DNA of 64,000 nucleotides from Myxococcales bacterium. GTDB taxonomy: Bacteria; Myxococcota_A; UBA9042; JABWCM01; BTVJ01. Shown here one piece after another: positions 1-64,000 of the stretch; positions within the stretch are counted from its first letter, which is position 1, and each line of letters begins with the position of its first letter. The notes under the pieces are model-generated. The model was not told where the DNA came from. It searched no databases and was given only the letters and a program-made list of their open reading frames with translations. The stretch spans positions 64,001 through 128,000 of the forward strand of contig BTVJ01000011.1 in the NCBI GenBank assembly GCA_045863395.1, in the 5' to 3' direction. Position numbers and translations under genes: made by a program.

Positions 1-269
1 CGGCCCAGCGACGACGGCTGGAGGCTGAGCCAGAGCGCGGTTCAGGGCTCCGGCCCCCGGGGCTGGTGTGCTGCACATGGTTTGTTCAAGGATGTGCGGG
101 TCGGGGCCAGCGAGGGTCCTGCGGTCTTCGTGCGCCGGGGGGAGGCGCGGGCCTCACGGAGCCAGGCGTCGGGGTGAGGCGACCGGCACGCGTACCTCCC
201 GAGGGTGGCCGGGGCCGAGCCGCCCGAAGGCGGCCATGAGGGGCGTGCAGCTATTTGTTGCTGACCCTG

Positions 270-1664
270 TCAGCCCAGCAGCCGCTCCCTGGGCGTGGGC
301 CCTCGCCCCACCAGGGCCTCCACGGCCTCCACCGCCTTGGGGATGTCGGCGGTCAGCACCTCCGGCTCCCCGTCCGTGACCAGCACGTCGTCCTCGATGC
401 GGATGCCGCCGAAGGGGAGCCACTCCTCGGCGCGGCTCCAGCGAACCGCGTCCCCCAGCGTCGCCCGCAGCTTCTCGTCATGGAGGATCGCGGGAGCAAA
501 GTAAAGACCGGGTTCGATGGTGACGGCCATCCCTGGCTCCAGGTCCCGGTCCAGGCGTAACCAGCACAGGCCGAATTGGGGGTCGCGGGACCGCCCGCTC
601 CCGTAGCCCGCCAGATCTCCGAAGAGTTCCAGGTCGTGGACGTCGAGGCCAATCAGGTGGCCGATGCCGTGGGGGAAGAAGACGGCGTGCGCCCCCTGCT
701 CCACGAGGCCGTCCACGGAGCCCGCCAGGAGCCCCCAGTCCAGGAGCGCCCGGGCCAGCACCCGCGCCGCCGCCAGGTGGATGTCGCGGTAGCGCACGCC
801 GGGGCGACAGAGCGCGATGGCGGTCTCTTGTGCCTCGAGCACCGCCTCGTAGACCTCCCGCTGCCGCGGCGTGAACGTGCCCGACACCGGCCAGGTGCGG
901 GTGACGTCGCTGGCGTAGCCGGTGGCCGACTCTGCGCCCGCGTCCAGGAGCAGGAGCTGCGTCGGCCCCATGGGCGCCCCCGACGCCGAGCCGTGCAGCA
1001 CCTCGCCCCGCACCGTCACGATGGGCGGGTAGGCGGGCGCCATGCCCGCGGCAGAGAACGCCCCCTCGATGAGGCCCTGGACCTCGCGGTCCGTCACCCC
1101 CGGCCGCGTCGCGCCCATGGCGGCCCGCATGGCGTCGCGGGTGACCGCCCCGGCCTTGCGCATCTCCCCTGCCTCCCAGGGGTCCCGCCGGAGCCGCAGC
1201 GCGACGACCGCCGCGGCCAGCGCGGGGGACGTGGCCTCCGGGTGACGCGGATCCACGGTGACGCCGAGCCACCGCGACAGGCGCGCGTTGGCCTGCGGGT
1301 CTGCCACGGGCAGGGCGTGAACCCCCTCGGGCAGCAGCGCTGCCAGCTCCTCGTGGGTCGCGACCGCGTCGGCCCCCACCCGCTCCGCCTCGTGCTCGGG
1401 GGAGGGCACCTCGCCGTGCCACAGCGCGTCGTGGGGCGCTACGGGCGGCAGGACCAAGGTCGCTCGCCCGTCCGCCACCAGGAGCCCCGCATCCGGCCGC
1501 CGGCACCCCGTGAAGTACAGGAACGTCGAGTCCTGCCGGAAGGGCAGTGGGTTTGCCAGGTAGTTCCGTGGCAGCTCGCTGTGGCCCATCAGCAGGAAGG
1601 GCTCGCCTCCCATCGCGGCCGACAGGGCACGGCGGCGGGCTCGGTAGCGCTCTCGTTGGCTCAT
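270..1664 (-). CDS. pepP: Xaa-Pro aminopeptidase (M24B)
   Basis: FRQDSTFLYFTG N-domain; metal-binding motifs LLDAG, YASDVTRTWP, HGIGHLIGLDVHD, TIEPGLYF, GGIRIEDDVLVT. Confidence 0.93.
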   Translation of the reverse strand: MSQRERYRARRRALSAAMGGEPFLLMGHSELPRNYLANPLPFRQDSTFLYFTGCRRPDAGLLVADGRATLVLPPVAPHDALWHGEVPSPEHEAERVGADAVATHEELAALLPEGVHALPVADPQANARLSRWLGVTVDPRHPEATSPALAAAVVALRLRRDPWEAGEMRKAGAVTRDAMRAAMGATRPGVTDREVQGLIEGAFSAAGMAPAYPPIVTVRGEVLHGSASGAPMGPTQLLLLDAGAESATGYASDVTRTWPVSGTFTPRQREVYEAVLEAQETAIALCRPGVRYRDIHLAAARVLARALLDWGLLAGSVDGLVEQGAHAVFFPHGIGHLIGLDVHDLELFGDLAGYGSGRSRDPQFGLCWLRLDRDLEPGMAVTIEPGLYFAPAILHDEKLRATLGDAVRWSRAEEWLPFGGIRIEDDVLVTDGEPEVLTADIPKAVEAVEALVGRGPTPRERLLG

Positions 1665-1833
1665 TGGTGTCTCTCCTGACCCCTGGAGACTTTGTCCTCA
1701 GCTCGTGCGGCGCCCATGCCGATGGGGGACCACGCGGCCCTCGGGAAGGGTGGCGACCGCGCCGCGCAGATCGTGCCCGAAGGCCCCCCAACGGGCAAGG
1801 GGACAGAGACGCACAGGACGGCAAGGAGGAGAT

Positions 1834-2613
1834 GTGAGCACGCACAGGAAGGCGACCAGTGCCAGGGTGATCCCGCTGTCGCGGGAGCCAAGCCAGACCC
1901 CCGCCCCCGACACGCTGATCGAGGCGCTGCGCTCAGAGAACCACGAGCTGCGCCATCGTCTGGAAGAGGCCGAGAAGGAGCTGGCCGAGATCGACCAGGA
2001 GCGGCAGATGCTCGTCATCGAGCTGGGCGCCGTCAACCAGGAGCTGGACCGCCTGGTGCGGACCCTGGAGAAGCAGGCGATCACCGATCCGCTGACCGGT
2101 CTCTACAACAAGCGGCACCTGTGGGAGCAGCTCGGGCGAGAGGTGGCCCGGGCGGCCCGGACGGCCCGACCGCTCGCGGCGATGTTCATCGACATCGACC
2201 ACTTCAAGCGCTGCAACGACGACCACGGTCACGCCACCGGCGACGAGGTGCTCCGGCAGGTAGCGGAGCTGGTGGCGCGAGCGGTGCGGCGCTGCGACCT
2301 CGTGTGCGGCGTCGATCTGGGGAGCACGCTCGCCCGCTTCGGCGGCGAGGAGTTCGTCCTCGTGCTGCCGGAGACCGACGCGGCCGGGGCGGCGGCCGTC
2401 GCCGAGCGCATCCGGCGCACCGTGGCCGAGGCGACCTTCCTGGGGCCCGGCGGGACGCCGAAGCTCCAGGTGACCGTGAGCCTCGGGGTGTCCGAGTACA
2501 CCAAGGTCGACGGCGGGAACTTCCGCGGGCTCCTCGACCGGGCGGACCGGGCGCTCTACGACGCAAAGCGGGGCGGCCGCAACCGCGTAGCGAGCTGCCT
2601 CCCCGAAGCCTGA
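1834..2613 (+). CDS. Diguanylate cyclase (coiled-coil + GGDEF)
   Basis: DPLTGLYN, FIDIDHFKRCND..GH..GDEVL, FGGEEF, ADRALYDAKRGGRNR; GTG start at 1834 follows AGGAGG. Confidence 0.92.
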   Translation: MSTHRKATSARVIPLSREPSQTPAPDTLIEALRSENHELRHRLEEAEKELAEIDQERQMLVIELGAVNQELDRLVRTLEKQAITDPLTGLYNKRHLWEQLGREVARAARTARPLAAMFIDIDHFKRCNDDHGHATGDEVLRQVAELVARAVRRCDLVCGVDLGSTLARFGGEEFVLVLPETDAAGAAAVAERIRRTVAEATFLGPGGTPKLQVTVSLGVSEYTKVDGGNFRGLLDRADRALYDAKRGGRNRVASCLPEA

Positions 2614-2693
2614 CCCCGCCGACACCTCCCTCTCGCCGATTCCAGGTATACTCGCGCGTCGGGCCGGCCCCACCCCCGGCCCGGAGGCGCGCC

Positions 2694-5600
2694 ATCACGG
2701 ACGAGAGACCAGAGGCGCCCCGCCGGCGCAGCTCCATCGGCGGCATCCTGCTCCGGCTCCTCGGGACGCTGGTCTGGGCCGCCCTGCGCCTGGTGTACCT
2801 GGTCTACCTGGTCATCATGCGCTCCTTCCTCTGGGTGACCACCGCCTTCATCGTCGTCTACTTCGCCGGCAACACGTCGTGGGTGCGCGAGCTGGTGGTG
2901 GAGGTCGTCGCCGCCGAGATCCCGGGGCGCATCGACATGGACGGCATCCAGTGGGGCCCGCTGCCCTGGCAGGCTCGGGTGGTGGGCGTGCGGATCACCG
3001 AGCCGGGCGGCCAGGCCGTGATCACGGCCGACGCCGTCTATGGCGAGATCGAGCTGCTGCCATTCCTCCGTTGGGTGACGCGCTCCGTGGCGGCGGGTGG
3101 CCTCCCCTTCGAGCTGAGCATCACCGGCGCGGACGTGCGGGACTACACCGTGGTCCTCGACATGCGGGAGCAGGCGGACCCGCTGCTGGTCTACGCCTTC
3201 GACGACATGAAGCCGTCGGAGGGCCCGAGCCGCCCGGCCCGGGTGGTCATCCGCGGCGGTCACGGGTCCCGAGGCGTCGTGACCATCCTGCTGCCGGGCT
3301 TGGAGCAGCGCTACGAGGGGGTCGACTTCCGCGGCGCCGAGCTGGACATCGGCCCTCCCGAGGGGCTGCGGATCCACAGCCCTGCGCTGGTGCTGCAGGG
3401 CGGCACTGCGCGCTTCGACGCGGAGCTCAACCCCGTGGCGGACCGCCCGTGGGAGGTGCGCGTGGGCCGGGGGGTGGTCGACGAGTGGGTGTGGGACAAG
3501 GCAGACGAGGGTTTTCGCGTGCGGAGCGTGGACCTGGAGCTGGATCGGGGCCACCTCGTCGTGCAGGGCGCCATGGGCTTCCCGGGGGGGGCGGTCCGCT
3601 ACGACGCGACGGCCCGCCTGGATCTGGAGGACCCGGAGGGGCGCCACCCAATGCTCACAGCCCTGCTCGACGGCGCCCTCCGTGGCCCCCTCTCGGTCTG
3701 GGCCCGGGGTGCGGGGACCTTCGACGAGGTGTGGGCCGAGGTGCAGCTCGCGTCTCCGGCGCTCGACATCGCGGGGCTCGCCACCACGGGGGTCCGCGTC
3801 GACGGGAGCATCACCCCGGGCGCTCGGGGCCCCGTCGTGCAGGTGGGCTCCGCGGAGGCGAGCGTCGCTGGGGGGCACGTCCTGCTGGACGACGCGCGCC
3901 TGGACACGGGGGCCCTCCTGGCCGAGGGGACGGTCCGCCTCGCGGGCGTCTCCCCCTGGGAGCTGGTCACGTCGGCGCCCCTCGCCCTCGACCCGGACGG
4001 CCTCGACCTGCTGCGCGCGCGCCTCAGCGGTGGGCTGCGGGTGCGCGCGGCCTTCGGGGGGCCGCTGGACGTGACCGCAGAGATCCTCGACCGCCCCATG
4101 ACGGTGGCGTTCGAGGCGCTCCCGGAGGGGCTGCCGCTCGGGGAGCGGCCGACCATCGAGGGGGAGCTGGGCGTGGGTGTCGGTCACGGGGTGACGCTGC
4201 GTGCGACCCGCGTGGTCGTGCGCTCCGGTGACGACGTCGCCCGCATCGACGGGTCGCTGGCGATCCCCGGGCTGGTCGCAGACGGCACCGTGGACCTGTC
4301 CATCCCGGATCTCCAGGCGTTTCTGCGCCCCTTCGACGTAGAGGGGGTGCGCGGTGACCTCACCATCGCAGGCGCCCGGGTGAGCGGCCCCCTCGTGGCG
4401 CCCGAGGTGACCGGCGCCGATGTGGTCGCGCGCAACGTGCGCATCGGAGAGCTGGCCTTCGGGCGCCTGCAGGGCCAGGCAGCGCTGCGAGGTGGCGTCG
4501 TGAGCGTGATCGGGCTCAAGGCGGCGACGGACCTGGGGGGCGTCTCCCTGGACGGTACCGTACGCATCCATGACGGGGATCTGACCCGGCCGAACTCGAC
4601 CCTCCCCTTCACGGTGGAGCGGCTTCGGGCAGAGAAGATCCCGCTTGGCCGCCTGCTGGAGGGCCGCTCGGGGGCCGTGACCCTGACCGGAGTGAAGGCG
4701 AGCGGTGTGTTGAGCGACCCGTTGGGTTCGCTGACGGCGTCGGGGAGGGTGCTCGCGACGGACGTCGGCTCCGCCGTGCAGCCAGTGGAGCGCCTGGAGG
4801 GTCAGGTGCGCGTCGACAAGGGGCGGGTATCCGCCAGCGACGTGACCGTGGTGCTCCCTGGCGGCGAGCGTGTCCTGGGGGACGACCTGGCGTGGGACCC
4901 TGCGACGGGGGCGCTGCGGGCGTCGGTGCGCACGGATCGCGTCACCCTGGAGCGACTGGCGGCGCTGCGGGGCATCCCCTTGGGTGGGGTGGTCAGCGGT
5001 CACCTGCGCGTGGAAGGCCGATCCGGGGCATTCCAGGTAGGGGGAGACGTCGATGTCCGGGGCTTCCGCTACGACACCCTCGACCTGGGAGACGCCAGCC
5101 TCACCCTGTCGACGGACGCCGCGGGGGCCGTGCGCCTCGCCGCGTCGCGCTTCTTCCACGGGTGGACGCTCGAGGGCGACTCCTCCGTGACCCTGCGGCG
5201 CGACGGGGTGCCGACGTTCCTGGTGGCTTCCGTGCGGTTCGCCGACCAGGATCTGTTCGACCTGTTCCCCTCGGCGCGCCTGCCCTGGCTGCGGAACCGC
5301 CTCAGCGGGAAGGCCCAACTGGCGCTCGACCTGCGCGAGGGCGGCTTCGGCCTGGACTTCTCCTTTGGGGACGGAGGCATCCGGGCCGCGGTGGACACGC
5401 TCGGCCAGACCCTGTCAGTGAGCAACAAGGGCGACGCCTACGCCATGCTCACCGAGTCCGGGGACGTGTGGATCCAGGAGCTCCAGCTCGACACGCCGCA
5501 CGGCCCCCTCGAAGCGTGCGGGACGTTCTCGGCGGAGGGCGGGCAGGACCTGTGGGTGCGGGGCGCCGCCCGCCTGGAGGTCCTGGAGGCGTGGAAGGAT

Positions 5601-7139
5601 GCGTTCTCCGTGCTGGAGGGGCGGGTCGTGACGGCCGGCGATCCCGAGGTGGTGGCGCGCTGGGGGCGAGGCTGCCTGCCAGCGGAGGCGACCCATCCTG
5701 GCCTGGGGGGGATCGCCGACCTGGGTTCCATACACCTCATGGGCCCCCTGGACCGCCTCGCCATGGAGGGGACCCTCCGGCTCGACGAGGGGCGCGCGCG
5801 GCTGCGCTCGTTGGCGTCGGAGGTGGTGCTCGACCCGGGGGTCCGCGTGGAGCTGCGCACGGCGCGCGAGCGCGAGGAGCGGGTGGGAGAGCGGAGCGTG
5901 ACCGTGGCAGACCAGGTGCTGCGTACGCCGGCAGATGGCCCCATCGGGGCGACCTACGACGAGGGTCGCATCGACGTGGGCGGGCGGATGCGGCTGCTCG
6001 GGTGGGCGCCGGACTCCCTGGACCTGACGATCCGCGGGGTCGATATCGACTACGCCTCCCCCCAGGAGTACCGCGTCAAGGTGACGCCGCAGGTGACCTT
6101 CGAGGGGCGCGCCCTCAGCGGTGAAAAACCCCGCATGAAGCTCGGCGGCGACGTGGCCATCGTCGAGGGCAGCTATCACGCCGGGAGCACGCTCGGGGCA
6201 GCGCTGATCCGCGGGGCGACCGGGGCGCGCAAGCTGGTCGCCTACTCGAAGTCGCTGGTGGAGTCCGCGCCGTGGCTCGGGCCCATGGGCCTCGGGATCC
6301 GGCTCCAAGGGGAGAGCTTTGCGCTGCGCATGAAGCTCCCCTTTGGCGAGACGGACATGGAGCTGCGACTGGACGTGGTCGTGCGCGGTACGCTGGCCGA
6401 GCCGGAGGTGTTCGGCCACATCGACGTGCTGCCCGGCGGGCGCATCGGGAAGACCATCTTCGGGCGCGACTTCGAGGTGACCAAGGCGGGCTTCGACCTG
6501 GCGGGGCGGCCGTCGCGCTTCCAGGTGGACGCGGAGCTGCGGACGGAGGTGACGTTCCGGGAGGAGCGGGGCAGCGACAGCCTGCGGGGAAAGGCGGAGC
6601 TGGCGAGCGTGTCGAGCGGGTCGCTGCCGGAGGAGAAGACCGTCGTCGTGCGCACGCGGGTCAAGGGCGTCGTCGACATGGAGGACAAGGGCCGCGAGCT
6701 GGCCGGCGTGGAGCTGACGCTGGACAGCGACAGCGGCGGGTACGACCGCGCCGAGCTGATGTTCCTGCTGGTGACGGGGGCGCCATCGCGGTCCAAGCTC
6801 GACGAGTCGGAGAGCACGGCGACCATCAACGTGCTGACGGGGGAGCTGGCCGACGTGCTGGCGAAGACCTTGCTGGGGGCGTTCGTGGACGCGGTGAGCC
6901 TTGGCGTGACGGTGACCGGCGGCTTCGACTGGAGCCTGGAGAAGTCGCTCGGGCGCAACCTCAAGTTCTCGGTGCGCGGCGTGCAGGACGACACGGTCCA
7001 GCGGGTGCAGCCCAACTTCCGGTTCCAGATCACCGACGAGCTGTCGCTGGAGGGCTCGCTGCGCTTCGAGCAGGGCACGGCGGCCCGCGCGGGGCAGGCC
7101 TACGAGACGAAGCTCCGCTACCGGATCCCGCTGGACTGA
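2694..7139 (+). CDS. tamB: TamB/AsmA-like translocation and assembly module protein (start uncertain: ATC 2694 or ATG 2817)
   Basis: N-terminal hydrophobic anchor, about 1450 aa of Gly/Val-rich beta repeats, DUF490-like C-terminus (GTLAEPEVFG..., ends KLRYRIPLD); abuts an Omp85 gene. Confidence 0.8.
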   Translation: MTDERPEAPRRRSSIGGILLRLLGTLVWAALRLVYLVYLVIMRSFLWVTTAFIVVYFAGNTSWVRELVVEVVAAEIPGRIDMDGIQWGPLPWQARVVGVRITEPGGQAVITADAVYGEIELLPFLRWVTRSVAAGGLPFELSITGADVRDYTVVLDMREQADPLLVYAFDDMKPSEGPSRPARVVIRGGHGSRGVVTILLPGLEQRYEGVDFRGAELDIGPPEGLRIHSPALVLQGGTARFDAELNPVADRPWEVRVGRGVVDEWVWDKADEGFRVRSVDLELDRGHLVVQGAMGFPGGAVRYDATARLDLEDPEGRHPMLTALLDGALRGPLSVWARGAGTFDEVWAEVQLASPALDIAGLATTGVRVDGSITPGARGPVVQVGSAEASVAGGHVLLDDARLDTGALLAEGTVRLAGVSPWELVTSAPLALDPDGLDLLRARLSGGLRVRAAFGGPLDVTAEILDRPMTVAFEALPEGLPLGERPTIEGELGVGVGHGVTLRATRVVVRSGDDVARIDGSLAIPGLVADGTVDLSIPDLQAFLRPFDVEGVRGDLTIAGARVSGPLVAPEVTGADVVARNVRIGELAFGRLQGQAALRGGVVSVIGLKAATDLGGVSLDGTVRIHDGDLTRPNSTLPFTVERLRAEKIPLGRLLEGRSGAVTLTGVKASGVLSDPLGSLTASGRVLATDVGSAVQPVERLEGQVRVDKGRVSASDVTVVLPGGERVLGDDLAWDPATGALRASVRTDRVTLERLAALRGIPLGGVVSGHLRVEGRSGAFQVGGDVDVRGFRYDTLDLGDASLTLSTDAAGAVRLAASRFFHGWTLEGDSSVTLRRDGVPTFLVASVRFADQDLFDLFPSARLPWLRNRLSGKAQLALDLREGGFGLDFSFGDGGIRAAVDTLGQTLSVSNKGDAYAMLTESGDVWIQELQLDTPHGPLEACGTFSAEGGQDLWVRGAARLEVLEAWKDAFSVLEGRVVTAGDPEVVARWGRGCLPAEATHPGLGGIADLGSIHLMGPLDRLAMEGTLRLDEGRARLRSLASEVVLDPGVRVELRTAREREERVGERSVTVADQVLRTPADGPIGATYDEGRIDVGGRMRLLGWAPDSLDLTIRGVDIDYASPQEYRVKVTPQVTFEGRALSGEKPRMKLGGDVAIVEGSYHAGSTLGAALIRGATGARKLVAYSKSLVESAPWLGPMGLGIRLQGESFALRMKLPFGETDMELRLDVVVRGTLAEPEVFGHIDVLPGGRIGKTIFGRDFEVTKAGFDLAGRPSRFQVDAELRTEVTFREERGSDSLRGKAELASVSSGSLPEEKTVVVRTRVKGVVDMEDKGRELAGVELTLDSDSGGYDRAELMFLLVTGAPSRSKLDESESTATINVLTGELADVLAKTLLGAFVDAVSLGVTVTGGFDWSLEKSLGRNLKFSVRGVQDDTVQRVQPNFRFQITDELSLEGSLRFEQGTAARAGQAYETKLRYRIPLD

Positions 7140-7140
7140 G

Positions 7141-10100
7141 ATGGCGCGCACCGTCCTCGCACTGCTGCTCTTCGCGCTGCCCGCCCATGCCCAGGAGGCG
7201 CCGGAGCTGCCGTCCCCCTGCGAGGGGAGCCCCGTCGCGAGCGTGCGGCTGGCGGGGTGCGAGGAGTCGCGCTGCGCCGATCCCGAGGAGCAGGCGCGGC
7301 TCCTGGCGCTCACGGGGCTGGTCGTTGGCGAGCCGGTCGGGGAGGGCGCCCTGGAGCGGGCGGCCGAGCGGCTCCGGCGGGTCGCCGCGTTCGACACCGT
7401 GCGCCAGGACTGCCGCCTGGACGGGGGGGCGCACGTCGTGCTGCACGGGACTCCGCTGCCGATCATCCGGCGGCTGCGCATCGAGGGCAACTCGTTCGTG
7501 CTGCAGGAGGAGCTGCGCAAGCGCGTGTTCCTGCGGCCCGGCTCGACGCTGGCGCCGGCCCAGGCGGAGGAGGTGCTCACCCGGCAGCAGGAGACGCTGC
7601 GCAAGTACTACGAGCGCGAGGGCTTCGTGGACACGGCGGTGCGGGCGGTGGCGCACCCGCTTGAGGGGCAGGAGCTGGAGGTGGTCATCGCCATCGACGA
7701 GGGCCGCAAGAACCGCATCGACCGGCGGGAGGTGCGCTTCGCGCGGCGGGCGGAGCGGCCCGAGGCGGGGCGCGCGGCGGTGGAGGGCGCTCTGGGGGAC
7801 AGCGAGGGTGAGCAGGCCGAGACGCCGCTGCGCTGCCTGCCCGTGAGCGAGGGCGACCTGGCGGCGGCGGCACAGCTCGGCGAGCTGGAGGTGTTCACGG
7901 AGCGGGCGGCGCGGGACGTGCGGAACCGGCTGCGGGCGTGGCTCCAGGCGCGGGGCTACGTTGAGCCGAAGGTGGACGTGCGCTACGAGCCGGAGCGGGC
8001 GTTGTTGCGGGTGGAGGCCACCTGGGAGGCGTGCTGGGCGGTGCGCTTCTTCGAGCGGCCGCTGCCGGCGGTCGGGGACGAAGGCTACAAGCTGGTGACG
8101 GAGGTGGACGACCTGCTGGAGGTGCTGCCGTTTTCGAGCTCGGGCACCTTCGACTTCGACGAGGCGGATCTCGGGCGCCGGACGCTGCAGGAGGACCTGG
8201 AGCGGCAGGGGCTCCTGTTCGCGGAGGTGGCGCTCGACTGGCGGCGCTTCGACCGGCGGCGCCCGGCGGCCGGGGAGCGGGTGCCGGTGAGCGACACGGT
8301 GCGCGGGGCGATCACGTACTTCATCACCCGGGGCAGCGTGACGGAGATCCGCGCCATCCAGTTCCCCGGCATGACTGCCCTCGACGAGGACGACGTGCGT
8401 GACACCCTGGCGACCAAGGTCTACGACTTCTTTGGCCCCGGCGGCTACTTGGGAGTAGAGCAGATGTTCGCGGATCTGCGGGCGCTGCGGGCGTCCTACC
8501 ACGCGCTGGGGTACTACCGCATGCGCTTTCGCGGGTTCTCGCGCGTGGATGCTCCGGTACGGCGCGTGGAGCGCCGGGACCGCGCGACCCTCTACGTGTG
8601 GCAGGTCGAGGACATGGGCTTCACGGCGCGCAAGCCCGACCGCGGCAACGTGCTCTACCTGGAGGTGCCCATCGAGGAGGGGACGCGGAGCGTCTTGAGC
8701 GGGGTCGACGTGAGCGGGACGGACAAGGTGTTGCGGGAGGACGCGCTTGGGGCGTTGGGGCTGAGGGCAGGGCAGCCGTTCAGCCAGACGGTGCTCAAGC
8801 AGGCCTTCCAGCGGTTGCGGGGCCTGTACCTGGACCGGGGCCACCCGGACGCGAGCGTCACGGTGCGGTGCTCCACGCCGGAAGGCGGGTGCGACCCGGC
8901 GGAGGTGACCGCAGAGCAGGTGAGCCTGGTGTTCGAGGTCGAGGAGGGGCCCGAGGTGCGCATCGGGGAGGTGTTCCTGCTCGGCAACTTCGAGACGGAG
9001 CCGTCGGTGATCCTGCGGGACGTGCCCGAGAGCGGTGACCTCTACCGCCCCGCGGCCATCGGGGACGCCGAGCGGCGGCTGCGGGCGCTCGGGGTGTTCA
9101 GCACGGTGCGCATCGACGCGGTGGGGCTGGAGGAGGAGCCGATGCCGGACCGGGTCGCCCTGCTGGTGCGCCTGGAGGAGTCCCGCGCGCGGTTCTTGGA
9201 CCTGGCGGTGGGCTTCGAGTCCATCAACCGGGAGGGCGAGGACGTGCCGGCGGTGGCGACCAGCGTGCTGGCGACCAGCGTCTCGACGACGGACCGGCTC
9301 CAGGGCTTCCAGGGGCGGACCCTGGCGCTGGGGCTCCCGGATCTGCTCGTGACCATCCAGGCGGAGTACATCGATCAGAACGTGGCCGGGCTGGCCAAGG
9401 AGCTGCGCATTCCCCTCAAGTACGGCCTCAGCGCGGCGGGGCTGCTGGAGGCGGACCTGTTTCGGCTGCTGGTGTTTGCCCCGACGTGGCTCGACCGGCG
9501 GCTGTTTGGATCGGAGCTGGTGTTCCGCGCGACGCCGTTCTTCACCTACGACGAGGTGAGCGACGTCTTCGACCAGATCGAGGGGGGCCTCCAATTGGAG
9601 CTGTCGCGGCGCTTCTTCGACCACCTGATCACGTCGCTCTCCTTCGAGGTGAGCGGCATCAGCACGCGGGACCCGAGCGGCGTCGCCGGGGCGGCGACCG
9701 CGGACTTCAGCACGCCGAGCCTCCAGAACAAGCTGGAGCCGCGGGTCGCCTGGGACGCGCTGGACAACCCGCTCCACCCCATGGAGGGCTGGTACCTGGG
9801 CGGGACCTTGAGCTACATCAACGCCCTCGACCTCGGCACCCGCACCTTCGCGAACTTCCTCAAGGCGGACATCGAGGCCAAGGGCGTGCTCAACATCGGC
9901 CGCTTCCTGGTGCTGGCCTCCTTCGCGCGCTTCGGCGCGAGCGCGACCTTCGACGCAGACACGCTGCCGCTGACGGAGCGCTTCCGCCTCGGCGGCAACA
10001 AGGGAGTGCGCGGCTACGGCGACGGCGAGATCCGCCAGTACGAGGCGGACGGCACGCTCAGAGAGACGCCCATCGGCGGCGACTTCGTATTGAACGGCAC

Positions 10101-10392
10101 CGGGGAGCTGCGCCTCCCCATCGTGCGGGATCTGGGTAGTCTGTCTCTGTGGGGCGCCGGCTTCTTCGACTGGGGCGCGTTGGCAGACGACATCGACGGC
10201 TTCAACGCCAGGAGCTTCCGCATGGCGGCGGGAGTGGGCCTGCGGCTTCTGTTGTATGACCAGCTCCCCCTCCGCCTCGACTACGGCATCAAGCTCGACC
10301 GCCGCTGCCTCGTCGCGAGCAGCGAGACGGGAGCCTGCGAGCAGGAGGAGCCGCTCGGGGAGCTGAGCTTTGGGATTCTGTATACGTTCTGA
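7141..10392 (+). CDS. tamA: Omp85 family (TamA/BamA-like) outer membrane protein with POTRA domains
   Basis: Signal peptide, POTRA-like repeats (IEGN, GNFETEPSVILR, LRALGVFS), barrel motif RFRLGGNKGVRGY, LRLDYG, C-terminal Phe. Confidence 0.85.
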   Translation: MARTVLALLLFALPAHAQEAPELPSPCEGSPVASVRLAGCEESRCADPEEQARLLALTGLVVGEPVGEGALERAAERLRRVAAFDTVRQDCRLDGGAHVVLHGTPLPIIRRLRIEGNSFVLQEELRKRVFLRPGSTLAPAQAEEVLTRQQETLRKYYEREGFVDTAVRAVAHPLEGQELEVVIAIDEGRKNRIDRREVRFARRAERPEAGRAAVEGALGDSEGEQAETPLRCLPVSEGDLAAAAQLGELEVFTERAARDVRNRLRAWLQARGYVEPKVDVRYEPERALLRVEATWEACWAVRFFERPLPAVGDEGYKLVTEVDDLLEVLPFSSSGTFDFDEADLGRRTLQEDLERQGLLFAEVALDWRRFDRRRPAAGERVPVSDTVRGAITYFITRGSVTEIRAIQFPGMTALDEDDVRDTLATKVYDFFGPGGYLGVEQMFADLRALRASYHALGYYRMRFRGFSRVDAPVRRVERRDRATLYVWQVEDMGFTARKPDRGNVLYLEVPIEEGTRSVLSGVDVSGTDKVLREDALGALGLRAGQPFSQTVLKQAFQRLRGLYLDRGHPDASVTVRCSTPEGGCDPAEVTAEQVSLVFEVEEGPEVRIGEVFLLGNFETEPSVILRDVPESGDLYRPAAIGDAERRLRALGVFSTVRIDAVGLEEEPMPDRVALLVRLEESRARFLDLAVGFESINREGEDVPAVATSVLATSVSTTDRLQGFQGRTLALGLPDLLVTIQAEYIDQNVAGLAKELRIPLKYGLSAAGLLEADLFRLLVFAPTWLDRRLFGSELVFRATPFFTYDEVSDVFDQIEGGLQLELSRRFFDHLITSLSFEVSGISTRDPSGVAGAATADFSTPSLQNKLEPRVAWDALDNPLHPMEGWYLGGTLSYINALDLGTRTFANFLKADIEAKGVLNIGRFLVLASFARFGASATFDADTLPLTERFRLGGNKGVRGYGDGEIRQYEADGTLRETPIGGDFVLNGTGELRLPIVRDLGSLSLWGAGFFDWGALADDIDGFNARSFRMAAGVGLRLLLYDQLPLRLDYGIKLDRRCLVASSETGACEQEEPLGELSFGILYTF

Positions 10393-10460
10393 GGGCGCTG
10401 GTCGTCGTTTCGGCCACCCGGGTCTGTGCACCGAGCGGGCCGGCCTCCAGCGGACCGCAA

Positions 10461-10620
10461 GGCGCCGGTGCATAATAACCTGATCCATCGAGGGCCCCGA
10501 TGCGCCCCGCTGGCAGTGTGGCGCGGCCGCAGGCAGGGCCTTGTCCTTCCAAGGCATCGCCAGGCTGCCAGCGGGGATGCACCGGGGGCCGAATGGCACA
10601 GGTTATTGTGCACCGGCGCC
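10461..10620. repeat. 160-bp imperfect palindrome (MITE/REP-like), arms about 63 bp
   Basis: Left arm ggcgccggtgcataataacctg...ccccgctggcag..tggcg pairs with right arm cgcca..ctgccagcgggg...caggttattgtgcaccggcgcc; the outer 22 bp have one mismatch. Confidence 0.85.
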
Positions 10621-10754
10621 CAAGGTCGACCGCCGGCCGGCAGAACGGCTCGTGCGCCCCCCGATTCCGGCCAGACTTTGGCCGAAACGATGACCGAGGC
10701 CCTCAGGCGTGAAGCGCCAAGCACCAGCGAGGATGGCCGCATGACCTGGATTCG

Positions 10755-11378
10755 TCATGGCGGATTGGCACCCTTGCCGCATTGCGGACTCATTGCCGTA
10801 ACGCTGAACGAACGGCAAAGCGGTTCGCAGACGTCGCCGTTTGGGCGGGTTGTGGAGGGGTCTGTCACAACACCGGAGACAGAGCCGTCGATTCCTGCTG
10901 CACTCCACTGCCATGTCACCTGATAAACGTCGCCACTTGTGACGGCAGCATCCTTCCACCAAAGCTCCAGGGTACCCTGACAAGTGCCCTCAACGGTCGA
11001 AGTCTCGACCGCGACAATGACCTGACACGCGGGACTCCTCGGGAGGACCATGCCAGCCGGATGGGTCCCATTCGAGTCCCTCCACTCGGTATCGCAGCAC
11101 CGATCCGCCAGACACGTGGTGACGTGAAGCGAGTCTCCGGCGACATGGGGGATCCTGAGGGTCAAGTGGAACTGTGGCCCACATCCCACGTTTCCGCAGT
11201 TGACCTCCGTTGCGCATCCGGTACTCACGACTAAAAGGGCCACGATGACAAGAAGGCTGTTGGCACGCCTGGGAATGTGCCACTGTCGAACTCGTTGATT
11301 GACCAGGCGTCCAATCAGGGCCACTGAACGCACTTGTGGTCCTGTGAGGAACCCATGGGCAGCCTCCGTAATCATCAT
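10755..11378 (-). CDS. Cys-rich putative lipoprotein
   Basis: LLVIVALLVVSTGC lipobox-like segment; CGNVGC and PNGDVCEPLC motifs; ATG overlaps the protease stop (ATGA). Confidence 0.6.
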   Translation of the reverse strand: MMITEAAHGFLTGPQVRSVALIGRLVNQRVRQWHIPRRANSLLVIVALLVVSTGCATEVNCGNVGCGPQFHLTLRIPHVAGDSLHVTTCLADRCCDTEWRDSNGTHPAGMVLPRSPACQVIVAVETSTVEGTCQGTLELWWKDAAVTSGDVYQVTWQWSAAGIDGSVSGVVTDPSTTRPNGDVCEPLCRSFSVTAMSPQCGKGANPP

Positions 11379-12592
11379 GGAATTGACTTGCGGACGGTCG
11401 CAACGAGAGACGTCAGGGCTGTGCCACCTACTGCCGAATTGAACTTCTTGATAGCGCCAAATACCGGAACAATGGAATGCTCGCCGGAGTGAACTGCCCC
11501 GATGACGGGACCGAGGAAACTGCTTGCCGGCCAATACATCGATGGAATGTCCTTGTCCGGGATGGACGGTGGGCGATGCGGTTTCGTGCTGCTTCCGAGG
11601 GCCGGGAAGTTGGGAAGCCAAAGGGGCGACCCTGAACTCTGAGCCGTGGTATCCATCCAGTGTTTGTATCGCGTACCCGTATAGGTGCCGCCCTTTGAAT
11701 TTGGCAAGGACTTGCTGTCCCAGTAGGATATGGACCCCTTCTGAAGAACCGGCGAGGTGCCGAGGACCGCAGGATAGCTCAGCATTGTGAACTTTAGACT
11801 CTGAAAGTCCAATAGATTTGAGGTGACATTGAACGTTCCCGCCCAGCCGACCCCTGGCTCGGAATCGAGGACTCCGACAGCCAGGTCCCAGTGGCCCATT
11901 GGGGAAGTCAGCGTGCCCTTGTCGATCGTGATCGCGTACCAGCTCTTGACGGTGAATGGATACACAACGGCCCCGGGTGCCATGCCAGGCCAGAAGACGA
12001 CACCAGAGGGGGTCTTGGAGATGCAGTGAAGTGATGTCACGATATGCCTTGGACCAACCAGGCAAGCCGTGCATCCAACGGGAGTAAGGAGACCGACCAA
12101 TTTGAAAGGCCACTTCGCCGGGTTCGCGAGCGTCCACTGTTCAGCGCCCGGATTCATGACGCTTGTGGGAACCGAGAACTCAAGCCCGCCGGGGACGGGA
12201 GCGAGCGGCGACGTCGTGCCCGCAGTATCAACGTCAACTTGGACGGAGAGCAGGTCCTCGTGACTAAGGAACTCGACGGCACGGCTGAAACGCGGAGAGG
12301 CTCCTATTTTGAGCGGAGCCGACGGCGGTTGTGCGTGTGTCGGGCTAGGGTGCGCCCGCGGTTGCAGGGCGTCTATGGAAGCCATGCTGTATGCAGAGTC
12401 GGCGGATATTTTCGGAGCTTCCGGGGCCGGGCCTCGTTGAACCACCCGCGGCGAAGGGTCCGGGTCCAGGAGAATGCCGGTCGCCGAGTACAGCGGGGGC
12501 CGGCGCCCGAACACACGCGGCGGCTGCACAGGCTGTGGCCCCGTCACCTCGGGGTCGTCGGCTGGATTGTATGGCGGCGGCACGATGGGCAT
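11375..12592 (-). CDS. Trypsin-fold (V8/glutamyl endopeptidase-like) serine protease with Pro-rich N-terminus
   Basis: Triad motifs CTACLVGPRHIVTSLHC, WDLAV, DTTAQSSGSPLW. Confidence 0.8.
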   Translation of the reverse strand: MPIVPPPYNPADDPEVTGPQPVQPPRVFGRRPPLYSATGILLDPDPSPRVVQRGPAPEAPKISADSAYSMASIDALQPRAHPSPTHAQPPSAPLKIGASPRFSRAVEFLSHEDLLSVQVDVDTAGTTSPLAPVPGGLEFSVPTSVMNPGAEQWTLANPAKWPFKLVGLLTPVGCTACLVGPRHIVTSLHCISKTPSGVVFWPGMAPGAVVYPFTVKSWYAITIDKGTLTSPMGHWDLAVGVLDSEPGVGWAGTFNVTSNLLDFQSLKFTMLSYPAVLGTSPVLQKGSISYWDSKSLPNSKGGTYTGTRYKHWMDTTAQSSGSPLWLPNFPALGSSTKPHRPPSIPDKDIPSMYWPASSFLGPVIGAVHSGEHSIVPVFGAIKKFNSAVGGTALTSLVATVRKSIP

Positions 12593-12726
12593 CTTCGGCT
12601 CCGCTTCGCCCGCCGGGCGGGCGCACAAGTCACAGGTTGCTCCCCGTAGCCATTCTGATCAAGCGATGTCCCCACCGTGGCCGCACCGGCGGCCCCCCAA
12701 GGCCCGCATCCGCTGCGGCCAGCGTC

Positions 12727-13043
12727 TCAGTTGGGCATCCGCTGCGTCAGGCGCACGACCACCGTGGCGTCGCCGCTCAGCTCCAGCCGCAGCGCGGCGT
12801 AGTTCGTGGGGACATGGACGATGGCGCTCGACCCGGCCTGCGCCGTACCCGTGGCGATGGGCTCGCTCCAGGGCGTGTCATCGTCGGCGACCCGGGCCCG
12901 CAGGGTCCAGGTAACCTCGGTCTCGGGAGCGAGATCTGGAGCTTCGCGTCCAGGGTGTTCTCCATGGCGACGGTGCAGGTGTAGACCTCCCCGTCGTGCT
13001 CCAGGGCTGGCGCTTGTCGTCCACGCCCCCCGGCGAGTACCAT
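12727..13043 (-). pseudogene. Probable frameshifted or truncated gene remnant
   Basis: Protein-like sequence EHDGEVYTCTVAMENTLDAKLQI continues in another frame as APETEVTWTLRARV...RLELSGDATVVVRL near 12930. Confidence 0.4.
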
Positions 13044-13063
13044 GGCCGGTCGGAGGTGTTCGG

Positions 13064-13489
13064 ATGCCGTTGGATTTGGAGAGCTTGAGGAAGGCCGTCG
13101 CAGCGCTGACCGCCGTCCAGGGGATGAGCGAGGATCCTGCGTTCATGGGGGCCCTCGACGAGGTCACCCAGACTGCGATCCGTTCGGGGGTCATCCAGCA
13201 CTTCGAGTTCACCTACGAGCTGTGCTGGAAGTTCGTTCAGCGCTGGGTCAATCTGAACGTCCCCGGAGAGGGGGGCGGCCTCCCCCGGAGTCGAAAGGAC
13301 CTGTTTCGGCTCGCCGCGCGGCACGGGCTCATCGACGACCGCATCGCCTGGTTCGGCTTCGGTGACGCCAGAAACCAGACCTCGCACACCTACGACGTAT
13401 CAAAGGCGCTGGAGGTGTATGAGGCGGCGGTGCGCTTCCTGCCCGAGGCGAGGAGCCTGCTTCTGCGGCTGGAGCAGCGCAGTGATTGA
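13064..13489 (+). CDS. HEPN / nucleotidyltransferase substrate-binding protein (HI0074 family), putative toxin
   Basis: IQHFEFTYELCWK, KDLFRLAA, RNQTSHTY (RX4HXY). Confidence 0.9.
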   Translation: MPLDLESLRKAVAALTAVQGMSEDPAFMGALDEVTQTAIRSGVIQHFEFTYELCWKFVQRWVNLNVPGEGGGLPRSRKDLFRLAARHGLIDDRIAWFGFGDARNQTSHTYDVSKALEVYEAAVRFLPEARSLLLRLEQRSD

Positions 13490-13784
13490 CCTTGCCGCTG
13501 AACACCTCGCCGAGGTCCGCCGGATCTTGTCCTTCCACGTGCCGGACTGCGAGGTGTGGGCTTTCGGATCTCGCGTGCACGGACGTTCACAGCGGTACTC
13601 CGACCTGGACCTTGCGCTGGTCGGGCCCGGGTCCCTGGGCCGCCGAGAGCTGGAGCGCCTTCGGGACGCCTTCTCCGCCTCGGACCTGCCCTTCCTCGTG
13701 GACGTGGTCGATTGGCACGATCTCTCGCCTGCGTTTCGCGAGGTCATCGAGCGGGGGTATGAGGTCATCCAGTCCGCACGATGA
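13482..13784 (+). CDS. Minimal nucleotidyltransferase (MNT), putative antitoxin
   Basis: FGSRVHG....SDLDLA (GSX10DXD), LPFLVDVVD; overlaps the HEPN gene. Confidence 0.9.
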   Translation: MIDLAAEHLAEVRRILSFHVPDCEVWAFGSRVHGRSQRYSDLDLALVGPGSLGRRELERLRDAFSASDLPFLVDVVDWHDLSPAFREVIERGYEVIQSAR

Positions 13785-13832
13785 GCTTTCGATGCCCCTG
13801 GCACTCCCCAAGGTGGCGTCAGACCGGGAGTC

Positions 13833-14699
13833 TCAGCGCTTCAGCAGCTCGATGGCGGCCGTCTTCTGCGTCTTCTCTCGCGCCGAGACTCCCCGCATGA
13901 AGGAGGGGTCGCCGACCAGGACGCCAGAGTCTGTCTGGGAGACGAAGACCAGCGCCCAGCGGCCGGTCTTCGTGCGGCCAAAGCAGACCTCGTCGTTGGT
14001 GGACCACTCCATGCACCCCTGGCGTTCGAAACACACGAGCCCAGCGTCTCGCGGCGCGACCAGCACCTTGTCAGCCACCCCGCTGCAGCCGTCCTCGTCG
14101 CTCGCCACCTTGCCTGCCTCGCAGAGCTCCCCGTCCTCGAAGAGCTTTGCTGCCGCCGCTCGCGCCCTGCCGCCCGTCAGCGTGCGCGCCTGTGTGACGC
14201 CCGGTGCATCGCTCGCGACGTCCTGGACGTCCCTCCACGTGATGAGCCCGAGCTTCGGGTCCACCACGTCGACGAGCCGCGCCGGGTCGGCGCAGAGCTG
14301 GGCCAGAACAGGCTTCTTCAAATCCACATCGAATGATTGCTGGAGCTTCAGGAATCGTGGGTCCTTGGAGATGGGGGCGAAGTCGCTGTCGTGCCGCGCC
14401 ACCGCGGCGAACCGCCGGGCGTCCGGAGTGCCCATCGCCACGAGGGCGTCGAGCTGCGCCATGGCGCCGTCAGCGTCCCCCGCCCGGGCGAGCTCGCACG
14501 CCAGGTTGTAGCGCGCCGGGGCGTATCGTGGGTCGGCCCCGATGGCCTCGCGATACAGGGCGGTCGCCTTGACCGCATCGCCGCCCTTGCGCGCGGCCAG
14601 CCCCTGGCGGTTCAGCGCCGAGGCGTCGGGCTTCGGTGATTGGGCCAACGCTCCCCCAGCAAAGAGGGCGATGAACACGACCGCAGCGATCCTGCACAT
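13833..14699 (-). CDS. Secreted TPR-containing protein
   Basis: Signal peptide (ALA-Q), TPR helices (ALYREAIGADPRYAPARYNLAC, DSDF). Confidence 0.7.
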   Translation of the reverse strand: MCRIAAVVFIALFAGGALAQSPKPDASALNRQGLAARKGGDAVKATALYREAIGADPRYAPARYNLACELARAGDADGAMAQLDALVAMGTPDARRFAAVARHDSDFAPISKDPRFLKLQQSFDVDLKKPVLAQLCADPARLVDVVDPKLGLITWRDVQDVASDAPGVTQARTLTGGRARAAAAKLFEDGELCEAGKVASDEDGCSGVADKVLVAPRDAGLVCFERQGCMEWSTNDEVCFGRTKTGRWALVFVSQTDSGVLVGDPSFMRGVSAREKTQKTAAIELLKR

Positions 14700-14858
14700 T
14701 GTGGAGCCTCTCTCCGCCTCTGGCGGGTCTCGTAGTGGCAGACACGGCGCCCGAATTCGGGCAGGCCCCCACGATAGCACCGCCACCGCGCTCCCTCCAT
14801 CACGCCGTACCGCGAAGGTCTCCCTGGAACGTGGACCCCCAGAGCGACCGCCTCGTCC

Positions 14859-16277
14859 CTACTCGCAATAGCCGTACTCCCAGTCGAGGGCGAGGCGCCC
14901 CTCGGTCGCCTCGTCTGCGCGGGCGCGGAGCCAGAGCGGGCCCTGGAAGCAGTCGCCGAAGGAGAAGGCGGTCACCGGGGGGGGGAGCGCAACCTCATAC
15001 GACCCGCCGGCGCGCGTGACGGTGACCTGGGCCGGGGGGAGCGCGAAGGCCAGCTCCGCGAAGCCGAGCGTGAGGCGGCACCCGGCGGACACGGTCACCC
15101 GTTCGAAGCCGACCATGTCGTAGACGCCTTCAGTGGTCTCCCGCCAACCCGTCGTCTCGGGGGCGGCGAGGTCGCACTGCACGGGCGCCTTGTCTCCGGG
15201 TTGGAGCGGCAGGGCAAGCTCCGCGCGGACCAGGCACCGGGGCGGTGCCACGGGGACAGCCCAGGTGGTGGCCCCGTCCACGGCGAGGCCCGGTCTCATG
15301 TTCGAGCGCGGGAGCGGTGGGCCCTGATCCGCCGGAAGCGGCTCTTCACTGAGGTCCTCTTCGGGGCATGGGCGTGGCGCCTCTCCCGCCCAGGCGGCCA
15401 GCGGGCCGGGCCTGGGGAAGAGGCACCCGGCGGTCCGCAGCTCCGACGCGCTTCGATCCTCCAGGGCGATGGGGGACCCCGGCGCGTGCGAGAACCGGAA
15501 CCTGGCGCCCCTGAACGACGGCGCCACCGGGACCTCCTCGACGTCGATCTGGTCACCGTCCACGCGGGCTGCGCAGAGGTAGCCGCCGCGGCACGGCAGG
15601 AGGACGGTCCTGGCGTCCAGCCAGCCGGAGCGCTCCGGGCCGCCGTCCACCACGTCGAAGCGGCTGGACAGGCAGTGACGCTCGTCGAGGGCGAGCTCCT
15701 CCGTGCGCAGCTCGATGGGGTTCGAATCGACGACGCCCTTCGTCGCCAGATCGAAGGTCGTCACGCGGGCATCCGGGAAGTCCCACGTCAGCATCGCCAC
15801 GCGGCTCCCTGTGCGCCCGAGGAGCAGGATCCGTCGCTCCGGCGACCACAGGGCCCGGGTCTCCAGCGTCGCGCCGTCGATCACCACCAGCTCGTCACGG
15901 CACTGCTCGGTGTCACTCGTGCTCCGCACGGCGACGGCCTGCCCGGGAGCCGTGTGTGGGAGAAGCGTGGAGAGGTGCTGGTCTGGCGCCATGGGCAACA
16001 GCACGGGCGTGATCGCGGGCGCGGCCTCCCCCCGTCCGTCAGCATCTTCAGTGGCGGGCGGCGGGATGCTCTCCTCCACGGCCGGCCAGAACACGAGGTG
16101 CCCCCCGCGGTAGCCCCACCCCCCGGTGAGCCAGCCACTCGTGGTCCCGCTGCACGGGTCTGCCGGGACGCCCTGTGAATCCTCACGGTTCGGCACCTGC
16201 TGGCGGGCTGCGCACGCGGAGAGCCCGGCGAAGAGCAGCATGGCGAGGGAGAGCGGGGTTCGGGGGCTGGTGTTCAT
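14859..16277 (-). CDS. Hypothetical lipoprotein
   Basis: LLFAGLSAC lipobox, AGGAGG RBS, 472-aa ORF. Confidence 0.65.
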   Translation of the reverse strand: MNTSPRTPLSLAMLLFAGLSACAARQQVPNREDSQGVPADPCSGTTSGWLTGGWGYRGGHLVFWPAVEESIPPPATEDADGRGEAAPAITPVLLPMAPDQHLSTLLPHTAPGQAVAVRSTSDTEQCRDELVVIDGATLETRALWSPERRILLLGRTGSRVAMLTWDFPDARVTTFDLATKGVVDSNPIELRTEELALDERHCLSSRFDVVDGGPERSGWLDARTVLLPCRGGYLCAARVDGDQIDVEEVPVAPSFRGARFRFSHAPGSPIALEDRSASELRTAGCLFPRPGPLAAWAGEAPRPCPEEDLSEEPLPADQGPPLPRSNMRPGLAVDGATTWAVPVAPPRCLVRAELALPLQPGDKAPVQCDLAAPETTGWRETTEGVYDMVGFERVTVSAGCRLTLGFAELAFALPPAQVTVTRAGGSYEVALPPPVTAFSFGDCFQGPLWLRARADEATEGRLALDWEYGYCE

Positions 16278-16447
16278 GGGAGCTCCTCCTGGGTGACGGA
16301 GAGCGGGGGTCAGCGGGGACCTCGGCCGCTCCGGTGCTGACCCCGCAAAGCAGGTAACGACAGGTACTTAGGGCAACGGACGTAGCGTTGACGGTGCCAC
16401 CCTCGGGGCGTCGGGTCTCGCAGGGTGCCCCGCGCGGCCCACTGCTC

Positions 16448-17296
16448 TCAGTCCAGCGCCGCCGCCTCGCGCCGCCGCTCCTGCTCCTCCGCGACAGCCT
16501 GGTTGATCTCCTGGACCACCGCGGTCACGTTCACCTTGTGCCGGCTCTCCTGGAAGCGGCCCGTCAGCTTCGTGTCGACCAGGAGCTCGCCCTTCTCGTA
16601 GAGGGCCCAGATCTCCTTGCCGTGACGGGTGCCGCGCAGCTCGGGGGCGAACTGGGCGTAGTAGCGGGTCATGTTGTCCACGTCCCGCAGGAGCATGGCG
16701 CGGGCGTTGTTGTTCGCCGCCGCGTCCACCGCCTGGGGGAGGTCGATGATCACCGGGCCGTGGGCGTCGAGGAGCACGTTGAACTCCGACAGGTCACCGT
16801 GCACCATGCCGGCGCAGAGCATGCGGACCACGTTGCGCATGAGCACCGCGTGGTCCCGCCGCGCCTCGTCCGCGGTCAGCGTGACGTCGACGAGTCGGGG
16901 GGCCACGTCGCCGTCCTTGTCGGTGATCAGCTCCATGAGCAGGACGCCGTCGAGGCAGGCGTAGGGCTGCGGGACGCGCACTCCGGCCCGGGCCAGTCGA
17001 TACAGCGCGTCGACCTCCGCGGTCTGCCAGGTCTCCTCCTGCTGCTTGCGCCCGAAGCTGGAGCCCTTCTCCATGGCGCGGGCGCGGCGGCTGTTGCGCA
17101 CCTTGCGGCCCTCCTGGTACTGCACGGCCTGCTTGAAGCTGCGCGTGGCAGACTCCTTGTAGACCTTGGCGCAGCGGAGCTCGGACCCGCACTGGACCAC
17201 GTAGACGTCGGCCTCCTTGCCGCTCATCAGGCGGCGGACGACCTCGTCCACGAGCCCGTGCTCGACCAGGGGCTGGATACGCGCTGGTGTCTTCAT
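16448..17296 (-). CDS. RIO1-like atypical Ser/Thr kinase (PA4780-like)
   Basis: LMSGKEADVY, CAKVYK, VHGDLSEFNVL, IIDLPQ. Confidence 0.9.
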   Translation of the reverse strand: MKTPARIQPLVEHGLVDEVVRRLMSGKEADVYVVQCGSELRCAKVYKESATRSFKQAVQYQEGRKVRNSRRARAMEKGSSFGRKQQEETWQTAEVDALYRLARAGVRVPQPYACLDGVLLMELITDKDGDVAPRLVDVTLTADEARRDHAVLMRNVVRMLCAGMVHGDLSEFNVLLDAHGPVIIDLPQAVDAAANNNARAMLLRDVDNMTRYYAQFAPELRGTRHGKEIWALYEKGELLVDTKLTGRFQESRHKVNVTAVVQEINQAVAEEQERRREAAALD

Positions 17297-17423
17297 GAGC
17301 GGATTTCTACCTGAATCGGGGACACAAAGACAACGGCGACGGGTGCTGTGGCTCGTTCGCCCGCAAGGGTGTGGTTGGATCGAACCGTCCCAGTCACGCG
17401 TTGGAGGTCGCCGGAGGTGCACC

Positions 17424-18587
17424 ATGAGGGTCGCGACTCTGCTCCTGCTTCTGCTCCCACTGGCGCATGCCCACGCAGCGGACCTGCGCATCGACTCCAT
17501 ACACCTGGTGGGGCGCGCCGGCGTGGACGCCCCCTGGACGGCGGGGCCCACCGAGGCGCTGCTAGCGGACGCGCCCGAGCTGGCCGTGGTCGCGTTGGGG
17601 AGGCTCGATGGGCGCCGGGTGCTGGTCGCAGATGCTGTCGAGCCCCTTGCGGCCCCGAAGCCCCGTGGTCCGGTGGTGCCCTGGCCCGACGGCGTGAGCG
17701 TCCGCTGGGCGACCGTGGAGCCCCACGCGTGGCGCGAGCCCGAGGCCGTCGCCCCCAACGGCGTCACCACCCGCTACCACTCCAACGTGCACATGGACCG
17801 GGACCGCTTCGGCAAGTGGGCCGGCTACGACGAGGTGACGTACTTCGAGTCGCCGCTGCCGGACCTGGACGACCTGCGCCGCATCCCCGCCGTCGTCCGG
17901 CCGACGGACCCCACCGCGCCGTCCTTCGGGGGCCTCGGCACCATCCGCTACAGGGTCGAGGTGACGCTTCCCGACGGGACCACTCGCGCGACCCCCGGCG
18001 CCAGCGACCGGGACCACTACGGCATCCGCGAGTCCGTCCACCGGGTGTCCGTCCGCCGCGACGACACCTTCACCGGCTGGCTGTCGTCGTACTTCCTCGT
18101 GCCCGAGGTCTTCGGCTCGTCGGGCCCCGGCAAGAACCACCAGACGGACCGCTACGTCGGGGCCGACTGCGCCGACGTGCTGACGGGCGCGCTGCGGGCG
18201 GCCGGCTACCGCATCGAGCACAGCCACGTGGCGGGCCTCACGAAGCTCGCGGCCGTGGTGGCGGGCCCGGTCGACCTGGACGACGAAGGCAACCCGCCCA
18301 CCGCGATCACCGGCGTTCAGGTCGGCGACGTGATCCGCATCGACTACGGTGGCGCCCTGTCTGGCCACACGCCGCGCTCCTGGGACCACGTCGCGGTGCT
18401 CTGGGAGGACCGCTCCGACCCCGAGAGTCCAGCCAAGGGCGCGCCCGACGGCCACCTGGACGGCTACGACCTGGTGGTGCACATGGGCCACCCCCGCCTG
18501 GTCATCGAGCCGCTTGCCAACCAGTGCCCCGCGCGCGTCGACGTCCTCCGGTGGAGCCCGAAGCGCCTCGGCAAGGCGCGGCGGTAG
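17424..18587 (+). CDS. Secreted protein with C-terminal NlpC/P60-like (papain-fold) domain
   Basis: Signal peptide; GADCAD (Cys), VGDVI, WDHVAV (His), LVVHMG (second His). Confidence 0.65.
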   Translation: MRVATLLLLLLPLAHAHAADLRIDSIHLVGRAGVDAPWTAGPTEALLADAPELAVVALGRLDGRRVLVADAVEPLAAPKPRGPVVPWPDGVSVRWATVEPHAWREPEAVAPNGVTTRYHSNVHMDRDRFGKWAGYDEVTYFESPLPDLDDLRRIPAVVRPTDPTAPSFGGLGTIRYRVEVTLPDGTTRATPGASDRDHYGIRESVHRVSVRRDDTFTGWLSSYFLVPEVFGSSGPGKNHQTDRYVGADCADVLTGALRAAGYRIEHSHVAGLTKLAAVVAGPVDLDDEGNPPTAITGVQVGDVIRIDYGGALSGHTPRSWDHVAVLWEDRSDPESPAKGAPDGHLDGYDLVVHMGHPRLVIEPLANQCPARVDVLRWSPKRLGKARR

Positions 18588-18679
18588 GCGCGTGGGTCCT
18601 CGGCCGCAACCGGCGGCCCCTTGCACGCCACCACCACCGCAGTCTGTACGCCCACCCCCACTCGCGGTACAGTCGCCCC

Positions 18680-19489
18680 ATGCACATCGACCGAGACGGC
18701 GCCCGCATCTCGTACACCGTCGAGGGCAGCGGCCCTCCGATCCTCCTCGGACACAGCCTGCTGTGCGACGGCTCCATGTGGCGAGAGGTCGCCCCGGCCC
18801 TCGCTGGTCGCTACCGCCTGATCACCATCGACGCGCGGGGGCACGGCGCCTCGACCGCAGAGCGCCCGTTTACCCTCGACGATCTCGCGGACGACTGGCT
18901 CGCGGTGCTCGACCGCGAAGGCATCGACCGCGCCGCGCTGGTCGGGTTGTCCATGGGCGGCATGACCGCCATGCGGGTCGCCCTGCGCGCGCCGGCTCGT
19001 GTGGCCGCCCTCGCGCTCCTCGACACCAGCGCCGACCGGGAGCCCCTCAAGCCACGCCTGCGCAACCGCCTGCTGGCCGAGGTGGTGCGGCGGGTCGGGT
19101 TTCCGCACGTCGCCGTCCCCATCGCGCTGCGTGCCCTGCTCGGCGAGACCACCCTCCGCGAGCGCCCGGAGCTCGTCCGCTCCTTGCGCGCCCAGCTCCT
19201 CTCCCTCGACCGCCGGGTCTACCACGCGGCCCGCGCCGTCTTCGACCGCCCGCCCATCGCCGACCGCATCGCCGCCATTCGGTGCCCCACCCTGGTTCTG
19301 GTCGGCGAAGAGGACGTCGCGACCTCGCTGTCGCGCTCCCGCCGTATCGCGGAGCGCATCCCAGGGGCGCGCCTCGTGACCGTCCCCCGGGTCGGCCACC
19401 TGACGGCGCTGGAGGCGCCGGCCGCCGTCGTCTCCGCCCTGGAGGAGCTCCTCGCCCCCCTCGCCGCCGATCACACCTGGTGGCGCTGA
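18680..19489 (+). CDS. Alpha/beta hydrolase (enol-lactonase-like)
   Basis: DARGHG, GLSMGG nucleophile elbow, GEED, GHL. Confidence 0.9.
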   Translation: MHIDRDGARISYTVEGSGPPILLGHSLLCDGSMWREVAPALAGRYRLITIDARGHGASTAERPFTLDDLADDWLAVLDREGIDRAALVGLSMGGMTAMRVALRAPARVAALALLDTSADREPLKPRLRNRLLAEVVRRVGFPHVAVPIALRALLGETTLRERPELVRSLRAQLLSLDRRVYHAARAVFDRPPIADRIAAIRCPTLVLVGEEDVATSLSRSRRIAERIPGARLVTVPRVGHLTALEAPAAVVSALEELLAPLAADHTWWR

Positions 19490-19596
19490 GCGCGCGTTAC
19501 TCCCTGTGAAGTCCGCGCATTGCACGGATCGCTGATCCCCACCGCGGCGACCTCGTGTAGGCTCTGCGCTCCTGACCCCCACCAAGGAGCCGCCCT

Positions 19597-28885: not shown

Positions 28886-30124
28886 ATGACGGGCAAGCTC
28901 GCGCGCGTTCAGTGGAAGATGGGGCAGACGCTGCTGCCCGAGCACTTCATCGCGCAGGAGGACTCGCTCCTGGCGGACGTGTCTCTGCGGTATCGCATCC
29001 GGGGGCTGCCGTCCTATGGGGTGGCCGCGCTGAAGTGGAACCCGACGCTGATCGCGGAGGGGGTGCTCTCCGTGAGCGCCATGACCGCGGTCATGCCGTC
29101 GGGGCTGCTCATCGACGTGCCGGGCAACGCATCCATCTCGCCGCTGAACCTGAATGTGCCCGGAAAGCCCCAGATCGCAGCGTACCTCCACGTGCTGGAA
29201 GGAGGCGGCGACGCGGGCACCTCGGGCGGCTTCGACATGGACGCCTCTGTGCCCCGGGTGACCCACACCCTGACCCTGTCCTGCGACCCCACCTGCCCTG
29301 GCGCCATCGAGAGCCTGAAGCTGGCGGAGCTGCGCAAGGGCCCCGACGGGCTGTGGGGACCGTCCGACAAGTACGTGCCGCCGCTGCTCCAGGTGGGCAC
29401 CTCGCCGTTCTTGATGGCGGAGCTGGACGAGCTGGCCCCGGCGCTGGACGTGTTCCAGTACAAGCTGGCCATGGACTCGGCCAGCTACCTGAGCGGCGCG
29501 GCCCTCTACCTGCTGCGGGGGTCGTTGCGCAGCGTCTACCGCATGCAGCGGCTCATCGCGAACCTGAAGGGGCAGGTGCACCTGCACCCCTACCTGGTCT
29601 ACGAGGAGCTCAAGGACTTCTACATCGAGGTCTGCTTCTACCGGGGGGCGGCCCCGCGGGACGCGGCGGCGCCATACCAGCACGACAACCTGGCGTCCTG
29701 CTTCAAGAAGGTGCTGGACCCGCTGCGGGAGCAGATGCAGCTCGCCGAGGTCCAGTCGCCGTACCAGCCCTTCATGCTGCGCGACGGCATCCAGCGCATC
29801 GAGCTGCCGGGGGACGTGCAGCAGGCGCGGGAGGTCTACTTCCTGATCCAGAAGCGGGAGATGCAGCGGAGCGTGTCGCTCGGGGAGCTCAAGCTGGCGA
29901 GCCCCTCGCGCCTGTCCATGGTGCACAAGCTCGCGCTGGAGGGCATCCCGCTGCGCAAGACTGACCGCCCGGCCATCGCCCACTCCTTCGGGCCGGAGGT
30001 GGAGTTCTACCAGCTCGGACAGGGCGTGGAGTGGGACCACGCGGTGCGGGAGGACGCCGTGGCCTTCTACCACCGGCCCGACTATGACGGGCTCGAGTTC
30101 TACCTGTACTGGAACCGCGGCTGA
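28886..30124 (+). CDS. tssK: Baseplate TssK (IglD-like)
   Basis: RVQWKMGQTLLPEHF, YGV, YVPPLL, HPYLVY, YQHDNLASCF, LKLASP. Confidence 0.88.
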   Translation: MTGKLARVQWKMGQTLLPEHFIAQEDSLLADVSLRYRIRGLPSYGVAALKWNPTLIAEGVLSVSAMTAVMPSGLLIDVPGNASISPLNLNVPGKPQIAAYLHVLEGGGDAGTSGGFDMDASVPRVTHTLTLSCDPTCPGAIESLKLAELRKGPDGLWGPSDKYVPPLLQVGTSPFLMAELDELAPALDVFQYKLAMDSASYLSGAALYLLRGSLRSVYRMQRLIANLKGQVHLHPYLVYEELKDFYIEVCFYRGAAPRDAAAPYQHDNLASCFKKVLDPLREQMQLAEVQSPYQPFMLRDGIQRIELPGDVQQAREVYFLIQKREMQRSVSLGELKLASPSRLSMVHKLALEGIPLRKTDRPAIAHSFGPEVEFYQLGQGVEWDHAVREDAVAFYHRPDYDGLEFYLYWNRG

Positions 30125-30501
30125 TGGCGCTGTTCGACAAGTTCGCGCCCGCGGGCGGGCCCCTCGGGCGCGCCGCCGAGGTGGAGGGGATCCTCGAGAA
30201 CCTGGAGAACGTGCTCAACACGAAGCGCGGGTGGGGCTCGCCGCTGCCGGACTTCGGCATTCGGACGCTGACGGAGTACACCTCCCGCGAGGACATCGCG
30301 CGGGCGGTCATGGTGGAGATCCGGGAGTGCATCGAGCGGTACGAGCCGCGGCTGCGGCTGGAGGCGATCACCGTGGAGGAGCGGGAGCGCGCGCCCTTCC
30401 GCCTGTCGTTCACGCTGCGGTGCGCCCTGGTGGACGGCGCCCAGCTCGTGCGGGTGAGCGTCAACACGGTGTTCGGCAGCTTCGACGTCAGCCGGGACTG
30501 A
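30124..30501 (+). CDS. tssE: Baseplate TssE (gp25-like)
   Basis: NLENVLNTKRG..PDFGI...IERYEPRL. Confidence 0.9.
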   Translation: MALFDKFAPAGGPLGRAAEVEGILENLENVLNTKRGWGSPLPDFGIRTLTEYTSREDIARAVMVEIRECIERYEPRLRLEAITVEERERAPFRLSFTLRCALVDGAQLVRVSVNTVFGSFDVSRD

Positions 30502-30519
30502 CGGCCTGAGGGGACCACC

Positions 30520-31107
30520 ATGGCGCTGATGTGCCGGGTCGAGCTGAACAAGACCACGGGGATCACCATCACGGTGGACAACCCCGACGGCAAGATCACG
30601 CAGACGGTGACCATGGACGGCACCACCATGACCCTGACGGTCAAGGGGGAGTCGGACACCAGCACCATCACCCAGAAGGCGGACAGCATCGCCATCGCGT
30701 GCAAGACCTTCACTCTTGACGCGGAGACCGTCACGGTGAACTCCACCAAGGACACGCTGCACGAGAGCCAGGCGAAGTTCACGGTGAAGAGCGCGCAGGA
30801 CATGAGCCTCAGCACCGACGCCAAGCTGACGGCGGCGGCGACGGGGGACCTCGCCGCGAGCGGGGCGAACCTGACGGCGTCGGCGCAGCAGACCGCAGAG
30901 CTCAAGGGGACGGACGTGAAGGTCACCGGCACCAGCTCGGCCAAGGTCAAGGCGGCGCAGACCGAAGTGGCGGGCGACGCGCAGACCGACGTGAAGGGCG
31001 CCATGGTCAAGGTGGCGGCGTCCGCGACGCTGGATCTCGAGGGCCAGATGACCACGCTCAAGGGGCAGATGACCAAGGTCGAGGGGGCGCTGGTCAAGCT
31101 GGGGTAG
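30520..31107 (+). CDS. Stand-alone VgrG/gp5-type beta-helix spike
   Basis: 195 aa, Thr/Lys/Gly-rich short beta repeats (ELKGTDVKVTG, DVKGAMVKVAA, TLKGQMTKVEGALVKLG); no gp27 domain. Confidence 0.75.
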   Translation: MALMCRVELNKTTGITITVDNPDGKITQTVTMDGTTMTLTVKGESDTSTITQKADSIAIACKTFTLDAETVTVNSTKDTLHESQAKFTVKSAQDMSLSTDAKLTAAATGDLAASGANLTASAQQTAELKGTDVKVTGTSSAKVKAAQTEVAGDAQTDVKGAMVKVAASATLDLEGQMTTLKGQMTKVEGALVKLG

Positions 31108-31119
31108 CGGGAGACGGAC

Positions 31120-32730
31120 GTGTACTCGGACGAGCGGCTCTACAAGGCGTTCCTGGCGGAGATGCAGGCCCTGGAGGGGTTCCGGATGGCCTACGCCTCG
31201 GAGCACCCGGCCGCTCCGCTGGGGCGCGAGGACCCGGACGTGCGCCGGATGGTCGAGGCGCTGGCCTTCTTCGCGGCGCGCTCCCGGCTGGCGGGGCAGG
31301 GCAGCATCGCCGCCGTGCGCCGCCGCCTGCTCCGCCAGGTCCTGCCGTACCTGCTCGCGCCGCTGCCGGCCATGGGGCTCGTCCAGGCCACGCCGACGGG
31401 GCGGTTCTCGGAGACCGCGGTGCTGCCGCGCGGGACGGAGATGGAGCTGCGGGGCTCTGGAGCGTCTGCGATCTTCCGCACGCTGCGGGAGCTGCGGGTG
31501 CTGCCCCTGACCCTCGGGCGGGTCGACGCCGTGCCCAGGGCGGACGGGGGCACACGGTACCTGCTGCCCTTCCAGGCGCCGTACCCCCGCAACGACGCCA
31601 TCGGGCGGCTGTCCCTGCGGGTCGACTTCCTCGACGACTACCCCGCGTCCCTGTCCATGGTCCACGCGCTGCGGCGCCACCTGCGCGGCGTCAGCGTCTC
31701 CTTCGAGGAGCGCGTCGATGGCGAGACGCGGGGGGCACCCTGCCAGGTGAGCTTCGGGCTCGGCGCGGAGGACCTGGAAGAGGCGTGGCCCCACCCCATC
31801 GAGCGCGAGCGGGGGTGGTTCCAGTTCCCCGCGGCCGACCTGTTCATGGACGTGGAGGTCGCCGAGCCCCCGCGCAACTGGCGCCGCTTCGTGCTGTGCG
31901 TGGACGTGGACGCCGGGTGGCCTCGCGGGCTGAGGCTGTCGCGCAACGTGCTCCAGCTCTTCTCCGTGCCGGTCGTCAACGTGCAGCGCTGCATGTGCCA
32001 GCCCATCGTGGCGGACGGCACCCGGACGCAGCTCCCCATCCGCCACCCGCGCCCCGCCATGCGCATGGAGCTCCAGTCCGTCCACGGGGTGTACCGGGTG
32101 ACGGAGGGGGGGCTCGTTCCGCTGCGACCTGGCGCGCTGGCGGGGGGCAGCGGCTCCTACGAGCTCGCCCAGTCGGAGCTGCCCGACGGGCGGCGGGTGC
32201 ACGAGCTGTGGCTCCACCTGCCCGAGGCCTTCGTGGCGCCGGCGACGGTGGTGGTGGATGGGGCGTGGTGTCAGCCGTGGTTCCGCCCCTCGTCGGGAGA
32301 GAAGGTCGCCGTGGCGCCGTATCGGCGGGCCATCGCGGGGCTGGAGTGGGAGGTGGGCGGCTCCTTCGCCCCCTACCGCGCGGGGGAGCTGGATGGAGAC
32401 ATGGACGCGCTGATGCACGTGCTCGTGCTCCAGAACAAGAGCCGCATGGACCGTGACGACCTGGACACGCTGCTCCAGGGGCTCGGAAGCGTGTGGGCGG
32501 GGCCGTTCGCGGCGGTCCGGGCGCTGCTCGGACGGGTGGACGTGCGCGAGGTGCCCATGCAGCGGCCGGGCGGCCCGACCGGCGTCAAGCTGGTGTACGA
32601 GCTGCGCATGAGGGAGCACGAGGCGGGCCTGGACCCGCTGATCGAGGCGTTTGCCGGTCGGGTCCAGCGCATCCTGGACGCCTGGATCTCCGAGGCGCCC
32701 GTCGAGGTGCGGGTGGGGAGGGACGGGTGA
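31120..32730 (+). CDS. tssF: Baseplate TssF
   Basis: EDPDVRRMVEALAFFAAR, PYLLAPLPAMG, LFSVPVVN. Confidence 0.88.
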   Translation: MYSDERLYKAFLAEMQALEGFRMAYASEHPAAPLGREDPDVRRMVEALAFFAARSRLAGQGSIAAVRRRLLRQVLPYLLAPLPAMGLVQATPTGRFSETAVLPRGTEMELRGSGASAIFRTLRELRVLPLTLGRVDAVPRADGGTRYLLPFQAPYPRNDAIGRLSLRVDFLDDYPASLSMVHALRRHLRGVSVSFEERVDGETRGAPCQVSFGLGAEDLEEAWPHPIERERGWFQFPAADLFMDVEVAEPPRNWRRFVLCVDVDAGWPRGLRLSRNVLQLFSVPVVNVQRCMCQPIVADGTRTQLPIRHPRPAMRMELQSVHGVYRVTEGGLVPLRPGALAGGSGSYELAQSELPDGRRVHELWLHLPEAFVAPATVVVDGAWCQPWFRPSSGEKVAVAPYRRAIAGLEWEVGGSFAPYRAGELDGDMDALMHVLVLQNKSRMDRDDLDTLLQGLGSVWAGPFAAVRALLGRVDVREVPMQRPGGPTGVKLVYELRMREHEAGLDPLIEAFAGRVQRILDAWISEAPVEVRVGRDG

Positions 32731-33053
32731 AGGGGGTCCTGCGCGATCTGCTGTCCCCCGAGCGGGTGCGCCGCTCCTGGGCCGTGGAGGAGCCTGCCGC
32801 TCCGGTCGTCCCCGCCGACGAGGCCGTGGCGCTGGTCTCCGAGCTGCGGGCCATGGTCACCGCCCAGCTCCCGGGGGAGGACGGGCTCCTCTGCATGGTG
32901 GACCTGCTCGCCCAGAAGGTGGCGGCCTGGGACGCCACCCGGGGAGGGGAGGGCGGCATGGGGGCGGCGGACATCGAGGCCCTCGCCTCCCGCATCGGCG
33001 ACGTCATCGACGCGCTCACGGTGGCGGGGCGCAGGCGCGGAGGGCCGGAGTGA
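32727..33053 (+). CDS. Small helical hypothetical protein inside the baseplate operon
   Basis: GTGA overlap with the tssF stop and TGATG overlap with the tssG start; 108 aa. Confidence 0.65.
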   Translation: MKGVLRDLLSPERVRRSWAVEEPAAPVVPADEAVALVSELRAMVTAQLPGEDGLLCMVDLLAQKVAAWDATRGGEGGMGAADIEALASRIGDVIDALTVAGRRRGGPE

Positions 33054-33940
33054 TGGGCCCGGGGGCCATGTCGCCGGAGGAGCGGCGGAGAGTCCAGCAG
33101 CGGGTGGTGCAGCGGGCGCCGTCCATGGAGATTCCGGCGCTGCTGGATCTGCTCTCGTGGCTCGGCTGGCACGCGGACGAGGTGCGCTTCGTCAGCCCGC
33201 CGTCGAGCGTGTCCCAGCCGGGGATGATCGCCGGGGTCGAGTTCGTCGATGAGCCGCGTCACGTCAATGTTCTCTTGAATATCGGGTTGCTCGGCGCGCA
33301 GAGCCCGCTGCCCAGCTACTTCTTCAAGCGCATGGACCAGATCGGCTTCGACTCGGGGCACTTCGCCGAGTTCATCGGCTTCTTCGACCACGCCGCGCTC
33401 GTGGATCTGCTCCGGGCCATCTACCCCGAGATTGACGTCCGTCTGTACCCGGACTGGGAGAGAGCCAAGCGGCGAGAGGTTCAGCTCCTGAATCTGCGAT
33501 CCACGTCGACCTTGACCTGGATGCTGCGGTCGGTGTTCCCGGATCTCGGGGTCGTCATCGACAAGGCGACGGTCCTGCGAGAGATCGAGTCGGGCGGCGT
33601 GCGCCTCGGGAGCGCGACCCTCGGCGGAGACTCCGTGCTGGGGCGGAAGGTCAGGATCCCCGTCCAGACGCGGCAGATAGTGCTCGTCGCCGAGACTGAG
33701 CGCGCCGCGAGCGGGCTCGCCTGGCCATCCGAGATTCGGGAGCGGCTGGTCCGCATCGTCTTCCCCATCCTGGCTTCGGTGGGGGTGGACCTCGACATCC
33801 ACCTGGAGGTGCGGGCCCAGGAGACCGTCGCGCGCCTCCACGGGGGCAGCTATCTCGGCTACGACCGCGTGCAGGGCGGCGGGGCCAGCTTTCGCAGGAT
33901 ACGGATCTACTCGGGAAACACGGCGCTCCACCCGTCGTAG
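33053..33940 (+). CDS. tssG: Baseplate TssG
   Basis: IGLLGAQSPLPSYF, FIGFFDH, RLGSATLG...LG. Confidence 0.85.
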   Translation: MGPGAMSPEERRRVQQRVVQRAPSMEIPALLDLLSWLGWHADEVRFVSPPSSVSQPGMIAGVEFVDEPRHVNVLLNIGLLGAQSPLPSYFFKRMDQIGFDSGHFAEFIGFFDHAALVDLLRAIYPEIDVRLYPDWERAKRREVQLLNLRSTSTLTWMLRSVFPDLGVVIDKATVLREIESGGVRLGSATLGGDSVLGRKVRIPVQTRQIVLVAETERAASGLAWPSEIRERLVRIVFPILASVGVDLDIHLEVRAQETVARLHGGSYLGYDRVQGGGASFRRIRIYSGNTALHPS

Positions 33941-33969
33941 CGGGGCGCCATTTGGGAAAGTGAGGACTC

Positions 33970-34989
33970 ATGGATCTGAGCACACTCCAGCGGTCGTTCG
34001 CGGTGACAGAGAGTCCGGGGCTGGACACCCTCGACCCGCGCATGGGGGAGATCTCCGACCGTGTGCAGGGGGGAGACTTCGTCGGGGCGGCGGAGCAGGT
34101 GCTGGGGCTGCTCGACGAGGGCATCTGCGACATGCGCCTCATCGGGTATGCGGCCTTCGGCGCGTTCGTCGACGGCGGCGTCGCGGCCCTCCTGCCGGCC
34201 ATCGTGGGGCTGACGCACATCCTGGAGGACTGCTGGGAGGCCTTCGGGCCGGTGTCCCAGCGCGAGAAGGGGTGCCAGTCGAGCCTGACGTGGTTCGCCA
34301 AGCAGACCATGAAGCGGCTCCAGCGGGAGGAGGGGGTCCAGGGCGGAACGTGGGCCGGGTGGATCGCGTCGGTCACTCCCGATGACGTGGAGACGACGGT
34401 GAGGCGGCTCGGGCGGCTGCAGGGGGCCGTGGACGAGCGGCTCGGGGGGGGAGCGGCGCCGGTCCTCGACGGGCTGAGCAAGCTTCGGAGCTGGCTCGAC
34501 CAGTTCAAGAACGCGGTGCCGTACCCCGAGGAGGAGCCGGAGGAGCCGGAGGTCCCCGAGGTCCGGGAGGAGGCCGCGGCGTCGGACATGCAGCCGGCTC
34601 CGGCAGCGGCCTCGGCGCCGCCCCCGGGGTGGGGCGTGCCCACGTCGTGGACGCCGCCGGCCCCCCTGCTCGCGGCCCAGGGCTCGCCGCACCTCGCGCT
34701 GCTGCTGCGCAAGCTGGAGGCGTTCAGCCAGCTCGTGGAGCGGGAGGAGTTCGCCCGGGCGCTGATCGTCGCCGACGACGTCAACGAGACCCTGGAGCGC
34801 TTCGACCCCACGCTCTACTTTCCGTCCTTCTTCAAGGTGTTCGCGAGGATGCAGGCGCTCCACGCGAGCCAGCTCATCGAGTTCGCGGAGTATCGGGAGA
34901 CGCCCGAGTGGCGCGCGCTCCAGACCCTCTACCGCATCGACGTCGACGAGTTCGTGAACCTGCAGTCGCAGCGCAACGACCCGGAGTGA
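33970..34989 (+). CDS. IglI-family / TssA (ImpA-N)-like T6SS protein
   Basis: DMRLIGY, GLTHILEDCWEAFGP, SLTW (ImpA-N-like); Pro/Glu linker; helical C-domain FDPTLYFP. Confidence 0.65.
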   Translation: MDLSTLQRSFAVTESPGLDTLDPRMGEISDRVQGGDFVGAAEQVLGLLDEGICDMRLIGYAAFGAFVDGGVAALLPAIVGLTHILEDCWEAFGPVSQREKGCQSSLTWFAKQTMKRLQREEGVQGGTWAGWIASVTPDDVETTVRRLGRLQGAVDERLGGGAAPVLDGLSKLRSWLDQFKNAVPYPEEEPEEPEVPEVREEAAASDMQPAPAAASAPPPGWGVPTSWTPPAPLLAAQGSPHLALLLRKLEAFSQLVEREEFARALIVADDVNETLERFDPTLYFPSFFKVFARMQALHASQLIEFAEYRETPEWRALQTLYRIDVDEFVNLQSQRNDPE

Positions 34990-35001
34990 CGGTCCCGCGG
35001 C

Positions 35002-36897
35002 TCAGACCTGCTGCTCCACCCGGTCCAGCTCCGCGAGGGCCGTCGACCGGGCCGTGGCGATGCGCGCGATGGCCTGCTCGACGAGAGAGTCCACCTGCGC
35101 GAGCAGCGGGTCGAGGGCGGCGGCTCCTTGCGCGTCCAGACCATCGGCGGCGGAACGAATCCCCCCCAGGGCAGCGTCCTGAGCAGATGTGACGGATTGG
35201 AGCTGCGCGGCGAGCTGCGCCCTGGTCTGCTCGGCGCCGGCCTCGAAGCCCGACCGCGCAGTCTCCATCGCCTCGCGAATGGCGCTGAGGGTTTGCGTCG
35301 CCGTCGCCTTGCCCGCGTCCAGCGCCGCGTCTGTCTGGGTGCGCGCCGTCGCGGCCTGCGCAGTCATCGTGTCTCTCGCAGAATCGAGCTGGGCGCGCAC
35401 TCCGTCGATGCCCCCGCTCGTGCCGCTGCGGAGCTGAGAGAGGGATCCGTCGGCGGTGGTCGAGAGCGCGTCGACCTGCGCGGCGGCCTGCGCCTCGATG
35501 GAGTCGATCTGTGTTGCGGCCTGGGATTTTGCGGCCTCCACCTGCGAGATGGCGCCGTCCACGGTCTCCTGAATCTGGGTCTCGATCGCCCCGACCTGCT
35601 GCTTGACCGTGTCGACCACCGCCCCGATCTGGGTGACGAGCTGCTCGCGGAGCTGGTCTATCTGTGTCGTCGCCTGGGATGACAGGGTCTCGATCTGACC
35701 GCCGATCTGGGTCTGGAGCGTGCCTACCTGCGTGATCGCCGTCTCGGCGGCAGACTGGAGCTTCGGGGCCATCTGGGAGGAGACGTTCGAGATGGCGGAT
35801 TGAACCGTCGAGACCAAGGCCTCGGGCACCGCGTCCGCGGGGATCGCGTCCAAGGCGTTCAGCGCGGTGGTCAGCGTAGACTTGAGCAGGTCGAGGAAGC
35901 CCTGGACCTTCTCCTGGAGCGCAGCGAGGGCCGTCACCACGGCCTCGAAGGAGGTCATCAGCGTGTCGCGGAGCTGGGTCACGGCGGCGAGGAGGCCGTC
36001 GATGGTGGCAGACGCGGCCTGGATCGCTGCGTCCGCCGTCTCCCGCAGGCCCTGCACGGTCGCCGTGACCGCGGTCACCACCTGCTGGATCGTGGACTCG
36101 GCCGTGCCCACCACCTGCGCGATGACCGCCTTGGCGTCTCGCAGCGCCGAGCGCACCGTGTCCACCGACGCCGACAGCGACGCGCCGGTCTGGTCCACTG
36201 CCTGGCGGACCGGGGCGATGGCGGCGCGCAGGTCCTCTTTGGTGGTGGCGATGGTGCCCGCCAGGGATGTCGCCAGGGCGTCGAGCTGCTCCGCCGGCGG
36301 GTCCACCGTGTCGTCCAGGGCCTTGCGGACGGCCACGGCGCGGGCCTTCAGGTCGTCGACGGTCGTCGTGACGCTCTCTCTCGTGGTCGCGACCGCCTCG
36401 TCGATGGTCTCGAGGAGCACGTCGAAGGGGGTCAGACCCTTGGTCTGGAAGTCCTCGCTGGCGGCTCTGGCGGTCGCCACGGCGGTGTCGAGGGAGGCGC
36501 GTCTCGACGCGAGGGAGGAGTCCACCCCGCCGAGGGCGTCTGAGAGCTCCTTGTCGATGGCCCCGAGAGTGCCGGTCGTGGCCTCCCGCGTCGCCTCGAT
36601 CTGGGCGGCGAGGGCGTCCAGGCGCTGCGCCTCGTTCGGGGCCGCTGCACGCCGCGCCTCGACGCGGGCGCTCACACCGGCGCACCGCTGCTCCACCTCT
36701 CCCGACGTGGTCTGCGCCTCCGCGGAGACCTGTCCCGCCGCCCCTTGGAGACGACCGGTGACCTCGCCAGCGCGGGCGCCGACCTTCTGCGCCGCTTCTT
36801 CAACGAGCGCGGTGAGCGAGGCGGCGCGTCCGGCGAGCTCGTCGCGGGAGGTCTGGGCGTCGGCTCTCACGGCCTCGATGGGGGTCCAGAGGCTCAT
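35002..36897 (-). CDS. Long Ala/Thr/Gln-rich amphipathic helical repeat protein (tape-measure- or apolipoprotein-like)
   Basis: 631 aa, few aromatic residues, 11-residue repeats interrupted by 7-residue units. Confidence 0.75.
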   Translation of the reverse strand: MSLWTPIEAVRADAQTSRDELAGRAASLTALVEEAAQKVGARAGEVTGRLQGAAGQVSAEAQTTSGEVEQRCAGVSARVEARRAAAPNEAQRLDALAAQIEATREATTGTLGAIDKELSDALGGVDSSLASRRASLDTAVATARAASEDFQTKGLTPFDVLLETIDEAVATTRESVTTTVDDLKARAVAVRKALDDTVDPPAEQLDALATSLAGTIATTKEDLRAAIAPVRQAVDQTGASLSASVDTVRSALRDAKAVIAQVVGTAESTIQQVVTAVTATVQGLRETADAAIQAASATIDGLLAAVTQLRDTLMTSFEAVVTALAALQEKVQGFLDLLKSTLTTALNALDAIPADAVPEALVSTVQSAISNVSSQMAPKLQSAAETAITQVGTLQTQIGGQIETLSSQATTQIDQLREQLVTQIGAVVDTVKQQVGAIETQIQETVDGAISQVEAAKSQAATQIDSIEAQAAAQVDALSTTADGSLSQLRSGTSGGIDGVRAQLDSARDTMTAQAATARTQTDAALDAGKATATQTLSAIREAMETARSGFEAGAEQTRAQLAAQLQSVTSAQDAALGGIRSAADGLDAQGAAALDPLLAQVDSLVEQAIARIATARSTALAELDRVEQQV

Positions 36898-36901
36898 CGC
36901 G

Positions 36902-37123
36902 TCACTCCGCCATCGCTGTCAGCTCCGCGATCAGCGTCTCGACCTGGGATGCCACGTCGTCTTTGGCCGCGCGGGCCGTCCCTCCGAAGCCCGCGAGCGG
37001 CGTGAGGTCGGGCGCGAGGGCCTCGATCTCGGCCTCCACCACCCCCACGCTGGCCCCCAGCTCCTGGACCGCGGTCTCCACCGCTGCACCGATGCCTTCC
37101 ACCTTCGCGAAGAGCCCCGCCAT
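36902..37123 (-). CDS. Small helical-hairpin protein
   Basis: 73 aa, packed 1 nt after the hub gene and 4 nt before the repeat gene; same composition. Confidence 0.7.
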   Translation of the reverse strand: MAGLFAKVEGIGAAVETAVQELGASVGVVEAEIEALAPDLTPLAGFGGTARAAKDDVASQVETLIAELTAMAE

Positions 37124-37124
37124 G

Positions 37125-39050
37125 CTACAGCTCCGTCCGTGTGCGCAGCTCCGTGATCGCCGCCGTGGCAGCGCTCGCCAACGCTGCGGCGTGCCCGGTC
37201 AGCGCCGCCGCCGCCCCTTGCAGGTCCCCCTTGGCCGCCCCCGCGAGCGCGCCCAGCTCTCCCTTCAGCGCGTCCACGGCGCCCCCCACGCTCGCCTTGG
37301 CGTCCTCCAGCTTCCCGGTCAGCTCTCCTTTGGCGCTGGCGAAGGCCCCGCTGATGCGCCCCACCGAGCCGCTGGCCGCCGTCTCCAGCTCCGCGGAGGC
37401 CGCGGCGACCTGCGGGCTCAGGTCAACGGTGGGAGCCTCCTCGGTCGCCGACTCGTCCTCACGCACCTCCATGAAGAGGAGCCCTTCCTCCATCTGGAGC
37501 GTCTCTCCGTCGGCGCCCCGCACCCGCCGCACGGTCCAGACCGGCTTGTCGTCCACGTAGACGTGCTCCAGGGCCGTCTCGTCTGCCGCGTTCTTGCCAA
37601 ACAGGATGCGGTTGCCCTGGGTCTCCAGCGGGAGCTGGACCCCCGCCGTCCACTGGAGCGTCCGCACGATCTCGGCGCCGTGGAGGTCGAGGCGCACGAG
37701 CACGCGCTCGTCTTTTGTCAGAGGCGCGTAGAAGTGGCCGCGCATGACGGATGGGCGGAACGGGGCGCGGACCTCCTGGTTCCAGAGCGGCACCAGCACC
37801 TCGTAGAACCACTCGCCGGTGTCCGGGTCTTCGTGGACGGCGTAGATCCGGTCTCCGGGCTGCCCCCCGTCACAGACCACCTTGCCCTCCACGAGGAGCG
37901 GCTCCGGGGGCTCGGCGCGGGGCGGCAGGTGGGTGGAGAGGTCGGCCGCCGACTCCCACACGGAGGCCAGGTCCAGCGTGTATGTGCGGGCCGTCGTGTC
38001 CCGGTCGCGGCTCTCCAGCGGGTCGGTCGCCTCGGCGCGCAGGTCCACCGAGAGCACGCGGAACGCCTTGCCCCGCGGCCAGGCAGCCCCGGCGAGCCAC
38101 TCCTGCGCCAGTGAGACGGGGCGGCCCGGCGCGAACGGGACGCTCGGCCAGGTGGAGTAGACCACGGAGAGCTCCGGGGCGCGCAGCCTCAGGCGGGTCG
38201 TCTCCAGCTCCACCCGGTCGTCCAGCGTGACGCTCAGCGGGGTGATGACCAGGTGGTCCTCGGTCACGCCTTCGACCGCCTGGTCCTGCGCGACCTCCAC
38301 CGTCGCCGGTTGCTCGGCGGCCCCGTTGTGGACCCGCGCCTTGCTGCGGCGGGTGGCGGGCAGACGCAGGGTGGCCCTGCCCACCTCCGTTCCCCGAACA
38401 GTCCGCGCGGTGCCCCCCGGCTTGCGGTCGCGCAGCGAATACTCGCCGGTGTCGTGGTCCAGCAGCAGGTGGCCCCCCGCGCCGTCCACCCAGTCCACGA
38501 GCAGATCGTAGAACGACGTCCCCCGCGAGGCGTCGAGCGGCAGGCACACCACGTGGTGGGTCACACCCGCGCTCGCCATCTCGATGTTCAGCTTCAGGCC
38601 CCCGACCGCCTGCTCGCCGACGACGTCGGCCACCGTGGCCTCGGCCCGCAGCACCGCAGGGAAGTGCTGGCGCCACAGCACCTGCGCCGGGTCGGTGAAG
38701 TGAACGGTGTACTCCCGGGTCAGGACCGGCGTCCCGGACACGTCGGCGAAGGCGAACTCACGGACCGCTCGCGAGGTCGCGAGGGCGCGCACGACGAGCG
38801 GCTCGGGCTGCGTGTCCACGAGCGGGAACTCTCCGTTGAGCGTCAGCCGGACGTCCGCGCGGTCGGGGGTCACGAAGCGCGGAAGGAGCGCGTCCTCGGC
38901 CTCTTCGCCATGCACGACGAACGTCACGGAGCCGTCGAGGCCCCACAGGCGGAGCCGCAGGTCGCAGGCGCGCACGTTGCCGCCGGGGATGGCGAAAACG
39001 TCGCTCCCGATGGTCAGCTCCACACCGATGCTGAGCCTGTCGGCCGCCAC
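37125..39050 (-). CDS. VgrG gp27/OB-fold hub protein (PdpA-like role) with C-terminal helical extension
   Basis: YTVHFTDP.QVLW, SFYDLL, P.LVEGKVV, VLVPLWN, GHFYAPLTKDERVLV; no beta-helix; GTG start after AGGAG. Confidence 0.7.
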   Translation of the reverse strand: MAADRLSIGVELTIGSDVFAIPGGNVRACDLRLRLWGLDGSVTFVVHGEEAEDALLPRFVTPDRADVRLTLNGEFPLVDTQPEPLVVRALATSRAVREFAFADVSGTPVLTREYTVHFTDPAQVLWRQHFPAVLRAEATVADVVGEQAVGGLKLNIEMASAGVTHHVVCLPLDASRGTSFYDLLVDWVDGAGGHLLLDHDTGEYSLRDRKPGGTARTVRGTEVGRATLRLPATRRSKARVHNGAAEQPATVEVAQDQAVEGVTEDHLVITPLSVTLDDRVELETTRLRLRAPELSVVYSTWPSVPFAPGRPVSLAQEWLAGAAWPRGKAFRVLSVDLRAEATDPLESRDRDTTARTYTLDLASVWESAADLSTHLPPRAEPPEPLLVEGKVVCDGGQPGDRIYAVHEDPDTGEWFYEVLVPLWNQEVRAPFRPSVMRGHFYAPLTKDERVLVRLDLHGAEIVRTLQWTAGVQLPLETQGNRILFGKNAADETALEHVYVDDKPVWTVRRVRGADGETLQMEEGLLFMEVREDESATEEAPTVDLSPQVAAASAELETAASGSVGRISGAFASAKGELTGKLEDAKASVGGAVDALKGELGALAGAAKGDLQGAAAALTGHAAALASAATAAITELRTRTEL

Positions 39051-39250
39051 GAGCGCGCTCCTGGGTGCAGGGGTCCGGGCGCTGAAGATACCGGCCTGGG
39101 CGGGGGCTGTCCATCGGGGAGCGCGCCGGTGCCGCGACCGAGGAGCGCCGCTCGCGCCCCCTGCTGCCGTGCCCGGCGGAGCTACGCGCCTTGTCGCAGC
39201 ACGGGCAAAGCCGTACAGTCGGCGTCCACACCAGACCGGATGGAGGACCC

Positions 39251-39979
39251 ATGGAGTGCCGCAAGTGCCAGACGGACCTGACGGGGGTCGAGCACCGCAT
39301 GGTCGCGCAGTGGCCATTCTGCGTCCCCTGCTTCGAGGAGCTGCTCTCCACTCCGAAGCCAGCGCCACCCGCGGAGGAGCCCGCGCCCGTGGTGGCCTCC
39401 GTGGCGGTCGTCGAAGCAACCGCCACGGTCGAGCCGGCCGCTGGCGTGCGGGTGGCCACCGCCGAGCCCACGCTGACCGCCGACGTCGCCACCTGCCGCC
39501 TCTGCGAGGGCGTCTTCCCCGCCTCCGACATGGTGCACCTCGGCTTCTGGCGCTTCTGCCCGGCGTGCATCCAGGACGTGGTGGAGAACCCCGAGCCTCC
39601 GCCGGCGCTCGCCGTGGAGGCGCACGAGGACCGCCCGGAGCCCATCCGTCCGGCTCCGCTGGTGTGGGTCAACTGCGCCCGCTGCGGCCGCCGCGTCCCT
39701 GACGGGGGCGCCAAGCGCATCGACGGGGAACCCTACTGCCCGGACTGCCACCACGCGCTGGCTCCGCCCCCGCCGCTGCCGGACCTCGCCGCCCTGGCAG
39801 CGCCGGAGCCCGGAGCCGCCGCAGGCTCGTGCGAGGCCTGCGGCCGAGAGACCCCCGGCGAGACTCCCCTGCGCGTCGAAGCCTACCGAATCTGCCGCGC
39901 CTGTCTGCGCTCGGACCCGGACCTCGCGCTGGAGCTGGCCGCGGTGCGCCACCGTCGGCAAGGGGCGGCCCCGAGCTGA
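39251..39979 (+). CDS. Protein with four CxxC...CxxC zinc-finger repeats
   Basis: CRKC/CVPC, CRLC/CPAC, CARC/CPDC, CEAC/CRAC separated by Pro/Ala linkers; GGAGG RBS. Confidence 0.8.
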   Translation: MECRKCQTDLTGVEHRMVAQWPFCVPCFEELLSTPKPAPPAEEPAPVVASVAVVEATATVEPAAGVRVATAEPTLTADVATCRLCEGVFPASDMVHLGFWRFCPACIQDVVENPEPPPALAVEAHEDRPEPIRPAPLVWVNCARCGRRVPDGGAKRIDGEPYCPDCHHALAPPPPLPDLAALAAPEPGAAAGSCEACGRETPGETPLRVEAYRICRACLRSDPDLALELAAVRHRRQGAAPS

Positions 39980-40071
39980 CCGCCCGGGTCGGCCGCAGGT
40001 CACCCCAGCCACCGAGCCGGGCGTTCAGGCAAGCAGCACGTCTGGTCTGTGATCGCAGAACCTGGAGGACC

Positions 40072-40512
40072 TCACCTTGCCCGGCGCAGGGCCCAGGCGA
40101 GCAGCGCCGCGATGCCCCCGGCCATCGCGACCCAGAAGGCGGAGAACACCGTGAAGAAGACGACAGGGCTCGAGCGGTTGAAGAAGCCGGCACGTACCTG
40201 GATGGTCTTTGGCTCCTCCGGCTTGTAGAGCACGTCGACGGCGGAGCCCTCCGCGATGCCCCAGGTGGTGGCCACGGCAGCCGGCGCCGTCACGGCCACC
40301 CCGCCCCGCGTCGCAAAGGAGACGACCACCTGCGTGACGTCCTCGGAGTCGCGCCCGTTGAACCTCACCACGGACTCGATGCGCTCTACCCTGCCCGGGA
40401 CCCTCTCGGCTTGCGCCTCGAAGGCGGCCTCGTCGGCGGCGAAGCTGCGGGCGAGGAGCGCACAGATCACGCCGACCACGAGGAAGATGGCGGGGAGGAT
40501 CACCTTCTGCAC
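40072..40512 (-). CDS. DUF3592-like membrane protein
   Basis: Two TM helices around a beta domain (VPGRVERI, VSF, GSAVDVLYKPEEP). Confidence 0.7.
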   Translation of the reverse strand: MQKVILPAIFLVVGVICALLARSFAADEAAFEAQAERVPGRVERIESVVRFNGRDSEDVTQVVVSFATRGGVAVTAPAAVATTWGIAEGSAVDVLYKPEEPKTIQVRAGFFNRSSPVVFFTVFSAFWVAMAGGIAALLAWALRRAR

Positions 40513-40707
40513 GAGCGCCTCTGATCGAGGGTGGGTGGGCCGAAGCATAGGCCACCTGGGCGGCGAGCGCCATCCAGTGCACTCCAAGGGTCACAGCGCG
40601 GCCCGGCCGACCCGCACCGGACGTCACCGCGGGGGCGGTGACAAGCGGGCTGCGCCGCAGTGACATCCCCTTTGCGGGGCGGGCACTGGGGCGGGTAGCA
40701 TGGCCCG

Positions 40708-41823
40708 ATGTCACTCCGCACCACCCTTGCCCTCATCGTGTTGCTTGCCTCGGCCTGCGCAGCCGACGAGCCGCCCGCCGACGTCCAGCCCCAGGCATCA
40801 GCCGATGCGGCAGGCATGGTCGACGTCTCCCCGGACACCGGTCCCCGCGGCGCCGATGCGAGCGACGCAGTCAAACCGGAAGACGTCGGCCACCCCGCTG
40901 ATACCGCCGATGCCGCCGACGTGAGCGCACCCGGCACCGACGCCGACGCCGGCTCCTCGCTCGACGCCGCCGATGCCGCGGACACCGCCCAGCTCGACGG
41001 GAGCGACGCAGCGCCCGACGCAGGGCCCCCCGGCTGGATCCCGCCGGAGGAAGGCGGCTGCAACGGCTGGCTGGCCCTGTGTGATCGCCCCTACGATCAG
41101 GTGAGCTACGCGACGGCCCACAACGCCATGTCCAGCGACATGGACGGCTGGTTCTTCGCGAACCAGCACCTCGACGTGCCGCACCAACTCGCCCTGGGCA
41201 TCCGCGGCCTGATGCTCGACGTCCACCCGGACAAGGGCGGCGTGGCCCTGTGCCACGGCACCTGCCTCGCGGGCTCGCAGCCACTGGTGGAGGGCCTGGC
41301 GGAGATCCGCGCCTTTCTGGACGACAACCCGCGAGAGGTGGTGACCCTCATCCTGGAGAGCTACGTCCCGCCCATGGAGGTCGCCCAGCGCTTCGAGGAT
41401 GCGGATCTGGCGCACTACGCACACGCCCACACGCCGGGCACCCCCTGGCCGACCCTCGGCGCTCTGGTCGATGCGGGGGAGCGGCTCGTGGTGCTCTCCG
41501 ACAATGCGGGCGGGCCGCCCTGGCACATGGACGTGTGGGAGCACGCCTTCGAGACTCACTACCACTTCGAGTCGGTCGCGGAGCTGAGCTGCGATCCGAA
41601 TCGCGGCGAAGCGGCCAACCCCCTGTTCATCCTGAACCACTTCCTGACGAGCCCCATCGCCTCCCAGGAACTCGCCGAGCAGGTCAACCACAACCCGCTG
41701 CTGTGGGATCGCGCCGTCACCTGCCAGGCGGAGGTGAAGCACCTCCCCACCTTCGTGACGCTGGACTTCGTGGACATCGGCGACCTGATCTCCGTCGTCG
41801 ATGCGCTCAACCAGGAACCTTGA
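40708..41823 (+). CDS. Lipoprotein with PI-PLC X-like phosphodiesterase domain
   Basis: LASAC lipobox, Asp/Ala linker, CNG..LCDRPY..TAHN, QL..GIRGLMLDVH, LCHG.C, EVVTLILE. Confidence 0.8.
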   Translation: MSLRTTLALIVLLASACAADEPPADVQPQASADAAGMVDVSPDTGPRGADASDAVKPEDVGHPADTADAADVSAPGTDADAGSSLDAADAADTAQLDGSDAAPDAGPPGWIPPEEGGCNGWLALCDRPYDQVSYATAHNAMSSDMDGWFFANQHLDVPHQLALGIRGLMLDVHPDKGGVALCHGTCLAGSQPLVEGLAEIRAFLDDNPREVVTLILESYVPPMEVAQRFEDADLAHYAHAHTPGTPWPTLGALVDAGERLVVLSDNAGGPPWHMDVWEHAFETHYHFESVAELSCDPNRGEAANPLFILNHFLTSPIASQELAEQVNHNPLLWDRAVTCQAEVKHLPTFVTLDFVDIGDLISVVDALNQEP

Positions 41824-41922
41824 CGTGCGCGGGACCCGGGGGGCAGACTCGCGCACCGGGACGGGCTCGCTCGCGCTTCGGGAGCGAGGCACCCGACGCC
41901 CGGGCGCAGGACAGGAGCGGCC

Positions 41923-42735
41923 ATGACGACACCGAGCACCGGGCAGGTTCAGCAGTTCTGGGAGCAGAACCCCCTGGCGGTCGCGGGCATCACAGCCGAG
42001 CCCGGCACCAGGGGCTTCTACGCGGAGTTCAATCGCCTGCGCGAGGAGGTCGAGCCGCTCGGCTTCCAGGACTCCTTCTACCGCTTCGCCGACTACCGTG
42101 GGAAGCGCGTCTGCGAGGTGGGCTGCGGGAACGGGTACCTCCTCAGCCGTTATGCCGAGCACGGTGCCATCGTCACGGGCGTCGACCTCACTGAACGTGC
42201 CGTGGAGCTGTCACGGCGACGCTTCGAACTCCATGGCTTGCCTGGGACCTTCGTGCAGGGCAACGCCGAGCAGCTCCCTCTGCGCGACGGCTCCTTCGAT
42301 CTGGTCCTGTCCATGGGGGTGCTGCACCACGTGCCGGACATTCATCGCGCCGTCTCGGAGATCCGCCGCGTAGTCGAGCCCGGCGGCACGTTCCTGACGA
42401 TGGTGTACCACCGCAACTCCGCGGCCTACCGGCTGGTGTTCCCTCTCGAGGTCACCTTGCGCAAGGTGAACCGCGGCAAGAGCCTCCAGGACATGGTCAA
42501 CCAGGTCGACGGGCTCGGAAACCCCCTCGGGCGGGTGTACAGCCGCGGGGAGCTGCAGACCCTGCTCGCGGGCTTCCGCATCACGGAGACCGACGTGCGC
42601 CTGTTCGAGCTCTTCCTGGGCGGGCGCGTTCGACGGGCCCTCGCGCGGCTCCCTGTCTCGGTACAGGAGGCCCTCGGTCGCCGCGCTGGGTGGTTCCTGT
42701 ATGCCCGCGCCGAGCGCTCGACTGACTCCCAATGA
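41923..42735 (+). CDS. Class I SAM-dependent methyltransferase
   Basis: EVGCGNG, GVDLT, GNAEQLP, FDLV, GVLHH. Confidence 0.9.
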   Translation: MTTPSTGQVQQFWEQNPLAVAGITAEPGTRGFYAEFNRLREEVEPLGFQDSFYRFADYRGKRVCEVGCGNGYLLSRYAEHGAIVTGVDLTERAVELSRRRFELHGLPGTFVQGNAEQLPLRDGSFDLVLSMGVLHHVPDIHRAVSEIRRVVEPGGTFLTMVYHRNSAAYRLVFPLEVTLRKVNRGKSLQDMVNQVDGLGNPLGRVYSRGELQTLLAGFRITETDVRLFELFLGGRVRRALARLPVSVQEALGRRAGWFLYARAERSTDSQ

Positions 42736-43763
42736 CCGAGCCGCTGTGCGTCGCGCTGGTCGGAGTCTTCCCTCCCCCCCTCGGCGGTGTATCCGTGCAT
42801 CTCCAGCGGCTCGCCGCGAGGCTCGAGGACCAAGGGGTCTCCGTCATGAGGCAGGGAGCGCCGACGGGGCCGCCGTTTTTCGGCTACCACCTGGAGGTTC
42901 TGCGCCGGACCCGGGGCGCACACGTGGTGCACGCCCACCTTCACGGCGCTGCGCACCTCGCGCTGCTGGCCGCGCTGGCGCGCACCTGCCGTCGCGTCGT
43001 GCTCACGATCCACGGCGACAATGTAGTCGGCCCCGCCCTGGAGGGGCACCGGTCCCGCGCCGCGGTCACCGGCGCGGCGCTGCGGTCGTTGCACGCCGTG
43101 GTTTGCGTCAACCCCCGGATCCAGCAGGAGGTCCTCGCTCTCGGCGTGCGGCATGAGCGCACACTGGTGGCGCCCGCCTTTCTGCCCCCCGACGAGCGGA
43201 CCCTGAGCACGGACGTCCTGCCGGAGGTCGCCGCCTTCGTGGACCGCCACCGCCCGGTGCTCTCCGCCAGCGCGTTCACCTTCGATCTCCACCGCGGGAT
43301 CCTGTTGTACGGGCAGGACCAGCTCGTGGAGCTCGTCGCCCGGCTCGCGCCATCCCTGCCGGACCTCGGGCTGGTGGTACACCTTTCGCGGACCGACGGC
43401 CCCAGCGCCGAACGCTTCGCGGCGACACGCGCCCTCGCCAGGGAGCGCGGCGTGGATGATCGGGTCCTCTGGGTTCCAGGCTCCCGTGACCTGGGGCCCA
43501 CGCTCGCGCGCTCGGACGCGCTGATCCGCCCCACGGCCACTGACGGCGACGCGGTCAGCGTGCGCGAGGCGCTGCACCTCGGCGTGCCCGTCGTGGCCAG
43601 CGACGCGGTGGGGCGTCCGGAAGGCACGCACGTGGCGCGCAGCGGCGATCTGGACGCGCTTGTGGCGGCGACGCGGAAGGCCCTGGCGTCAGAGCGCCGC
43701 CGCCAGCCGCAGCCCGACCCGTTTCCGCGGCTCCTCGCGCTCTACCGGGAGGTCGCGGGCTGA
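42732..43763 (+). CDS. Glycosyltransferase family 4
   Basis: PPPLGGVSVH, LTIHG, DGDAVSVREAL..GVPVVASD. Confidence 0.85.
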   Translation: MTEPLCVALVGVFPPPLGGVSVHLQRLAARLEDQGVSVMRQGAPTGPPFFGYHLEVLRRTRGAHVVHAHLHGAAHLALLAALARTCRRVVLTIHGDNVVGPALEGHRSRAAVTGAALRSLHAVVCVNPRIQQEVLALGVRHERTLVAPAFLPPDERTLSTDVLPEVAAFVDRHRPVLSASAFTFDLHRGILLYGQDQLVELVARLAPSLPDLGLVVHLSRTDGPSAERFAATRALARERGVDDRVLWVPGSRDLGPTLARSDALIRPTATDGDAVSVREALHLGVPVVASDAVGRPEGTHVARSGDLDALVAATRKALASERRRQPQPDPFPRLLALYREVAG

Positions 43764-43788
43764 CACGCGGCGTGCGAACACCCCCTCC

Positions 43789-45117
43789 TCACGCCCCGTA
43801 CTTCTTCCGCTTTCGCCACAGGGTCGAGGGGTCGATGCCGAGCTTGGCCGCGGCCTCGGCGAGGGGGACTCCCAGCGCCAGCACGCGGCGAATCTGGCGC
43901 TCCTCCAGCTCGGCGAGGGTGAGGCGCTCGTCGGCGGTGTCCGGGTGGGTCTCAAGGAGGCGGGGGGGGAGGTGCTCCGGGCGGAGCGTGCGTCCCGGGG
44001 CGAGCAGGACCGCCCGCTCCAGGGTGTGGGCCAGCTCCCGGACGTTGCCGGGCCAGGGCCAGGCGAGCAGGAGGCGCTCCACGTCGGCGTCCCAGCCGGT
44101 GACCGCGCGGCCGTGGGCGCGGCTCAGGGAGGCCACCAGCTCCCGGGCGAGGAGCGCCACGTCCTCGGGGCGGTGGCGGAGCGCCGGCACGGCCAGGTCC
44201 ACCACACTGATGCGATAGAAGAGATCCTCGCGGAAGGTGCGGTCCCTGACCATCTCCTCCAGGTCCCGGTTGGTCGCCGCGATGAGGCGCGCATCCACGG
44301 TGCGGGGCGTTGGGTCGCCGACGCGCTCGAAGGTGCGGGTCTCGACGAAGCGCAGGAGCTTCCCCTGGAGGTGGAGCGGCACCTCGCCCACCTCGTCGAG
44401 GAACAGGGTGCCGCCGGCGGCGGTCTCCACCTTGCCCGGCTTGTCCGCGATGGCGCCGGTGAAGGCGCCCCGCTTGTGCCCGAACAGCTCGGACTCCAGC
44501 AGCGCCTCTTGGAAGGACGTGCAGTCCGCCGTCACGAAGGGGCCCCCCGCGCGCCCGCTCGCCTCGTGGATCAGCCGCGCCAGCAGCGTCTTGCCCGTGC
44601 CGCTCTCGCCGGTGATCAGGACGGTCGCGTCGGATGTGGCGACGCTGCGGGCCAGCTCCAGCAGGTGCAGCATCGCCGGGTTCTGCGTGAGGAAGCGCCC
44701 GTGGAAGGGCAGGTCGCCCACGCGGCGGCGGAGGCCCGCGACCTCGCTCCGCAGGCTCCGCACCGTCTCGATCTGCGCGAGCCGCGCCCGGACCTGCGCC
44801 GGCGTGAAGGGCTTGGTCAGATAGTCGAAGGCGCCCTCCTTCATGGCCTCCACCGCCGTCTCGATGCTCCCGTGCGCGGTGATGATGACGGTCTCGACGG
44901 AGCGGTGCTCGTCGCGAAGGCGCCGCAGCACTTCGTTGCCGCTCATGCCCGGGAGCTGGAGGTCGACCAGGGCCACGTCCACGCTCTCGCGGGCGAGCTG
45001 CGCCAGGGCGGCCTCTCCGGTGCCGGCGGTCAGCACTGTGTGGCCGTCGCCGCGCAGCAAGAGCTCCAGGGTGCGCACGATGTGCGGGTCGTCGTCCAGG
45101 ATCAGGATGCGGCTCAT
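43789..45117 (-). CDS. Sigma54-dependent response regulator (NtrC/AlgB-like)
   Basis: REC domain, GESGTGKT, ESELFGH, GAFTGA, FLDEVGE, WPGNVREL, Fis-type HTH. Confidence 0.95.
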   Translation of the reverse strand: MSRILILDDDPHIVRTLELLLRGDGHTVLTAGTGEAALAQLARESVDVALVDLQLPGMSGNEVLRRLRDEHRSVETVIITAHGSIETAVEAMKEGAFDYLTKPFTPAQVRARLAQIETVRSLRSEVAGLRRRVGDLPFHGRFLTQNPAMLHLLELARSVATSDATVLITGESGTGKTLLARLIHEASGRAGGPFVTADCTSFQEALLESELFGHKRGAFTGAIADKPGKVETAAGGTLFLDEVGEVPLHLQGKLLRFVETRTFERVGDPTPRTVDARLIAATNRDLEEMVRDRTFREDLFYRISVVDLAVPALRHRPEDVALLARELVASLSRAHGRAVTGWDADVERLLLAWPWPGNVRELAHTLERAVLLAPGRTLRPEHLPPRLLETHPDTADERLTLAELEERQIRRVLALGVPLAEAAAKLGIDPSTLWRKRKKYGA

Positions 45118-46478
45118 GTTCTCTCCGCAGTGACGGGGATGTGGATGCGGAAGGTGGTGCCCTCGCCGACCCGGCTCTCGACGCTGATCCTTCCCCGGTG
45201 CGCAGAGACGATCTCCCGGGCGATGGCGAGGCCGAGGCCATGGGTGCCGGCCTGGGGCGCCGCGTCCGCCGAGACGAACGGGTCGAAGATGCGCGGCAGC
45301 GCCTCTGCGGGGATGCCGGCGCCCGTGTCCGCCACCGTGACCTCGACGCCGCCTTCCATCGCTGCGACCGCCACGCGGACACTGCCACCGCGCGGGGTGT
45401 AGCGCAGGGCGTTGCCGGCGATGTTGGTGACCACCCAGGGGAACTTCACCGGGTCGACGCGTGCGATCATCCCCCCTTCCGGGAGCGCGAGCGAGATGCC
45501 CGACGCCTCCGCTTGCGGAAGCAGCGGCCGCAGGGCGGTCCGCAGCAGGGGCGCCAGCTCCACGGGCTGGACCCGCACGGTCAGGTCCGGCGCCACGTCC
45601 CGGGACGCGTCGATGAGCTCCGCGATCAGCGCCGCCAGGTTGTCGCAGTCCTCGCCCGCGATGGCGAGCAGCTCCGCCTGGGCGGGATCCAGGTTCGTGA
45701 GCCGCTCCCGCAGCAGGTGGACCGACAGGGACAGCGAGGTCATGGGCGTCTTGAGCTGGTGGGAGAGCATGGAGACGAACCGGCGCCGCGACTCCTCGAG
45801 CGCGTGGGAGAGTCGCCGGGCCTGCGCGTCCTCGTAGGCGGCCAGGCGCCCGAGCAGCGCGTCCACCTCGCCCTGGAGGCGCCCGAGCTCGTCGGTCGGA
45901 GGCGGCGGCACTGGCCCCCCTGCGCCGAGCGCCGCGTGGAGCCGCGCCGCCACCTCGGTCACGGGGCCCCCGATGCGCCGCGCCGCCAGCAGCGCGAACC
46001 CGACCAGGGCGACCACGGTCGCCGCGAGTGCCCCCGCCACCGCGAGGCGCGCCGTGTGTGCGGTCTCCCGCGCGCGCCGCTCCGACGCGATCATGGCGGC
46101 CTCGTTGAGTGTGACCAGGTCCGCGATGCCCTGGCGCAGCCCGGCCGCGGTCTCTGGGTCGACGCGACCGCTCGCGGCCCCCCACGCGGCGCGCAGCCCG
46201 GCGAGCACCGCCGGCTCGCCGGGCTCGGTCACGTTGCGCTCGCACTGGACCAGCGCCTCCTCGAAGCGGGCGGCGTGATCGCCCGCGGCGCCGGTCTCCA
46301 CGTGGAGGAGCGCGGTCTCCATCTGCCGCGCCGCCTGGATCGTGTGATAGTTGTTGGCGAGGATTCGCTCGGCCGCCCGCCCGAGCTGATCGACGGCCAG
46401 GAGCCCGATGGCGCCGACCAGCACCACCAGCAGCCCCGGGATGAGCAGGGCGAGGAGCAACCGCGTTCGGAGGGTCAT
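45114..46478 (-). CDS. Sensor histidine kinase (KinB-like)
   Basis: Two TM helices, HAMP-like region, SHQLKTP, NALRYT, DTGAGI, GLGLAI. Confidence 0.92.
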   Translation of the reverse strand: MTLRTRLLLALLIPGLLVVLVGAIGLLAVDQLGRAAERILANNYHTIQAARQMETALLHVETGAAGDHAARFEEALVQCERNVTEPGEPAVLAGLRAAWGAASGRVDPETAAGLRQGIADLVTLNEAAMIASERRARETAHTARLAVAGALAATVVALVGFALLAARRIGGPVTEVAARLHAALGAGGPVPPPPTDELGRLQGEVDALLGRLAAYEDAQARRLSHALEESRRRFVSMLSHQLKTPMTSLSLSVHLLRERLTNLDPAQAELLAIAGEDCDNLAALIAELIDASRDVAPDLTVRVQPVELAPLLRTALRPLLPQAEASGISLALPEGGMIARVDPVKFPWVVTNIAGNALRYTPRGGSVRVAVAAMEGGVEVTVADTGAGIPAEALPRIFDPFVSADAAPQAGTHGLGLAIAREIVSAHRGRISVESRVGEGTTFRIHIPVTAERT

Positions 46479-46525
46479 GGCTCGCCTCCCGCCGCGACCA
46501 CGCGGCCGATGGCGACCATACACCG

Positions 46526-47995
46526 TCACCGCCCGCGCCGTGAAGCGCCCACGTCCCTCGCCACCTTCAGGAAGGCCGCCAGGACGACGAAGAACTCCAG
46601 GCGGCCGAGCAGCATGGCCGCGATCTGCACGAGCAGCACCGGCGCCGGCGTGGCGGGGCCCGTGACGCCGACGGAGAGGCCTACCGTGCCCAGCGACGAC
46701 TCCATCTCGAAGAGGCTGTCCTCCAGGCTGAAGCCGTAGCCGGTCATCACTGCGACGCCGGCGACGAGCGCGAGCAGATAGAGGACGAGGAACGACGACG
46801 TGGCGACCACCTGGGGGTCGGACACGCGAACCCGCGCCTCGCCGGCCCAGGCGTCGCGCACCACGACGGCGCCGCGGGGCAGCACGAGGCGCCGCAGCTC
46901 CCAGCCGAGCGAGCGCAGCAGGAGCACGGCCCGGGCCTGCTTGAGCCCGCCGGCCGTGGAGCCCGTGTGGCCGCCTATCACCATCAGCACGAGCATCACG
47001 AGCAGGCCCAGCTTGGGCCACTCCGCATAGCCGACCGTGGAGAAGCCGGTGGTGGTCAGGGCGGAGAGGGTCTCGAAGACGGCGACCCGCGCGGACTTGC
47101 CCAACGTCGGGTACACCGCGGCGACCTGCCACAGCACAAGGCCGATGGCGACCGCAGCCGCGACCACGGTGAACCGCACCTCCACGTTGCGGCCCACGGC
47201 CCGCCAGCGCCGGTGGAGCACGAGCCAGGCCGTCTGGAAGTTGGTGCTGCCGAGGATCATGAGGGGCAGCGAGACCGCCTCGATGGCCGGCGAGTCCCAG
47301 GCGCCGATGCTCTCCGGGCGCGTCGAGAAGCCGCCGGTCGAGACCGCGGCGAAGGCGTGGTTGACGGCGTCGAAGGCGCCCATGCCGCAGGCGATGTAGC
47401 CTGCGATGCCCGCGACGGCGTAGCAGGCGTAGAGGATGAGCACGAGCCGCGCCGACTCGCGCACGTGGGGGACGAGCTGGTCGCTGCGCCCCTCTGCCGC
47501 GGCCAGACCCGGCCCGAGCGGGCCGCCCAGGGTCACGAGCAGGATGATGGCCATGCCAGCGCCGCCGGCGAGCTGCATGACGCTGCGCCAGAGCAGGATG
47601 ACATGGGGCGCCTGGGTCACGTCGACGACCGACAGGCCCGTGGTGGTCCAGGCGCTGACCGCCTCGAACAGCGCCGCGATGGGGCCGAGGCCCTGGAAGC
47701 CGAGGAACGGAATGGCCGAAGCGCTGCACACCACCCACCACGCGACGACGAGGGCGACGCCCCCCTCCTGGAGGGTGAGCGAGACCTCCCCATCGGGGCG
47801 CAGCCAGCGCCACGCCGCCCCGCCGAGGGCGAGCAGGAGCGCGGCCGTCCCGAGGAGGGGCTTTGCCGCGGGCAGCTCCTCGGGCCAGACGACCAGGGCG
47901 AGCAGCGGGGTGAGCGCCAGCGCGCCGGCGAGCAGCAGCACGAGGCCCACGTAGTACGCAATGGCCCGGTAGCTGCCTGCGACGATCCTCCCCAC
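46526..47995 (-). CDS. trkH: TrkH-family K+ uptake membrane subunit
   Basis: Four pore loops: TTTGLS, STGGF, TTTGF, GTVGLS; GSTAGGLK. Confidence 0.93.
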   Translation of the reverse strand: MGRIVAGSYRAIAYYVGLVLLLAGALALTPLLALVVWPEELPAAKPLLGTAALLLALGGAAWRWLRPDGEVSLTLQEGGVALVVAWWVVCSASAIPFLGFQGLGPIAALFEAVSAWTTTGLSVVDVTQAPHVILLWRSVMQLAGGAGMAIILLVTLGGPLGPGLAAAEGRSDQLVPHVRESARLVLILYACYAVAGIAGYIACGMGAFDAVNHAFAAVSTGGFSTRPESIGAWDSPAIEAVSLPLMILGSTNFQTAWLVLHRRWRAVGRNVEVRFTVVAAAVAIGLVLWQVAAVYPTLGKSARVAVFETLSALTTTGFSTVGYAEWPKLGLLVMLVLMVIGGHTGSTAGGLKQARAVLLLRSLGWELRRLVLPRGAVVVRDAWAGEARVRVSDPQVVATSSFLVLYLLALVAGVAVMTGYGFSLEDSLFEMESSLGTVGLSVGVTGPATPAPVLLVQIAAMLLGRLEFFVVLAAFLKVARDVGASRRGR

Positions 47996-47996
47996 G

Positions 47997-48656
47997 TCAC
48001 TTCCCTCCGAGCATCCGCAGCAGGCGGTCGTGGCTCTCGGGCAGGGCGATGACGACGAGGCGGTCCCCCGCGGTCAGGACCGTGGCCCCGTTCGGGACGA
48101 TGGTCGCGTCGCCGCGGACGACGGCCCCGATGAGGGCGCCCGCGGGGAGGCGGGTCTCTGCCAGCGCCATGCCCGCCAGAGGGCTCGCGGTAGGGAGCAC
48201 GACCTCGCTCACGCGGATGCGCCCGTCGGCGACGGGCATGAGGTCTACGAGGTCACCGAAGGCCGAGCGCTGCTCGATGAGGCTCGCCAGGACCGGGATG
48301 GCAGAGAAGGTCGTCTCGATGCCGAGCTTCCTGAAGACGCGCTCATTGTCCGGATCGTTGACCAGCGCCACCACGCGCGGGACCATGAAGCGCCGCAGCG
48401 CGAGCTGGCACACCACCAGGTTGACGTGGTCCTCGGGGGTCAGCGCCAGCACCTGGTCCGCCGACCCGGCCCCCGCCTCGTCCAGCAGGTCCGGGTCGGT
48501 GCCATCACCGGCCAGCACCAGCGCGTCCAGGGCGCGGGCCAGGTGATCGCAGTTCGCTCGGTCCCGGTCGATGATGGTCACGCGGTGCCCCTTGGCGAGC
48601 ATCGTGCGCACCAGGAAGTACACGAGACGCCCTCCACCGACGATGATCAGCCTCAT
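47997..48656 (-). CDS. trkA: TrkA-family RCK protein (N and C domains)
   Basis: IIVGGG, GDGTD, TPEDHVNL, PNGATVL..GDRL. Confidence 0.9.
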   Translation of the reverse strand: MRLIIVGGGRLVYFLVRTMLAKGHRVTIIDRDRANCDHLARALDALVLAGDGTDPDLLDEAGAGSADQVLALTPEDHVNLVVCQLALRRFMVPRVVALVNDPDNERVFRKLGIETTFSAIPVLASLIEQRSAFGDLVDLMPVADGRIRVSEVVLPTASPLAGMALAETRLPAGALIGAVVRGDATIVPNGATVLTAGDRLVVIALPESHDRLLRMLGGK

Positions 48657-49084
48657 GGCACACCTACCTGTCCGCTCGCGGTCAACCGCTCGAAGAGCTC
48701 GGCCGCCGCCAGGGTTGTCGGGCAGACCGTCTGGACCCGCAGCTCCTGGTAGGTCGCCTCCCGCCGCGGGTCGAACACCCGGGCCACCGCTGAGCGGCAG
48801 CCGAGGACCTGCATGGCCGTCTGCGTCACCATGAGGTTGACCGTGTCCAGGCTGGTCGCCGCGATGAGCAGGTCGGCGGTGCCCACCTTCGCCTGCTCCA
48901 GGACGCCCAGCTCGGTGGCGTCCCCCGCGATGGTGAAGCCGCTGAACGTGCGCCCGAGGGTCGAGAAGGCTTCCGGATCTGCATCGACGACGACGACGTT
49001 GTGGCCCGCTGCGCTCAGGCGGGTCGCCACCAGGGACCCGAGCTTCCCGCAGCCGACCACTACGACGTTGAATCTGCTCTTCAT
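48653..49084 (-). CDS. TrkA-N (RCK_N only) protein
   Basis: VVGCGKLG, GDAT, D.VNL, VCPT. Confidence 0.88.
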   Translation of the reverse strand: MKSRFNVVVVGCGKLGSLVATRLSAAGHNVVVVDADPEAFSTLGRTFSGFTIAGDATELGVLEQAKVGTADLLIAATSLDTVNLMVTQTAMQVLGCRSAVARVFDPRREATYQELRVQTVCPTTLAAAELFERLTASGQVGVP

Positions 49085-49755
49085 GGCTCCTCCTCATCGC
49101 CCAGGAGCGGCTGCAGATCGTGGACCTGCCCCGTGCTCCGGCTCAGGTTGGTGCGCGCGGGGGCGAAGGTCGCGTCCAGGGCGACCGCGGCGCGGTACAG
49201 GCTCTGCGCGCGTGAGAACTCGCGCTGGAACTCCAGGATGGCGCCGCAGAGGCACAGGGCGTCGGCGCGCTCCGGGTTCAGCGCGAGGGCTGCGTGCGCC
49301 AGCGCCGTGCCCGCCTCCAGGTGGCCCCGGCGGACGGCGGCGCGGGCGCGCGCCAGCGTGGCGTCGTAGTCGCCGGCGACCTCTCGCGGGGCTCTCAGCG
49401 CGCGGCTCACGACGTCCCGGAGCTGGCTCGGAGTGAAGGGCTTCTGCAGGAGGTCGCGCGCTCCCCGTTTCATGGCAGTGACGGCGGCGTCCACGGTCCC
49501 GTGGGCCGTGATCACCACGACGAGGGCGTCGGGGCGTATGGCTCGTGCTCGCGTCAGGACGTCGAGGCCGTCCAAGTCCGGCAGCTTGAGGTCGAGGAGG
49601 ATCAGATCGTAGGGGCGGCCCTCGACGTGCGCCAGCGCCGCCGCGCCATCCGCTGCCAGCTCGACCGTGTAGCCGGCGTCCTCCAGCGCATCACGCAGGG
49701 TCACGCGGATGTTCCGCTCATCATCGACGATCAGGATGGATTCCTTCGCAGCCAT
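49081..49755 (-). CDS. Response regulator with C-terminal TPR
   Basis: ILIVDDE, LLDLKLP, ITAHG, KPF, then TPR helices. Confidence 0.88.
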   Translation of the reverse strand: MAAKESILIVDDERNIRVTLRDALEDAGYTVELAADGAAALAHVEGRPYDLILLDLKLPDLDGLDVLTRARAIRPDALVVVITAHGTVDAAVTAMKRGARDLLQKPFTPSQLRDVVSRALRAPREVAGDYDATLARARAAVRRGHLEAGTALAHAALALNPERADALCLCGAILEFQREFSRAQSLYRAAVALDATFAPARTNLSRSTGQVHDLQPLLGDEEEP

Positions 49756-49799
49756 GTGCACCTCAGCGCCGGAGTCTCACCCAGCACGATGGGACTGGG

Positions 49800-49814
49800 G
49801 CAAGGGGCGTGCCA
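49800..49814 (-). promoter_or_regulatory. Sigma54 -24/-12 promoter
   Basis: Minus strand reads TGGCACGCCCCTTGC, a consensus match about 45 nt before the RR start. Confidence 0.85.
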
Positions 49815-49890
49815 TTGGCTCAGAGTGCCTCACGGGCTTGTCCGGCGCGGGTTTGCGACGTCTTGGGGCGGGAGGTGCCCCCCCTCCACC

Positions 49891-49923
49891 GTGCTACTCT
49901 GCAATCTCCGTTGCAGAGTGCAA
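49891..49923. promoter_or_regulatory. Putative enhancer (bEBP binding) site
   Basis: actctgcaa-N6-ttgcagagt inverted repeat overlapping TTGCA-N3-TGCAA, about 80-110 nt upstream of the -24 box. Confidence 0.6.
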
Positions 49924-50022
49924 TCCCGGGGGGGGGCCGCTGGGCGCAGCGCTCTTGGCCGACCACGGAGTCGCGTGGGACCGCATGGGTGGTGCCAGAT
50001 CCCGTGCTTCAGATTGCTCCCG

Positions 50023-50706
50023 TCAGCGGTTCGTCTTCGGCTTCTCCTCGAGGGCGAGCAGGTCTGCCTCGCGCCCGATGAGCACGAGCACGTCCGCGTG
50101 TGCGATGACGCGCGACGGCTGGGGCAGGAACTCGAAGCCGTGCGTCTTCGGCTGCTTGATGGCGATGACGAAGACCCCGTGGCGCGCGCGGAGCTGCAGG
50201 TCGATGAGGGAGCGCCCGAGGTAGTGCCCCGGCGGCGTCAGGTCCATGACGCGGTAGTCCTCGGCCAGCGGGATCAGGTCGGTGAGGTTTGGGTTGATCA
50301 TCTGGAGAGCGAGCCGCTCCGCGGTCTCGCGCTCGGGAAACACCACCTGCGACGCCCCCACGGACGTCAGGATCGCCGCGTGGTCCTCGCTCTGCGCCTT
50401 GACGCGGATCGTCCGCACCCCGATGCGCCGCAGGTGCAGGGTCGCGAGGATGCTCGCCTCGATGCCCTGGCCCACGCTGACCACGGCCTCGTCGAACTCG
50501 CTGGAGACCACCGCGGACAGCGCCTGATAGTCGCGCGCGTCCAGGCACAGCGCGCGCTGGACGTCGTCGCTGATCGCGTTGACCCGCGCCATGTCGCGGT
50601 CCATGGCGAGCACCTCGCAGTGGCGCGCCAGGGCGCGGGCGAGGCCGGCCCCAAACTGTCCGAGCCCCAGGACGCAGGCGAGCTTCCTTCGTGGCTTCTG
50701 TTTCAT
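50023..50706 (-). CDS. KtrA/TrkA-family RCK protein
   Basis: VLGLGQFG, EASIL, VVFPERE, LRARHGV.VIAIK. Confidence 0.9.
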   Translation of the reverse strand: MKQKPRRKLACVLGLGQFGAGLARALARHCEVLAMDRDMARVNAISDDVQRALCLDARDYQALSAVVSSEFDEAVVSVGQGIEASILATLHLRRIGVRTIRVKAQSEDHAAILTSVGASQVVFPERETAERLALQMINPNLTDLIPLAEDYRVMDLTPPGHYLGRSLIDLQLRARHGVFVIAIKQPKTHGFEFLPQPSRVIAHADVLVLIGREADLLALEEKPKTNR

Positions 50707-52067
50707 CCGATCATCAATCTCCCGTCGGGGTACTGCACCCCCGGGTCCTTTCGCGTCGTGATCCAGAGGACAACCGTCAGCGGGCCGACGCGCCCGACGA
50801 ACATGGTCGCGATGAGCCACGCCCGCCCGGTGTCGCTCAGGTGGGGCGTGAGGCCCATGGACAAGCCCACGGTGCCGAAGGCAGACACCTGCTCGAAGAG
50901 CACTGAGACGAGGTCCGCGCCAGCCGTCCCGGCCTCCGTCTGGAGCAGGACGAACAGGCCGAGCACGTTCCAGAGCACCGCCAGGTCGAGCAACAGCATC
51001 GAGCGGCGGACAATCTCGCCCGGGATGTGACGCCCCAGCAGCCGCACCTGCTTCTCGCCGCGGACGGCCGCGAGGAAGCGGGCGCCCCAGACTACGAGGG
51101 TCGTGGTCTTGATGCCGCCGGCGCAGGAGCCCGGTGAGCCGCCCACGAACATGAGCCCGATGACCAGCACGAGGGTCGGCACCGGCAGGAGCCCGATGTC
51201 CACCGTGTTGAAGCCCGCGGTGCGCGCCGTGACCGACTGGAAGGCGGCCGCGCCGACCGCGCCTGCGCCAGACTCGTCCGCCGTCAGCCCGAGCACGAGG
51301 ATGGCGGCCGTGCCGCCCGCGATCAGGGCAGCGCTCGTGAGCAGGGCGACCCGCGAGTGCAGGGACAGCGTGGCGAAGCGGCTGCGGCCCCGTGGGTCGG
51401 CGCCGCCTCGCAGCGCGCGCCAGACGTCGCGGAGGACCGGGTGACCGATGCCGCCGAGGATGATGAGTGCCGTGACCGCGCCGACGGCGAGGAGGTCGCT
51501 TCGCAGCCCGACGAGGCTGTCCGGGTACAGCGCGAACCCAGCATTGCAGAACGCCGACACGGAGTGGAACACCGCGGACCACGCGGCGTGCCCCACACCG
51601 AAGCGGGGGACGAGGCCCACGAAGAGCGTGGCGGCGCCGATGGACTCGATGACCAGCACGGTCCGCAGGATCCCCCGGAACGTCTCCCCCAGCTCCCCGG
51701 CGACGTCGCGCTGGACGAGGGCATCCGCCAGGGCCGCGTTGGCCCGCAGCGACAGCCGCCTCCCCATGAGCTGGTAGGCGAGCGCCGCAAAGGTCATCAC
51801 GCCGATCCCGCCCATCTGGATGAGCGCGAGGATCACCACCTGCCCGGCGGGCGTGAAGGCGCTCCCCGTGTCGACGACCACGAGGCCGGTCACGCAGACG
51901 GCGGACGTCGAGGTGAACAGCGCGTCGAGCGGGCCCACGGCGCCGCGGTGGGAGATCGGCAGCCAGAGCAGCAGGGCGCCGGCCCCGATCAGCGCGGCGA
52001 AGCTCCCGGCGAGCAGGCCCTCCGGGGACCGGGGCACGAGCCTGCGAAGCACTGTCGGGGGCTGCAT
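50703..52067 (-). CDS. KtrB/TrkH-family K+ transporter
   Basis: TSAVCVTGL, SAFCNAGF, RTAGF, SAFGTVGLS, MFVGRVGPL. Confidence 0.93.
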   Translation of the reverse strand: MQPPTVLRRLVPRSPEGLLAGSFAALIGAGALLLWLPISHRGAVGPLDALFTSTSAVCVTGLVVVDTGSAFTPAGQVVILALIQMGGIGVMTFAALAYQLMGRRLSLRANAALADALVQRDVAGELGETFRGILRTVLVIESIGAATLFVGLVPRFGVGHAAWSAVFHSVSAFCNAGFALYPDSLVGLRSDLLAVGAVTALIILGGIGHPVLRDVWRALRGGADPRGRSRFATLSLHSRVALLTSAALIAGGTAAILVLGLTADESGAGAVGAAAFQSVTARTAGFNTVDIGLLPVPTLVLVIGLMFVGGSPGSCAGGIKTTTLVVWGARFLAAVRGEKQVRLLGRHIPGEIVRRSMLLLDLAVLWNVLGLFVLLQTEAGTAGADLVSVLFEQVSAFGTVGLSMGLTPHLSDTGRAWLIATMFVGRVGPLTVVLWITTRKDPGVQYPDGRLMIG

Positions 52068-52130
52068 CCTCACCGGCCTCCGCGCGCGGCCGCCGAGACC
52101 GAGGCGGGCCCCACGCGCGGTCCGCAGACA

Positions 52131-52146
52131 AGCACGCCTCGTGCCA
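52131..52146 (-). promoter_or_regulatory. Sigma54 -24/-12 promoter
   Basis: Minus strand reads TGGCACGAGGCGTGCT with correct GG/GC spacing. Confidence 0.7.
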
Positions 52147-52244
52147 CGCGGCACGGGCCGCCGGCTCTGGGCAGAACCACGCCGCGCGCCGGGCGGTTCG
52201 CTGGCGCGCGACCCAGAGAGCCGTGCGGTGGTGCGCCTTCGGTC

Positions 52245-52276
52245 GTGCACTTCGCAACGCGCCTTTCACAATGCAC
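52245..52276. promoter_or_regulatory. Second putative enhancer site
   Basis: gtgcacttcgcaa-N6-tttcacaatgcac, same layout as 49891-49923. Confidence 0.5.
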
Positions 52277-52345
52277 GGCGCCCTGGCGCATCCGCTCCCG
52301 GCGCTCGCCCTGCACCGCCCAAGTCCTCGGGATATCGTGGCCACC

Positions 52346-53905
52346 ATGAGGTTCTTCAATACGGCGGGGCCCTGCACCGAGGGCTTGCACTACATGCTCC
52401 CGCCGCTTGATCGCATCCCCGAGGCCCGCGGGCTCGTGGACCGGGGGGCGTACCTCGTCATCCACGCGCCGCGCCAGTCGGGGAAGACCACGGCCCTCCG
52501 GGCGCTCGCGAAGGCGCTCACGGAGGAGGGGCGCTACGCGGCGCTCGCCTTCTCGTGTGAGCTGGCCGCCGTCGCCGGAGACGACTACGCGACGGCGCAG
52601 GCAGGCATCCTCGACGCGATCCGCATCACGGCCCGCGGCGACCTGCCACCGGACCTTCAGCCCCCCGCTTGGCCCGCGGCGAGCCCGCTGGCGCAGTTGC
52701 TGGCCGGGCTGTCCGAGTGGGCGCGCACCTGCCCGAGGCCGCTGGTGTTGCTCGTCGACGAGATCGACGCGCTCCGCGGCGACAGCCTCCGCTCGGTGTT
52801 GAACCAGCTCCGAGCGGGCTTCAGCTCGCGGGGACGCGGTTTTCCCTGGTCCGTGGTGCTCTGCGGTCTGCGCGACGTCCGCGATTACCGCGCCGCGGCC
52901 GGCGCAGACCCGGACCGCATCGGGTCCTCGAGCCCCTTCAACGTGAAGACCGAGTCCTTGCGCCTCGGGCGCTTCAACCGAGACGAGGTCGCGGCGCTCT
53001 ATGCCCAGCACACGGCCGAGACGGGCCAGCCCTTCGCCGCCGGCGCCGTCGACCGTGCCATGGACCTCACCGGCGGTCAGCCCTGGCTCGTCAGCGCCCT
53101 GGCTCGCGAAATTGTCGAGAAGATCGGAGTCCCGGTGACCGAGCCCGTGACCGTCGCCCACTGCGAGCAGGCCAAGGAGCAGCTCATCCTCGCTCGGCAG
53201 ACCCACCTCGACTCCCTGGTCGCCCGGCTCCAGGAGCCGCGGGTGCGGCGCATCGTGGGGCCGCTCCTCTCGGGAGACGTCATCGGCGGCGACGAGTACG
53301 ACGACGACGCGGCCTTCGTGCGCGACCTCGGGCTGGTGGTGGACAAGCCCCTGCGCATCGCCAACCCGATCTACCGCGAGGTCATCGTCCGCGTGCTCGC
53401 CGGCGCGGCCGACGCCAACATCCAGCTCCCCGACCGGCCCTGGGTGGACGCAACCGGCCGCCTCGACGTGCGGGTGCTGCTCGACGCCTTCGCGGACTTC
53501 TGGCGGGAGCAGGGCGCCGCTGTCGCACCCAAGATGCCCTACCACGAGGTCGCCGCTCAGCTCGTGCTGTCCGCGTGGCTCCAGCGCGTCGTCAACGGGG
53601 GCGGCTTCGTGGACCGGGAGTACGGGGTCGGCATGAAGCGCATCGACGTGCTCGTGCGGTGGCCCCAGCCGAGCGGCTGGCAGCGCGAGGCCCTGGAGCT
53701 CAGAATGCGCCGCGCGGGCGAGGCGGACCCCACACCGGAGGGGCTCCGTCAGATCGAGGGCTACCTGTCATCGCTCGGCCTGGACCACGGCTGGCTCGTC
53801 GTCTTCGACCGCCGCCCGGACGCCCCGCCAGTCGCCGAGCGCACCCGCTTCGACGAGGCGCTGACCCCCACCCGCGGCCTGGCCGTCACCATCCTGCATG
53901 CGTGA
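52346..53905 (+). CDS. P-loop AAA-like ATPase with C-terminal PD-(D/E)XK-like domain
   Basis: FFNTAGP, APRQSGKTT, LLVDEID, SPFNVK, GGQPWLV, REY..G..RIDV...ALELR. Confidence 0.85.
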   Translation: MRFFNTAGPCTEGLHYMLPPLDRIPEARGLVDRGAYLVIHAPRQSGKTTALRALAKALTEEGRYAALAFSCELAAVAGDDYATAQAGILDAIRITARGDLPPDLQPPAWPAASPLAQLLAGLSEWARTCPRPLVLLVDEIDALRGDSLRSVLNQLRAGFSSRGRGFPWSVVLCGLRDVRDYRAAAGADPDRIGSSSPFNVKTESLRLGRFNRDEVAALYAQHTAETGQPFAAGAVDRAMDLTGGQPWLVSALAREIVEKIGVPVTEPVTVAHCEQAKEQLILARQTHLDSLVARLQEPRVRRIVGPLLSGDVIGGDEYDDDAAFVRDLGLVVDKPLRIANPIYREVIVRVLAGAADANIQLPDRPWVDATGRLDVRVLLDAFADFWREQGAAVAPKMPYHEVAAQLVLSAWLQRVVNGGGFVDREYGVGMKRIDVLVRWPQPSGWQREALELRMRRAGEADPTPEGLRQIEGYLSSLGLDHGWLVVFDRRPDAPPVAERTRFDEALTPTRGLAVTILHA

Positions 53906-54045
53906 GCCCGTCGCATGGGCGCGGCGTGTCCCTGTGGTGAAGCCACGACAGGGTGCCCCCCACATCTCCGCGGGCGCACCGGACCTGGGTGCGGTGACTG
54001 TCGGAGTGGCGCTGGCGCCCGGCGGCAACCCGGTGCCGGCACCTC

Positions 54046-55647
54046 TCATGTCTCCTCCTTCGTCTGCAGCACCATGATCCCCTCCTCCATCTGCAGGAGC
54101 TCCGTGTCGCTGTCTTTGACGCGGTACACCGTGAACACGGGCTTGTTGTCTACATAGGCGTGGCTCAGCGCCGTCTGGTCCTGGCCGTTCTTGCCGAAGA
54201 GCACCTGGTTGCCCTGACTCTCCAGCGGCATCTGCACCGAGGCGCCCCAGTCGAGGAACTGCACGATCTCGGCCTCGTGGAGGTGGAGCGCCAAGAGGAC
54301 GCGAGAGTCTCTGTAGGCAGGCGCGTAGACGTGGCCTGGCAGGAAGATGGGCTGGAAGGGGGCCTTCACCACGCAGTCCCAGAGCGGGACGCGCACCTTG
54401 TAGCTCTGGACCGAGGTGTCAGCGTCCTCCTCGAAGGACCAGGTGCGGTCGCCTTCGTCTCCGACCTCACAGACGACCTTGCCCTCCACGTGGAGCGGCC
54501 ACCGTGGCGACACATAGGGCGGTAGCCGTGGCACCGGGTCGGACTTGCCCTCCCAGACCGCGGTCAGCTCGGCCTTGTAGCGCCGCCCGTCCGTCATCCA
54601 GTCGCGCTCCAGCAGGTCGTCGGCGGCCTCGGCCTCGAGGGACACGTGGGCCACCCGCCACGCCTCCCCTTGTGGCAGGAGGGCCGACGCGTAGAGCTCC
54701 CCTTGGAGCTGGGCCGCGGTCCCAGGCCACCAGGGCACGGTGGGGAAGGTGCTGAACCGCACCTCCAGCTCCGCGGGCCGCACGCCGAGCCGGCTCTCCT
54801 CCAGGGTCTGGCGCGCGTCAGCGTCAGCGGGCACCGGAGAGCGCATCACGTGATCGTGGCTGATGCCCGCCACTGCCTGCTCCTGCGCCAGCTCCACGGT
54901 CGCTGGCGACTCGGCGTAGGAGTTGAGCACCCGCGCCGCGTGGCGCCGCACGGCCGGGAGCCGCACCGACAGCGCCGCTACCTCCGTGGAGCGGAGCTTC
55001 GACGGCGACCCTCCGTCCGGCTTCGCGCCGGTGAGCGCCAGCTTCCCCGCGGCGTAGTCCCAGGTCAGCACGCCGGCGTGGGTGTCTGCGTACCAGGCGA
55101 GCAGGTCGTAGAAGCTCGCCCGCTGCCCGCCGAGCGGCAGGAACACGTGGGGACGCTGCTCCGTGGCGGCGTCCAGGGTCGCCTCGAAGGCAATGTCGCC
55201 CGCCACCTGTGCCTCCAACACGTCGGCCACGCTCTGCTCTGCCGCGAGCACCAGGGGGCGGTGCTGGGTCCACAGGACCCGTGGGGCGTCGGCGAAGTGC
55301 ACGGTGTACTCCCGGAGCCACACCTTGGGGCCCGACGGGGTCGAGTGGCTGGTCTCCCCCACCGCCTTGTCCGTCACGAGGGCGCGAACGGTGAGCGCCT
55401 CCGGGGTGGTCGAGGTCGTCGGCAACCCCCCCGTGACGGTCAGGTCGATGGTCGCCAGATCCTGCGTCGTGAAGGGGCCGATCAGGGCGTCATCTTCCTG
55501 GTCCGCGAGGATGCCGAAGGTGAGCGTCCCCTCGAAGCCCCACGGGTCGAGGCGCAGGGTGCAGGCGCGGACGGTGCCTCCGGGCACCTCGTGGGTGGTG
55601 CTGCCGATGGTCAGCGTGGCGGAGATGCACAGCCTGTCCGTGAACAT
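54046..55647 (-). CDS. Second VgrG gp27/OB-fold hub paralog, no extension
   Basis: Collinear with 37125-39050 (REYTVHF.D, SFYDLL, VEGKVVC, VPLW, PLE.QGN..LFGKN, YVD.KPV, LQMEEG). Confidence 0.75.
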   Translation of the reverse strand: MFTDRLCISATLTIGSTTHEVPGGTVRACTLRLDPWGFEGTLTFGILADQEDDALIGPFTTQDLATIDLTVTGGLPTTSTTPEALTVRALVTDKAVGETSHSTPSGPKVWLREYTVHFADAPRVLWTQHRPLVLAAEQSVADVLEAQVAGDIAFEATLDAATEQRPHVFLPLGGQRASFYDLLAWYADTHAGVLTWDYAAGKLALTGAKPDGGSPSKLRSTEVAALSVRLPAVRRHAARVLNSYAESPATVELAQEQAVAGISHDHVMRSPVPADADARQTLEESRLGVRPAELEVRFSTFPTVPWWPGTAAQLQGELYASALLPQGEAWRVAHVSLEAEAADDLLERDWMTDGRRYKAELTAVWEGKSDPVPRLPPYVSPRWPLHVEGKVVCEVGDEGDRTWSFEEDADTSVQSYKVRVPLWDCVVKAPFQPIFLPGHVYAPAYRDSRVLLALHLHEAEIVQFLDWGASVQMPLESQGNQVLFGKNGQDQTALSHAYVDNKPVFTVYRVKDSDTELLQMEEGIMVLQTKEET

Positions 55648-55782
55648 GGGAGCACCCGTCGGTTGCGGTTCCAGGGGACGCATCCTACCCGGACCGCGGC
55701 GGGCCGTCGACCCTGCGGGCGGTCGCGGAGCGCGTGACGCTCTTGCGTGGGGGCGCTATGCTCCGCGAGCATGGAGGCGCCT

Positions 55783-56205
55783 GTGAGCGAAGAGGTCCGA
55801 GCCGTCCGCATCGAGGTGCGCAACGACCTGCGCGACGTGCGCCGTGCGCGGGAGGCCATCTGCGCACGCTGCGCGGCGTGGGGAGCCTCGGGCGCGGTGT
55901 GCCACGCGGTGGGCCTGGCCAGCGACGAGCTGCTCGCGAACGTCGTGACCCACGCGTGGCCAGGCGGCGACCACGTTGCGCTGGTCGACCTCCAGACGGA
56001 CGGTGAGATGCTGACCCTCGTGATCAGCGACGATGGCCGCCCCTTCGACCCGACGGGGGTACCGCGTCCAGACCTCGCGGCTCCCCTGGAGGCGCGCCCG
56101 GTGGGGGGCCTCGGTGTGCACCTGGTCCGCGAGCTGATGGACCGATTCACCTACGAGCGGCGCGACGGGCGCAACGTCGTGACGCTCGCCAAAGCGCTGG
56201 AGTAG
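55783..56205 (+). CDS. RsbW-like anti-sigma factor kinase (HATPase_c)
   Basis: DELLANVVTHA, DDGRPFDP, GGLGVHLVRELMD, RNVVTL. Confidence 0.9.
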   Translation: MSEEVRAVRIEVRNDLRDVRRAREAICARCAAWGASGAVCHAVGLASDELLANVVTHAWPGGDHVALVDLQTDGEMLTLVISDDGRPFDPTGVPRPDLAAPLEARPVGGLGVHLVRELMDRFTYERRDGRNVVTLAKALE

Positions 56206-56208
56206 CCC

Positions 56209-64000: not shown

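Follow-up and report, generated by a model that had tools for sequence, protein, structure and literature searches.

A 64,000-nucleotide stretch of DNA (the window) from an uncultured, myxobacterium-like organism carries, next to the core operon of a T6SS, genes for a spike hub and for a very long helical protein, here called hel. The question raised by this locus was what such a protein does in a secretion machine. An earlier note had proposed two answers, namely a ruler for the sheath or a membrane-active cargo attached through the tail of the hub. The layout of three minus-strand reading frames on which it was based was found as described, with products of 631 aa and 73 aa and, upstream of them, a hub gene whose end lies at 37125.

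The locus and its secretion system

The features of the locus are collected in Table 1. The hub gene started with a GTG at 39050 preceded by AGGAG, and its 641-aa product had the same length as one database cluster; P0003 was an over-extended 764-aa version of this frame. The junctions between the hub gene, the 73-aa gene and hel were TAG-C-ATG and TGA-CGCG-ATG, each with GGAG upstream, and the three genes appeared from these signals to be translationally coupled pieces. Both junctions were bridged by RNA-library contigs (X6, 35962-37234; X9, 36454-38251), from libraries of a single study that may contain DNA. RNA-library contigs ended at 39071 and 39057, near the sigma-70-like promoter match. 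A sequencing frameshift or an assembly error was ruled out as the cause of the split, since an independent DNA contig (X2) spanned 34800-39271 with four substitutions and no indels relative to the window; the split was also conserved in complete genomes.

Table 1. Features of the hub locus, with positions in the window
Feature	Position	Strand	Remark
hel (P0001), 631-aa all-helical hendecad-repeat protein	35002..36897	-	Distal part of the proposed hub extension
73-aa protein (P0002)	36902..37123	-	One copy of a ~50-residue helical repeat unit, as a separate polypeptide
Helical tail at the C-terminus of the hub, residues 536-641 and stop codon	37125..37445	-	Absent in the ~540-aa hub paralogs
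Hub core, residues 1-535 of P0004	37446..39050	-	Predicted VgrG-like gp27 + gp5-OB fold; remote sequence relative of Francisella PdpA
Sigma-70-like promoter match, 5' of the hub start	39085..39113	-	Weak evidence
Convergent T6SSii-like core operon: TssB, TssC, Hcp/IglC-like (238 aa), TssK, TssE, small VgrG-like (195 aa), TssF, TssG, IglI-family protein	25782..34989	+	Protein-family matches
Second hub paralog, tail-less, 545 aa	54046..55683	-	48% identical to the hub core

A phmmer search of the PDB with P0003 gave no matches. The profile of the hub family had PdpA (6u9e_A) as its sole PDB match, with E 1.6e-7 over 115 residues. Moreover, the Atlas predicted model of the hub (pTM 0.71) reached TM 0.59-0.67 to VgrG clusters of the Phage_GPD/Phage_base_V type over ~450-510 residues. 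Profile and model together showed the hub to have a predicted VgrG fold (gp27 and gp5-OB) with a sequence link to PdpA. The two marks of the PdpA family, sequence homology and a small VgrG within an Igl-type cluster, were both found, as the hub was syntenic with genes for a small VgrG, an IglI-family protein, IglG and IglE. The IglI-family protein of the cluster was assigned with E 1e-73 and had weak similarity to TssA. IglG, IglE, DotU and TssM were encoded in a related Archangium cluster and, in the window's own genome, on the same contig beyond the window. By gene content the cluster was thus Francisella-type (T6SSii-like), and the canonical T6SSi taken as the setting in the earlier note was set aside.

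A helical extension in one, two or three genes

The parse of hel into 11-mers and 7-mers and the motif IPADAVPE (residues 352-359) were both present in the translation. The repeat had been reported from the C-terminal third of the protein; it was indeed there but was not confined to it, covering all 631 residues. The periodicity analysis suggested at that time was run and gave a signal far beyond chance. Namely, the hydrophobicity power of hel peaked at a period of 3.60 (z = 26 against 500 shuffles; matched by none of 200 shuffles), and its BLOSUM autocorrelation peaked at lags 7 (z 6.1), 11 (10.3), 18 (8.5), 22 (8.8), 29 (9.7) and 40 (9.0). Hence hel is one long amphipathic helical repeat of hendecad pattern with heptad insertions (11/18), and between residues 384 and 482 a single 11-residue register was held over nine repeats. 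Helical periodicity was also present in the 73-aa protein (best period 3.53; equalled by 0 of 200 shuffles) and, more weakly, in the hub tail (residues 536-641; 3 of 200), and there was none in the hub core, whose value was reached by 193 of 200 shuffles. The similar makeup of the tail and the 73-aa ORF to hel could therefore be traced to the same repeat, on which both are built. No DNA-level tandem repeats were found in the hel gene, so that the repeats must be old. The conserved core of hel (about residues 320-490) included the AIPAxxxP turn, with P353 and P358, and invariant Gln residues that form a ladder; the protein had one Cys and few aromatic residues.

An exhaustive profile search revealed seven diverged clusters in which the hub, the tail, a 73-aa-like unit and hel were collinear in single chains of 1349-1361 aa (hub core ~2-535, tail ~537-639, hel ~725-1350). 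Continuous ORFs of 1351 and 1354 aa were confirmed in DNA, and fused proteins occurred on several independent contigs. Along the fused extensions the profile of the 74-aa family matched about 12-14 times. In a two-gene form the 74-aa unit was fused to hel, as in P0024 (720 aa) and in ORFs of 707-763 aa at four loci (L038, L042, L028, L075). Other relatives had a conserved ORF of 72-74 aa at the position equivalent to P0002. An immunity protein or a chaperone was ruled out as the identity of the 73-aa protein because it is itself one repeat of this kind and, in relatives, lies in-line within the fused chain. Thus, the extension is covalently continuous with the hub in relatives, as expected of an evolved hub, and is present in the window as three coupled genes.

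Other searches with P0001 returned little. A word-index homolog search gave nothing at E <= 0.001, which we took as the limit of such an index on a low-complexity query, since the exhaustive profile search found relatives. A comparison with 41 relatives gave a single weak match (G020) that was probably compositional, and an Atlas search (scores <= 0.79; pLDDT 0.43 for the protein's own model) was uninformative.

Where at least 2.5 kb of sequence was available downstream of a tailed hub, hel followed it at 35 of 38 loci (34 by script, plus L036, missed because of ORF overlap). After short hubs the script found hel once in 27 cases; that one (L030) was a frameshifted tailed hub, so that no genuinely short hub was followed by hel. 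In G409 the tailed hub with a 72-aa ORF was on one contig and hel on another, and therefore both were present in that genome. Taken together, the fused chains of ~1350 aa in seven clusters and the near-perfect co-occurrence of the tail and the hel gene argue strongly for the attachment through the hub tail that had been suggested.

A phylum search with the hel profile, in which three candidates per genome were scored, found matches in at least 7 of 401 genomes, a lower bound for this reason. Three of the seven (G088, G169, G359) were probably unrelated repeat proteins, and two of these genomes (G169, G359) had no hub. In G107 the only hub had an extension of unrelated, Ala/Gly/Lys-rich sequence with no hel profile match, which was not counted; G382 had a similar open frame, and its extension was probably likewise unrelated.

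Payload, structural part or tape measure

On balance, we lean towards reading the tail of the hub, the 73-aa protein and hel as one split C-terminal extension of ~810 residues on a PdpA/VgrG-like hub, an evolved hub whose helical, non-enzymatic payload is borne by the hub, fired with it and has no role in sheath length. The extension is joined to the hub C-terminus after the OB-fold and the terminal beta-strands; by analogy with VgrG topology, this would be the needle side and not the lumen side. Helix bundling on the hub trimer would bring the pieces together again, and they would emerge from the hub at the foot of the small-VgrG needle and lie around the spike within the baseplate. In T6SS anything attached to the spike hub departs with the spike on firing, and the extension would be expelled in the same way. 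With less certainty, the payload might work through its conserved core, made of the most hydrophobic segment, the Pro turn and a Gln-ladder helix of ~130 residues, and the target envelope or membrane might be the likeliest site of action.

The sequence itself gave little support to membrane activity of the extension. No hydrophobic helical hairpin was found in hel, the maximum 19-residue Kyte-Doolittle mean being 1.2 (residues 288-338), and no transmembrane-like segments were found. The protein had a net charge of -33 and 2.1% Lys, and its hydrophobic stripe was narrow, with V+I+L+M+F+W at about 23%. Its score against the Pfam family Apolipoprotein (PF01442) was 79.6 bits, below the gathering cut-off of 90. 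A ClyA- or colicin-type alpha-helical pore-forming toxin was not recognised either, as the hairpin was lacking and no such Pfam or NCBIfam family matched; the same two collections contained no enzymatic domain matching hel.

It seemed possible, if rather unlikely, that the extension is a structural or assembly accessory kept by the machine. Such a part would help to dock the hub in the baseplate or the membrane complex or make it more stable there, or would serve as a trigger or antenna reaching through the membrane channel, and would have no action of its own in a target cell. There was one module per T6SS cluster, inherited with the cluster, and two modules in two-cluster genomes (L003/L027, L042/L043). 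For the same pairs, hel was 41-71% identical and TssM 42-85%, so the module diverged like an apparatus part. No immunity-like gene was found beside the module: hel adjoined the convergent gene for IglE or IglI, and next to the fused hub was the gene for the small VgrG. In G049 (99% complete) the sole hub gene was the fused 1351-aa form, directly upstream of the small VgrG, TssF and DotU, and in G303 the hub occurred only as the tailed form with hel; the extension is thus compatible with core function. The absence of an enzymatic domain would also suit an accessory. On the other hand, many T6SSii-like clusters make do with a tail-less hub alone. Of five searched genomes with only a short hub in such a cluster, four yielded no hel at E <= 1e-8 with every candidate scored; it was also absent at many hub loci with 10-kb flanks. 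Moreover, a tail-less hub was retained alongside the tailed one in Myxococcaceae/Archangiaceae-type clusters and in the window's own genome. A tail-less hub beside a tailed one, or alone, is the pattern of alternative cargo-bearing spikes, and parts attached to the spike leave on firing. Since one module per cluster, TssM-like divergence and the lack of any other hub form in G049 and G303 would suit a built-in structural part no less than a conserved payload, the payload reading was not clearly favoured over the structural one.

It is doubtful that this T6SS lineage kept or re-invented a tape-measure-like part. Such a part would be a hendecad rod, trimeric and ~800 residues long, tied to the hub either covalently or by reassembly of split genes; on firing it would be ejected and, once at the target envelope, would refold as a conduit or as a device that breaches the membrane. 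Here the conserved hydrophobic segment, the Pro turn and the Gln-ladder helix would have a role rather like that of heptad-repeat hairpins in viral fusion proteins; in the PDB search the family profile weakly matched coronavirus S2 HR1. If true, a translocon-like or tape-measure-like part would have been seen in a T6SS for the first time.

More doubtful again was a luminal cargo resembling a tape measure, a hub-tethered trimeric helical rod that would lie in the tube lumen and, once ejected, make or line a conduit through the target envelope but have no influence on length. Phage tape measure proteins are long and helical with 11/18-type periodicity, the pattern seen in hel, and the single Cys, the few aromatic residues and the lack of an enzymatic domain agree with such a cargo. 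Tape-measure PHROGs matched the 14 family members (phrog_5493 14/14, phrog_305 14/14, phrog_4200 13/14; best E 8.7e-22), and a precedent is described in PMC11126660, the tape-measure-related CIS effector Tme of Streptomyces davawensis. However, attachment at the hub C-terminus would place the rod on the needle side, transmembrane-like segments were lacking, and Pfam PF10145 did not match hel. The non-hub matches of the A2 profile were heterogeneous giant repeat proteins of the Apolipoprotein/Baculo_PEP_C type, so this profile style also matches unrelated proteins; because 17 of 18 scanned matched PF01442 and only 1 of 18 PF10145, the tape-measure resemblance may be one of shared repeat style.

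That hel is a true ruler setting a sheath or tube length of about 95-120 nm was not supported and is very improbable: the tape-measure-like style and the hub attachment speak for it, but a tape measure, being needed for assembly, would be expected in every system of the type and hel was not found in four of the five short-hub genomes searched, its length varied from 626 to 985 aa among close relatives by repeat expansion (753, 811, 869 and 985 aa within Archangium alone, with repeat blocks inserted), it is fused at the hub C-terminus, the presumed needle side, the cluster encodes an IglI-family protein that weakly resembles TssA, and T6SS classes 1-3 are described in PMC5924787 as having no tape measure and a sheath length limited by the cell.

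Comparison with known systems

Like the exchangeable apolipoproteins (ApoA-IV, ApoA-I, apolipophorin III), hel has amphipathic helical repeats of 11/22 residues. The best PDB match of the family profile was ApoA-IV (3s84_A, E 3.4e-11), and phmmer with P0001 gave only weak matches to apolipoproteins or designed helices. Unlike these proteins, hel is acidic and Lys-poor, has a narrow hydrophobic stripe and belongs, as a cytoplasmic protein of a bacterium, to a secretion machine. The likeness appears to be one of repeat style.

The evolved (specialised) VgrG proteins of T6SSi have C-terminal effector or adaptor extensions, and the cargo rides on the spike. The tailed hub resembled them in its optional C-terminal extension and in that the extended form was usually found beside a plain paralog in one genome. 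In contrast to them, the extension here was a non-enzymatic helical array of 700-1100 residues in one-, two- and three-gene forms, conserved as one per cluster and lacking a neighbouring immunity gene. These forms represent a natural split-protein series for the attachment of long helical cargo to a contractile injection spike.

With phage and CIS tape measure proteins, and with Tme as presented in PMC11126660, hel shared its length, its helical 11/18-type periodicity, its association with the hub and the PHROG matches. It differed from them in having no PF10145 match, no transmembrane segments and no C-terminal enzyme domain, and in being placed on the hub C-terminus, dispensable in related systems and variable in length.

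The closest known system was the two-protein central spike of PdpA and VgrG in Francisella (PDB 6u9e/6u9f/6u9g; PMC9600919 and PMC5924787). As in Francisella, a separate gp27/OB-type hub occurred with a very small VgrG (195 aa) amid genes of the IglI-family, IglG, IglE, DotU and TssM types. Unlike PdpA, the hubs were ~540 aa, and the offset of the alignment (hub residue 96 to PdpA residue 304) suggested that the extra ~200 N-terminal residues of PdpA were lacking. An N-terminal helical lid of PdpA is named in the title of a paper cited in PMC9600919 (Yang et al. 2019); the offset, together with a hub N-terminus that is conserved at residue 1, suggests that the N-terminal region of ~200 residues is absent here. 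The clusters also differed from Francisella in having recognisable TssE, TssF and TssG, and the tailed hub differed from PdpA in adding a helical C-terminal extension of ~810 residues, fused or split, of which no description was found in the literature searched. T6SSii is said to be restricted to Francisella in the review PMC13584744 and in PMC12955703; the Francisella-type system was widespread in Myxococcota and also occurred in several further phyla. Culturable species of Archangium, Cystobacter, Hyalangium and Myxococcus offer a non-pathogenic setting in which to study how a two-protein spike of the PdpA/VgrG type loads its cargo. Compared with T6SS classes 1-3, for which PMC5924787 states that there is no tape-measure-like part, the hub variant described here brings a very long helical chain of tape-measure style into a Francisella-type system.

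Gene content and the hub protein

The 641-aa hub protein had no match in Pfam, NCBIfam or PHROG. When its family profile was compared with solved structures, the sole match was Francisella PdpA (6u9e_A, E = 1.6e-7), and its ESM Atlas model (pTM 0.71) resembled VgrG clusters with Phage_GPD and Phage_base_V at TM scores of 0.59-0.67. This profile and model evidence identified the protein as a PdpA/VgrG-like hub. The Francisella spike, as outlined in passages of PMC5924787 and PMC9600919, consists of PdpA and a small VgrG and is analogous to gp27 plus gp5 of phage T4. The hub family existed in two forms, one of ~540 aa (short hub) and one of ~640 aa with a ~100-residue helical tail (tailed hub).

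Within the core operon, the IglI-family protein was matched strongly (NF041244, E = 1e-73), and the 195-aa protein matched the Francisella small TssI/VgrG model weakly (E = 2.3e-4). The genes for IglG, DotU, IglE and TssM were found on the same contig, 9.6-16.3 kb beyond the window end. They were ~36-45 kb from the core operon and the short hub stood alone, so that the system was scattered over ~55 kb. A related cluster in Archangium gephyra had the full gene set. Because of the IglI-family protein, the small VgrG match, the IglG, DotU, IglE and TssM genes and the complete Archangium gephyra set, the system was classified by gene content as Francisella-type (T6SSii-like) and not, as the earlier note had assumed, as T6SSi.

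Several neighbouring features were recorded. The IglI-family protein also had a weak match to the TssA model TIGR03362 (E = 4.7e-6, residues 41-220), suggesting an ImpA_N-like cap or assembly domain. Just upstream of tssB were two effector-like genes, which may hint at a eukaryotic target. The zinc-ribbon gene divergent from the hub gene had homologs inside three T6SSii-like clusters (L048, L051, L052) and, in a fourth locus (L093), directly after a tailed hub and a 72-aa ORF; it was possibly an uncharacterised accessory gene of these systems. G+C was 71% across the window, and the stretch with lower values may be a foreign island.

Coordinates of the features discussed (window positions unless stated)
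Feature	Position	Strand	Remarks
Low-G+C stretch	10001-14000		G+C 0.62-0.67, background ~0.71-0.73
Effector-like gene	19597-21864	plus	755 aa; Peptidase_M91 'effector protein' domain
Effector-like gene	22917-25547	minus	876 aa; DUF294 nucleotidyltransferase and SidM_N
Core operon	25782-34989	plus	TssB, TssC, 238-aa Hcp/IglC-like protein, TssK, TssE, 195-aa protein, TssF, TssG, IglI-family protein
IglI-family gene	33970-34989	plus	
hel gene	35002-36897	minus	ORF, 631 aa
73-aa gene	36902-37123	minus	ORF
Hub gene	start GTG at 39050	minus	641 aa; AGGAG precedes start
Zinc-ribbon gene	39191-39979	plus	Cys-rich, multi-CxxC
Tail-less hub paralog	54046-55683		48% identical to hub
IglG, DotU, IglE, TssM	137596-144285 of the contig (C11)		
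Independent DNA contig (run X2)	34800-39271		4 substitutions, 0 indels
RNA contigs	35962-37234 and 36454-38251		two metatranscriptome libraries, one study

A split C-terminal extension of the hub

The genes for the hub, the 73-aa protein and the 631-aa helical protein (hel) abutted one another on the minus strand. The hub start was placed where the third-position G+C rise began, and one database cluster had the identical length of 641 aa; in high-GC loci, ORF scans served to set the gene starts. The junctions were TAG-C-ATG and TGA-CGCG-ATG with GGAG ahead of each, an arrangement that indicated tight translational coupling. The window belongs to a contig of a metagenome-assembled genome (8.8 Mb, 97% complete). 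The split into three ORFs was real, since the independent DNA contig contained no indel. Contigs of the two metatranscriptome libraries bridged both junctions, which is weak evidence for co-transcription because such libraries may contain DNA.

The same parts were found joined in other genomes. A profile of 14 hel-family sequences, searched exhaustively against 1.84 billion representative proteins, recovered stand-alone proteins of ~620-720 aa and seven proteins of 1349-1361 aa, each its own 50%-identity cluster. The fused chains consisted of the hub core (~2-535), the tail (~537-639), 74-aa-like units and then hel (~725-1350), in the gene order of the window. Uninterrupted ORFs of 1351 and 1354 aa were verified in the genomic DNA of two genomes, and fused proteins were present on several independent contigs. 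There were also two-gene forms in which the 74-aa unit was joined to hel, as in P0024 (720 aa) and, at loci of Myxococcus, Corallococcus and Sorangium type, in ORFs that measured 707-763 aa. The 74-aa-family profile matched ~12-14 times per fused extension; thus, the 73/74-aa ORF corresponded to one ~50-residue repeat unit. Taken together, the hub tail, the 73-aa protein and hel were shown to be a split C-terminal extension of the PdpA/VgrG-like hub, and the attachment through the hub tail that had been proposed from the window alone was strongly supported by the seven single-chain clusters.

Repeat pattern and distribution of the extension

In the hydrophobicity spectrum of hel, one narrow peak stood out, at period 3.60 (z = 26 relative to 500 shuffles); 0 of 200 shuffles reached it, and the signal was coherent along the entire protein, with sub-region peaks at 3.60-3.63. 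Its residue-similarity autocorrelation peaked at lags 7, 11 (z 10.3), 18, 22, 29, 33 and 40. Hel is thus built on hendecads interrupted by heptads, in which 11 + 7 = 18 residues make 5 turns. The earlier note had parsed these 11-mers and 7-mers correctly, and its call for a periodicity analysis was answered by signals far above shuffled sequences, but its restriction to the C-terminal third did not hold, since the pattern spans all of hel. Similar periodicity was present in the 73-aa protein and, more weakly, in the hub's C-terminal 106 residues; the same test did not find it in the hub core.

Hel was rich in Ala (21%), Thr (11%), Gln (9%) and Leu (9%), with 2.1% Lys, one Cys and a net charge of -33. 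No transmembrane-like segment was seen (top 19-residue hydropathy mean 1.2). Stand-alone family members measured 626-985 aa, among them Archangium-titled records of 753, 811, 869 and 985 aa, and differed by charged-repeat blocks inserted in the N-terminal third. Conservation was highest at residues ~320-380, which include the most hydrophobic segment. The Pro-containing turn IPADAVPE, already noticed in the window, belonged to a conserved motif, L..A..L(E/D)AIPAxxLPKPLV, with P353 and P358 invariant. It was followed by a ~130-residue stretch without conserved Pro or Gly. Invariant Gln residues of this stretch, at 397, 401, 408, 412, 423, 452 and 463, were spaced by 4, 7, 4, 11, 29 and 11, thus forming a ladder on one helical face beside an I/V/L stripe. 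Divergence of hel paralleled that of the apparatus: hel was 41-71% identical, TssM 42-85% and the hub 53-83% across the same genome pairs.

The hub family was found in 64 loci of species-representative genomes (L003-L066), mostly Myxococcota, and in nine metagenome loci (L069-L077), always in T6SSii-like clusters carrying IglI-family, IglG, IglE, small VgrG and PdpA-like hub proteins as well as recognisable TssE/F/G. Other loci were titled Aliikangiella, Paraglaciecola, or MAGs of Planctomycetota, Desulfobacteraceae, Desulfurivibrionaceae and Syntrophobacter. Where 2.5 kb or more of sequence lay downstream of the hub, a hel gene followed 34 of 38 tailed hubs by script and one more in L036, missed through ORF overlap only; the other three (L061, L063, L065) had different tails, that of L063 being Pro/Thr-rich. 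It was absent after 26 of 27 short hubs, the exception (L030) being a frameshifted tailed hub. Myxococcaceae/Archangiaceae-type clusters placed the short hub between TssE and small VgrG, and the tailed module convergently after IglE. Carriers of the module that can be cultured include Archangium gephyra, Cystobacter fuscus and Hyalangium versicolor.

Among five genomes reached via short-hub loci, hel was not found in four (E <= 1e-8, all candidates scored). These four had one hub kind each, G408 in two identical loci. In G409, hel was at the cluster end, and a tailed hub with a 72-aa ORF was on another contig. The hub family occurred in 9 of 401 sampled genomes of the window's phylum; such tallies describe samples, and the hel-profile genome search scored few candidates per genome. 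G049 (99% complete) had a single hub gene, which encoded the fused chain of 1351 aa and was immediately followed by those for small VgrG, TssF and DotU; G303 had only a tailed hub with hel, and G135 had short and fused hubs. Since hel-less short-hub genomes exist and G049 and G303 have the extended form only, the extension is optional across the family, yet compatible with being the sole hub. Its coexistence with the small VgrG needle argued against needle replacement.

Other elongated proteins were seen in this family. In L063 (11851-16614) and L065 (11897-16603), the small VgrG-like domain stood at the N-terminus of a 1587-aa and a 1568-aa protein, the former continuing in Pro/Gly/Ser/Thr-rich low complexity beside the hub with the Pro/Thr-rich tail. 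The sole hub of G107 was a 1034-aa ORF (L089:12021-15125), with a similar open frame in G382. The G107 extension, unrelated to hel, consisted of a Lys/Glu linker, repeats of poly-Ala/Gly and helical repeats of Ala/Gln/Lys, and its Pro-rich end may partly be ORF over-extension. This hub family seems to have acquired long helical C-terminal extensions on more than one occasion.

Possible role and resemblance to known proteins

In the mechanism that we propose, the pieces would reassemble on the hub trimer and the extension would leave the hub at the needle base, because the last conserved hub residues resemble beta-strands, short hubs stop exactly there and tailed hubs run on via a conserved linker, P-T-x-D-(V/L)-S-P-Q-V. 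It would be packed within the baseplate and then expelled with the spike. For what follows expulsion, we weakly prefer a non-enzymatic role at the envelope of the target, since the hydrophobic-turn-Gln-ladder core is conserved, an immunity gene is lacking and eukaryote-type effector-like genes are nearby. No immunity-like gene was seen adjacent to the module: the immediate neighbour of hel was the convergent IglI gene in the window and IglE in other loci, and that of the fused hub was the small VgrG gene. The main rival is a structural role inside the producer. It is also possible that the extension is a luminal, tape-measure-like cargo, for which a tape-measure-related CIS effector described in part of PMC11126660 offers a precedent. 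The acidic charge, the narrow hydrophobic stripe and the absent hydrophobic hairpin argue against the classic lipid-binding or pore-forming models raised earlier. A true length ruler, the other earlier suggestion, is unlikely because the module is dispensable, variable in length and attached at the hub C-terminus, and because the IglI-family protein has the weak TssA-like match; T6SS classes 1-3 are also described without a tape measure in a section of the review PMC5924787.

We found no account of the module in literature on T6SSii in Myxococcota, Deltaproteobacteria or Francisella, or on tape measures, VgrG and coiled coils, where no paper dealt with a T6SS; subscription journals were outside this coverage. 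According to a 2026 review (PMC13584744) and the abstract of PMC12955703, Francisella alone has T6SSii.

Hel scored 79.6 bits against Pfam Apolipoprotein, under the cut-off of 90, and 60.7 bits against Baculo_PEP_C, over the cut-off of 38, an uninformative match. The best PDB matches of the family profile were exchangeable apolipoproteins, namely ApoA-IV (E = 3.4e-11), ApoA-I and apolipophorin III, with coronavirus S2 HR1, the ZorA tail and reovirus sigma-1 weaker. Non-hub matches in the large library were heterogeneous giant repeat proteins; PF01442 was present in 17 of the 18 scanned, and the tape-measure domain PF10145 in one only. Tape-measure PHROGs of phages were matched by all 14 hel-family members. 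We read all these matches as a shared 11/18 style of helical repeat and not as proof of homology.
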